Origin: Amphiscolops sp. MND2022
Taxonomy: Eukaryota
Length of the DNA stretch: 64,000 nt
Direction of reading: 5' to 3'
Assembly: GCA_964187785.1 (NCBI GenBank)
Contig: OZ076409.1
Location: 67,954,001-68,018,000, forward strand
Shown piece by piece: positions 1 through 64,000 of the stretch. Position 1 is the first letter of the stretch, and every line of letters starts with the position of its first letter. Made by a program: the position numbers and the translations under genes. The notes beneath the pieces were generated by a model, which had not been told where the DNA came from, ran no database searches, and worked only from the letters and a program-made list of their open reading frames with translations.

Positions 1-73
1 ACTACCATGTGAACAATTTTGACGCCTGCAAATTAAGTACTTCGTGGGCAGGTACCAAAAACACTTTTTAAAA

Positions 74-989
74 ATGAGTTTGCGAAACGCGTGCGTTTCT
101 CTTGAATATCTCTACGAGAACGTCATCAATGACACTGCTGAATTGCGTAAGCTGTCACGCATGCCGAAAACTACATTTTATAGAAATTTGAAGAAAGTTA
201 CTCAATATAGCAAATAGAAAGAAAACCCAGAAGTAGACTACCCCAACCTCTGACTCCAGACGACAAGAGATCAATATGCTAAAGAACCCTCGAAAACCAT
301 CTTTCTTCGACCGCAAAAATAACTCGTGAGTATCGGGAAGCAAGGGATGTTCAAGTATCGATGTCCACACTCTATCGAACTTAGAAGAAGGCGGACATTT
401 CCAACAAAAAAACACGGTAAATTCCATTGTTGACCGATGCCCAGAATTAGAACCGTTTTTCCTTCTGTCAAACTTGGTTGGTCGAAAATTTTTTCGCCAA
501 TGAGTTTATCACCGACGAGTCAACTTTATAGAAACTGAATTTTGCACTGGTCCAAAGGTGAGAAGCCTGTGAAACCTGCACGCAAATTTTGCCCCAAAAT
601 CATGTGGGGTGCTCTTAGCTATCGTGGATTATATTTTGAAAAGTTGTGACCGAGGGACAATTAACAGCCAACAAGATATTGATATCATCAACAACCTCAT
701 TCGTTACGCAGATGGCCTATTTCCAGCTAGGTTGATCCTGCAACAGGACGGTGCAACTCCAAAAAGGATTCAGAGTTTGCAGTGGCCCGCCAATTCTCCG
801 GACCTTGCACCTATTGAGAACGTCTGGGGAATACTTAAAGACGACGTTGAAAAAAACCCTAAAATTTTGCAAGATTTGATCCTGGAATCGGGGTGAAAAC
901 TTACATTCGAACTGCAGAGAAATTTGATGGACTCTATTCCCGACCAATTTCGCCGCTGCATTGCCTCCAGAGGCAGCATTATCGAATGA
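74..989 (+). pseudogene. Decayed Tc1/mariner (DD34E-type) transposase
   Basis: Broken frames give an HTH-like N-terminus from ATG 74, then FITDEST, KIMWGALSYRG, LILQQDGATP and LQWPANSPDLAPIENVWGILK. Several stops and frameshifts. TIRs not located. Confidence 0.9.
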
Positions 990-1499
990 CTTTCTCAAAT
1001 GTGATATGTACATAGAAAACGCTTCCGTTTCATGTGTTTTTGTTACACTTGGTTTGTTGTACGATTCACAATTTGGATATTTACATGTTCCAGTTTTTGG
1101 AAAGGAGTTATACTCTGTGTAAATGACGTTTTGCATTCATAATCGAATGCAAGCGAAGCTCTCGGTGAACAAATACTTCATCTCAAAAGAAGCACTGACT
1201 CATTGCTACTAGAATTGGCTATTGAATGGGACGATGAAGGTCTGCGAAAATAGGGATTTCTATTACCATTCAGTTCATGACCTTCAAAGAACCATTTCTA
1301 AGTGATAGCAAAATCAACCAAATGCAATTTCGATTGGTTCAAAATAATTTTATAACAAGACGCCCGCTGAGGAGCGGGATATTTTCCGCCCCGAACTGTT
1401 CTACAACTACATAAATTTGAGGCTCAAGAATAACTAATGCACTATAAAAACGCAGAGAAGTTCGAAGAAAAGAAAGCTTCGATTCATCTTTGTCCATTT

Positions 1500-1840
1500 T
1501 CTAATTCGCGGTCTATCTCAAAAAAAATGACAAAAATTGCATAAAAACGTTTAAAATGAGAAATTTGGAAATTTTTGTCATTTTCGGGGTTATTTTGCCA
1601 TTAAGGGGTCATTTTGTCATTAAGGGGTCATTTTGTTATTATGGGGTCATTTTCGTCATTTTCGTCATTTTTTAAAAAAAAACTCCAAAAATCTCTACAA
1701 ATACATATCGCACGAAGCTAAATTTATGTGAGTTGAATTTTATGGGTAACACCCTTAAATTTAAATATAAATAAATTCTTGGCAAATTTTGTAAAAAAAA
1801 CCCCGTTTGATTTAAATATTTTCCTTTCCCATATGAAATA
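1500..1840. repeat. Dispersed repeat with internal ~19-bp tandem (cattaaggggtcattttgt); inverted copy at ~9525-9780
   Basis: tacatatcgcacgaagc...tatgtgagttgaatt...ccgtttgatttaaatattttcc is the reverse complement of the 9540-9665 segment. Confidence 0.75.
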
Positions 1841-2097
1841 TGGGCGGAAAATAATAACCTTATTACTTACCCTAATTGACACTGCTGGAAACTTTTACAT
1901 GCTGACAGGCTGCATCTGGTTATTTTTTTTTGAAATTATTCAATTAACGAAGTTTCCGGTGATAAATTGTTGAGAACTACATACACTGCAGTTTCCATTG
2001 TTGCTATCAAAAATGTCGCTAGTTTGCTCTTTATAAAGTGACTGAAATTGCTTTTCATTAAATAGGTAGTGAAATTGACAACATCTCAGTTACGTTT

Positions 2098-2726
2098 AAC
2101 AAGCCGAGACCGGCCCAAGTCGGCGCCATATCCAAGGCTCAAAAATAGCAAAAAGACTTTCAAGTGTCAAGTATTCTCTTTTACAGTACTCGAAAATCGA
2201 AAATTTTACGAAAAAAATTTTTTCGAAAAAACATACTCAAAAAAATGGACCGACCGAGTAGCGCGCTGAAAGGGGGACACTTCCGAAATTGTCAACATTT
2301 TTGTCGCAGTTGAGGGGGTTTTGTCGCAAAACATCAAAAAATTGAAGGAGGGAAAAATTTTTATTTTCGGAAAAAAATCTCACAGTGCCGAAAAAATCTG
2401 AAAGGGGGGACCCTTTGGGATTTTCCATCATCCATTCTGTCGCAAAACAGCAAAAAAATTGAAGGGGGGACCCTTTGAGGAGAAAAAATTTTCCGGAAAA
2501 AAAGTCTCGCAGTGCTGAAAAAAATTGGAAGGGGGTATGGTATGTTACGCGGGAAAACAGGAAAAACCTTTCTGGTTCAGTTCGCTAGACCAAATAGTGC
2601 AATTTGGTGCAATAATATTTTGTAGAACTTTTGTAGAACTATTTTGGTCAGTTCGTGTGGATTGAAAAATAAAGAAAAGCCACTATAATAGTCGCGTTTC
2701 ACTTCATGAAGCGCCGACTAAAAAAA
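2098..2726 (-). mobile_element. DINE-1/HINE-like non-autonomous element, family A
   Basis: Subterminal IR AGTCGGCGC (2118-2126) / GCGCCGACT (2711-2719). Partial extra IR agtcgcg at 2690. Terminal hairpin GCCGagacCGGC (2103-2114) next to the aacaa end. Internal aaggggggaccct repeats. Confidence 0.7.
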
Positions 2727-3299
2727 CAGACATGATTCTTAGAGCAACGTGCGAAATTTCACAGCTTCAAATTGTCGCCAACTTTAGTACGATTCTTTGC
2801 GACAGCTTGATAAAAGTCTGATGAAAAAGAGAACTAACGTTGCATGAACATTCCAATAAGATTTTCACAAATTCGCTATCTGATTGTTGGTGCCCTGTAA
2901 AAACATGTAAACAGTCCAATCAGTTTCAACAAAGGTAACCTTATATCTGTGTCATCAACATCGAATATTTGTAGTAAAAACTTCTTGATCAGAAACAACA
3001 GATTTTAGTAGTTTTTGCTGTAATTTGCCCCTTATAATCCTATACAACTATTTCAGTAGTATCTGGGAATTTCATATTCGCTTTGTTGGTAATTTTTTTC
3101 AATGATCAATTCGCATGAACTTTGTGATCTTACGGAAAAAACTAGTGGCTGTAAATGTCGGACTATTTCTTTTATAGTATATGCCGGCTAAGTGTGCTCG
3201 TTTGCACACTTAGACGGTACCTTCCATCAGAAAAGTGCACGACGTCTACCACAAAATTTATGCGAATGGTCCACTTTCCAACAGAACTTTTGACGACAC

Positions 3300-3695
3300 A
3301 GTCAGTAAGCGCTTGCTGAGACTAAATACCTTTGTTTGCAAAGACCTGAGGTGTCAAAAGGTCCCCCACGGGGTTTTTTGACACCGTCCAATTTTTGTTC
3401 GAAACATTTTTCTTTCCACCAAAGTGTCCCCCTTTCGTTTTTCAAATTCCAAAAAGGCATTCTTCAACAGAACGGGTCCTATTATTGGATTTGGAAATGC
3501 GCGAGATTTTTCGATTTTTTCTTAAAATCCGTTGCGATATTTTTTGATGTTTTTCGAGGCCAAAGCTCGTCGTTTTGGCCATTTTTGTCACAGTTGACGT
3601 CATGAAAATTTTCCAAAAGCCCTGATCATTTTAATTAGACTTTGAGCTTTTCAAGTCTTAAACGGGGCTCTGACTTTAGACGTTCCCGTCTTGTT
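3300..3695 (+). mobile_element. Diverged HINE-like family A copy
   Basis: agtcag...ctgact subterminal IR and end gacgttcccgtcttgtt, the same architecture as 2098-2726 in the opposite orientation. Confidence 0.5.
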
Positions 3696-4283
3696 CAGAC
3701 CTTGTAGCTGTGTAAATTTTGGACCTTTTCAACTCTGGAGATCTCAAGGTCTTTGATTTAGCTTTTTGGCTTTGGCTTTCGGACAAATCGAATCCGCCTC
3801 TTCAATTTTTCTTCTTTAGTGATCTGTCAAAAGCAATAATTTTTGCTTTCATCAATGCTTAAATTTGTGAGGTTTTTGAACCCGAAAATTGCTAGAATCA
3901 ATCTTGGATACTGATAAGTTGTTAAGACACAGCTGAGTTTTGGGACTGTTGTTTTCCGTAAGCTAAGGTTTTCCGAGTAGCAGAGACGTTTTACAAGACT
4001 TTTCCTTGCAAGGTTACTGATCTTTTCAAAAACACAATGTGCGCTTCCATGAAGCATGTAAAAAGTTCCTGTAGTTTCAACTAAAGATCACTTGAAAGGG
4101 TTAAAAGTTTGTGCCAATTTTTGCGACTGATCCATGATGCTAACAAAAAACTAGCTAGTGTAAAGACTTAGCAGATTTAGGTAGCATGAGTAATCTCAGT
4201 GCATTTGACAACTATTTACAGAAAATGTTTCTTTTCTATTTCTACAACACTTATGCGAAAAACTATGAAAATTTTTTTCCTAC

Positions 4284-4501
4284 CTGCCATCACAACGTAA
4301 CTGAAGAGCACAAGAAGGATGAGATTGGATGCGAAGTACAGGATGAATTTAACCACGGGAGTCGTGTAAAACAATTTGAATCGGTCAGCCAATGAAACAC
4401 GACTGCTCACGGCGTTGACGTCACTCTCTGGTTTGTGACTCCTCGCTGAAGTTCCTCCGTTTGTCAGCTCAACCCTAGGAGTGACGTCACTGGGTGTGGT
4501 T
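4284..4501 (-). CDS. TRPM-family channel, coding exon 3 (pre-S1/S1)
   Basis: Acceptor ttcag|, donor GCAG|GTAGG. Encodes RFKLFYTTPVVKFILYFASNLILLVLFSYVVM, matching the TRPM FY.AP.VKF / S1 motif. Phase fits exon 2. Confidence 0.85.
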
Positions 4502-4508
4502 CTGAATA

Positions 4509-4686
4509 CAGTTTAACTTCAGTATTACACACCTCGTTGGGAGAAAACGCTCAAGTATGTTATTCTGAAGTGTGTGTTATAAGCGAAAAAGACCAAATGA
4601 TGAAAACCAAACACGGGGGCACAAAATATGTGCGTTATTCTGAAGGTTACACTATAGTGCACGTGTGTGATACTGAAGTTAAACTG
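4509..4686. mobile_element. 178-bp Tc1/mariner-type MITE with TA target duplication
   Basis: TA|cagtttaacttcagtattacacac ... gtgtgatactgaagttaaactg|TA; ~24-bp TIR with one mismatch. Confidence 0.85.
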
Positions 4687-5338
4687 TATAGACATTGAAT
4701 GTCGAAAATTACACAGTTCATCCAAAAAGCTATTTTCGAAAAGGTGTATATTTTAAAGTATCGTATTATCAAACACGAGTGAGTTAAAAGCGCCAGAAAA
4801 ACAAATTAAGCAAATTGAGTTGAAATCAATAAACTGTATTTTCTCATTTGCAAATAGCTTAAAACAGTTTTTTAACCGAAACTAGTTAAGTGCAATTGCT
4901 TAAAAACTATAAAGGTTGATTTTATAGTTGCTGAGGCTTGGAATTTTTGCTTGATGTGTTGTTTATTTTTTTAAAAAAATAGAGCAACTTGTTAATGCAT
5001 CGTATTGAGGAGAAAACCGATTACTATTCAACTGGAGTGACCGCCATGACTATGAAACTACCAGTCGCTTATGACCGGTCGCTTTTGCCCTGTAACCTTT
5101 TGCTCAAGTATTTATGATTCTCTTCACTCCGAGCCCCAAGCTGTAATTTTCATTACAAGAGCTGTTATAGTTCAACTTTTACGAGTATTCACCATTAGTG
5201 TATTGACTAATGGTGAAGACTTCATTAATAACTATGCATAAATTGTCTAATTCTGTCACGTCGATAACTTGGTTTCCACATGAATACTTAGTTGCGGCAT
5301 TTTATCTCTATGGTATTTTGACACTATGTTAGTTTCAC

Positions 5339-7096
5339 TCTTGGTTTTCTGTCCGCTGGTATCTTGTTCTCAGGTATTTTCCCTCAACCCAGAAACGATA
5401 TACAAACTTGTCAAAACTTTCCCCTTTTCCTTCACTTCTGGCTGACTTCTCTCCATCGTGAGCTTTCTTTCGCGTGTTTTCAAGCTGCTTCTTTTCATTG
5501 GCTAGTTCAGACTTGAACGCTATTGCGAACACAAACACTGGCATAAAAGCAGCTAGTACAATTTTCCACGTCGGGTTTTGGTCACTCAATTTGCCAAACC
5601 AAATGTCCCGAATCAAAATTTGACAAGCACTTTGGGATAAAAACTTCTTAGAATCGGCTTCTTCGGAGATTTCCAAACAAGTTTTGTCACCCCAACTTCC
5701 GTGCTGAACTTTGAGAAGCGTTTGTGATTTCTTGACATTACATGAATTACAAACGTTTAGGACCCCAACTGCTTTGGTTTCGTAGTCTTTCAACATAGCC
5801 TCGATTGAATCTTGATGGTTGATATCAACTTGAACTGAGGATGATCTTAGCATTGATTTGGCGAGCAGAACTGCGAAAAGAGCTCCAGATGTTTTGCAGA
5901 GCATTTCTTCCCAGAAGTAAGCACTCATTTCGTGTCGAGAAAAAAGGAGACTGTAAACAAATAACTCTCGCTCAGGATGCTTAAATTCATCCGTAGCATC
6001 TTCGGTTGAGCTTGTTCTGATTTTGCTCACTTTCAATTCGTTCTTGTTGGCATTTCGATCATCTCTTTGCACGAGTTGGGGACAATACTCAATCCCAGAC
6101 ACCGATAATAGCGCATTTGCAATATCTTCCAAAGTTCTTTCATTTTTCTGACTGTTTCTTTCACTACTTTCTAAAGTTTCGAGGAGATATTTATCGCTCG
6201 ACACCTGCATTGTATCGTTATACAGTTTTTCGAGTTTAGTTTTCGTCAAAAAACTTGCCAAAGAAACTCGCTCAACGAGTAACTTCACGAACGCCAGTTT
6301 GCTGTCAACCAAAGCTTGTTCCAGAAAATATTCCAAATCTTTGAGTTTCAAACTTCTCCTATTCTTGACAATAACTTCTTCAGCCATGTCATCTCGGTTC
6401 CAGAGAAGCGATAGATGAAGCTGAGTCCGAACATCCAAACCTCCCATTTCTAACAGGGTCTTCAAGATGGCTTTATCCAGGTCTCCGGCTGATTCACCGT
6501 CTTCTTCGTCCAGATGAAAGATCCGGATTTGCTTTTTATTTTGGAGACATTCCATAATCCACTTTACGCTTTTAATCAAACCGGCCTCGTCAAGTTTTAA
6601 ATACGATTTCGATTTTTCACGGATAAATTTTTCCAATTTTCGTTTTCGTTTTTCTTCACTAATAGTTTCTTCCTGGTCTAGTTTATTCGAATATTCAACA
6701 GCGTATGATAAAACATTAGCAGCTCTGCCTGTCCCAGCAATTATAATACACGGAGTGCCATTAAACAAAGCATTTCTGACAGTGTCAATAGTTCCAATGC
6801 CTCCTTCGACCATCAAGCAAACAATAGGAACCTCAGTTTCATCCTTAGTCACCCCGTTTTTTCGAACCTCGCCTTCGAATTTGCCTCTTAACCCCTGCTC
6901 TTTTCCAAACTGTTTCTTGGACCCATCATCAACAAAAATGAAGTGGGTATGGTTTGGATCCAGACTTGCGCCGACCAGAGGTTTCTGGTATTGTGCCTCA
7001 AAGACAATGTCAGGTTTATGGTCTATGGGAGGTTTCAAAGACTCCCGGCCTTCTACGGAACCCCAGGTTGCAATACCAATTGTTACAATCGGATTG
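5339..7096 (-). CDS. TRPM-family channel, coding exon 2 (MHR2-4)
   Basis: Acceptor ctaaccttgtttcag|. Motifs IVTIGIATWG, LDPNHTHFIFVDDG, PIVCLMVEGG, LLWNRDDMA, WGDKTCLEIS and CQILIRDIWFG. Phase-2 donor GA|GTGAAA inferred from the exon 3 phase. Confidence 0.9.
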
Positions 7097-7476
7097 CTGA
7101 AACAAGGTTAGGTAATTGAACCAATCAAATGCTTTTTGAACGTATGTTTTTGCGGAAATTTTACCCAGAAAGTCTATAATAAGGTGAAACTCTACATTCT
7201 CGACAAATGGAATTGTTTCATCGAAAAATAACATGTAATGAACCAAGGAATGTTGACAAAAATGTTTTTTCGTAAAATTCTTGAACACCTAATTTGCTGG
7301 CGGAGCTATAAATCAGCGCGTTCTTACAAAAAAGTGGGGGTAAACATGGACTTTTCCGATTTGCATGAAAAAAAGTAAATACATATACATTTATTTCCCA
7401 TTACTAACATTTAAAACATACCGAAAAACTTAGATCTTGAAGAAAATCTTCATCTAAACTAAACATGCTAGGTTAC

Positions 7477-8138
7477 CTTGAGCTAAAAGTGGAAGTTAAT
7501 ATTTGATCTCTCACAGCCTCCCCGCAAATCTTCATAATTCCCGCATTGGTACCGCCTGTGATCAACCAAGCACCTTTAGTACCCGCCACTCTTTGCAGTC
7601 CTTGCTTCAATTTCTCGTGGTCTTTCTTTTTCATTGCAAAATCACAGGCCCCTCCTGTGACTGAAATAATCAGCGAAGGTTTCGACAACTGCCATTTTTC
7701 GTGAACATATTCCACAAGTTGTGAAACATCTACGTCATCATTTATTCGCAAGTAAGGCGAGTTGCTGTGTATTGTGTCTTGGTTTTTGAACCGAATATTT
7801 CCAAAACATCTCCAGGGCATCTTCTGAGTGGAATGGACCGAGTCCCAAATTGCACCAGGGGGTTTGTTTCTGACATCCAGCGGATGATCCATAAACGGCA
7901 ATCCACATTGACAGTCTTGTGGTTTTTTCTTGCTCGGGCAAAACTGGCTGCATTCTTTTTGGTAAAAATTTTGCTCTTTGAGTTTCATACTTGCAAGAAG
8001 CGCAAATTTTTTCATGGCTTTAGATTTGGGTTCGCTAGGTTGATCAAAACCCGCAGAGCCATCAGCTTCATCGGGGTAAATTTTGTTAGAAGTTGTATAA
8101 TTTTGGTCCATTTTCAGGACTTTTTCAGTCAAATCCAT
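7477..8138 (-). CDS. TRPM-family channel, coding exon 1 (MHR1/SLOG)
   Basis: ATG 8138. CSQF...CQCG, PSLIISVTGGA and WLITGGTNAGIMKICGEAV. Donor AAG|GTAACC at 7476, in phase with exon 2. Confidence 0.92.
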
Positions 8139-9959
8139 TCACAGTTACCAAGTGTAATAGGAAAAATCGAAATATCAAGCTATACAACAATTTGTAAAAT
8201 GAGTAAAAGATTTTCAACGCTCCGATAATTTCAAACGTAGCTTCTGGTGACAGACGAATCAGATGATATAAATCGAAGCATGCTCAGTTATTTCTACCAC
8301 TTTTATTTTACCAACACACTTTTTGTGGCAATGACTATTTAAATAGCTTTGAGCTATCTGCAGTGTATAGTCAGTTTTTTCTACTACTGCTCAAATATGC
8401 AAAGACAATCAAGAAATGAACTCAAAGTTGGTAGCTCGCATGAGTGAAATTTCAAAAATTTTGTTTGATTCTGACCAAGATGAAGAAACGTCAATTAAAA
8501 TGTTTTGTATTCAAACTAACTTTATGAAGTGTGCAATCAGTGATTGCACACTTCAAAAAGTAAGTCAATCACAGATAAAACGTACAATTTCATTTACGTT
8601 ACAATAATGTGAAGAGAAATTGAAGATTTAGTTCAACTGAAAAATTAGAAAATAATAATTTAAATCCTATTTCTTTTTGAAAACCCTGTTGAACTCCCTG
8701 TGACATGATTTTTTCCGTTGATCAATTTCTACCCGGGAACAGAGCACAAGGTATTTTTGATAGCAATTTTCGCTGATTCAAAATGAGTACTACTGTTGCC
8801 CGGGTTGGGCAATGATTCAGATCGAGGCTTTTCTGACGCCGTTGTTGGCGACGGTTTTCCAATTGATAGAAAAATTTAATCAGTTAAACAGCATAAGGAC
8901 TCTTCAATCAAACTTTATATCTTGGTAACAGAAAGTTGTCATGTCTAACAATGTAAATCTGCATAGATGTTGATTTTTGTTGACTTCATTTCAGATTTTT
9001 TCAGGCCAAAAAGGATTTTACAATAAAATTTTTCTTGGGAACATGGCTCTTGATGAGATCTTACCATGGCAAAATGAATACCATGTCAAGATCTTAGCCA
9101 AGATTGTTCCAAGATCTTGCCAAGATCTTACTAAGATATCCACGGAGGGCCAACCGGGTGGGTGGCTATGACGTATATATAATGAAATAATCCATTTATA
9201 ATGTCAAATATAACGTTTTTTTAGCCCCTTGCCAAGCGGAAATTGCGGTTTTAGAACCCAGCTAACGCCAAGGTTATTGCATTTACTCTTTTTGATATAA
9301 CGATAATATATTAGAAAACTCGCATTTAGCGCTTTCGATTTACCGCAATGAATGTCCTGGAGCATATTTTAAAAACTGTTTTGTTGAACCTTAAGCGGGG
9401 CGCCAATTTTGGGTTGTTCCCGACGTCATTCCCAGTTTCAACAATGATTTTTGTGGACCCAAAATTGAACTAAAATTTCAAACTCGCTACTACGTGGAAA
9501 CGCAGGTATGATTACTATGTTCATATTCCATATGAGACAGGAAAATATTTAATTCAAACGGTTTTTTTACAAAATATTCAATGTTCCAAATTTATCTCCA
9601 AATTGAAAGGTGTCACTCGCAGAATTCAACTCACATAAAATAGGCTTCGTGCGATATGTATTGGTAGAGGTTTTTGAACTTTTTTGGGTATGACCAAAAT
9701 GACCCAAATTGACCCCTAAAATGACAATTTTTTATGCATTTTTTGTCAAAATCTCGATAGACTTCGTGGATTAGAATGTTGAAAACGTTCAACAAGGAAA
9801 GAATTGGTTGTCCAGTGACCTTTTATGATGAGATAAATGCAATTTTTGAAAAGAAAGAAAAATGACCCCAAAAATGACAAATAGAAGCCGATTTAAAAAA
9901 TCAGCAGTTTTTAGACTACTAATTTTATCAGTATAATCACATTATGAGAGAGAAAAGAA

Positions 9960-10335
9960 GTTAATTTCCCCATTACCGCGGGGTGGACGCCGAATAAGCA
10001 GATCTGCTTTTCTAAGTCGGCGCCCTTTCGGATACTATCTCCCCATAGCAAGCTATGGTACCATATTTGCAGCCAAGTGGTCAAGTAATGGTGGACTTGA
10101 AGCTGTGGTTTCAAAGTAACTTGCTCAAGGTCACAAAGGTCTGACTGCTCACCGTTGCTCTTTTTGTTTTTTTTTGCTTTTCTCCGCCAAATGCGTTATT
10201 TTTTGTCATTGACCATACCACTAAGCTAGGGATGAAGGACTTGCTTAAGGACCAACAATGGTGAGTTGAGAGAGATTCGAACCTGATACCGCCCCAGTAC
10301 AGGCCGAATGCTCTAACCACTACGCCATGCTCCCC
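9960..10335 (-). mobile_element. tRNA-derived SINE (possibly two nested pieces)
   Basis: Head ggggagcaTGGCGTAGTGGttagagc...GGTTCGAATC (A and B boxes), followed by gtccttaagcaag and tgaccttgagcaagttac motifs like those of CORE/Meta-type SINE bodies. Confidence 0.7.
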
Positions 10336-11369
10336 ATTGCCCGAACTATGATCGCATTCTTGAATACGTCTTTGACTCAGCGAAAATCATGGTCCAAATT
10401 ATTTCATGCAATAGAACATACGCATGTACGTGCAGAGAGCATGCGTTCATAGCTTCAAGAGCATATAACTACTGATTTTGCTTGAATTGTTATCAATTAT
10501 AGCCGTCAGCTCATGACCGTCAGTTCTTTTATATCATTACACGTTATAAATTCATAATTGTGTAGTTATTAACTTGTTAAGTATTTGATCAGCAGTTTCA
10601 GGTCATGCTAGTTGTACACTTGAGGTCTTTGCTTCATCAGAGATACAAATGATTTTCTGTTTAACAAAGTCGAGGATTCCCAAACAGTATAAGAGCCAAT
10701 AACATAAAATTTAAATTAGTTTCACAATTAATAAGTTTTTAGTTGGCGAATTTTTCAAAAACAGTCAAATTTTCCGAACAAAATTTGATGGAAAATTTTT
10801 TTGGATTTTTGTCTAGTTTATATTCCTTTAATTTTGTAAGTCTTTACTCCGAAATGGAGGATGAATTTTCGGGATCTATCCAAAAATCTGGTGCTTAAAC
10901 TTTAAACCGCAATATCTGGCTCCGGACTGCACGCATCGTGTCTCTGACTGCATTCCAGCATGTTTCAAAACATGCTAGTGCCACTTTGACCCAATCTTGA
11001 TACCAGTGGGATAAAAGGGCCAGAAACGAAAACTGGAAAAACGGAAAATCTGCTCTCAATTTTTTTTCTGATTTTTTTGGAAGCATTTTCATGATTTCGG
11101 AGACATAATGTCAATATTCCGTGAAATGGCGTGCAATGCTATGTAAAATCCCCAATATTTGTAATAGAAGTTTCAAACGAACACGAATGTAAATTAGATT
11201 AAATTTTGAGAAACTTTTATCAAAGACATTTCTCTTGAATATCAATAGTTTCAGAGGTAGGAGCAGAGACTTGAAGTGTTCCAAACATTATTATCAATTA
11301 GGGTTCCATCCTTTTATCACAGGACTGTACTTATACGCGATTCTGACCACGATGGGAATATAGCAACGT

Positions 11370-11460
11370 CCCCTACCTCCAGTGTCCTAAATGCAAGAAC
11401 GAAGCGAAACGGAGCGACATGCCAATACTGGTCCAGCGGCTGGTTTGGCAAAGGCCGACC
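11370..11460 (+). repeat. Short dispersed repeat (gagcgaagcgaagcggagcgac family); closer copies at ~30270-30380 and ~59730-59825
   Basis: Shared atgcaggagcgaagcgaagcggagcgacgtgcca core; the latter two copies are nearly identical over ~95 bp. Confidence 0.7.
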
Positions 11461-12558
11461 AGGTTTGCTGTGAAATTGTGATAAACGAATCTCATTTCGT
11501 TTTATGTTACATGCTTTCTTGCTATTTGGTACGTAATCTTTTCAAACAATTTTTTGTTAGATATTCCTCGACGAACCAAAGACATGAACTCCTCTGTGAC
11601 AAATTCGATATATATATGAGTGATAACTAGTGGACTCTTTTTGTAACAAAAAGTGCCAGATTCTCACAGTGGCAAGTATTTTTTCGTCAGACCCCAGACA
11701 TCACAGTATATGGTTGCTATTTTACAAACGTTTTACGCCATTCCAAAGGGTACCCAATGAGACCGAAAGGTACTCCTTTGAGTATTTTATAGTTATACTA
11801 GGGTTACCTTATATTTTTATAGGTTTACTAGGGTTGCACTAGGTTTTTTCTCAAAACATTCATTTTATCCAATGGTCTCCCTTCAATTTTTTTAAAAATA
11901 TGTTTTCACTTGAGAAAAAACATGTTTATAGGGCCTAAAAGGTGCCCCTTTGCGTTTTTCAGTATCTGCGGCATTCTTCGAAAGAAATTGGTTTTTCTCT
12001 TTGGATGTTTTCAGTTAGAGAAAAGGGTGTTCCAGCCCAAGGGGCGCCTTTCCAAATTTTCACACTCTGAAATCTGAAAATTTCATAAAAACCATCCTCA
12101 GAATTTTCATCGGACTAATTTTTTGAGCCTTAAGCGTGGCGCCAATTTGAGCTGGTCTTTTTGAATTATTAGAACGTGATGTGAAAAAAAGTTTTAAGGG
12201 CTGCGATGAACTTTGACCAATTTCCCATCTTGACACATCTTTACTAGTTTTTCAACCTAACATTACTGGTACTTACTAGTAACAATAAAAACACTTTCGT
12301 TTTAGTCAATTTTTGGACTTTTAGGTCACGAAAATCGTACCGTTTTGAGGTAATTACGCGTTCTTTTCTGTGCGCTTGTTAAATTTTATTGTATAAATTC
12401 TTCGTTCATTCAAAAAGATGGAAAGCAATTTCATGTTTTCTAGCAACTTTGACAAAGTCATGTTTTTATTGAGCAAGCGGTAAAGTTTATAAAATCAAAG
12501 CTGGATGCTTGAAGCTCACCATAAAAGCAGAATGAGCACCAACAACAACAACAACAAC

Positions 12559-13039
12559 AACAAGCCGGGAGAGGCCCAAGTCTGCACCATATACAAAGCC
12601 CAAAAATAGCAAAAGGACTTCAAGATGTCAAAGTGTTGGGAGTTGGGGACCCTGTCATGGAAAAAAATTGAATAAAAGTCACACAATCCCAAAAAACTGA
12701 AAGGAAGGACCCTTCGAGATTTTTCGACATCCATTCTGTCGCAAAACTCCACAAAAATTGAAGGGGGACCCTTTCGTGGAAAAAAATTCGAAAAAAAGTC
12801 GCACAACGACGAGAGAAAACTGAAAGGGGGATACTTTTTAGTCTCGCCCGGTAATGTATGTTACGCGGAAAAGAAGAAAAACTTTTTTGGTTTAGTTCAT
12901 TGGTCAAACAGCTGAATTTCAAAATTGTGTAGAACTTTTGGTAGAAATTTTTTGGTCACATCAGGTGTATCGAAAAAAAACAATGACGAAAAACCATGAC
13001 TAGAGTCGGCTTTTTTCAAAAACAGCGCCGACTAAAAAA
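12559..13039 (-). mobile_element. HINE-like family A copy preceded by an (AAC)n tract
   Basis: aacaagccgggagaggcccaagtctgcacc ... agtcggc...gcgccgactaaaaa, colinear with 2098-2726. Confidence 0.75.
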
Positions 13040-13099
13040 CGAATGACCTTGTTCTGATCAGATTTTTCGAAATTCCAAAAAGTGCATGTTTGAATTTTC

Positions 13100-13880
13100 C
13101 AGCGGCCAATTGAAGTCAATAATTTTATCTGCAAGTAGCACATTCCCTATCCAAAGGGCATCATTACAAAACTTCTCTTTAGATTTCCATTTTGAATAAT
13201 AGATGATTTCAAAAAGATCAAGTCGTGAGTTTCTGGTTGGATTGGATTTGTGCTTCAGAGGCTTTGCAACATGGAAATTGACACGTTTGTTTACTATTTT
13301 CCAAACAAATGACATCGGCTTGAACAAGTTGATAACAAATTCGCAGGGGATTCAATCTTTCGTAGGTTCAATCATTTCCAGGCCAGGAGAGATCACTTTT
13401 TTCTGGATGACTTTTTTCTGGAAATTTTCCAAGCACTATACAGCAAGGGCCCAACACGGTGAAGCATATAAAACGATACTTAGAACTAACGTTTTCTACA
13501 ACATCAAATTCTTTCTGATTAAGAGATTAAAGGGTAATACACGTCTGATAAGTTGGAAAACTTTGATACCTTTTTGAAATGCTTTTAGGATGTGATCATT
13601 CCATTACATCTTGGAATTAAAATCCCATTTTAAATTTGATTGGCCGGTAGTTAGCAAAAAAGGAAAAAGATCCAGACTTATGCAAAGGGATTTTATAAGC
13701 CAATTTCCATTCAGAAGGCCAGCTACAAGATTGAATAATTGGGAGAAACAGATTTTGTACTGCAGGTATGTTTACTGCAGGATAGCCAGTATGTTTAAGC
13801 ACAAAACAAGGAATGCATCGAAAGCACAAGCAGTTGAGTGGTCAGCAAGTGTTAAGAGGATACGACGGTCTCTAATTTGA
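13100..13880 (-). mobile_element. Internally deleted LINE (CR1/L2-like) relic
   Basis: WKLAYKIPLHKSGS..ANYRPI (RT domain 1) followed closely by the post-RT motif IVLYASPCW...LENFQK; the RT core is missing. Confidence 0.7.
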
Positions 13881-16009
13881 CATCCAAGTCGGCCAACGAA
13901 ACTTCAATGTTTTCGGGCCGTACCATGTCATCAAGATCATTTCATAGTCCGAATGACTTTCGGAATTATGGAAGTGAATGGACATTCTTATCGCAAAACT
14001 TTCGATGTTCGTCTTTGCAAAAATTTTACAATGCTAATTATGTTAACTAGTACTTTGTTAGAAAACCGGCCCGGACAGCATCGGCCCGGGCAGCAGCGCA
14101 TCAGCATTCAATTGGAGGATATGACTTCTTGAAATCTGATTGTTTGCCAAAGTATGTGAATGTAAGTTTGAAATTTTGTTGGCTCCAAAGAGAACTTTTG
14201 AAGAGTAGGTGAAGCAAAATTCTAATTTCCCAGATTTCATTAAGCTTATTCGGAAGAAAACATTCATAAATTTGAGATCAGAAAGAACAAAATACTTTGT
14301 TGGATAATTTCGAGTTTGAACAAAGCAATTACGAAAAAATCTTTTGAGGACTACAAAACATCCAAGAGAAAAATGGGTTACCAAGCTCTTCTAATCTTCG
14401 TCCTAGAAAACAACCAAATTGTGCAAAATTTGACAAATTCAACTATTCCTATGGTATAAAGATTTACATCATATGTTGAAGATACAGTTGAAAGCGATAC
14501 TGAATGTTTAAAATTTTCGCACTATTTAGCTTAGTGTTGTTTGTATACTCTAAAATGAATAATAAGTTCATTAGTTGTATACCGGTAAATGCCTTGCGTG
14601 AATTTTTGTCCAAAAATTTTCCTTTACATACCGTTCTGATGAAAGGCGGCGTTATTTCAAACTAGCCTTTTTCAAACACCAACATGTTATGTGTCGACTG
14701 TTGATGTTAACTGGTTTCCTTGATGCTAAGTTGTGAATTGCCTTTTAGGCGTCTGAACCATTCCTTTACAGGAACTAGAAAATACAATTGGAAAATGGTA
14801 GTATTTTGATCTCCTTTCGATTGGCACCGATTTGAAATTTTGTTTGAAAAACTGCCTTCAAAAATCTTTTCTGTGCATTTTGTTTCAAAGTCAATTTCAT
14901 GCTGTTCCATGAACTTGAAAATCAGAGAAATTCAGAAAATTACCAAAAAATCACCGAACATTTGTATACATCTCCAAGGGTACAAATGACGATTTCGGTA
15001 TATCAATCTGCAACACCTAATTGACCTTTTAACCGCATAGTTTCTCAGATTTTCCGAAGCTACTAATAGTTTCGAACTCTCCGAAGTCCAATTGTTTGCA
15101 AAACAAAGATATGTGCTATTTTGAGTGAGACCAATTCCTAAACGGATAAAAACATAGCAATTATAAAAAATAGCAAAAAAACAAGGTAAATACCTATTTT
15201 ACTAAAAATCGAAATTCGGCGTTAAGAATTCGTTGCTGTAATGTTGCAAAGAATGTTTGTAATCTCATCTCACAGACGAAATGGAATATTTGCTCACTTA
15301 AATGATATCAGAAAACATTGAAAATCAACTTAGCAGTTGTAAAAATTAAGGTCTTTGAATCTCTACGTAGTTTGTGAGAAATCGGATTTAGGTAAATCAC
15401 TTTGGAAAACTTTTCCTCGTGTGAGAAGGTCATAAGAACCTCTTACTCTCGAGTAAATAATCTAAACATTGATTTGGCAACAAAGTCCTGGGAAACCAAT
15501 CCGTTCACGATATATACAATTTTCATTCCAAAAATGTTTGTTGGTAGGAATGAGTTCAACGGCAAAACAATTGGCCAATTAAAATACGTTTTAGAAAATG
15601 AGAAAAAGAATCAAAAATGAACCAAAGACCAAAACCGACGCTAGATCTCGAAAGTTTGACAAAATTTTTATAAGACGCAAATGATCGCAGTTCTCAGCAC
15701 TAATTCCGCTATCCTTCAACTCTATGCTCCAGAATTAGAAATTCTCCAACAGAATTCAACAACAGAAAAAATGAAACACACTGGGGATACCCGAAATTTT
15801 GCAAAAACGTAAAGTCGAAAAGTACCGGAATGTGAAATTCGATATCACTTAACACATTTTCACTAGATATTTCATCTCTAGTGAGAGACAACACTATAAT
15901 ATTGTAAGGGGATAGCTGACAGCTTACCATACAATAAGTGTAAATGACTTATGCAAGCAGAAAGTTTTCTCGAATTTCACCAACAATTTCGAGAAAAAAG
16001 AAAGACACA

Positions 16010-16720
16010 TATTTATTTGAAGCACAAATCACGCCAGGTACTAGCTACTTGGATAGGAACTGCATTTGACTCTATTTCCAGATGAATTTTTATTCGACTT
16101 TTGAATACATGTAGGCTCACACTTGGATCTCGCATATGCAGCGCTTGTGAGTTCCACTTCAGTGATGTATAATGAAAAAACGATGGGTAAGAAGTTGAAA
16201 CAGGTGAAAAATTACACATATAGATAACTTGATTGGTACGGGAATTCCATCGGTATGATAGGGTAGGTAATTTCAACTGATTTTGAAAAGCTTTTTTCTG
16301 ATTATTAATGTACTGAAGAAGTAAATAATAGATTTGAACATAATCAAGTGACGTATACTGATTATACCCTTGTTTTTTCACAATTCATAACATGACTTGA
16401 TGTTTGAAAGAAAAAAGACGCTCTTCAACGCCCAATTGATCTGTTTTTCTAGTGACAGCAATAAAGAAGAACTAATTTTTAGAAAGACAGAAGAGAATAG
16501 TCCAGGAGACTCATCACAAGTGCGTGGAAAAGCATAAGAAGTACTTGTATTGGGAACCTGTGATGCACTGTTTCAACAGTTTTTATACCGACTGCCATAT
16601 TTTAGCAACGTTTTAACTTGTTCCCCGCCTGCATATCGACTGTGGTGAATCCCAATAGATTCAAGGGCCTGCTGATGTAATCGATATACTGCTAGTTCTT
16701 TGGCATCGGTCTTGCAAAAA
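16010..16720 (-). mobile_element. LINE 3' fragment (post-RT region)
   Basis: LLMLFHALVMSLLDYS, SFFHYTSLKWNS and FKSRIKIHL are typical C-terminal motifs of CR1/L2-group ORF2; many stops. Confidence 0.6.
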
Positions 16721-16789
16721 TTTCATCCACATTGTTATCGTGTGTGAAGATCGTTATCGGCGATCCTGGATCTCTCATTGTATTGAAAG

Positions 16790-17010
16790 GTTCTTTAATT
16801 TTACGTTTTAGCACAAATGTTTTGTGTTGATTGACTCCTTCTTCGTATGCTACTGCGAATCTGAACACTTCTTGATCTTCCTTCGGTTCTGTACATAACT
16901 TTTCATTTTTGAATAAATGTATCCATAATTAGACGGTCCGTTAGATCACCAAGGTCGCATTTGGCAGCCATTCCTGTCAAGGTGTGCCAAAATTGTCTGT
17001 CTTTCATAAT
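16790..17010 (-). mobile_element. Gypsy gag fragment
   Basis: RQFWHTLTGMAAKCDLGDLTDRLIMDTFIQ then (frameshift) KLCTEPKEDQEVFRFAVAYEEG, resembling the L..LA..C.FG capsid motif. Confidence 0.55.
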
Positions 17011-17616
17011 CTGCTTTCTAGAGAAGACTTTGAATTTTTTTCTGATTCAGTGATGTAAGAATCCGGTGATGTAATGAAATGTAAAAATGGAGGACATTAT
17101 AGCACCTGTTTGTACAATTGTTCTTAGACTAGATTGTAAAAAGTTTACCTTTTAGAGTGGAAATTTTCATCTCACAAAAACTGGCTTCTGAGAGTCGGGC
17201 ATTTTGACAGTCGCTAATTGATTGCCTTGATAGTTTGGCTCAATTTGAAAGCTTCGTGGGATACACGTCTTGGAAACTATGCTCACTTCAAATCTGATTT
17301 CCACATTTAATTCATCGCGGAAGTATGAAGCACCGTCCTTGGTGTCAGGTTGATTATTTGCATTTGAATATATATGTGTTAAATACGTATCAGTGCCTTG
17401 ATTGGTAGAGATTGGGTAGCATATGAAGTCTGCTCCACTCCATTGGTTGTTGACCATTGCTAGACTATGAGGAGGTTATTGTCAAAGATTGCTTAAATTC
17501 CTGTTGACCACTGCGTCTTTTCTGATGGCAGTTCATTCACAGCCCGCAGCCTAACCTTATAACAAAACCAGGGCTACCAAAATATCATGATTACGAAAAT
17601 AAAGAGCTCTGAATGA

Positions 17617-20600
17617 TCAATTTGTGTATGTAAAATATATTATGAAATTGTACAATTTTTGAATAAAATCGATGTTGTCATCGCAGTACAGTTGCTCGTT
17701 CTTAACAAAGCGTAATGGAATTGTCGACACTACTATCAGTTTCTGTTCATCTAGGAGCTCATTCCCTGTAGTCACGTCACTACTTGCAGAGAGTTTATGT
17801 CGTACAGATTCGGGCAGACCTCCTCGTTTTGCTAGAATTGCGAAAAATCGAGGAACCTTGGTGGTTGAACACTGTTCGCCTTCCTTCAATATTGGACGCT
17901 TCGGGAAGATTAAAGCACATTGGGGTTCACCCGGTGATGAAAAATCTTTGGCAAAGCTGCCGGCTCTGCGTCCAGATTTCTGGCTCGATGCACTTGACGC
18001 TGTTGAAAACTTCTTGCTCGCGCTGTCGAGTTTAGAAGGTCTAGGCTCCGGCTTTTCATCAACCGGCTCCGTATGCCCCGAAGAATGTTTTAAAATATGG
18101 ACAACCGCTATTCTAGACAGAGCTATTACCAAATCCTCAATTTTGTCAGCACTGAGTTGTTTTATGATATCATTCAAATGACGCAAGAACAAATCTTCCT
18201 TGCTTTTCTCTACAACCGAAAACTTGCGAGTTCTGGAGAGCGGAATCTCGTCAGTAGATGGCAGGTTTTCATTCTCGGCGCTGCTCAAGTTGAAATTTGG
18301 TTTGAGAAAATCCATCGCATCTCTATAGAACTGCATGAGGGTTATAGGGTGGAAATAATCGAACAACTGGCAAGCTTCCATCTTGGAAAGACAACAATCG
18401 AAAATGGTCTCCGTAAAATCTGCTCCAAGAATGCCAACCGGGGAGCTTGATGATGAATGTTTCTTCTTGGATTCCAAAGCACGAGAGCAAGCAAGGGAGT
18501 AAGCCGCGTCCCAGTGAACCATGATCTTCTTCAATAGAATATCTCGATAGAAATCTTTCTTCACCCGTTCCATTACTTTCAAAATCTGGAGTTTACATTC
18601 TGATTCTTGTTCCAGGATTACGTCGTTTAACGTCTGTGCGCGGTCAAGATCACGTGATGAGAATTTTCGACGTTGCTCATCGGATCTGACATGACCTCGG
18701 TATTTATCGGATGATTCATTGTTGCTTAACAGTAACAAAAAGTAGCGAATGACTAGAATACTTTCGACCTCGCCATGTTTCACGTTGAATGATGTCGAAA
18801 TCTCGGCAGTGGCATCTTCGGTCAAATTGTTCTCCAATTCGCAGCAATTTTCTTCCGGTTCGTTGGTTTCTTTATTGACAACGTTTTCATGAGCCAGTAA
18901 AAGCATACATTTCAAAGGTCCGTACTTAGCAGCGCTTTCTTTCGCAATGACGTCAAAGGTTCTCGTAATCAGAGTTGTGTGCTCAGGTCCTTCTTTGCCC
19001 TCAGGGTGGGGCACTTTTAAACATGTGATATTGTAATGATCTTTCCGTTCAATCAGGTATTTGTAAAAACCGATCGCAGTAGACACAGAACTAGCAGCGT
19101 TATCTTCATTGGGTATACCGAGTGAAACTTTCAAAGACCTGGAAACGATTCTTCGAATTGAAACAGCTGGAGCTTTGCAGCGATGGTAGTTCATGAAGTG
19201 CTTCAGAAACGTGACCACATTTCCGTTTTCGTTCAGTTCAAACTCTGGAAAAGACATGCCAAAGTCTTCAGATGGAATCGACGACGAAGTTGATGAATCA
19301 ATTGAGAAAGTGTCATCGCATCTCGAACTCACATAGTTCCACAACATTTGTAACTGATAATCATGCGCGAACGAATGAATGTGCAAGTTTTCCACGAAAT
19401 AGTCCAACTTTTGATAGTAATCATCAAAGAGCTCGAAACTGTTGGCGGCTCTAGTTTTGCGGAAGACAAAGGTGTTGAGTTGCACGCAGAAGAAGCAGTC
19501 ATACTCATTTATGTAGAATCCGAACTTGATTAGAGCAACTCCGCCGTAGTTTACACATCGAACCATATACTGCACAAATTGAAGAGAATCTTGGCTTTCT
19601 GTCATAGTTGAGCTTCGACCAAAAGTCAAGTGATCATCTCTCGTCGCCAGACTGGACGAGGACATGGAAGCAGACAAAGTACTATGGACATGGTGCAGTC
19701 TACTCCCATAAGGTGCCGACGAAACCTGATGACCGGTCAGTGACATTGTAGGAGTCGTGTGAATGTCCAGATGTATTCGGTCAAAGCGTTCGGAAAATGT
19801 TCGCATTATGAAACCCTTTCTCTCATCGTACCACCTTGAGAGCTTGGAATGTCTCGCTGGCTTGTCCTTCACAGATCTTGTGTCTGACTCTAAATGGGGT
19901 CGCGTTGATTTCATTTTCTGCCATGAAGGTGCAAAGAAAATGGGTGTTGTCACAAAATGGTAGGACCTTGATCTCGACATGATTAGCTGCAGCTCTTCTC
20001 TGGTCAGTGCGAGGCGGTCGTTCTTCTGCTCAGTGACTGAATCTTCAAAGCGTTTCAAGCAACATCTTATAGCCTCTTTCGTTTTCCTGTAGCTAACAGT
20101 TAACTGCAACTGCTTCATGTTTTCAACTATTGCTCGTTGAACAGGAGATGTGACTAATCTATGAGAGGATTTTCTAGATCTCGCGTGCTCTCGATCTTTT
20201 TCCATGCTTCCCGAAATGGCTTTGTTGATATTAAAGTTGGGCTGCTTTCTAAGAATTTCATCAAATGGTATTTTCTGGTTGTCCAAGCGCAATCGGTTGT
20301 CCTTCATTTTTTCATTCAATTTGGTGAGAGTTCTATTTGTAAAACACCTGTGGTTGTAGAGTCCCATTTTCTGCCTGCTAACACAACCCAAAAATCTAGA
20401 ATCAAAATTTATATTGTTGGCTTCCTCCGCGAACTTGGAGAAGACGCTATGGGCTACATCAGAGAGGTTGTAGGCAACAGATTTGAAATGACGATCTCTG
20501 AACTCTCCAATCAGGATTCCTCTTCGTTTGACGTCACAGCTTAGAACTTGTGCAGGTGCGTGCACGTGATGATGTCTACTTCTGGTCATGTCGTTTCCAG

Positions 20601-23600
20601 AGGCATGTCGGCTTCTGCAATTCCAGTCATTGACATTATATGCTATGTAATAATATTCAGCTTGATCACATTGAGGTGGTAAAGACATTTCGGGAAAGTC
20701 TAATCCAGCTTCTCTAGAACTCAAAGCCTTAGTCAATCCTTGTTCACGCAGCTTGTACAGCTTCCCATTGTTGTTTTTGAACAATATCCACACGTAATCT
20801 TTCATTTTATCAAAGTTGATAGAGAAGAAGAGCTCTGAGACGCGTTGGCGGAAATTAAGTTTGCACTTTTCAATTATCAAACTTCGGCATTTCGTTTTCT
20901 CATAACATTCTAAAAGCCACGGGTAGACTGTCTTGATATAGAAAGCAATTCGGCTGTTTTGATCCAACCTCAAATCGGAATTCGTTTCTGTGGCATTCAG
21001 ATCAATCTCAGATGCCTCGAATGAAGACGATAGAACAGCTCCAGTAGCTCCTCCTTGGGTAACGGGCATCGGAGCAGCGGACAAAAGCATCTTTTCAGCA
21101 TACACATCTCCAAGTGCTTGGTTCACACAGCTAGCAAATACTTCGTTAACAAGATTGTCTGTATTAACTTTTCCGGTTTCCCACAACAAGAACTGAACGT
21201 AAAAACGATCGTTTGTAATTTGTTCGAGGTCCACGATTTCCGCAGCACTCAAGTTTTTGCCCAAAGAAGTGTCGAGTCTGGCTAATTCTGTGAAAATCTC
21301 ACTATCTTTGGAAGGACATAAGATTTTGTATTGAAACATGGCAATTCCTGCAGCAGTGGGATGTCGCAAACCTCGATCCCGGTACGTACTTGACCTTGAT
21401 TGGCCTCGTTTTTCCGGCATTGTGTAGAGCATACAGTTGATTTCTTCGCAACGTTCTCCATTGGGCCCTCTGAAATGAAACTCGTGTTCTTCGGCACTCC
21501 AGTACTTGGGCTCGACAGCATAAAATGAAAGGTTCCTCTTTAGATGGCATAACACAGCAAACATGTTCCAACGGAATTCATGGGGAATCGCGAAGTAAAA
21601 AGACAATGGCTTCGACTCGGGAGGTTGCAAAAACTCAACGTCAGAGTTGTGAAGTTTATGTTGAGCCATTGATAGGTATTGCCACAGTTGCTCCAATGTT
21701 TTCTCCTTCAGACTGGCTTCTAGCTGCGACTGGAGTCCGGAAATGAGGAACTCATCGAGTTCGCCTACTCCAAAAATGTTCACTGAAACGTGGTAATACA
21801 ATTTCGATGACGCAACAGGTTTTGGGGGCACTATTGAACGAGAAGCACTCAAATTTACTTGACTGCTGATAGAATGGTAATCATCACTTACAGGACTATG
21901 AACAACATCTGACTGGTTTCTAGGATGCAGCAGCGAAGAGTTTACAGGTGGCTCCTTTCCAGCTTCGATTGAACATTTGATGTAGAAAACGTGACCTTCT
22001 TTTGTCTTGTACAAAGAAATTCGCGGAGGTTCTCGAGCATTTTTGATTCCGCACTTCTCAAAAACCGATGTCACGGCTTCTGAAACGTGAACACTGCCAC
22101 TTTTGGGTCTCTCGGGTTGAATTCTGACGTGAATGGGAATAACAAGGTGTTTGATTTCGTCACACTGAAACTCATTTGGCTGCCAACTAACGAAAAGGGC
22201 TGTTCCAGCGAACTTGCCCCAATCCACGCTGTTGTTGTCTAAAGAATTATCGGAGATGTAATTCATCAGAATCGGAGAACAGATCTCGTGGGTGTAAAAA
22301 TCTTCCAATAGAACAATCTGGTTCACTTTTTTAACACACGCGCTGACGAACGAGCGAAACTGTTCGAAAACAAACTTCACACAAGTAGATTCCAGTATAT
22401 TTGGAAATTGTTCAGTTTCAAAAGGTTTGTGGAAATATATTCGACATACAAATTCTTCACCTGAACTGGTTACATGTCGGAACAATTTGAAGTATAACCA
22501 GAAGTTGTTAAAGCAACTATGAGAATGGCGGCCTTTCATGCTTTTCGAACCGTAAACACCTTCAAAACCTTCAATGGACGCATTTTCACAGCAACTACTG
22601 GAATCGGCTTCATAGTCTGTCATCTTGGAAAAACTGCTCTGGCCGCTTTGATTGCGAGATTTACTGTTACTTCGCACTTCATGGAGTTCGAATGAGTTGA
22701 GAGGAACTATGGCAGAGTTTTCTAGATTACTAGGTCTGTGGAACTGTGTCTCGGCTACTATTGCTTCAACTGGTATTCCTCTATCAGTAATCGCAGTTCC
22801 ATTGTTATCTTCATTCATGCAAGTCAAAAAGTCAGCCATAAAGTTCGACAAGGGTGCAGAAGTCAAGCTGCTAGAGGCTTCTGATGGATATAAGTCTTCT
22901 TGCGTTTTAGGACTGATCATTTGGCGCCCTTCGTGATCTGTTCTAAAGTCTGTGTCATCGTCATCACTAATAGCCAGCGTAGCGTTCGAATCGGGACTGA
23001 TACACGAATCGATGACCCATTTCCTTGTCTCTTGATTAGATGACTTCTTTCCACGATACCGTGCAATCCAATCTGTACTGGTTTCTGTAAAAACCGAGAA
23101 AGCATTTTCAACTCCTTTCGGAGTTTGTTTTTCACTTTCTAAAGCCTTCTCAACAAAAGTACCGTTCCATTTGAACTTCTGAATCTCTTGAACTAAAAGG
23201 TCGTAACTGTCCTTGTCTTTTTTGACGAAATCCAAATCAATCTTTTCAACTGAAGAGTTTTTGTGCTTGTTATTATACCGTCTCACATGTTTCTTCAACT
23301 GTTCTTGCATCAGAGGCGCATGTCGTTCTTCTGTTTTATGATAACTCGATGAGTCATGTAAGCACGTAACGATAACATCACTTATGAACCATCCAATGTC
23401 CTCCAAAAACTCTTTCTGACTAGGCAATTCAGACATGGAGCTCAGGGTTGGCATGTTGCCATATTCTTCGCCCTCCTGGTCAACAAGATTTGCTGCCATG
23501 AACTGGGACGTCAACGAGTTGTCACCGCTTATAAGCAAAGGCCACTTAGACAAATTTGGCAAATACTGGAACTTCAAACTGAGACAAATGCGGATAGATT

Positions 23601-24456
23601 CAATATTATCTGGGAGCCCAACACGTTGCATCCAAGGGCCTTCAACACTTGGTGGAGACACAGCAACTAAATCGTGCTCTGAAGTCGCCGGGTTTTCAAC
23701 TTGCTTGTGTAACCTGTAGAGGATTTCATTGACACACGTTGGCAAGGAACTGACAGGCACTTCGCAGAAAAGAGCACCGTTGATTTCAATTGTGCAGTCT
23801 AGTCTCAAGAAAAGAGGTTCCTTCAGGGAATCAATCCCAAACACTGGGGATGTGCAAGTAGTATCCAGATCATCGAGAAAATCTTCTTGCACTCCAAACT
23901 TAACGTCTGAATCTTTGACGTTTGCTTCTCCATCTTCTTTTTCATGCCAGAAAAAGAAGTTGGAAAACTTTTCACTTTGACAATCAGGAGATTCAGAAAT
24001 AGGAACAAACTTCAAGGGTCTGTAGCATTTGTTAATTAATGTATTGAAGTGATCGACAATGACTTGATGAGTGATGGATTTATCTGAACATCTCCCCTCC
24101 AAATATTCGTCACCAGTAGTTTGCCCATATTTCAAATCATCGAACTGCATCCGAGATAAGTCTGAGGAATCAACTGAACCACAAGATAAACTTCGAGACG
24201 TTGAAGAACCACTTAATTCTCTCCTAAAACCGAGTTCACTCCCACCCCAATTTTTTTTGAGGTGACGACAATTCAGACAGAGAAGAGAGGTCAAATTAAA
24301 AACCTGATCGAAGTAGACTGAGTTGTCCATTATAACCGACAATTTGTTGAGTTCCAAATCAGTGCAAACAGAACTTCGGGTTTCACTGGAATCGCGCGCT
24401 GCGTTTTGTAGCCATTTATTGTAAAGTACTTTGACGTACGATTGATTGTACACTTC
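17617..24456 (-). CDS. SZT2: SZT2 (KICSTOR scaffold), coding exon 2 (6.84 kb)
   Basis: 2,279-aa open frame after acceptor gcttag|GAA. SZT2-like motifs PLFLRLDCTI, RQKMGLY, HFVTTPIFF and LHIHSFAHDYQLQ. Confidence 0.8.
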   Translation of the reverse strand, partial: EVYNQSYVKVLYNKWLQNAARDSSETRSSVCTDLELNKLSVIMDNSVYFDQVFNLTSLLCLNCRHLKKNWGGSELGFRRELSGSSTSRSLSCGSVDSSDLSRMQFDDLKYGQTTGDEYLEGRCSDKSITHQVIVDHFNTLINKCYRPLKFVPISESPDCQSEKFSNFFFWHEKEDGEANVKDSDVKFGVQEDFLDDLDTTCTSPVFGIDSLKEPLFLRLDCTIEINGALFCEVPVSSLPTCVNEILYRLHKQVENPATSEHDLVAVSPPSVEGPWMQRVGLPDNIESIRICLSLKFQYLPNLSKWPLLISGDNSLTSQFMAANLVDQEGEEYGNMPTLSSMSELPSQKEFLEDIGWFISDVIVTCLHDSSSYHKTEERHAPLMQEQLKKHVRRYNNKHKNSSVEKIDLDFVKKDKDSYDLLVQEIQKFKWNGTFVEKALESEKQTPKGVENAFSVFTETSTDWIARYRGKKSSNQETRKWVIDSCISPDSNATLAISDDDDTDFRTDHEGRQMISPKTQEDLYPSEASSSLTSAPLSNFMADFLTCMNEDNNGTAITDRGIPVEAIVAETQFHRPSNLENSAIVPLNSFELHEVRSNSKSRNQSGQSSFSKMTDYEADSSSCCENASIEGFEGVYGSKSMKGRHSHSCFNNFWLYFKLFRHVTSSGEEFVCRIYFHKPFETEQFPNILESTCVKFVFEQFRSFVSACVKKVNQIVLLEDFYTHEICSPILMNYISDNSLDNNSVDWGKFAGTALFVSWQPNEFQCDEIKHLVIPIHVRIQPERPKSGSVHVSEAVTSVFEKCGIKNAREPPRISLYKTKEGHVFYIKCSIEAGKEPPVNSSLLHPRNQSDVVHSPVSDDYHSISSQVNLSASRSIVPPKPVASSKLYYHVSVNIFGVGELDEFLISGLQSQLEASLKEKTLEQLWQYLSMAQHKLHNSDVEFLQPPESKPLSFYFAIPHEFRWNMFAVLCHLKRNLSFYAVEPKYWSAEEHEFHFRGPNGERCEEINCMLYTMPEKRGQSRSSTYRDRGLRHPTAAGIAMFQYKILCPSKDSEIFTELARLDTSLGKNLSAAEIVDLEQITNDRFYVQFLLWETGKVNTDNLVNEVFASCVNQALGDVYAEKMLLSAAPMPVTQGGATGAVLSSSFEASEIDLNATETNSDLRLDQNSRIAFYIKTVYPWLLECYEKTKCRSLIIEKCKLNFRQRVSELFFSINFDKMKDYVWILFKNNNGKLYKLREQGLTKALSSREAGLDFPEMSLPPQCDQAEYYYIAYNVNDWNCRSRHASGNDMTRSRHHHVHAPAQVLSCDVKRRGILIGEFRDRHFKSVAYNLSDVAHSVFSKFAEEANNINFDSRFLGCVSRQKMGLYNHRCFTNRTLTKLNEKMKDNRLRLDNQKIPFDEILRKQPNFNINKAISGSMEKDREHARSRKSSHRLVTSPVQRAIVENMKQLQLTVSYRKTKEAIRCCLKRFEDSVTEQKNDRLALTREELQLIMSRSRSYHFVTTPIFFAPSWQKMKSTRPHLESDTRSVKDKPARHSKLSRWYDERKGFIMRTFSERFDRIHLDIHTTPTMSLTGHQVSSAPYGSRLHHVHSTLSASMSSSSLATRDDHLTFGRSSTMTESQDSLQFVQYMVRCVNYGGVALIKFGFYINEYDCFFCVQLNTFVFRKTRAANSFELFDDYYQKLDYFVENLHIHSFAHDYQLQMLWNYVSSRCDDTFSIDSSTSSSIPSEDFGMSFPEFELNENGNVVTFLKHFMNYHRCKAPAVSIRRIVSRSLKVSLGIPNEDNAASSVSTAIGFYKYLIERKDHYNITCLKVPHPEGKEGPEHTTLITRTFDVIAKESAAKYGPLKCMLLLAHENVVNKETNEPEENCCELENNLTEDATAEISTSFNVKHGEVESILVIRYFLLLLSNNESSDKYRGHVRSDEQRRKFSSRDLDRAQTLNDVILEQESECKLQILKVMERVKKDFYRDILLKKIMVHWDAAYSLACSRALESKKKHSSSSSPVGILGADFTETIFDCCLSKMEACQLFDYFHPITLMQFYRDAMDFLKPNFNLSSAENENLPSTDEIPLSRTRKFSVVEKSKEDLFLRHLNDIIKQLSADKIEDLVIALSRIAVVHILKHSSGHTEPVDEKPEPRPSKLDSASKKFSTASSASSQKSGRRAGSFAKDFSSPGEPQCALIFPKRPILKEGEQCSTTKVPRFFAILAKRGGLPESVRHKLSASSDVTTGNELLDEQKLIVVSTIPLRFVKNEQLYCDDNIDFIQKLYNFIIYFTYTN

Positions 24457-24584
24457 CTAAGCGTAGCAAATCCTTCAACTTCTAAACCCAAAATTTACGT
24501 TTCTTCTATGAAAGTTCTTGAAATCATAGCCAAGTCATCCAGGATATCTTGCCAAGTCAATGTGAAGTGTTAAAAAAAGTGTGT

Positions 24585-25025
24585 GTAGTGGCGACTACGA
24601 CAGTCACAGCTTTCATAGACAGTGCCTCTTGGTAAATCGATAGATGTCAATGCTATGTTAGAGTTACCTTTCCACACTCTCTGCGATAGGTTCTCTGCGA
24701 CTCTTTCGGAAATAAAATTGTTTCTCAAAAATGTTCAATTTTGACGTTCACAAAGAAAAAGCCTTTTCCGAGCCTAAAGTGTCCTGCCTTAGAGTTTTTT
24801 GGCACTGTGCGACATGTTTTTGAAAAAAAGTCATTCCCTTTCTTTTGTTTTGATATTATAAGTTAGTTAGAAGCGTTTCTTGAGTCTCAAAAGTGTCCCT
24901 TTCGGGCGTTTTTCGGAACTATGAGGTGAAGAGTTTTCTCAGAATTTGTCTTCGAGTACATTGAAAAGACTTTTTATCTTTTTGAGCCTTAAGCAGGGCG
25001 CCTACTAGGCCGTTCCTATGCTTGA
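24585..25025 (+). mobile_element. Degenerate HINE-like family A copy inside the SZT2 intron
   Basis: tttttggcactgtgcgac, gtccctttcggg and end tttgagccttaagcagggcgcctactaggccgttcctatgcttg, as in the other family A copies. Confidence 0.55.
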
Positions 25026-25085
25026 TATGACTTAGTGGACAGTTTTTGATTAATTTTTAATGAGAAATTATAATTTGCTACGCGC

Positions 25086-28000
25086 CTGGACTCTCAAGAG
25101 CATTTCGTCAACCGTTGTTTTGGTTATTGCTCGGAAGGTTCTGTGAATGCTTTCACTATCGACCATGAAGACTTGTGGATTCTCGGAAGTGTCAAACTGT
25201 CGAATATTGTTGAACTTGCAATGAAATATAAGAACCGGAATTTGTAGAAACTTCGATGGCATATCCGTTTCCATTGTGTTTGCATTAATTCTTTTCAAGT
25301 CTCCCATCGACTGTGGTACCATGACAATGAACAGTGATTTGTCTCTATTGTCATCCGTGATGTAAACAGCCCATTCTAGTTGCTCTGGTTCGTCATCTAA
25401 GGTTTTCGTAGGTGCGTTTGGCACAAGCGTTTCCAGGAAAAGATCAGCTGAGATGTGATCAGCGTCTTCCGAACTTGCAAATCTTGCTGCCCAGCTGAAG
25501 ACATCATTTCGAACTTTCTGCAGGTAATTCAGAAGTTTGTTGGAACCAGAGCGCGATAAATAAAATGCTACCCTACCAATATTTTGTTCAAGATTGGCAT
25601 GAAGCGATTGAATTAACAATTCATTAGAATTATAAGTGTCTAAATCAGTATCAAGTTTCCCATTGCTTTTTGTTTGGTCGATCTCTTCAAACAATTGCCA
25701 AGAAAACGTGTAAAGCTGGCTTGCTTCAAGCAAGTTCAGAGCGTCGAAGTTGTAATCTATGGACACGATTCGCCCCTCGACTCTTTCATCGAGATTTTCA
25801 GAAAAACTTTTCTTCAGCTTCGGTTTGGGAAGTTTGAGGTCATTTATATCGACATCGTCATTTGCTGTGAGCTCGTAGCACATCAAAAAGGTCAGAACTT
25901 CGTTGAAAAGTTTGGAATCTTTCCGCTCTAGTTTCTCAATCAAAACATTATAGGAACAAAATACTTCTTGTCCAAACAAAGATGAACAGTCGATTGCTCC
26001 TTCATGGTGTTCAATCCAGGCTTCCACTGCTAGAAGAACCCGTTTGCTTTTTCTGCAAACTCTTGGTTTGAAGCAAACATATTGTACCAAAACCTTGCTA
26101 TCAACATTTATTCTCTTCAAAGATACAGGTAGCTCTTTGACCAAAGAAACAACGCCTTGGTTTCCATACAATATACTGAAACCTTCTCTCAGGCGCGTTT
26201 CCAACACACGATTCATAAGGAGCTCATACATGTTGAGCGAATCGGAAGGAACACTTGATGCAGATAACTGAGAATCATTCTGATAAGCCACTGCAACATT
26301 AGGAAGACACCAGATCCAACGTTTGTGGTAGTAAAAACTACCCAGGGTTGAAAACACGTTTAGCGACAGCTTGTCCTGACAAACATTCACGTCATTCTCC
26401 TCGATTTTGTCCGGAAACAAAATTTCGAAATCTTCCGGACAATTATCATAGCGCATACAAAGTTTTTCGACGGACTTGCTGAATGTTCTCAAGGCAAAAA
26501 CTGGATTCGATTCGCCACCTATACCAGGTACTGCAATATTAGACATACACTCTTCAAACTTCGCAAGAAACTCCTGACAGCTTTCTTCACTGAGAAACAA
26601 AGGAAAAGCTACGTAGACAACGAAGCAATGTGTAAATACAGTTTGGATATCGGGATTGACTCTGATGAGAACCAACTTCTTTTTGTTGTCTTCTCCATCT
26701 ATCACGTACTGAGCATACAGAAAGAGCTCCTGAATAACAACAGTTGAACAACTTCGGAGCGCTTCATGCACTTGCTTCAAAACAACCCTAGACTTTGTCG
26801 CTGCATTGGTCCATGACATGAGAAATAACTGCTCTGAGATTGGATCCGGTTGCATCGTGTAAACAAACTTGTTTACGTTAAACATCTTTTGCCAACTGTT
26901 TAGGTCCAAAGAATATACAAAATTCCAGAAGCCAATATGTTCGTATATATCCATACCCTCGTAGAAATTGGGGACGCTGATTTTATTGCCAGAGGAATCG
27001 AATTGTTGCTTGAAAAACTGCAATCCTTGAACAGCCGGCTCTGGTAAGTTCTCGCTGCTGATGTATTTGACGAAACGCTTAACGTCGTTTCTCAATTTTG
27101 CGTCTGTTGTTTTGTTCACCAAAGCTGCCAATATTTTCATCACTTTCGAATAACTCTCCATTCTGTATTCTGATACCATCCCTTGTGTGCTTATGGAGCA
27201 ATCGCTGTGCGAACAAGTTCCATTTCTGACAAAAAACTCATGAACAAACGTGTACGGACCTTCCAAGTATATCGACACAGAAAACCTGGATGCCTCCCAC
27301 ATTCTATCAGGCTCCGCATTGGTTGCAACAAGAAGGTGCAGTAAACAGTCACCCCTTACAGCCAATGACAACAAAAAACTGTTTTCACCAGAACTAAGTT
27401 CAACAAGATCGTGGGAACTTTGGAAAAATTGGTACCCTTCTCTGAGTTTCACAATTACGTATTCACGAAGACTCGTATCTTCAAAGTCAACCACGGCAAA
27501 TCTTTGCCTGACAAAACCTCCAATGCTGGTTTTGGGAACACTTTGGAACTCATCTTGGAACAAAAAGAGACTGTGGCTTTTCCCTTTATCACTATCTAGT
27601 ATGCCATCATGAACCATCTGATTGGTCTCTCCAGATACTTCATCTACCAATGAGAAAACACAGCCATTGGTGTTGAAAGACATCAACCGAAGCATGCCTT
27701 CATCAACGACAAAACCAAAGTTGTTATATGAAGATTTTCTACCGTAAGGCTCCAATGAAATAAATGAGCAAGATATGTCAAAAGAATAAAAAATTTTCAG
27801 AAGTTCCTCCTGTACAGAAAATGGCAGAGAACATGTCGAATCGCCCATTATGATAACTTTGCGCGAGCAGTCCAGAGGGCACATCAAAGACGCCACGATT
27901 CCTAATCTGAACATCAGGGTGCTCACAACCTGAGAGGAGCGCACACCTAAATCAATTTCAGGAATGAAAAGATTCATTCTCCCAACAAACTTTTGATAAG

Positions 28001-28316
28001 CGTTCAGTATCGCCTGGATGTCTTCATCTTCGACGAGTTCAGCACATTGACACAATGTTTGTCCACTTTCAGCGCTCGTCTGTGAAAAGACGAGAACAAT
28101 TGTGACTAACTTCTTAGATTTTTTAGAAAGCAGAGTCTGCAGTAGATGGTACAATTTGAAACTGAATAATTTGAAAAATAGAAGTTTTCCATTGGACATT
28201 AACGCAGAACATGACAAATCCAGAACTATGCAGATATGGTGAAGCTCATCACAATTTGCCTCAATACTACCACTGAAACATCGGAGCTCAGAGCTAAAAA
28301 TTCTCCTCGATCCCAT
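25086..28316 (-). CDS. SZT2: SZT2, coding exon 1 (3.23 kb)
   Basis: VLDLSCS, EYVIVKLREGY, YLEGPY, RLREGFSILYGNQGVVSLVKELP, VQYVCF and VEAWIEHHEG match recalled SZT2 N-terminal motifs (RLREGY, RLSEGF, EVWVEPQYG). Joined length is ~3,356 aa. Confidence 0.85.
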
Positions 28317-28801
28317 AGTTGATGGATCATTCGATGAGACTGTTCATTCCATGGCCTGAAAAATGAAGCAATCAAAAACGTGCAAGTGGACAAAAATCAA
28401 TTTCTTCAGGGCTCAAAAACGAAAAATTGAAAGCAATGAAAAGTATAACAATTCAACCAATTTTTGGCAAGAAAAATCAATTCATTAAATGAAAATTAGC
28501 ATATACGTATATCTTTTGAGAATAGTATTAGAAACAGAGAACCGTGCGAACAAGAACCATGGTAAAAGCGTCTTTTGAAATGGAATTAGCCAGAGTTGAA
28601 GAATGGGCAGTCAGAAAGATACGCAGAACGTTGCAAGCTGCAGAGCCTCCTTACAGTGTCAATAACGGTCCCCTGAATGAAACAAGCATCAAGTGGAGGA
28701 AAGATTTATAAATTAGGGCATCGTATCATAATTTTTAAAAACATCAAATATAAATTTATCGCAGCAATCACCAAATTAGGATCGTCGAGGTAAGTCACGA
28801 C

Positions 28802-30125
28802 CAGGGCCTGGCAATTAAAAATTGGAAAATAATTTGGGACGAAAAATGTTTCAATTAATGATTGATGAAAATACTTGCCAATCAATAATTGATACCAATA
28901 ATTGCAATAATTGAGTCACATGAAACAGTAAAAAATGAAAACAAAAATCAATCGAAAAAAAAAACAATTACGAAACGATATCAATCAGAAAGAACAGAAA
29001 TAACCGTTTTAACGGTCCAGTACTTTTTGTTCGCCCGAAGGAACAGCTGTTGTTCCAAACGTTCGGGGGTTATATTCTGTCTCAAATCATTCGGAGCATA
29101 GCCTGCAGCACTAAAAAACCTCTCCCCGAAATATTGGATGTCGGAAACAAGAAGCGACAGTTAAGGTATTTCGATTCATCACCCTTTTCCTGCCTCGTTT
29201 GCAGAATTGCATCAGCGAAATCACTCTCTACTATTACCGGAGTTTGGTTTTCTTCGTCATCTTCATGTTTTTTCAATCTTTTACATTGTAAAATTTCGGT
29301 CAAGCTGAGCTCGTTTTCTTTCCCATCAAGAGTTTTTACAACTCCGGCTTCGAAATGCTTATTCTTCACAATACGGGTGTTTTTCCGAGATACTTATTCT
29401 CTGGATCGAGTTTTGGAAACTTTTCGGAATCCAACCAACCATACAAATTTTGAGCTTTTTTGCTCACGATGCCGTAGATTGGGTGAGTCAATGTTGGCTG
29501 ATCAGGTAGATTATTTACAACTGTTTCACTTCTCTGCTGATGTTGCACTTTTATATGAGCATACAAATTGCTCCAACATGTACCTTTTCGCTGCTTCAAA
29601 TTTCGGCCACATTTGCAAAGCTAAGTATCACTTTCATTTTCGAGTGATTTAAAGAATGTTTTACAGATCTCAGCTTGATTTTTCGACATGCTGACCTGAA
29701 ATATACTGAAGAACAATTATTGCAATTATTGAAAGCACACAATCAATAATTGACACAGAGGCAAAGCGGTGCTTCGCAACACATGACGAAGACGAACCAT
29801 GGCGAATGCCGAAAAATCGTATATATTCAATCGCATGCGTATATATTCAACAGTTCAACTTTGTTCAATAACGTCCTTATGGCACAGTGCTCAACACTTA
29901 TGCCGTGCAATCGGGAGGCTGCAGGTTCGAATCTCTCTGGGGTTTTGGCTCTTTTCTAAAAGGTGCTCATTATGAAGTTGACTATTGTGGAAAAAAACTT
30001 ACTTACCTGGACTGCAATGCACATTGACTTCGTCATGTGCAATAATTGAAAAGAATAGTAATTAAATAATTGTTTACCAATTTTTGCAATTATTTGGAAT
30101 ATCAATTTTTAATTGCCAGCCCCTG
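28802..30125 (-). mobile_element. Internally deleted hAT transposon
   Basis: 23-bp TIRs (caggg(c/g)ctggcaattaaaaattg) and 8-bp TSD gtcacgac (28794-28801, 30126-30133). BED-finger-like KQRKGTCWSNLYAHIKVQH and C-terminal FLFPTSN remnants. Confidence 0.9.
29752..30040. mobile_element. HINE-like family B insertion with a tRNA-like segment, nested in the hAT
   Basis: Hairpin gcaaagcggtgcttcgc. IR cacatgacgaag (~29780) / cttcgtcatgtg (~30028). Internal tggcacagtg...GGTTCGAATC at ~29875-29940. Confidence 0.55.
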
Positions 30126-30134
30126 GTCACGACA

Positions 30135-30484
30135 GGGTGGGCGGAAGTAGGTCGAAGGAACGGGATCGAAAATCAGAGTTAGTCCTCAGGTCGACATACC
30201 AAACTTTTCGAATGGGATCGAAACAACTCGGATCGAAATTTTTATAACGTAGTCAGATGTGTTCACATACCCCTAGTGTCCTGAATGCAGGAGCGAAGCG
30301 AAGCGGAGCGACGTGCCATATGGCCATGCCTCAATGTTGCTACTTGGCGAAGGGAGCGAAGCGACCGAGCCATACAACAAATACGATAAAATTCGACCGC
30401 ATTCCATTTGATCCCTGCAATTCGATCAAAAGGTTCGACATCTGTCCTTTCGACCAGAAAAATTCGACCTATTTACAGCCACCC
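30135..30484. mobile_element. Mutator-like MITE (gtcgaa-rich) with 9-bp TSD
   Basis: gtcacgaca|gggtgggcggaagtaggtcgaa ... ttcgacctatttacagccaccc|gtcacgaca. Confidence 0.8.
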
Positions 30485-30859
30485 GTCACGACAACCTTCC
30501 CTTTTCAACAATTGCAGAGTTAGATGATTCGTCAGTTCGACGGCGGGTAGATCGAGACCCTCTAAGGCATATCACGGAACTGCGTGGCAAAGCAAAATTA
30601 ATTTGCGTCGTGATGTATCCTATAACCAGGAATTTCAATTACGATACCAATTAATCGAATCGATTACGATTAATTCCCGTTCAATTACGATTTCGGTTAT
30701 TTGTCCAGAAATATTTTCAATTATTTCAATTATTTCTAATAATTTCAATTATTTACGTTTCAGAAATATGTCAACTTCTGACGCTGAATACGAGACGGAG
30801 GGAGAAGAAGAGGTTCAACAAGTTTCGGTGAAAAACACTGTGTGGTGTCCGATATATAT

Positions 30860-32120
30860 ATATTTTCTAATATCCCCAATTTGCGGGAGGGTGTTCATCG
30901 TATATAAATAGTACAAAGAGAGCATTGAGAGTTGGATAAATTTAAGTTAGGATTTAATGATGAAAACTATACGATTCCTTTTAACTTCGTTGAATGTGAC
31001 ATGTAGTCGACAATGGTATTGCAATCTTCAGGGTCAAGGAGATTCAATGAGTCAATGTCTTAAGGTCTGATGTCTTGGTATAGGCCACATGCCAGAAAGA
31101 AATGTTCTGCAGTCTCTTCACTTCTGCCACAATGACACATCGGAGATTCCGTCTGCCAATTTTTCCAAGCGTAATCGGCTAAAGAGAAAGAATTGCCGAT
31201 CAGCATTTCACAAATTTTGATGGCTTCAAACATTTGAAGGTTGAAAAGGGGCGATATAGTGTTACAAGTTGGTGGGGTTCTGGTGTAACATTTCAGAAAT
31301 GACCTGTTGTCACTATTTTTCCACCTGAGGTTCCAAAGATAGTTAATGAAAAGGTTGACATCTTGCTGTTTATATCTCGTACAATTATGAATTCTCAAAA
31401 ACTTTCCGAATCTGGTAACATGACTCTCGAGGAGGTTAGCAACACTGTCCGGAAAAGATGAAGATGCATCATGGGTCCAATAAAGTAAATCGTCTTCTTG
31501 TTTGAGCTTCAAGAGAAATTTGACGTTGATGGCTGTACTCAGAAGATCAAGAGCCGGCGTTCCTAGCAGAACTTGACATGAGTCGATATTCGGCGAAAAT
31601 CCGTGTCTAAAAACTGTCCTTATGAAATTGTTCTGTACTGCTCTGACGTATTTGAGGTTTTTCTCAAGCCAAATTGGTGCTGCATAAAAAGGTGAGGGTA
31701 AGATAGTGGTTTCGTACAACAGAACTAGCGTTGGGACTGCAAGGCTCCAATTCTATTGCATAACGACTTGATTATCTTCCAATTTCGTTTTGCTCACTCG
31801 ATAGTTTTAGTAGAATGATCCTGGTAGTTGAGCTTGCTATCGATAATTACTCCGAGAGACTTTGTTGTTTTTTTAACTTGACATATATCACCATTGAGGC
31901 ACGGGAGTTCGAAGTCATTCTCTTTGCAATTGAAAAGGATTTATTCAGTTTTTCCTCCGTTCACTAACATCCTCCAATCTGCACACCACTTCTCGATGTC
32001 AGAACAAGTTTTTCAAAGGATGGAAGATATAATTCTGACGGATCCTCGCCTGTGCCAATGAGAGAACTATCGTCTGCAAACTTGAATTTTTGAGCTTGAA
32101 TACTGAAGAAGTCGTATGGG
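30860..32120 (-). mobile_element. 5'-truncated LINE (RT C-terminal half plus CCHC)
   Basis: FKFADDSSL, KSLGVIIDSKLNY, YAAPIW and CHCGRSEETAEHFFLAC; ends near a (TA)n tract. Confidence 0.85.
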
Positions 32121-32889
32121 AAGATGATGAAGCATCCCACAATGTGACATAACAAATGATGACATCCATTACTATAGTAGGTAGCGATTTCTCTTCTGCT
32201 AGTTCTGTATGAATGAGATATTCTGAGGACGTCATCATTGAACATTCTGTTCTTCAGTTGTTTAGTCGGTAGTCTTCTTGGGACTCTAGCCCATCTCCTG
32301 TAGAATATACTCTGTAAGACTTTGATATGCTGTTGCCTGATTGATGTGATTTTTCTTCTGTATACTTCCAGAGAGAGTAGGTTGCCGAAGGGAGTATTAT
32401 GGATTCAAAGAGTGTCTTAGCAGTGCTTAATTGCACTTTTGCTAAATCTATTTTATGGCTAATTTAATCTCACCGATCATTCGACTTATCACTGACAACC
32501 CTGTTGTTACAATCCTATGGCGTCCGTGTTGCTGTCTTGTCCTTTTTGAACAACGAATTTAGTTCATGAAACGATCGACCCGATTAATCATTTAACTGAA
32601 CAACTCACCTGTTTCCAACAAATGTCAGCTTTTCAAAACAGGCTGTATAGGAATGAAGGGGAGACAGGAATTAGGACTAATGAAATAAGACTAATGATCA
32701 AACTGAAATCCTATATATAATGGAGATACTTTTACTTTGTCTCGGCAGGTTTGTTACATAATAGCCGATAGCCGAACAACATTTTGACAGTATATTTTCA
32801 AGAACAATAACACGAAAGATCTTCGAAACATCTTTGAGATCAAAGGTCATCCAAAAATCTTCCATAAAATTCGAGAACACAAAACACAA

Positions 32890-35800
32890 CTTTTTTCCTC
32901 TATCAGATATCATGGATCTTCGTCATCAATCAAGTGCCTTGTGTATCATCATGTTGGGGGAGACAATACACACCCGTGGTCAGAAACGAACGTAGGAAAC
33001 CCCATACTAGCCACTATTCCAGTAGACCAGTAACAAAGAATAACAACCATTAAACTACTCATACCAGCCACTATCGCAGTCGACCGGTAGAAATCTTTTC
33101 AGCTGCAATTATATAGAGGTTTTGTTTTAAAAAAATATATGTAAGAAAATTTCTTCGAAAGCATCTCTGTCGCTCACAGTTCCCAGAACACAGGCCGCAT
33201 TGCCGATCTGAAGCATTGAAATCCGCTGCTCCAAAAAGCTGCCAGCTCGTTGATCGTCGTGCGAAGAACAGAGCATTTTACAGAGACGCGTGATGAAGAT
33301 CAAAGGCGTACACTCCCTCAATTTTACGCGCTTCATCCTCGGTGGCGGTGGTTCCCGCGTTGCATAAAGAGCCTTAATTCAGGCGACTGGGTGCAAGAGC
33401 ATCCACAACCGTGACATCCCACACCAGCTGTTTACCCATTTCCTAATGAATCATGGTAACGCCGTCTGGACGTTTGCCATCGGTTCGGTACAGTCCGCGC
33501 AGTTCGAGCATTGAAGGCAAGTCGAGAGATCCCAACGTCTGCTTTATGAGAGAATTGTGAGTAGCATGACGTGAGAAGCGACCAGCACTCTTGGTGCAAG
33601 AAAGACCGTGTAAACTGTCCCGTTCAACTCTTTCACCATAGTGGCACGTATGCGCAACACAGATGTTGGCTCTGAGACGTAAACCAATTGAAATCCGAAG
33701 CTGCTGATCATCAAGTTTCAGGTCTAGATTCTTGCAAGGAACGACGTTCAGTCATTGAGACCCGAAATTGCCTTGATGAGCGTGAGAAACTTTCGAACGT
33801 TTGACATCCATTCTAGAAATCAAATTTTGGGTGGTTTTGACGTAAACAGGTTTTGCCCCGTTTTCTGACTTCCCTGTTCATTCGTCAAACTCAACCATTT
33901 CTCAAGCGCTTTTTTAAATGAAACAGCTTCGAATGTTTCCGAAAATCTTCGTCAGAAAATACCTCGCATCAAAAGCTGAGGCCAAAAAGGCGGGAAGTGC
34001 AAATAATGATGCGGATCAAACCCCAAGACCACCCATCTCAGCAGGCAGAGCCAGCTGAGTACTCAAAATATCGTCGAAGTTCACGTTACACACTTTGGAA
34101 AGCCCGTCTCGCACGGTTTTGTCATTATTCTCCAAGAGAGAAGGATAATTAAAACATGTACTGGTTCTCAGGAAGTACAACAACTTCGGCAAACTGAAGC
34201 AATTTTTCAACTTAAAAAAACCATAGTGCGCATCTAGTTTTCCAACAATCCCGTTTACTTTTTCCAGTTCATTAATTTTCTTTTCCAATAAGTCTGCTTG
34301 CGACTTCGGGCCGGGCGGTGAACCAAGAATGCGAAATTCATCTTTCTTTGGTGTTTGATCCCGGGGCAAAGTTTTTGGAAAAGTGCTAAACTTGTGAATT
34401 GGCGTTTTTCAGTGAAGTCCTCAAAGAAAAAAATTTCGCATTTCGTGGATTTAATTTTGAGTCCCAGCGTTTTTTCCGCTTCAACTATTTTTTGAGATCT
34501 TTCAAAACAGATCTGTAATCATCACTTAGATTTCCACCGTCAAGGTACCATAAGTTTATTTTCGACTCCAAACTGTCAATCAGATCCTGAATGGAATCCG
34601 AAAATAAAGCTGGAGACTCAGGGTCTCCTTGTTAGGTCCCTTCACAAGATTTGATAACTGAATCGCCGCAAAAAAAAGAAAACTTGGTTGATTCTACGCC
34701 GAGTGTGAGTACTTTTAAACTTCAGGGTGTATTTCAAAAGTTTTCTCTAGCATGAATTATTGGTTTATTGAATTGAAAGCATTTTCAAAGTCAATTTTCA
34801 AAATTACTTTTTTGGGGGCTGGGGGCTTTCTATCAAACAATGAAAAACATGTGAGGCCAATTCAGCGCCCCTTTTTGTACCTACACCTACTTGTCGACTT
34901 CCGTATCTTGCCGGACGTGATTCAAAGACATGGTACCCGGCACAATTTGCGGACAACCGGCGGAAAGTATTGCCTACAACGATAGCACGAAGTCCTCCAG
35001 CGGTCTTTTTTAGCGCAATTAGTTTCGCATCAAAGATGTACCGACGAAGCTCGAAAGGTACTTTTCCTTCGGGAATCACATTCACCAGATTTGTTAAGGC
35101 TCCGAGAAAATTCAGTCCAGTTTGTCCGTTCGACTTAGCAGTCGAATCTTTCCAAATTTGGTGCGAAATGTCATCCAACCCTGCATTAGAGCCGTTGGGG
35201 AAGGACATGAGAGCCGTGTGGACGGAAAACTCCGAGGTTGAAAAACAATTGATATCTCTGGGCTCCGGAACTCAGCAAATTTCTCTCTGCGGATGTTTCA
35301 ACTTGAGGGCAGCGTACTTGTCGACCGTGAAATCTGCAATGTTGCCGTCGCCTACTGCCATTCTGATTCCGGACTTGGCATACCCTTCGTCTAATTTAGT
35401 GCAAAAGGTGCGTTCCGGTTTTTTCTCAACGACACCATCCCAAATACGGTTGTTGAAAATTGCACTGAGTGTTTTTTCCAAAAAAAAACAACTTAGAGAA
35501 GAAAACAGTAAGCACCACAAGGCAATCTTTTTTCGGGGTTTCACAAATATATTAACTTTTGGGTGTCATGTCTTTAGGTAGAGGGATCCGTGAAGTTTTA
35601 GGAACTCTTTTCAAGTGAACAACGCCTGATTTAAAAAGGATGTCTAGTCTAAATTTGTTATCCTGAGACTGAGAGATTGTGTTCACTAACGAGCACCTAC
35701 TACATTTAAACTCGGCAAGGCTCCCGGCCTCCGTTCTTGATATTTTGGCGCTTTTTATATGAACCCATCCTTTGCAAAGCCTACAATTTACCCAATCTAT

Positions 35801-35946
35801 CAACCCTTCAGAGCGTTGCGGGTTTCATGGTTTTACGTCAGAACTCAACCTCGAAACCTAACCAATTGCAGGAATACCACATTTGGGTATGTGCCAATCT
35901 CCACAAAAAAAAGCAATCCGTATATGAAACAAAACCTTGAATTGAT
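32890..35946 (-). mobile_element. CRE-clade (REL-endonuclease) non-LTR retrotransposon, decayed, copy 1
   Basis: PHD-like WVNCRLCKGWVHIK..FKCSRC, GGLRAIVVGNTFRRL, QVGVGTKRGAE, IDFENAFNS, WYLDGG, LPAEMGGLGV and RPDG..WDVTV (REL); 3' UTR ends gatatctgatagaggaaaaa. Confidence 0.85.
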
Positions 35947-36703
35947 TGTAACGGCAAGCGCTGAGCAATTGTATCGTAACATTGGAGTGGAGGAAATGGT
36001 ACCATGTATTTGGCCCGGGACAAACCACCATGATATCAGCTCACTTTGTCCTCCGGAGATTAGTCGGTCCCGAGGAGGGGAAACCGTCTCTAGGGCCGCT
36101 CTCTGGCCCGATACCAGACTGTAACTGCTAAAATTCACAGTAATTGTGCTTTCGTCTCACAACCACCGCGTAAATAGGTCATAAAAACAACAAGGTAGTT
36201 TAGAAATGAAATTCACCAGTGGGGATCTCTGTAAAAGCACAGCACATTTTAGGAGTAGCCCTCGAGCTAAAAGTTAATCGAAAAAATAGGACAATTACTA
36301 CAAAGTCCAGTTTTGGCGAAGTGGGTGGGCTAACGGGCGACATGGCACCAGCGCTCGAGCTAGGCACAACCCCCGGGCACGGGTACTGCAATCAAGCCGT
36401 CATGCTGCTTTCCGGATCAGTCCTGCAAAACAATGATTCAGCAGGCAAACACCGTGGATATAGGCACTTTTGCTGTCTTTTTTGACGTATTCGCGCTTGG
36501 ACACACGTTCTCTTTTTTGTCTCTCTTCGCGGGCCACCTCTTTTGCTGTTTTTCTATGATTTCTACTGACAGGTACTTTGCCGAAACTATGTTCCAGTGC
36601 TTGAAAATGGCGAATGCCGCCTAAAAAATGGCGAGACCACGTCAGTTTTGAACAAATGTTTCAACATTTGCCAAAATTTCGTTGATCATAAGATGACGTT
36701 ACA
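35947..36703 (-). repeat. 3' LTR
   Basis: TGTAAC...GTTACA termini; preceded on the minus strand by the PPT-like aagcccggggagtga; homologous to 54802-55512. Confidence 0.85.
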
Positions 36704-36978
36704 TCACTCCCCGGGCTTCTGGCTTTTCGTCCCCGGCAAGTATTGCAGGACCTTGTTCAGGAACAGGATGCTGCCTATGCTGTAGATACGTCTGGAAACA
36801 AGGACGAGTTCTTGTGAAACAGCGTTGCAAGAAAAGCGCCGTCTTGGATCCTATGAAATACTACCTCAAAACTTCGTCTTTCTACAAAAAAATTGTAACG
36901 GTTTTAGCACCAGTTCGAGAGCTAGGAGTTTTCAGGCGGCTTTTGCCGTTTTCAAGCACCATTGAAGGTGAAAACGTT

Positions 36979-37772
36979 TTCATGGTCAATACCATCTTAA
37001 AATGTTTTCCCCAATTTTTAAACTCCGTTTTTCTCAGTTTTTTGTAAAAACTTCTTTAACTGGGAGCGCACGAGCGCCACTACGGGAAAGAAAGTAGATA
37101 GAATGCACATGACTCAACGAAAGACTAGCAATTCGGTTCAAAGGACTTTTTCAATCGATTTAAAGGCTTTTTTTCGCCTTTAGGCCTGGAACTTCCTTTG
37201 GGAACACCGCTCGAGGAGTTAGTGGTGAAAAAAATGCGTTTTTTGGTTGCCTTCTGAACACTTGGTTTTAATTCAGTTCAAGCGCAGGGGGCAGTTGCAC
37301 TCTGAGGCCATACACCCACGGCATACTATCAAATAGTACTAACTAAATAACAACAACTAAAATTGCGCCATGGTCAATATTCATGGTCAATACCATCTTA
37401 AAATGTTTTTTCCCAATTTTTGAACTCCGCTTTTCTCAGTTTTTTGTAAAAACTTCTTTTACTGGGAGCGCACGAGCGCCACTACGGGAAAGACAGTAGA
37501 TAGAGTGCACATGACTCAACGAAAGACTAGCAATTCGGTTCAAAGGATTTTCTCAATCGATTTAAAGGCTTTTTTTCGCCTTTAGGCCTGGAACTTCCTT
37601 TGGGAACACCGCTCGAGGTGTTAGTGGTGAAAAAAATGCATTTTTTGGTTGTCTTCTGAACACTTGGTTTTAATTCAGTTCAAGCACAGGGGGCAGTTGC
37701 ACTCTGAGGCCATACACCTACGGCATACTATCAAATAGTACTAACTAAATAACAACAACTAAAATTGCGCCA
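36979..37772. repeat. Tandem duplication, 2 x ~400 bp
   Basis: Units start ttcatggtcaataccatcttaaaatg at ~36979 and ~37380 and are nearly identical. Confidence 0.9.
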
Positions 37773-37875
37773 ATTTAAGAGGTAGCTCCGATGTAAGGTA
37801 ACAGCAGTTTGGGCTAAGTTATGGCAGTTTCGTGGGCTATGAGCCCTCAAACTCACTGTTTTATTGGCTGTAGAT

Positions 37876-39021
37876 TCATTGTATAGCCGATTTGTGGCGG
37901 CTACAGGGTGAAACGTCTTTGGGTGGCGAGTTTCCGCTCGCCGAGGCTCGTCTGGATGGCACAGTAGTGTCCGTATCTGTGTCAATTGTCAGTCCACCGC
38001 TCGGGTCGACTAGTGCTGCGTTCGGTGTTAGCTCAGCGGCATGTTCAGCAGAGTGATCGGATATAACAGGCATAGCTGCATTTTCCCTGACTTCATTTAC
38101 CGGAGCCGCTTCCACAGTCCGTGGCTGCTCCAACGACATTGCCATTGTGGGGATTGGATTAGACTGCGGAGATTAGACTGGGGATTGTGGCGCGAAGATT
38201 CGTGAGAGCTCTCCATCAGCTCTGCTGGTGGCAGCTAGGGTCACGCGCTTGGATATCCAGCCTGTCTGTTTCCAGAGCCCGCAAGCTCTTTTCCATACCT
38301 CCAAAATGCTGATCTCTAGATTCAAACATTCCTCATCCCATTCGGCTCTTAGTTCAGGACCTAAGACGGAATTCACTACAGGCATGTCACCAGACATCGT
38401 CATCTTTCTTTGTGCAGGTTCGTACTGGACTGGAGCCATGCGATGGGAGAGATTACGTTTTCGTACTTGCGCGGCCACTTCAATCCATTGGTGGATGCGT
38501 GCGAAGTCCAGTTGTTGTAACTGGTGATCTAGGTATTCGTGCCCTCGAGCAATAGGGCGCGCGCGTGGGAAACCCACGGGCTCCTTCCAATACCGGTTGG
38601 GGACCTGGATGAATTTGAATTTGTAGTCGGCTCGGGCATTGGGACTACCCCTCAAATCAGCAATAATAATTTTACGCAGAGTTTCTGTGGACCATGGGAA
38701 TCTGAATGGTTGCCCCGGAAGGTCGACGGGAGCATTATACCAATTGGCTGGTCCGAATTCTCTTGGTAGCACAGTCGCTTTTTGCGTGCGGCCCCTAATG
38801 ACTCCGTTCATGTTTTACTCTGACTGCTGTTCAGTCTTGATGGCGGTGTAAGCCTGCGGCACCTCACTGCTCAGGAGTTCCTTGACAACGTTTTCAAAGC
38901 CCATGGGAGGACTATCTTGTAGATACGTGAAGATAGAAACTGTGGCTACATGCACAGCCATGGACACGGGTTTCGTCGGATATCGTAGCAGTCCTAAAGG
39001 TCCAAAAAATGGAAATAGCAC
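37876..39021 (-). pseudogene. Accessory ORF of unknown function (broken into 68/212/89-aa pieces)
   Basis: Consecutive same-strand ORFs with protein-like composition in GC-richer DNA inside the LTR pair; no motif recognised. Confidence 0.45.
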
Positions 39022-42000
39022 CGGGCAATGACTGGGACCAAGTCCTCAACTTCGGCCAATGTCAGGTCCGCTAGTTGTTGCGGCATGGGGAATTCCGCAT
39101 TCTCGCTGGGAAGCTCGATGGCTCGATTAAGGAGTGAGTGCGCTTAGTCCACTCCCACAAATAGGCCGGACGCAAAAACCAGCGACGAATATAAACAATA
39201 ATGTGGAGAAGCTCTCAGTTTCAGCAAAGGACGTTACGACTACCTAACGGAGTGTTATCGCGGGTAGTTGTTTTAGTTTTTTATAGGGGGCGATGTAGGC
39301 AAAATGATTATATTTTCAGGCTTTTCTGACCTCGAGTTGTCGTTTTTGATAAGAACCAATATGTTTCAAAGAGTTTTGAATTTTTCAAGAAGAATCGCTT
39401 TAGCAACGTAACAAACAGTGTTACAAAGGTCATTAATAAAAGTCTGATTTAATTAATAAAACCAACATATTTTTACTTTCCTAGCTTCATTTGTTCCTCG
39501 CCTAAAATTTCCTAGGTATCACAAAAATCGGGTTCGTTCACACAAAAACCCAGTTGATTCATTTTGTTTCAGTCCCGCGTCTGAAATTCAAGTATCGAAA
39601 TACCTCGTCTGGTCACCCTACCGTAATATTTGTTGAAATCATTTTTGTTCAAACGATACATTTCCTGTTTCAGCGTCAAAATGGGGGCAAAATGAGAGCC
39701 TGCTTGATGTTTTCATCGACGGAGGCACGCCGGCGTGATCAATTTGTCAATTTCCAAGTTGGGAGATCAAGTGCTCAAATCAAAACAAAAGTATGACTAG
39801 CAAAAATGACAGCGTAACTGAATCGGAGTTAAAAACTTTGAGATCGGAAACATCTGAATACTGATGAAAAGGAACAAATGATGCCGGAATAACAATTTCC
39901 AGTTTTTGCCATTATTTTCAGCACGAACATGAAACGACAGAAATTTATCTAAGCTAAACATACAATCACATAAAAACTAAAACAACGGAAACCTTTCCCA
40001 CCGAATTCCACACCTTGAAAAATGCTAATCAGATCATCTGTTTATAACATAAACACATTATTACTTCGATTGACAATTTCGATTCAATAGTATATATGCA
40101 GAGCACTCAATAAAAACACTGGTATGAAAGTCATCTGAAAGGAAGCATCCATTCATAAGAGGTTGTCCTTACGTTGCATTCTATTCTGTATAGCTTTGCG
40201 CTGTTAAAATTCGCTATGTAGTCACTCCGTACGTATTAAGATTAGACATAGCTGTAATTTGTTCCGTAATTGCTCCGTACGTATTAAGATTAGGCATTGC
40301 TGAGCGGTGGTTTACGGAGGTATTACGGCAAGCTCAAAAATCATTGCAATTCTCGTACTTGTAACGTCACAAAAATCATTACAAATAACAACGTATTGCT
40401 AGCATAGCTATCTTGATGGCGACACAAAAACTATTCTGATTAGTTCATCAAAGCAAATTCAATAGTAATCGCATTCAAAGCGATAACAGCCGGGAGCGAG
40501 CTGTGACAGGCCCACTCGGAAAGGAACGAAGGTTATATGCGGGTTTTTGTCATTTCACTTGTTTCTTACATCTAAGTGGATTGTCAATTTCCGAATAAAA
40601 TTCGTAGTCTTTTGGGTTCAGTACTTTCACTAACTGATGCACTGCAGGGCGTTCCCATTGTTAGCAAAACCAATGTGCGTTTTTCTACTGTGTTACACGA
40701 ACGTTCTACTATCGCATTATTCCTCAAGTTGGTCTGCAGATTCTCCCTTCCATTATTCTTTGTGATTCTTACCTTCATGAAATGGCCAGTTTCAATATGT
40801 AAGTCACAACTTAGATTTTCTGGCGCGCCGATTGAGAATCAATCATAGTCCCAAGACCTGGATTCCTGTCCCGTCGTCCAACGTCAGCTTTCCGTTCATG
40901 GAGATGTTCTTTCTGTCGTTGCTCAGTGTTATACTGACCCGTGTAAAATTGCTACATCTCGCTCGAGCGAGATAATTCATCCCTATTTTGGAATGAAAGT
41001 CACAGAGATTTTGTCTTTCATTTCTTTCTGTACTGGCTCAATGATCTGTGGGTGTCCTACGGAACATTTTCGGAGTTCTGTAACGTAGAAAACACGGTGA
41101 CAAGATTTGCTTGTGTTTGCTGGGTAGGCTTTCCTGCATTCATCAGTCGACAATTAGTTAGAAGAAATTTCCACTGTTTCCTGCTATCGATGGAAGACGA
41201 AGAAGTTGTTTCCACCACTGTTGCTGCAATTGGTTTCATCAGTGGGATCGAAACTGTATACAATTACTCCGATGATGGAAGTTGTACGTGTCGTTTCAGG
41301 TTGGTAAAATCTTTCTGACTTCCGTGGGAGTTTGAAATGTTGTTCTTTGGTGATCAGCCAAGTCAGCCTCACCCAATTTTCTGACTCGTCTGAATCCAGA
41401 TCTTCATTTTCAGTAACTAAACCTGGCACTTTCTTATCTGTTCCCGCTACACTTACGGGTGAATTTTTTTCTGGTGCTCTGGGGTTGCCTCCATTTTCCT
41501 CCACTGTCTTGATTATCATGTCATGCAGTCGTTGGTTCAGCGTTCTCAGTTGGGGACGAATTTAGTGAAAAAAATTGAAGAAACCGTGATCCGTTTTCCT
41601 GGAAAAGGTAATAATTACACGCACTTTTTCAGACCACAAAAACATGGTCAATGTTGGCACAATTTGTGAAGTTGAAAATCAGTGACTGACTGCTCATTTT
41701 CGAGATCAAAACGTAACAGTAATCGTTCCATTCCAAAGTAACCTTTTTACGTTTTCCGTTCGTTATCTCTTCTCGTTCCGGGTTCAGATTGAATTCGGCT
41801 GTTCTCCTTGCTTCTGTTCTGTTCCAGTGGAGCATCTGTTGTTGTTGATTTGGTCGTTCGTGGAATCGTTTTGACTCCTGTCACCGTGTTCGACTACCAC
41901 ATATATACTAAAACAACGGAGACCTTTCGGTCAGCAAATTCCACACTTTGAAAAATGCTAATCAGATCATCGGTTTATAACAGAAACACATTATTACTTC

Positions 42001-42719
42001 GATTGACAATTTCGATTCAATAGTATAAGTGCAGAACACTCAATGAAAACACTGGTATGAAGTTCATCTGAAAGGAAGCATCCATTCATATGACGTTGTC
42101 CTTTCGTGCACTCTGTTCACAAAATCTTTGCAATTCTGCAATTCCTGAGGAAAATTGATACTTAATTGTGTTCAATTCCCTAATTTTGTAACTACAATCG
42201 TATAATTGCTCTGTAGTCGCTCGGTACGTATTAAGATAAGGTATAGCTTTGCACTCTTACCATTCGCTCCGTAGGCTATCACCTCATTTGCGGTCATTAG
42301 TTCGAGTGTGTCCGTGAGTTTCTTCACTTGCGTACGACTCAAATTGAACTCGTCGGTTACCACATCTAAGTTCCAACCCAAGCCGAAACCCGTCAATAAG
42401 GCTGGAATGATGACAGACAGCGCTGGGAGGGTGACCGTTGCAAGCCGGTCTTGATACCATTCACCATATGTGATCTCGCGGGCTTGTATGGTCTGCTCCA
42501 AGGTCACGGCCTCATGTGCTACGATGTGTCGTTAGCCTAAGGGTAGCTTAATGATCTCTGTGTTTTCGGCGAAGTGAATTTGAGGGATTGTACGTTCTAC
42601 CTCACGACTTGCTGGCCATCTGCCGATCTGATCCCACAATCGGCCAGGTCCGCCTTTACAGTGGTGGGGGTGGTCTCATGGACCAACCTGTTATATCGGC
42701 GCATGTTTTTGCGCTCCCG

Positions 42720-44363
42720 TTAGGTGGCATCGGGAAGGAGGCGGTTGCCTTCTTCATCACATGTGAGACGACCCAGACGCATGCCGTGGTCATAAATGAT
42801 GGCGTCGTCCCATGTCAATTGCGCTTTGCCATTTCTTTCTAGCGTCTGCATCATACGGGATACTGCTGCCAGGTTTGCATGAACCCCGACAGCGCTGCTG
42901 GACGCAAATCGTTTTGTCCAACGCACAGGTTGAGAGCCCACACAAAAAATTCGATGTTTCTTGCCATGCAGACTTCGCTCAGCATGTACACGAAATTCTG
43001 TAACGCACTTCCCTAGTACAACATGCCTGGAGGCGACACAAAAAGAACGGGAGTGCTCAGCTGTGTGCAAAGTAGTTCTGCTGTTCTTTCCATTGCTGTT
43101 GCAACTTGATGTAATACTCGTGCCACTTCATTCCTGGCTGCCTCGCGATTAGGCATTACGCGCAGTATCCTTGGTAGGTCTTGTAACAGACCCTCACAGG
43201 CCATGTGGTCGACCAAGTTGGTGAAGATGAATCGCTTGGGGGTGGCTCCTCCGCTATCTGTGGCAGACAGGCAAGGGGCATGGTAACCACCAATACGTCT
43301 GGCACGATGTTGTCCATTGGTAGGTCACATGGGACCGTGGAGTCTATCATTACGCAAAATCGCGTGCGCTGTATCAAAGTCTTGGGTATGTGCTTCAAGG
43401 ATTCCAGACTCCGGGGATACACACTGTGGGTCTCCCAGGTCTCGCCGGCTTGTAAGGAATGTCTTGCATTGAATTGTGCGAGCAAGTTGTTTTGCATAAG
43501 TTGTAGATAGTTGTCATGGGCGAGCGCCAGTCGTGCTAAAACGCGCTGTTCCTATGCCTGCTCGCCAATGTCAACGTCAAAGGAACGAAGTGTTCTCGAC
43601 AAATGAGCCACTATCGATTTCTCAATTGCGCATGATCCGCACCGGAAGGAGGAACACGCTGTCGATCTCTGGACTACCTATCCGACATTCGTGGGGCCAC
43701 CTGCCGGATTCGATGTGCATCTCTGGTCACCAGCGAACCAGCAACGTCTTTTGAAGGTGGATAGTACAGCGGGACCTTAGTTGCCGTTCTCTCCGTTGAG
43801 GCTGAACTGGAGGACGCGGTGTTTGCTGTGCCCTCGATCACAGAAGAAGGGCTGGGAGCGTAACGTTCCATCACTTCACTTATCCAAAGTTGGTGCTCAG
43901 CAACTCCTTGGAAGCCCATCTTCGGGAGCTCTGGAATTACTACTGAACGTGGCGCGTTGTTCCGTTTGTCGGGAGGAGGACGACTAGTCGGACTTTCACT
44001 CGTACTTGCCGCTCCCGTTAGTTCGTGGGGTGAGACTCTTTCACGCCCATGCTCTTCATCTGAGACCGGCGACATCTCTTGGATTGGAAATAATGCACAT
44101 TGTGTTGTACTGCTGGGTCCTGGACCTTGACTGGTTCTTGTCGACATACAGCCCTCGAGCTGTAAAGGCGTGTCAATCAATGATTGCAGGCCAGGAAGAC
44201 TGCGAGATACAGTTTCCATGAAGCCTCTGGACTCTGGATAGTTGGCTACAGCTTGCAAGGCTTGAATTACTGCTTGCTCGCTTGGCGTTCGGTTAGTCAT
44301 GTTGGAGCTATTAGTGGGCGGGTTAAGGGAGCACTGAAGACTGTACCGATTGTACTCTAACAC
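42720..44363 (-). pseudogene. Accessory ORF: low-complexity N-terminus plus SGNH-hydrolase-fold-like domain
   Basis: Across frameshifts: FCVMIDST...VLVVTMPLACLPQIAE...PKRFIFTNLVDH...VLFVSPPG...LSEVCMARNIEF...NDLRP. Confidence 0.45.
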
Positions 44364-45241
44364 TGGATACCTGACTGGAGCTCGCGAGCTCTAAATTTGA
44401 GGACGAACTGGCACTGTGCAGTATCATGTGTGGTGCCTGTACAGCGGCGGGAGCACTAGCATAGTGTGTTGGGTGCCACTGAAGCGAGTGTGGGCACCAA
44501 TTGCTGCTCGTTTGGCAAGTAGACTGATTGAGGTTGAGGTTGTGGTTGAAATACCATGTAGGCCGGTGGCAGTTGCTGGGTTGCCTGCACGCTAGAAGGT
44601 ACGCGTAGCGTAGCCCCTGTTCAAACGTGGTTTGCGTGTTAGGGCCATAAACTACAGTACACCGGTCATCCAGGAAGGGGTGTGTCAAATCGTAGCTATC
44701 TCATACTCCATTGCGGCAGGTCATAGTACGCTTGTACCCAGCTACGTCGGCTACAATTGATACCGCCATACTCTGCAACGTGGTCTGCGACTCCAATTGG
44801 GCCAACAAGGCAAAGATACCGGCCATTACGTAGCCTTTCTTCGATGAACTGTACTTGATTGGTACGCTGCACTAGAGCAGCGTCATGAATTGGTGCGGTG
44901 CTAGCAGGCACTGATGAAGAAGCTGTGTGATGGTAAGCTATCTTATCATTGGTGTAAAAACAAGTACTCATCAGACCTGCTTCGTCTCATAAACTCTTAG
45001 GCAGTAAAATGAAAATTGTGAGCTCCTTAAGGGAGCTCGGTAGCTACCAACGGTCAACGTTACATTACGCAGTAGTAAGTTATGGGGAAACTGGTTAGAT
45101 ATTAGCTATCATTACTTTGTATTTACACGTAGAGATACTGCAAATTGAAGGAAGCGCTTAAAGCACTTCTGAAGTTACACAACATAAACATGAGACATGG
45201 CAGAATTCCTGCCGGTCATGGTACCAATATCTGAATTTGTT

Positions 45242-46532
45242 CTATGGTAGTTCATTGCCTACCTCAATGCCCAAAATAAGCCCATACACGCCAATTTGTG
45301 TTCCCACAAATAGATCCATCATCAATTGATATAGGTTGGCCAAAGAGTGCACTGGCCTTTCAGGATCCAGCGTTGGAACGAGAAAACTAGAAATTCCCCT
45401 GTCTTCAAGCCACGCTATCAACTTCTCCAAACAGAGTAGAAAGTCCTCCACTATCGGCGGCGCACGCTGATTTGCACGGGTTATCATTAAGAGGATTGCT
45501 TGAGTTGGTATATTCGTGATCGAGGGAGTTAGCGTTAGTATTTCCCCCACTTGCGGACGGAAATAGAACCCTTGTTCCTGGCCACATTCACGCAGCACAT
45601 AGCGCAGCGCGATCAAATAGTCTCCAAGTCTGCGGGGCATGCCAAGGCAATGTGACCTTCAGCTTGCAGAAAACCGGTGGTTTCGTACAAACGGTATTCC
45701 ACAATGTTAGGACTTAGAGTGCATGGGTAGACAATTTCTCGTCCAGATCCGTTGTCAGGGTGTAGGCACACACGTGGGGTACGATCTTGTATCGCAGCCA
45801 CATCTTGCCATACGGAACGTGGCAACACTTGATTGTCCACTTTCGCCCAGACCCATGTGTCCAGCGTGCTCACCGCTGCCTTAACCTGCAAGGGTTTCTC
45901 GCATGTGTGGGCCCAACCATCTAATAGTGAAATTCGGGAGTAGTTGACAAAGCACGTGATGATCAATTCGTCCAACCACCAGCGAAACTTCACTTTACCC
46001 CTATACCAATCGATAAGGTGGAAGCATAAAATTAGCTCTTCCGTGGTGGAAGTCCTCAGACTTTCCAAGCATAACAACAAGTGCTGTGGGTTTATTAACG
46101 TATCGACGCGTGGAGCAGTCACCAATAACCACCGGTGAAGGGCGGGTCAGTAGACGCCACCAGGCTCGACTTCTACCCGTATCGGTCGAGCAGCAGGTCA
46201 GCAGTAATGCACCTGGCCATTTGCACTGGCCCTCGCTCGAAATTGAACAGGCCAAACACGATGTTAGGGGGAACTGGTGGAACTACCGTTGCTAGCGTAA
46301 ACTCAAGGCCTTTGCCATCGCTCGTACATTCTTTGAATCGGGGACAGCGCGCTTTGGCTACACCTGGTACTACAACTTGTTGTAGGATTATCTGAGCAGA
46401 GTGGTTACCGGTCCTTTCTACATCAGCGAAGGTCTTTTCCGCTCGTACAACAATGCGGTGAACTAAGTCCTCGTTCTGTCGTGTTTCCGGGACTCGCCGG
46501 GCTCCAATGGGAACCTCCCGGTTCTCATTCAC
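45242..46532 (-). pseudogene. Accessory ORF with C-terminal TARG1/OARD1-like macrodomain
   Basis: HIALACPADLETI/ALRYVLRECGQ..RPQVGEILTL..AILLMITRANQRAPP..DFLLCLEKL..RGISSFLVPTLD..LYQLMMDLFVGTQIGVY follows the macrodomain pattern LAHCVSADL..VG.V..IYYLITK..P..L..L..MP.I..VF..I.VY. Confidence 0.6.
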
Positions 46533-47419
46533 GGCTAATATGCAGACGCAGTCGCGTAGACTTTTTGTTCCATATTTGTAGCGAGACCATCATTTTTGCC
46601 TTAGTTGATACCGTGAAGCTTGAGACTCTGCCTGCTTCTCCCTCGGAATCGAAGTTACATCTCTAGCATTTCTAGCCGGAACTTTCCGTTGACGCGACAC
46701 CCGCGTTTTCTTTCGAGGTCTCCCACTCCCCTTTTGGAAGAAGGAGCGGTTGGTTACTTAGGAGCAACCAGAGCAGTATCGTTGAACGAAGGAGATTAAG
46801 GGTGCGACAAGGACATGTTAGAGACCTCACCTTGGTTAGGCCATATAGGATAGTTGCTGAGGCAATCAGTGAGGGAAGGTTGAATCAGCAATGGGGCAGA
46901 CGTACCAACCAAGGATTGCTCTGGTGGGTTGTCTGAGGGCGACAGTTGTGGTGACGGTGAGCAGGCGAGCTCGTGGTCAGAAAACAGTTGAGGTAGGCAA
47001 TCGTTAAAGGAGATGTCAGACACAGGATCTGGGGGGTCTGGATCCAACAGGTGGGTCTGGAGGCAACGTGGTTTGGTCCAGGTCCTGTGGGTTGGTGGGA
47101 ATCGGGAATCCGGAGCATGGCCCGGGAAGGTTCATCGCCTGTGTTTGACGTTGAGTAGTCAAATTGCTGATAATGTAATCGTTAACCTCCTGCGCGTAGT
47201 TTAGTACAGAGTCCCGTATTCATCCAGTGCCGTCGACGGGAGGGCAATGATACATTTGATGCTTCTGAAATTATTTGTTCAGATTTGTAACAGGGTTGAG
47301 ACAGGTCATCGTTTATAGGTTCAACAGAGCGCTCGGGCTCCGGATCCATGACGACGGCGATTTCGCCAGTGCCAAGGGGGGTAGTGGCGAACTATGTTGG
47401 GCCACTATGATTCAGTTTA

Positions 47420-50400
47420 AGACGTTCAAAGTGCACTTTTTGCCCAGTGTCTAAAATGTAGACACGGCTTCTTGTAAAACATGAGCAACACATCGGGGGC
47501 CGCGCCAAGCGCCCATCAATTTGGGAGAACCTTTTTGTTGAACATATCGACAAAAAACCCAAACTAAATAGCCGTGCTTGTACGCTTTGGCAAGAATGGC
47601 ACGATCGTATTTGAGTTTTTGACGCAACAGAGCTTGGTGAGTGTTGCGACGTACTAAGTCATGAATTTCTTGTTCGCGTGCCAACATGTGGTCCATGTAA
47701 GCATCATGAGTTGCAAAAGATTGAGTCGCAAACTCAGGGAAAGGTACGTAAGTGGTATTGCTTTCTCGGTACCACGCGTCAACACGTGGGGAAAAAACCC
47801 TGTTGTTGCGTGTGGGGTGGGGTTGTATGCACCAAGTACTTCATCAAGGTGTCTATCCCAGTCGCGCATTCTGCAGAAACATAACACTCGCAGTAACGTC
47901 AGCAACGTGCGGATCTGACGCTCCACCAATCCCTGGGTGCGCGGGTGAACCGCGGTAGAAGTGACCTTGGTGACTTGCGAGGCCTTCATGAACTCGTTCG
48001 AGACTTCGGCAATCAAACTGGGAGCGTTGTCGGATTGCATGCGCGTGGGCGTGCCGTGTCGGGCAAACCATTTTTGAAGCAGCAGACAAGACGTGGTTGA
48101 TATCGTCATACTCTTTGTGACTGCAAGGTACAGCCTCAGCGAATTTGGAGGAGTGGTCAAAGATGACCAAGATTCCCGTATTGCCATCAGAGTGGCACAG
48201 CTTCATGTGATCATATTGGACCAGCTCGTTGAAGTACCCACTCTGGATGTTCTTGAGATGAAAACGGACGTCGCCAGGTTTATCTCGTACTTACTGACAA
48301 GTAAGGCATTGACTGACGTATTCTCCTACAGTGCGACGAATCCCTGGCTATGTGTGGCGTTCTTGGATACGTGCAACAACTTTGCTGATGCCTTGGTGAC
48401 CTATAGCATCGTGTGCACGAAAAAGAATCTCATGCTGCTACAACTCGGGCATCGCAATCTTGCAAGGCCGTTCATGCAATAGTCGCTGCGATAGAGGATA
48501 TTTCGCAGAGAGAATTCCGTTGGAAATCAAGTATAGTAATTCTTTTTTGTTTGAAATAGTTGCGGGCAAAAGCTCGCACATCCTCCGGAAAGATGTCTTG
48601 TTCAATGTCTTCGTTCTCAACCAATTTTGTAAGTGCCAAGACGTGAACGTCTCGGTTCTGGGCTAGCACTAAATCCATGAATCCATGGACAGTGTGGGAA
48701 TGCTCAAGAAGTTCGGTGCCAAGTCTTCGAATAGCAAGCACTGCCTGCTTGACGTTATTGGGAGCTTTTTGTAACACAGTTCCACTGGCTTCGGCCAGCG
48801 CGTAGGTTGTGCGTCACGCGACATTTTTCACGTGGTTCGGTAGCAAGTAATCGCGGCTTGCTTCTTCGGTTGCATCTATCCAGTCTTCGGGATAGTCTGG
48901 ATAGAAGTCTTCGTGTGCTGTAGTACAGGTGGGGGAGGCAGCGGTAGTGGTGCTTGCCAAACCTCTTTCTGTTTTTCTCGTAGTTTGGTCCGCTGTGTGC
49001 GACGAAAAACTCGTTGAACCGTGTTAGGAGCGGTTGGTGAAACTAGGTGCGATGGCAAGTCAGGATGGTTTGGTTTTACTCGGCCTTGCACGTCAAACCA
49101 TGGTGCGGTGGGCAATCTTTCATTTTCATCCTGAGACAAAAAGTTCCAGCGTTCAGCTACAGTTGGTAGCTTTGCTAGTTGTTGTTTGCGGCGTCGATAA
49201 TCAATATTCCGTTTAGACAAACCATCGGCATTGCGATGTTGTGTTCGCGGTCGATGTTCCACGGGAAATGGTACTTTTCAATTGCTATTATCCATCGACC
49301 AATGAGAGCCTGATCGGTTGAATAAGTTTTCAACCACGATAATGCTTGGTTGCTTGGTTGCCCACTCCTAAAGTGAACTCTCGTGGACATAAATAGCTGT
49401 GATTTTTGACGATGAAATGGTGCGCGGCGTACATCTCCACTTTGGGAGCTCCATATTTTGCCTGCGTAGCAGTCAACTTCTTGCTGCCGTAGACAATGGG
49501 TCGGAGACGTCTGTCCCCTGGAGGATCTTGCTGTTAATGCAGAATACCCGAATTGGCCACGACGCTAGCATCAGTGTCCAGCACAAACTCGACTTCTGAG
49601 TCTGGCTTTGCGAGAGCAGTTGCCTCAATTAGTGCCTTCTTGATTTCATTCAAGGCCTGTTGCTGTTCAGACCCCCACATGAAGGTGGCAGTCACGCCAG
49701 TGATGGTGTGCAAGGGAGCACCAAGTTTGGCATGCGATGGAAATAATTCACGATAGTAATTGGCAAAGCCCTGAAAGCTTTGCATCTCTGTTTGGTTGCG
49801 GGGAATATCCCAGTCTCGCAATTTTGCCACAGCTTTGGGGTCAGCCTTTATGCCCTCTGTTGACACCACTCGACCCAAATATATGATTTCGGATTTCTTG
49901 AAATCACACTTGGCCGCTCTCGTTTTGAATCCAGCTTCACGCAGACATTCGAAGACCTCGCGGAGACGCACCATGTGGTCTTCCACTGTCTCGGTGGCTA
50001 TTACGATATCATCGATGTAGGCCATTACCATGTTACCTTCTCGATTAACAATTTTGAGTAGCGCCCGGGCTATCGCTCTCCGAAAAGTGGCGGAAGCATT
50101 AGACATGCCAAAGGGCATGCGTCTTCACTCGAAACGTCCTAGCTCGAAAGCAAATGCGGTCTTTTGGCTGTCAGCCTTTCTGACGAGGATTGCCAGAAAG
50201 CCCAGGCCAAGTCAATGCTGGTGTAGATTTTGGTTTTACCCAGCCTGGCCAGACTTTCGTCGATGCCTGGTAACAGGTAGGCGTCTTCGACTGTTACCTC
50301 ATTCAATGGGCGGAAGTCACAACAAAACCATAACTCACCGTTCTTTTTCTCGACCAAGACGATACCGTTGGCCCAAGAGTTCAGTGAGGGTTGGATTATT

Positions 50401-53055
50401 CCAAGTGCCAGCAGGTTGCGCACTTCCTGGTTGACACGTGCTGCTTTTTCAGGAGACTCGCGCCTGTCACTTTCACGGTGTGGCACAGAACCTGGTTCTA
50501 TATCTACCGGATGTTTGGCTATGGTGCATCGACCAATACAAGCTTTATGTTTCAAGAATAAGTCATCAAACTCAGTTAGGATGTTTTCTGAAGAAGTGCT
50601 GGCTTCGGAACCCCGTAAGTTCTTCACCTCCTGTAGCTGCGAGTCTGGTCACGGAATGGGAGCCATTAGCACTGGATCAAGGCAATTCCGCTTTCCCCGG
50701 TCTGAAAGGCCTTCCTCAGTACGATCTGTTGACGACAAAAACTCAAATTCTGATGACGAAGGTAAGTCTGATGCGAGTCAGTACTGAGATTATCTTCCTC
50801 ATAAAAATTATGAACAAAATCAACATGGTCTTTATTGACATCAGTTTTTGGTTTTGGGTTTTCCACCCGCTGGGGTATAGCTTGGTACACTAAGGGTACG
50901 GGTACCACAGTTCCCAAGTGGGTTTTGCTACGGAAACGTTGGGGGTTGCTCGTGAGGTTTATCACGCTGATAAAGACATGGCCTGACTCACTGACAGTGC
51001 CGACAGTCCTCTAAAAACATAACATTTTGTAGCCACGCGTCCACGAGCGCGGCGTTCAGCACTACATTTTGAAACACTAGTGGTTCCGAATTGATAGTGA
51101 CCACATTCGCTTTCGCGGCAGTGCGTTCAAAGGGTTGCAGCACCAGGTCGCTGTCTAGAGCGACGGGAACTGCTAAAGAAGTATCACCTACCTGGGTGTG
51201 GGCGTGGTGCCAGACTGGTTGAACTGGTGCGCGAACCACGATCTTCATCGATGTTAGGTCAACGAGGACCTGACAGGTTCGTAGAAAGTTGCGGCCTAGT
51301 AAGAAGTCCTCGTCTACTTTGCGTCATCCACCACTACGAAGCTTGTCTCTAGCTCGTACAGTCCTAATTGGAAGCGCACACGTTCCGCCGTTTTAAACGT
51401 TTTATTGGTTTTGTCTTTGGTTTAAAACTTTGGTAGGGTGTTAACACTGCTCCAGTCTGGATAGCGACTCGGTCAAAATAGACACTCCGGAACCAGTGTT
51501 GATCAAACCTCGCAGAGGGATCGGCGCCCCTTGGGGCACGATGAAGGAGACGACGAGCGATGCACGCTCGTCTATTCATGCTTTGCCGGTTGGTTCCTGG
51601 CGATTGATGTTGTAGCATTTAATCCCTCGTGGCCCCAGGCATTTCCCAGGAGAAAATACGTCCACTACTACGCATGCCTTGAACTTCACGTCGACGCCAT
51701 CCATCGTGGAACAACTGGGCACTGGAGAATACGTGGTCAATGTGTCTGATTCTCCTGGAACATACCATTCCTTTGGGCGATTAAGTTCTACTCTCTTGTA
51801 CAAGATGGAGAGTTTGACCCTGAGTTTGGCAAGGGTTACTGTCGGACGGCGCAGCTGCTCTGCGGCCAACACCAAGTGGATGGATATGAACGTTTTCGGG
51901 GTCGAAGGTCGTTGGCTCTAAGTGCGTTTGCACTTGTTTGGCACCGAAAGTTATAGTGAGGTGTGTACAAAATGCGGGTGGTTCCATGGAGTGGAATATC
52001 AACACGCGGTCGTCTTCTAACGGCACAGTATGGGCATCTGCACCAGCTGCCTCAACTTCCGCCCATCGGCCTTGAGCGAAATCATCACTCACAAAGTTTT
52101 TTATGCATTGTGAAGCCACGTGATCTACTAGACCACAATTGACGCAAAAGCGGACCCCGGAGCTATTCGCCACGACGTCTTCAGTAGTGGTTTTTACAGC
52201 TTCGGGCTCTGGCACCACAGCGGGTTTAGGAGCCTGATTCCGGGTAGGACAATCTTGGACAAAGTGACCCCTCTAGCCACAATTGAAACAGGCACATAGC
52301 GGCACGCGCACTGCTGGTGGTGGCGCCGCTGGGTTGGCAGATGCATTACTCAGAGGAGGTGGAGGAACTACTGCCTGCGGTAAGACCATTTTGTTTGGTG
52401 GCAATGGTACAAAAGGATGAGGCCTCGACCTCATGGCGTAGCGGGGATTATAGGGTTGTGAATGTTTGGGCCGCTTACGCTGTAGTTGCCGGGTGGTGAA
52501 TCGCAAAGATTCTACAGTGGGTGGGTCAGTTACGGTAGTTTCTGAGGCATAGATGATGAATAGTTCCCGTCGCAGCGTGGCGTCACAGACACCCTCAAAG
52601 AAGCGTTGCAGGATTTCGTAACGCTGGGTAGCGACGGGCGCATTAGGGAATCCCTGACTACGGAGCCCTTCCAAGGCGTGCAGGTACTGCATCCAGTCTT
52701 CTTTTTCGAATTGTTGTCGAGTGGCAAAAGCTCCAGTTCCAAAACGACTGACTAACAATTCGAATACCTTTTATTGCGTGTGTTCAGACTTCCAAGTGAC
52801 TAATGATGCTCGAAGCTCTGTCATCTGGAATCGCTTTGGCTTGCGTTCGTTGCAGATAACGGCGCAAGACCAGGATCCAGCCATCAACGGAACCTTCTTT
52901 TCCCCCCACTTTTCGGGTAAGGTATTCAGGTACTTCCAAAGAAATTTCGAAAAATTTGCCTTTTTGCACCTCTTTTTGTGCAGTACGTTTACGCTATTTT
53001 TCAAAAAATACTGCACCGATTGGCACGAAATTTGGTATGCGCTGCCAGTGAGCAA
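47420..53055 (-). pseudogene. Gypsy gag-pol (gag, 2 CCHC, protease, RT, RNase H, integrase), many frameshifts
   Basis: CFNCG*RGHFVQDC and CVNCGLVDHVASQC; LINTGSGVSIL and LLGRNFL; PFGMSNASATF and AYIDDIVI; LDTDAS; MQSDNA, HPRTQGLVER and WRGP. Domain order PR-RT-RH-IN. Confidence 0.95.
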
Positions 53056-54801
53056 CCAACAATGCTGGTTTAATGGTCCTATGAAAGCCCGCGAGCTTTC
53101 CTAGAGTTTCGACTGAGTACAAACATTATTTTGGCAAAAACAGTCTTTTTTGATACTTTTTTCACAAATTCGCTAAGAGGGTCGACACTACAAGTGTTAT
53201 GACAGGCAATGTAGGGTCAACGTGCTGCCCCACTACTCACAGCACTGCTGCGAGCCTTTAATCTGCCGTGCCCGTTAAGTAGGAGGCACTATCGGTCTTA
53301 CAGTTTTGGCTTTTTTCGGTTATTTCAGCTCTTTTTGATGTCAACACGTCAAAGAGTTTTTTTTCAATTTTAGTTAGTTCTAGTCTCATCAAATTTTAGG
53401 CTATAGCGTTTATTTTGATGGTGGTTACGAAAACGCAACCTATTTCCAGCTAGGGTTCAGAAATCAATGACCCGATCCTAACAACTAGACAGTCCGGTTT
53501 TGTGAATTTCTGGTCAAATTCTGTGCGTTTTTCCACTTTTCTCAGCACTGAATAGGCATTTTTACATGCGGTTATCATCACCACACGTTAATTGTACTAC
53601 AAAAAAAAGAAGAAGAGAGCGCACGAGCTCTCTCGTACAGTCTAAGGTTGCCTCTGCAGAATATTTTTATGTACTCTACAGGGTCCAAAAACGGCCAAAA
53701 TTACAAGACTTTTGCTTATCCGCGGCTTCGGGAGCAGCTAAGTTTGCTACAAAAACTAATTCATGTGCTCAAGGGTTGTGTTTGGCTCGAAAAATCACTT
53801 TACAACGGTCTCCCTCGCTTTTACACCAGGTTGCACCTGTGATATTGGGTGATTTTTTGCCAATGTTTCAACTTTTCGCATTTTTCACCTTAAATCACGT
53901 CTGTTGTACCTAAAAGAGCCACGGGAACAGTTTACCTTCATTTTTCCTGACTCCCTCAGGGCTCGAGGCTACTTTTGCCTAGTTTTAGCAAGGCTACGTT
54001 GGACTTACGGAGCACTCGTGCTCCAACCAAGGAAAACACCGAAAGACACGAAAAATTGCTGCTCTTTTTGCAAAAAATCTGTTTTCTTCGCTCAACAGCG
54101 CTCCATAGGGTGTCGTTACATTACAAAAAAGTTTCACTGACATGGCACCAACGATTCCGCAGAAAAATTTTAAAGTTTTCGCGAATCTTGACCCATCTGA
54201 GCGATACTTTTGGTCAAAGGGGAAGTGCCTTCGCCACGCAATTTGTCCACATCCAGACCAGCTAGAGACTTGCGGTTTGAACCGTTGGCACCGTCAGCAC
54301 TTGCACTCGCAAATTTCGTCCCTCTCGGACGTCTCCTCGAGAAAGAGGAAACAACGAACCATAGCACTCCTTTTCGTACCCCTATCGCTGTGGTGGAGTA
54401 TGGCATTTCCTCCATCAGCAACTGTCTTGCATGACTCAAAAAGCTGAAAATGGCTAGAAACACCTGTTAAACATCCGTAGCCACGCGCTACGGTAACGAT
54501 TACCTGCAAAACATGTACCCGCTGATGGGTTAACACATCCCAGCATCACAAAATACGCATTTATTGGTTTTACGGCCCGAAAATGCCATAATCACACCTG
54601 AAAATGTATCTTTCCTTGTTTTTCTGGGTCCATTCCGTTCCAGCTTCCAAGAATACTTGCAGTCGTTAAACAAGAGGTAAACTCTGGCTTCTCCTAGGAG
54701 TTGAAACTAGGCGCTAAACACCAGTGGGCTAGATTTTTAATAACCATGCAGGAAAGCTTCCCAAAGGCGATTCTCTGTTGTCGCCAATACATGATGTTCC
54801 A

Positions 54802-55512
54802 TGTAACGGCAAGCGCTGAGCGATTGTGTCGTAACATTGGAGTGAAGGAGCTGGTACCATGTATTAGGTCCGGGACAGACCACCTTGATATCAGCTCACT
54901 TTGTCCTCCTGAGGATAACCTAGCCCGAGGAGGGGGAACCCTCTCTAGGGACGCTCTCTGGCCTGATACAAGTCTGTAGCTGCTAAAAATCACAGGAATT
55001 TCGCTTTCTTCTCACAACCACTGCGTAAATAGCTAAAAAAACGACAAGGTAGTTCAGAACTGAAATTCACCAGTAGGAATCTCTGTAGAAGCACATTGTA
55101 GGACTAGCCCTCGAGCTGATAATTAATCAAACAAATAGGATAACTACTACACCAAAGTCCAGTTTTGGCGAAGTGCTTGGGCTTCCGGGAGCATGGCACC
55201 AGCGCTCGAGCTAGGCACAACCCCCGGGCACGGGTACTGCAATTAAGCCGTCATGCTGCTTTCCGGATGTCCGTCAAAACCATGATTCAGCAGGCAAACA
55301 CCGTGGATGTAGGCACTTTTGCTGTCTTTTTTGACCAATTCGTGCTTGGACATACGCTCTCTTTTTTGTCTCTCTTCGCCTGGTAACTCTTTTGCTGTCT
55401 TTCTATGATTGCTGCTGACAGGTACTCTGCCAAAACCATGTTCCATTGCCACGTCAGTTTTGAACGAATTTTTCAAAAATTTGCCAAAATTTCGTTGATC
55501 ATAGGATGACGT
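54802..55512 (-). repeat. 5' LTR (outer end disrupted by a MITE-like sequence)
   Basis: Starts tgtaacggcaagcgctgagc like 35947. Colinear with many substitutions and indels; breaks at gatgacgt a few nt before the expected gttaca. Confidence 0.85.
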
Positions 55513-55625
55513 GGGAACAAGACGTTTCGGCGACAGACGTGTCATTGGACGTTTCGGAGACAAAGTGGCGCCGAAACGTCTATTAACAGGGTGGGAGGAA
55601 AACCGTCGCCGAAATGTCTCTTCGT
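55513..55625. repeat. Small foldback/MITE-like repeat (gacgtttcggcgac / gtcgccgaaa(c/t)gtc)
   Basis: Two forward and two reverse copies of the motif. Confidence 0.6.
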
Positions 55626-57113
55626 AGGATGGGTGGATATATGAAGATTACAACATAAATTATCAGGAAACTTGGTTTTGCAAACATCATTTAGATGATA
55701 TCATTTAATAAGTATAAAACGTGCCTCGGATATGTCCCCATTTCCTCTAGTGCCCCGCAGCCCCTTGGGGCCGCTTATGTTCCCATCTTGCTAAGCGAGG
55801 TCGAAGGATTCGGATTCAATTCTGGATCTGAATGACAGTTTGGAATCGAAAATAAACTTATGGTACCTAGACGATGGAAATTTAAGTGATGATTACCGAA
55901 CCGTTCTGAAAAATCTCAAAAAAAATTGTTGAAGCGGAAAAAACGCTAGGACTCAAAATTAAACCCACGAAATGTGATTTTATCCCTGGTGACATCGCTG
56001 AAAAACGACGATCGACAAGTTTAACATTTTTCCAAAAACTTTGCCCCGGGATCAAAACAACAAAAAAAGATGAACTTATCATTCTTGGTTCACCGCTCGG
56101 CCCGAAATCACAAGCAGACTTATTGGAAAAGAAAATTAATGAACTGGAAAAAGTTAACGGAATTGTTGGAAAACTAGATGCGCTCTATGGTTTTTTTGTG
56201 TTGAAAAATTGCTTCAGTTTGCCGAAGTTGTTGTACTTCCTGAGAACCAGTACATATTTTAATTATCCAGCTCTCTTGGAGAAATATGACAAAACCGTGC
56301 GCGACGGGCTCTCCAAAGTCTGTAACGTGAACGTCGACGATATTTCGAGCACTCAGCTGGCTCTGCCTGCTGCTGAGATGGGTGGTCTTGTGGTTTCATC
56401 CGCATCTTTTTTAGCACTTCCGCCTTTTTTGGCCTCAGCTTTTTTTGGTGCAACTGACTTTCTCACGACGATTTTCTCGGAAACATTCGAAGATGTTTCA
56501 TTTACAAAAGCGCTTGAGAAATAGTTGAGTTTGACGAATGAACAGGAAAGTCCTCTCGATGAAACCCAGAAAAATTGGACACAACCTGTCTTCGTCAAAA
56601 CCGTCCAAGATTTGATTTCTAGGATGGACGACAAACGTTTGAAAGTTTTCAACGCTCATCAAGGTAAACTCGGGTCTCAATGGCTGAACGTCGTTCCTTG
56701 CAGGAATTTAGGCCTGAAACTTGATGGTCAGCAACTTCGAATTCCAATTGGCTGGCGTCTCGGTGCCAACATCTGCGTTGCGCATACGTGCCACTGTGGT
56801 AAAAGAGTTGAACGGGACGGTTTACACGGTCTTTCGTGCACCATGTGTTCGTTTCTCACGTCATGCTACTCTCAATTCTCTCATTCAGCAGACGTTGGGA
56901 TCTCTCGACTTCCCTTCAATGCTCGAACCACGTGGACTGTACCGAACTGATGGCAAACGCCCAGACGGTGTTACCATGATTCCTTGGGAAATGGGTAAAC
57001 AGCTGGTGTGGGATGTCATAGTTGTGGATGCTCTTGCACCCAGTCGCCTGAATCAAGGCTCTTTATGCAACCGTGGAACCACCGCCACCGAGGCTGAAGC
57101 GCGTAAAATTGAG

Positions 57114-57618
57114 GGAGTGTACGCATTTGATCTAATTGCTTGGGTCTAATGGAATTAGATCTAACTGTTAGGTCTAACTTCCAGATCTAATTTTATCTAA
57201 AATACTTAGGTCTAACCCCTTTATGATCTAATATGTGTTCTGAAAGCGAAAATATAATGTGGGGCATATGCGATGTATGCACGCTTGTCCTTACCGTCGC
57301 AAAGACCAGCTCCCGCTACGATCGCTTCGCGATCTCCGTTCCCGCTAGATCTTTGCTCCTGTTCGACCTCGCTTAGCAAGATGGGAATATAAGCGGTCCC
57401 AAGGGGCCGCGGGGCACTGCAGAAAATGGGGACATATCCGAGGCACGTTTTATACTTTATATCTCTTTTTAGTTTTAGATCCTAATTGACTTATTTTTTT
57501 CTCAAATTAGATCAAATAAGAAGAGCTTTTTAGGCCTGATTATTTAGATCAATTTATTTAGATTTCAAATTTGCCCCCTCTTTTACATCTATTTCATTAG
57601 ACCTGATTCTACGTAGCT
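57114..57618. mobile_element. gatcta/ggtcta-rich MITE-like insertion in CRE copy 2, itself containing a nested repeat
   Basis: Interrupts ARKIE/KYRE and is flanked by aaaattgag / aaaatgag. Its 57360-57455 segment is an inverted copy of 55705-55805. Confidence 0.65.
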
Positions 57619-57992
57619 AAAATGAGAAGTATCGCGAATTAATAGACAAGGGATACATTTTTCAGTCGGTGGCCTTGGAAGTACAGGATTCTTTAGGCGA
57701 GAGCTGTGAAATTTTCATCACGTGTTTCTGTAAAATGCTCTGTCGTTCGCACGACGATTAACGAGCCGGCAGCTTTTTGATGCAACGGATTTCAATGGTT
57801 CTTCAGATCGGCAATGCGGCCTGTGTTCTGGGAACTGTGAGCGACAGAGATGCGTTCGAAGAATTTTATTACATATAACCTAATTTTTTTACCTTTATAT
57901 CATAGCAGCTTTAAAAAAAATTCTTCCGGTCGACTGCATAAACGCTGGTTTGAGTAATTGTCGGTTGTTTTTTTTTGTTATTGGTATAGTGG

Positions 57993-58252
57993 GGATTGCA
58001 TGAAATGGGTCGAATGAAATAGGTCGAAAAGAATTAGGTCGACCCTTTTGGTCGAATAACTTAGGTCGAATTGACTGAGGTCGAATTGGGTCGAATGGAC
58101 TTGGGTCGAAATCAATATGTTGTCTCCCTTGAACTTGGCATTTTTCAAGGTCGACCCAAGTCCATTCGACCCAATTCCGAAACGGTGAAGATTCGACCCA
58201 TGGCACAGGAGGCCGATTCGACCCATTTCTTTCGACCCATTTCCGTTCACCC
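57993..58252. mobile_element. Mutator-like gtcgaa MITE with 9-bp TSD in the CRE 3' UTR
   Basis: TSD gtatagtgg (57984-57992, 58253-58261) and TIR core gaaatgggtcgaa; absent from CRE copies 1 and 3. Confidence 0.85.
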
Positions 58253-58754
58253 GTATAGTGGCTGGTATGTGGTTCCCTACTTTCGTTGCAGACCACGGGT
58301 GTGTCTTCTCCCCACAACATGATGATACACATGGCACTTGATTGATGACGAAGATCCATGATATCTGATAGAGGTTAAAAAAACGATAATCCACTTCTCC
58401 TTAGTAAAAGGGAATTTACTTCGGATATAACGTTAAAAGTTCGGATGTAGCGTGCTGGGACAAATAGGAGCGCTTGTTTCGAACCTACACCTCCTCTTTT
58501 GTGAAACACAATATAGTTCGGGTATAATGTCGAAATTCAGATATAGAGCAATAATTTCGAACCTCCACCTCGTTTTAGTTAAACGCAGATTACTTCGGGT
58601 ATGACGTCAAAAGTTTGGATAGACCTTTTGAGAAAACCTAATGCTTGTCGAAAAATTTTAGTCTCATGTTGCCGAAAATGGTGAAAAGGGGACCCTTTGG
58701 CTTTTTTAAACAATCAATTTGTTTCGAAATTCAAGGTGGGACCCTTTGGAGTTT

Positions 58755-59048
58755 TTTTCCTCTATCAGATATCATGGATCTTCGTCTTCAATTAAGTGCC
58801 ATGTGTATCATCATGTTGGGGGGAGAAGACACACACCCGTGATCTGCAACGAAAGTAGGGAACCCCATACCAGCCACTATACCAGTAGACCAGTAAAAAA
58901 AACAACCAACAAACTACTCAAACCAGCCACTATGCAGTCGACCGGTGGAATTTTTTTTATACTGCTTTGATATAAAGGTCAAAAAAATTAGGCTGTATGA
59001 AATGAATTTCTTCGAACGCATCTGTCGCTCACAGTTCCTAGAACACAG
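58755..59048 (-). mobile_element. CRE 3'-end fragment, copy 3, inside a family A element
   Basis: tttcctctatcagatatcatggatcttcgtc...gtcgctcacagttcctagaacacagg matches 32890-33195. Confidence 0.85.
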
Positions 59049-59180
59049 GTCTCCCTTTGGAGACGTTAAAAAAACTTCGAAAGTCTCAGTGCCGAAAAAA
59101 AGTGAAAGAGGGGCCCTTTAGTCTCGTCCGGTTTTGTATATTACTATAACAACCCAAGCTCGACATGATTGTGAGAAAAT

Positions 59181-59260
59181 AGCCATTACAGGACTCGAAC
59201 CTGCATCTCAAGACAGATCTAGCTAGCAGTCAAGCGCCTTAACCCTTAGACCAAATGGCT
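59181..59260 (-). pseudogene. tRNA-Ser(GCT)-like sequence inside a foldback insertion
   Basis: Perfect 7-bp acceptor stem AGCCATT/AATGGCT, GGTTAAGGCG D region, CTGCTA loop, paired long variable arm ATCT/AGAT and T arm GCAGGTTCGAGTCCTGT; the anticodon stem is defective. Confidence 0.65.
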
Positions 59261-59531
59261 TATTTAATCTCACCAATCATTCGACTTATCACTAACAACG
59301 CCGTTGTTATATTACGTTAAACGGGAAAAACGGTATAGAAGGAGACCCTTTACAATAAATTAGTTTCTGAGGTATTCGTTTAGTTGGACAATTTAGAATT
59401 TTGTCGCATTTGCACCTGTGTTAAAGAAAAACGAAGACGAGTGACTAATAGTCGGGCACTTTTATTCGATAAAAGCACCGATTAGAAACGCTAAGCGAAC
59501 TTCACTTTCCACTTTGTAATCTGTGATTTTT

Positions 59532-60329
59532 CGGTGTCGGGCCACAAGTCCGAAAGAATAAAATTAATTTTTTATCGTCAATTAAGATTTCAGAAATCCA
59601 GCGCAAGAAATGTACTTAGCACTGTATAATTCTCTGCAATTTGATTGGCTGACGCGGGCGGACCGGAACCAAGTCCGTTCAAAGAATTTAAAAAATGAAT
59701 TTTTTAATTTCCCCTAGTCAGCTACGTTCACATGCAGGAGCGAAGCGAAGCAGAGTGACGTGCCATATGGCCATGCCTCAATGTTGTTACTTGGCGAAGG
59801 GAGCGAAGCGACCGAGCCATACAACAGATATGCTAACCTCTTTAAGGAAATGAATTTATTTAATGACCTTTTTTGGTCGCCTTAGTGAACCGTCGGCTTT
59901 GTGCACCGCCCCCATCGTATTGATCTATTGTTTGTATTTCAGTAACTTTCAACTTGACTTTCATATAATGTGCAAAAATGTCACAGTGACCACAAGCCGA
60001 AGGCCATGAAAGGCGAAAGAAACAATCGGCTTCTTATTCCGTTAATTATTTTATTCCAGCTTGTATATAATGTTTTGATCTTATTGGGTAGTTTCATAAG
60101 ATTAATTTTCATTGGAAAACTATTTTCCAGTAAGTGCTTTTTGACAAGGTGTTTGATCTTTACAGTGCCGATTTTTCCTACAGACCATTGACCTCACGTA
60201 GTAGTCAACTGTGTATATATACAAACATACAACAAATATGAACGTATTTTTTTTCGGACTTGTGCAACCCAAATTTATTTTCGGACTTGTGCAACCCAAA
60301 TTTATTTTCGGACTTGTGAATAGCCGCCG
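59532..60329. mobile_element. MITE-like element with cacaagtccgaaa / tttcggacttgtg inverted ends and a ~27-bp tandem at the right end
   Basis: Inverted motif at ~59545 and repeated at 60250-60320; no clear TSD. Confidence 0.45.
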
Positions 60330-61157
60330 ATTTTTCTGCAGAAAGTGCTCAAATTTTTATGCCTGATTTAGCCGCAACAAACGAGTCAGATTTTCTGTAT
60401 GTCCGCGTTCATTTTAGTTTCGATTCTGTCAAATTGTTGGATTTTTTTTCGTAAATTTCAGTTTTCGGCTTCAGCACAGTTCTAATTTACCGTCAGAATT
60501 TCAACTAAAGTTCCAAGTTGAGTTGAAACAATTCAATTGTTTTTGAAAACAATTAATCGGACGCCCCTGATTCCCTGTTGTCTCACTCAAACGATACATC
60601 GTTTCGCCGTATCTTTTAAAAACTCCTTTTGCAAGCACGAAGTCTATGTTGATGATTAATTTTTAATGACCATTCTTCGATTTACGGTACCTCTTCTCGT
60701 GGAAAGCACGCATGAGAAAATTTTGGGATCGCCGCTACAAGCAGGTGTTTTTTAATTTATTTTTACTCGAATACTTTGTTTTGGCTTGCGTTGCGAATTT
60801 ATTGCCGTAAAACTACCAACAAGCACGTGTCACCTTCATTTTCAGCGTTACCTACTGCCTGGTTGATGCTTTTATCGCAAGTGAATGAATTTAGTGTGCT
60901 TCTATCTCAAAATACTTTTAGGTTAGATAACTGTTTTTTCTTATTTCCCCAATTCATTCGTGTCAAAAGACCACCCACAACTGGAAGTTTGTCATATTCA
61001 TTTGTTGAGTTTAATCAATTTCTAGTTGCAGTGAATATCTCAAGAGCTTTCTAATGAAGGTGGTTGCATTTATCACGTGATTCCTGAAGGCAGTATTAGA
61101 AATCGATTAAAGTGATGTTCATCGATTATTATGGCTTTAGGCCGATTATAGTTGCAG

Positions 61158-61347
61158 TGTTTATTTAATTTGCTTCCTTCCTCTGCATTTGAAGTATTTC
61201 AAATATTGACAATTGTTGCAGTTTCGATATGGCCCTACTCCGCTGAGACAGCCTGCAACCCAACCTGTGTAACCGGAAATGGCTTCTGTGATCCTTCTAA
61301 CGTGTGCAGATGTATGCCTGGCTGGGATGGTGTAGATTGTGGAACAG
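61158..61347 (+). CDS. Secreted EGF-repeat protein, exon with signal-peptide-like segment plus EGF domain
   Basis: VFQILTIVAVSIWPYSAETA then CNPTCVTGNGFCDPSNVCRCMPGWDGVDC; donor CAG|GTATGA (phase 1). The 5' boundary is uncertain (acceptor 61157 or ~61194). Confidence 0.75.
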
Positions 61348-61637
61348 GTATGACGCAAATCCCTGGTTGTCGCAGAAGGCCACTAGAGAAATACTTGTAT
61401 CCTCCTTGATAGAACCTTTGTTATACCCTTAATCGGGTTCCAAATTGTATTTCAAAACCTCACAACATGCGAAATATTCTCAATTTTTTCTATTGCAAAA
61501 ACTAATTTACATCGTCTCAACTTGATACTTAGTCAAAAATTCTGTAATTTAAAGAAAGTTTGTTTTTAGTGATGTTAAATAGCAGTTTAGCAAGAACTGG
61601 TGAGCTAAAACCCTGCCAGCTGGTGTTTCAAGACTTA

Positions 61638-62117
61638 TTAATATTTCTGCTTTAGCAGGAATGTTATTGTAACCTCAAAGTTGGTCCTTTTTTTTTTCAG
61701 TCGTCAAATTTCGTCCTACTGAATAATTCAGATATTTTGTTCGGCAGTGAGTGTAAGCGTGGGAAAGCTGCCGACAACAATTCAATTCTAGTGCGATAGA
61801 ACGAGCGAGTGGTAATTATCCATTCGTATGCTGACGTCATTGAGATGAAGCGAATGAGTGTTAATTATTCGTTCGTTGAGAGCTTCGCCTGCATTCAAAT
61901 GCGAATGCGAAACTTCGTCTACGCTTAGTTATATTTTCTTTAGTCCGAGAAGAATTAAAGGCGGTGTAAACTTGTACAGTGATTAATTGTGCTCTAAGTA
62001 ATGATTAAACAGGAGTGTATTGGTATTCCAGATATGATTCTTTTATTAATGATTTTTTGTTTTAAAAAAATAAAGATTAAAGCAGAAATAGTACTGAGCC
62101 CCGGAGGGGCCTATTTT
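61638..62117 (+). mobile_element. HINE-like family C, copy 1
   Basis: Subterminal IR atttctgcttta / taaagcagaaat, adjacent partial IR agcaggaat, and 3' hairpin gccccggaggggc followed by T-run. Confidence 0.7.
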
Positions 62118-62379
62118 CATAGTAAACCGCATCCTTCAGCGAAAATTAAATTCGGTTCAAAATGATGCATCGATGTTTTTTCTGCACATATTTAACATGG
62201 GAATGCAACGCGTTCAACCCCTCCTTAAGTTTTGCTGTTTCAATTTGATACTCAAAAGTTCTTCCACAATATTCTACGAAGTGCAATTTTGATCCGTATA
62301 TGTATCGTAAGATATTTGAATTTTTTTCGTAAAAATATGAACTAAAATATAAATATTACTAAAATGATTTTTCCCGTTT

Positions 62380-62858
62380 TTAATATTTCTGCTTTAGCAG
62401 GAATGTTATTGTAACCTCAAAGTTGGTCCTTTTTTTTTCAGTCGTCAAATTTCGTCCTACTGAATAATTCAGATATTTTGTTCGGCAGTGAGTGTAAGCG
62501 TGGGAAAGCTGCCGACAACAATTCAATTCTAGTGCGATAGAACGAGCGAGTGGTAATTATCCATTCGTATGCTGACGTCATTGAGATGAAGCGAATGAGT
62601 GTTAATTATTCGTTCGTTGAGAGCTTCGCCTGCATTCAAATGCGAATGCGAAACTTCGTCTACGCTTAGTTATATTTTCTTTAGTCCGAGAAGAATTAAA
62701 GGCGGTGTAAACTTGTACAGTGATTAATTGTGCTCTAAGTAATGATTAAACAGGAGTGTATTGGTATTCCAGATATGATTCTTTTATTAATGATTTTTTG
62801 TTTTAAAAAAATAAAGATTAAAGCAGAAATAGTACTGAGCCCCGGAGGGGCCTATTTT
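62380..62858 (+). mobile_element. HINE-like family C, copy 2 (apparently identical to copy 1)
   Basis: No differences from 61638-62117 noticed by eye. Confidence 0.75.
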
Positions 62859-62986
62859 ATGCAATTTTGTACAAGTTTTGAAAGCTTCCGTGAGTATGAA
62901 TACCCACATAGTTAAATGACAAACTACTTTGCTACTTAACATGGAACAGTGTCTCAGAAAGAGCCAAAAATGTGAAAATGTTGTAG

Positions 62987-63109
62987 ACAAAGATGAATGT
63001 GCTTCTAACAATGGTGGCTGTCAGACAGTGTGTACTAACACAGATGGCTCTTTTAATTGTGGCTGCAGCACCGGCTACGAGGTTCATCCCAATGGGTTTG
63101 CATGTATAG
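62987..63109 (+). CDS. Calcium-binding EGF exon of the same gene
   Basis: tgtag|AC...ATAG|GTGAG, phase 1-1; [41 protein letters not shown]. Confidence 0.9.
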
Positions 63110-63403
63110 GTGAGCTGACTCAACATTATTTGGCCAATATCTTCGAAGCAACGAAACGTGCAATTTTGTCTGCAACTGTAAAACAGTTTCGCTATGTTAT
63201 TGATGAATATACAGAATTTAATTGCTTGTTAGTCCGCATCAAACTATATTACTGACTTTCTTAAGACCACGAACTAACGGATTTTTATAAACTAGTTACT
63301 GCCGATCGTCCTGCCACTTGGCCTAGTGGGAAGCGTGGTTTAATAAAAAGCAGGAGTAACTTGGATTCGAATTTTGTGTGGGGCTAAAATGAATTCAAAT
63401 TTT

Positions 63404-63937
63404 TATTATTTCTGCGATAGCAGGAATAATATAGAAATCTGAAAAATGAAACTTTTCAGTCGACTTTTGTTAGCGATCCGAGTACTTACTAGAAAATTCA
63501 AATTTTGTTCGGCAGTGAGTATAAGCGTGAGATTTAAATTTCTCAAGCTGTCAAGGACACTTCATTTCTCGTGCGATGAAACGAGCAGGTGGTAATTATG
63601 TATTCGTACGCCGAATTCCTTAAGGTGAAGCGAGCGAATGTTCGTAGTTATGCTTTCGTACGTCGAGGTATTGGAATGAAGCGAATGAGTGTTAATTCGG
63701 TATTCGTTCGCCGAGAGCTTCGCCTGCATTCAAATGCGAATACGAAGCTTCGTCTACGCTTAGTAGTGATATATTCTTTAGTCCGAGAAGCATTAAAGGC
63801 GTTGTAAACTGATACAGTAACCATTGTGCGCCATATAATGATTAAGCAGGAGTGTTTGGTTTTTCCAAATATGCTTCTATTATTGAATATGAAAGCCTAA
63901 AAGCAGAAATAAAACCGCGCCCGCAGGGGCCTGTGTT
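63404..63937 (+). mobile_element. HINE-like family C, diverged copy 3
   Basis: atttctgcgatagcaggaat ... aaagcagaaat...gcccgcaggggc; colinear with copies 1 and 2. Confidence 0.7.
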
Positions 63938-64000
63938 CAAAACTAGAGATGAAATATTATTTCTAGAGGTTTTCGGCACTGTGCGACTTCTTTGGAATTT

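Follow-up and report, generated by a model that had tools for sequence, protein, structure and literature searches.

The minus strand of the window (the whole 64,000-nucleotide stretch of Amphiscolops sp. MND2022 DNA analysed, contig OZ076409.1) carries, at 35947–55512, a broken copy belonging to a Ty3/Gypsy lineage with elements of 18–21 kb, a high copy number and recent activity. We consider it probable that the copy is a decayed element of a type characterized by TG..CA termini, a target site duplication (TSD) of 3 bp, one Gag-Pol protein with a TARG1-like macrodomain at its end, and a second open reading frame (ORF2) of about 1,435 aa with an SGNH fold, both additional domains likely being non-catalytic binding modules. 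New here are the 3-bp TSD combined with TG..CA ends, a tRNA-Arg primer-binding site (PBS) 15 nt off the LTR, and a conserved predicted splice acceptor before ORF2.

Structure of the window copy

The following features were assigned:

35947–36703, minus strand: 3' LTR, 757 bp, TGTAAC..GTTACA ends
36704–36713, minus strand: polypurine tract (PPT), adjoining the 3' LTR
36979–37772, unstranded: 3'-UTR tandem duplication of 402 bp, only in the window copy
37879–39227, minus strand: 3' part of ORF2 (about residues 987–1435) with a conserved hydrophobic segment; originally predicted as an ORF at 39021–37876
39229–42274, unstranded: nested unrelated repeat of about 3 kb, including a predicted ORF at ~41519–40850
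42274–44941, minus strand: 5' part of ORF2 (about residues 1–924), broken; covers predicted ORFs at 44971–44323 and 44363–42720
42830–43370, minus strand: SGNH-hydrolase-fold domain of ORF2 (VIA Z 11.2), with Ser and Asn retained and changes in the blocks of Gly and His
44954–44975, minus strand: branch point and splice-acceptor-like motif 5' of ORF2, damaged in the window copy, present in 21/28 copies
45245–47390, minus strand: C-terminal Gag-Pol extension, in frame, made up of a low-complexity linker, then a Cys motif and a macro-like region; includes a predicted ORF at 46532–45242
45260–45700, minus strand: TARG1/OARD1-like macrodomain at the Pol end, from the predicted structure of an open-frame relative (Foldseek, VIA)
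45915–46235, minus strand: candidate first macrodomain, very degenerate (secondary structure; hhalign E 0.0013, probability 18.6)
47390–52900, minus strand: broken gag (CCHC)-protease-RT-RNase H-integrase with a GPF/Y-type motif; many stops and frameshifts
52904–54768, minus strand: long 5' leader, then junction of a ~2.3-kb deletion; start of gag lost in the window copy
54769–54786, minus strand: tRNA-Arg(UCG) PBS, decayed in the window copy; 15-nt spacer (54787–54801) before the LTR
54802–55512, minus strand: 5' LTR, first 6 bases missing; another repeat adjoins

The LTR pair, PPT and gag-pol of the original prediction stand, the last with matches to zinc knuckle, RT, RNase H and integrase. 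The two LTRs are 89.1% identical (705 aligned columns); the missing 5' end of the 5' LTR was not found upstream. The 19.6-kb span conceals a gag deletion of about 2.3 kb at 52900/52904, where other copies hold an extra 2.1–2.4 kb. In the original prediction no convincing PBS had been identified and the TSD could not be checked. The target duplication of the window copy indeed cannot be read, and both features were established from other copies.

The predicted auxiliary set of four or five genes was reduced considerably. Same-strand coding relics do lie between integrase and the 3' LTR; they belong to only two proteins, namely the Pol tail (46736–45245), an in-frame part of Gag-Pol in open-frame copies, and a single accessory ORF, ORF2 (44941–42274 plus 39227–37879). 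The block 39229–42274, which contains the putative ORF at ~41519–40850, is foreign: it represents a separate repeat family with its best matches at other loci of the genome, where it also occurs in tandem, and it took the place of about 190 bp of ORF2. Its core was matched in only one of 78 fetched element stretches, over 132 bp and outside that element. Likewise, the accessory DNA estimated at ~10 kb measures 10.7 kb in the window, and about 7.4 kb of native DNA follows integrase once the nested insert and the 402-bp tandem duplication are subtracted. Decayed copies thus inflate accessory gene counts, which calls for caution.

Copies, linkage and selection

As proposed with the original prediction, co-occurrence of LTR, pol, accessory blocks and TSD was checked in other copies. 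Pol and the accessory blocks followed in the window's order at 14 of 20 loci chosen by accessory matches, the remaining six being truncated or internally deleted, and full-length units were bounded by 3-bp TSDs. The claim of a coherent, cargo-bearing giant Gypsy lineage therefore holds. A pile of independent insertions between two solo LTRs had been named beforehand as the outcome that would count against it. Such stacking is true for the block 39229–42274 only; given the collinear copies, the TSD-bounded units and the continuous ORFs, we attach practically no probability to it as an explanation of the element.

Among open-frame copies, LTR pairs that are 98–100% identical lie 18.4–19.3 kb apart in 7 of 13 fetched groups. 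The LTR measures about 720 bp and the internal region 17–20 kb. These copies have a two-ORF layout, consisting of ORF2 and of Gag-Pol, whose 3,204 codons run uninterrupted in a single frame between the start of gag and the macro tail, which is included. In the most distant family, 30 of 85 matches lie in stop-free frames of 1,431–1,451 codons. Both ORF2 and the Pol tail are under purifying selection, as dN/dS amounted to 0.10–0.12 and 0.09–0.11, respectively, in all three measurable pairs, the other four pairs being synonymously saturated.

Target duplication, primer and affiliation

A TSD of 3 bp was found in 35 of 38 insertions and none at 4–7 bp, so the 4–6 bp typical of Gypsy elements occurred in 0/38; the mean of shuffled controls was 1.3. 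The count was 17 of 18 at solo LTRs and 18 of 20 for insertions of two other families. Both non-matching insertions among those 20 are tandem units with a shared LTR, one of which was resolved as a 3-bp match. A 4-bp duplication masked by shifted termini was also considered and dropped, because the flanking positions vary. The integrase would thus be expected to cut with a 3-base stagger.

Over all of its 18 nt, the PBS of the family is exactly complementary to the 3' end of a host tRNA-Arg(TCG) gene plus CCA, and it stands 15 nt from the LTR, while a sister family uses a tRNA-Lys(UUU) PBS at 16 nt. Self-priming of the Tf1 type was dropped since the tRNA match is exact; moreover, pairing of the spacer was inconsistent in folds of seven sequences. 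The cDNA end would carry a long spacer needing removal. The lineage provides a natural integrase with which to study the determinants of the stagger and the processing of a long PBS spacer.

In most respects the element is a member of Ty3/Gypsy: it has TG..CA LTRs, a tRNA PBS, a PPT, the order gag-PR-RT-RH-IN, CCHC knuckles and a GPF/Y-type motif, seen as W-R-G-P-H after the integrase core in all three families. The best PDB match of its RT, by sequence match rather than a reference-clade tree, is Ty3 RT (E 1e-66, 228 bits), the next family reaching 155 bits. It differs from the group in the TSD (3 bp vs 4–6 bp), the PBS 13–16 nt off the LTR, the size of 18–21 kb, the Pol tail of about 700 aa, and the 1,435-aa non-env ORF2.

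Troyka elements, until now the sole LTR group described with such a footprint, share with the lineage the 3-bp TSD, a single Gag-Pol ORF with the same domain order, and an animal host, and in their description other LTR retrotransposons give TSDs of 4–6 bp, 3 bp being one mark of a separate superfamily (Kojima 2025, PMC12440569). Membership in Troyka would mean that the duplication described here was already known. However, Troyka has CG..CG ends, CX2CX8-10HX4C knuckles, no GPF/Y, LTRs of 100–400 bp and internal regions of up to 7.7 kb, and the main text mentions no extra ORF (PMC12440569), whereas the present element has TGTAAC..GTTACA ends, CX2CX4HX4C knuckles (CX2CX8-10HX4C is absent), the W-x-G-P-H motif, LTRs of about 720 bp, an internal region of 17–20 kb and an RT nearest Ty3. 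In view of its TG..CA ends it is very probably not a Troyka element; departing in five features, it has a very small chance of belonging there. A 3-bp TSD alongside ordinary TG..CA ends and Gypsy motifs indicates that the trait probably arose twice among LTR elements and cannot classify them alone. One source, in its accessible part, puts the TSD of LTR elements at "3-6 bp" and does not say which group has 3 bp (PMC10045372). In the literature searched (Repbase, subscription papers and the Troyka supplements aside), no TG..CA Gypsy element with a 3-bp TSD was found.

The Pol tail

None of the 14 accessory fragments of the window matched a Pfam family, and neither did the tail and ORF2 from open copies; a PDB sequence search of the accessory proteins gave nothing meaningful, and homologue searches returned unnamed proteins only. 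The fold search suggested at the outset was performed on open-frame proteins, and for the tail it succeeded. Its predicted model has a macro fold resembling human TARG1 (PDB 4J5S), with a Foldseek E of 1.7e-9 and a VIA Z of 16.9 (141 aligned, rmsd 4.5) at 11–12% identity; the ESM Atlas likewise gave a Macro lead at 0.90. A second macrodomain probably lies upstream, although half-against-half hhalign combined an E of 0.0013 with a probability of only 18.6.

The catalytic and ADP-ribose loop motifs of TARG1 apparently have been replaced, to judge from the alignment of tails: Arg occupies, in 47 of 49 sequences, the position that by motif order and the known sites of TARG1, rather than superposition, we take to be that of the catalytic Lys, and the glycine-rich loop appears to be absent. 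Pfam Macro matched none of 58 tail homologues. Situated where chromoviruses carry a chromodomain, the macro tail would act as a tether between the integration complex and either chromatin or repair proteins.

ORF2

About 190 of the 1,435 residues of ORF2 form the SGNH domain. The predicted model has this fold by VIA (Z 11.2, 181 aligned, rmsd 3.5; top rows all SGNH family), while Foldseek support is weak (best E 0.089; pTM 0.47) and the ESM Atlas was blank for the region. No fold was assigned to about 550 residues towards the C-terminus of ORF2. Pfam GDSL had no match in 11 proteins. With residue equivalences presumed from the order of the motifs and the known SGNH sites rather than from a superposition, Ser (21/24) and Asn (30/32) are kept, block II lacks Gly, and the catalytic His appears to be replaced by Arg (Arg 29/34, His 2/34), which would leave the S, G, N, H set incomplete. 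An invariant Asp-His after the block-III Asn could form a non-canonical active site.

Both extras might be read as active enzymes: ORF2 would be a non-canonical esterase that relies on the retained Ser together with the nearby Asp-His, and the macrodomain would erase host ADP-ribose marks as a counter-defence. Ser, Asn and Asp-His are kept across families only 24–25% identical, the closest fold match of the tail is a hydrolase, and GDSL ORF3s of the rotifer element Vesta keep their catalytic residues, according to the accessible part of PMC5408684. The Arg substitutions at the presumed His and Lys positions, the missing Gly and glycine-rich loop, and the absence of Pfam matches speak against activity, and we regard it as unlikely. 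Preferring the non-catalytic reading, we suggest from the models that the SGNH and macro modules likely work as binding helpers. Strong selection would then maintain two captured enzyme folds in families that share only 25% identity, with the catalytic sets of both apparently gone.

The OSK domain of Drosophila Oskar (PDB 5A4A), an SGNH fold without the catalytic set, was among the fold matches (Z 7.5, 7% identity), with a Z in the range of a common arrangement; we use it as an analogy and claim no homology. The OSK domain binds RNA. By this analogy, ORF2 would be a cytosolic scaffold binding element RNA or membranes during particle assembly. A more far-reaching scheme, possible but doubtful, makes the lineage a second independent 3-bp-TSD LTR lineage inside Gypsy, with a novel integrase geometry (a 3-base stagger, a trimmed cDNA overhang of 15–16 nt, and a macro tail reading ADP-ribose-marked chromatin) and with ORF2 as an Oskar-like dead-esterase scaffold building the element's own RNA granule; it would be a new clade that LTR finders requiring 4–6 bp TSDs would miss.

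An acceptor motif precedes ORF2 in 21 of 28 copies vs 2 of 325 control windows, a pattern that was written after viewing the sequences and in copies that are related; a first, stricter pattern showed no excess (10/28 vs 19/83 in controls). ORF2 would be translated from a spliced subgenomic RNA. A longer fused form of ORF2 was not found in a weak search among 5,314 candidates. The env position, the acceptor and a hydrophobic 19-residue window (KD 1.7–2.3) near residue 1020–1065 in 7/7 proteins could also point to an envelope-like or cell-to-cell spread protein, the element then being an infectious virus, and a signal peptide might be supplied by a leader joined through splicing. But the hydrophobic segment is proline-rich, the profiles of the seven proteins show no hydrophobic N-terminus and few cysteines, and PDB and viral libraries gave no fusion-protein match at E≤0.001 (the C-terminal part of ORF2 being poorly modelled), the fold found being SGNH instead. 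An envelope function is thus improbable, and, as noted for the relics, no env-like layout was seen in the ORF2 proteins.

Comparison with other elements carrying extra domains

In the literature searched, Repbase and subscription papers aside, no Gypsy element with a macro and SGNH layout was found. The accessible parts of PMC10741241, PMC12905397, PMC9911081 and bioRxiv 2021.11.30.470311 hold nothing on the element, and that of PMC11673190 describes another lineage. Bdelloid Vesta also has an SGNH-fold ORF 3' of pol in the place of env; its ORF3 keeps S, G, N and H, whereas the His and Gly blocks are altered here, and the text available for it contains no match for "macro" (PMC5408684). A macro fold has been taken up by fish epsilon-like ERVs, there as a separate ORF in Retroviridae and here fused after integrase (PMC4977317, as far as accessible). 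According to the accessible part of a giant-Gypsy review (PMC6431247), planarian Burro and plant Ogre are likewise very long, with extra polyprotein domains and accessory ORFs. Burro exceeds 30 kb and has BIR, BCL2, MATH and env-like domains upstream of protease, and the length of Ogre derives mainly from its LTRs; the present lineage lies below the 20-kb internal threshold of that review.

Structure of the window copy

The giant retroelement in the window (G000:C1:67954001-68018000 of the 1.07-Gb source genome, G000) is a real, new variant of Ty3/Gypsy, represented here by a decayed copy with the following features.

Features of the window copy
35947-55512, minus strand: the element
35947-36703, minus strand: 3' LTR, termini TGTAAC..GTTACA
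54802-55512, minus strand: 5' LTR, first six bases missing
52900/52904: gag deletion of ~2.3 kb, private to this copy
36979-37772: tandem duplication of 402 bp, private to this copy
39229-42274: foreign repeat of 3,047 bp, private to this copy, in place of ~190 bp

Judged by its LTR pair, which is only 89.1% identical over 705 compared columns, the window copy is old. Pfam detected pieces of zinc knuckle, RT, RNase H and integrase in it, and returned no match for its accessory fragments. Once the private insertion and duplication are discounted, the stretch from integrase to the 3' LTR contains ~7.4 kb of native DNA, instead of the ~10 kb of accessory sequence in the original prediction. The foreign repeat occurs in tandem at two other loci, and its core matched one of 78 element stretches, that match lying outside the element. 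Its ~2.8-kb unit, which contains no long ORF, forms head-to-tail tandems elsewhere in the genome (fetched stretches L121, L122), with >1,000 first-look candidates. A short repeat (55513-55640) adjoins the truncated 5' LTR.

Gene layout and linkage in related copies

Less decayed relatives, retrieved by protein searches, fall into the loose groups S (closest to the window copy), Y and T; over 180 RT residues, S and Y share 96% identity, as compared to 80% with T. Full-length units measure 18–21 kb, and the LTRs of many are 98–100% identical. One T copy has a single 3,204-codon frame that covers gag to integrase and extends ~700 residues further, and this tail is likewise in frame with integrase in S and Y copies. 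A gap of 190–290 nt separates the tail from one ORF2 of 1,426–1,456 residues; stop-free frames of 1,431–1,451 codons accounted for 30 of the 85 matches in one protein search. Mapping of the relatives' proteins on the window reduced the four or five accessory genes proposed earlier: 46532-45242 is the Pol tail, while 44971-44323, 44363-42720 and 39021-37876 all belong to one ORF2. dN/dS in three T pairs was 0.10–0.12 for ORF2 and 0.09–0.11 for the tail; in four other accessory pairs, synonymous sites were saturated (dN 0.12–0.44). We consider this architecture very probable.

When the genome was queried with three accessory blocks of the window, blocks 42150-46600 and 37800-39100 matched the same loci, ~315 bp apart, whereas block 40500-41900 matched another set. 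Among 20 loci fetched around accessory matches, the arrangement of pol and accessory DNA agrees with that of the window in 14, bearing out the prediction of a coherent, cargo-bearing giant Gypsy element; the other six are truncated or internally deleted, and their accessory DNA still adjoins an LTR. Deletion derivatives (L019/L020, L031/L032, L015) retain LTRs, leader and ORF2 region and have lost most of gag-pol. Young tandem elements with a common middle LTR occur at G000:C2:4362373-4399836 (L136, L137, L140) and in L144/L158, L147 and L156.

Target site duplication

The duplication was read from other copies, not from the window copy. Of 30 LTR loci analysed in the window's family, seven were joined to internal DNA and five had a damaged end; of the 18 solo LTRs with both ends readable, 17 are flanked by an exact 3-bp duplication and none by one of 4–7 bp. 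The 60 Y and T loci provided 14 testable pairs and six testable solos, with 3 bp in 18/20 and 4–7 bp in none (shuffled mean 1.3, maximum 8). Both misses are tandem units with a common LTR, one of which matches at 3 bp across the array; the outer flanks of the tandem array on contig C2 (G000:C2:4362373-4399836) constitute one 3-bp duplication. Four of five older paired copies also agree. A 4-bp duplication masked by shifted ends was ruled out, because the flanking bases are not fixed.

Priming and ORF2 expression

The PBS is an exact 18-nt complement of the 3' end of the host tRNA-Arg(TCG); in the T group it corresponds to tRNA-Lys(TTT). For S/Y, where some of the 37 matches come from overlapping loci, 36 place the PBS start 13–16 nt past the LTR; in all five T copies the distance is 16 nt. 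Usual LTR–PBS spacers are a few bases long. The primer tRNAs reside in large tandem arrays (L123-L132; G000:C9:57.54 Mb, C7:5.22 Mb), with 272 pattern matches for tRNA-Arg(TCG) and 644 for tRNA-Lys(TTT), spaced ~173 and ~193 bp, respectively. Ahead of ORF2, 21 of 28 copies, which are related to each other, combine a branch point with a T-rich AG motif, versus 2 of 325 control windows, suggesting splicing before ORF2; an earlier, stricter acceptor pattern was not above its control.

Predicted folds of the tail and ORF2

When the final 402 residues of the tail were modelled (mean pLDDT 67.6), residues 248–392 matched human TARG1 (Foldseek E 1.7e-9; VIA Z 16.9). Residues 55–180 bear a faint resemblance to a macro fold, which would be the second and the more decayed of the two (hhalign E 0.0013, probability only 18.6). 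Judging by where the motifs lie in TARG1, Arg presumably stands in for the catalytic Lys in 47/49 sequences and the glycine-rich loop has been lost. The ORF2 model (residues 440–1300, pLDDT 67.9, pTM 0.47) contains an SGNH domain at ~523–712 (VIA Z 11.2), for which Foldseek gave probabilities of 0.96–1.0, yet E-values of 0.09 or worse; the rest is helical. Block I retains Ser in 21/24 and block III Asn in 30/32, block II lacks Gly, and block V has Arg at the expected His position in 29/34. In the seven ORF2 proteins examined the N-terminus is not hydrophobic, and a single hydrophobic stretch around residue 1,030 is conserved in all seven.

Relation to known elements and proposed mechanism

Among solved structures, the RT is nearest Ty3. 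Troyka is described as the LTR group with 3-bp duplications, others having 4–6 bp (Kojima 2025, PMC12440569); the present element differs from Troyka in termini, knuckle spacing and sizes, and does not share its absence of GPF/Y. Our literature search, conducted outside Repbase, found no TG..CA Gypsy element with a 3-bp duplication, and a 3-bp footprint outside Troyka, combined with an offset PBS, would be unexpected to a specialist. Both captured folds have precedent: GDSL ORF3s have been described in rotifer Vesta elements (PMC5408684) and macro ORFs in fish ERVs (PMC4977317), as have giant Gypsy elements in planarians (PMC6431247).

The most likely mechanism as a whole would start from a full-length RNA, translated into one Gag-Pol-tail polyprotein and primed by tRNA-Arg. 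Integrase would join the TG..CA ends with a 3-base stagger once a 15-nt overhang had been dealt with; the macro tail, at the position of a chromodomain, might act as a tether. ORF2, expressed from a spliced RNA, would serve as a scaffold in the cytosol and may bind RNA or membrane through its dead SGNH domain, by analogy with the OSK domain of Oskar and with the non-LTR ORF1 esterases treated in PMC5408684. That tail and SGNH domain both act as binding modules is a possibility we put forward tentatively, at slightly less than even chances.

Neighbouring sequence

Two decayed non-LTR-like copies, 33019-35824 (minus strand) and 55809-57992 (plus strand), flank the element; mutually inverted and 82–87% identical, they encode a PHD finger (Pfam E 0.0008) and what we take to be a restriction-like endonuclease-type motif. 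A 96-bp inverted repeat pair (55710-55805 / 57362-57457) surrounds part of one copy. Two very long open frames of 2,279 and 1,091 codons (17617-28343, minus strand), without a Pfam match, look like a large host gene with almost no introns, possibly SZT2-like. A TRPM-family channel gene with SLOG and TRPM2-like domains lies at 5335-8138 (minus strand), and 61635-63818 holds a near-perfect direct repeat of 741 bp plus a third, more diverged copy.
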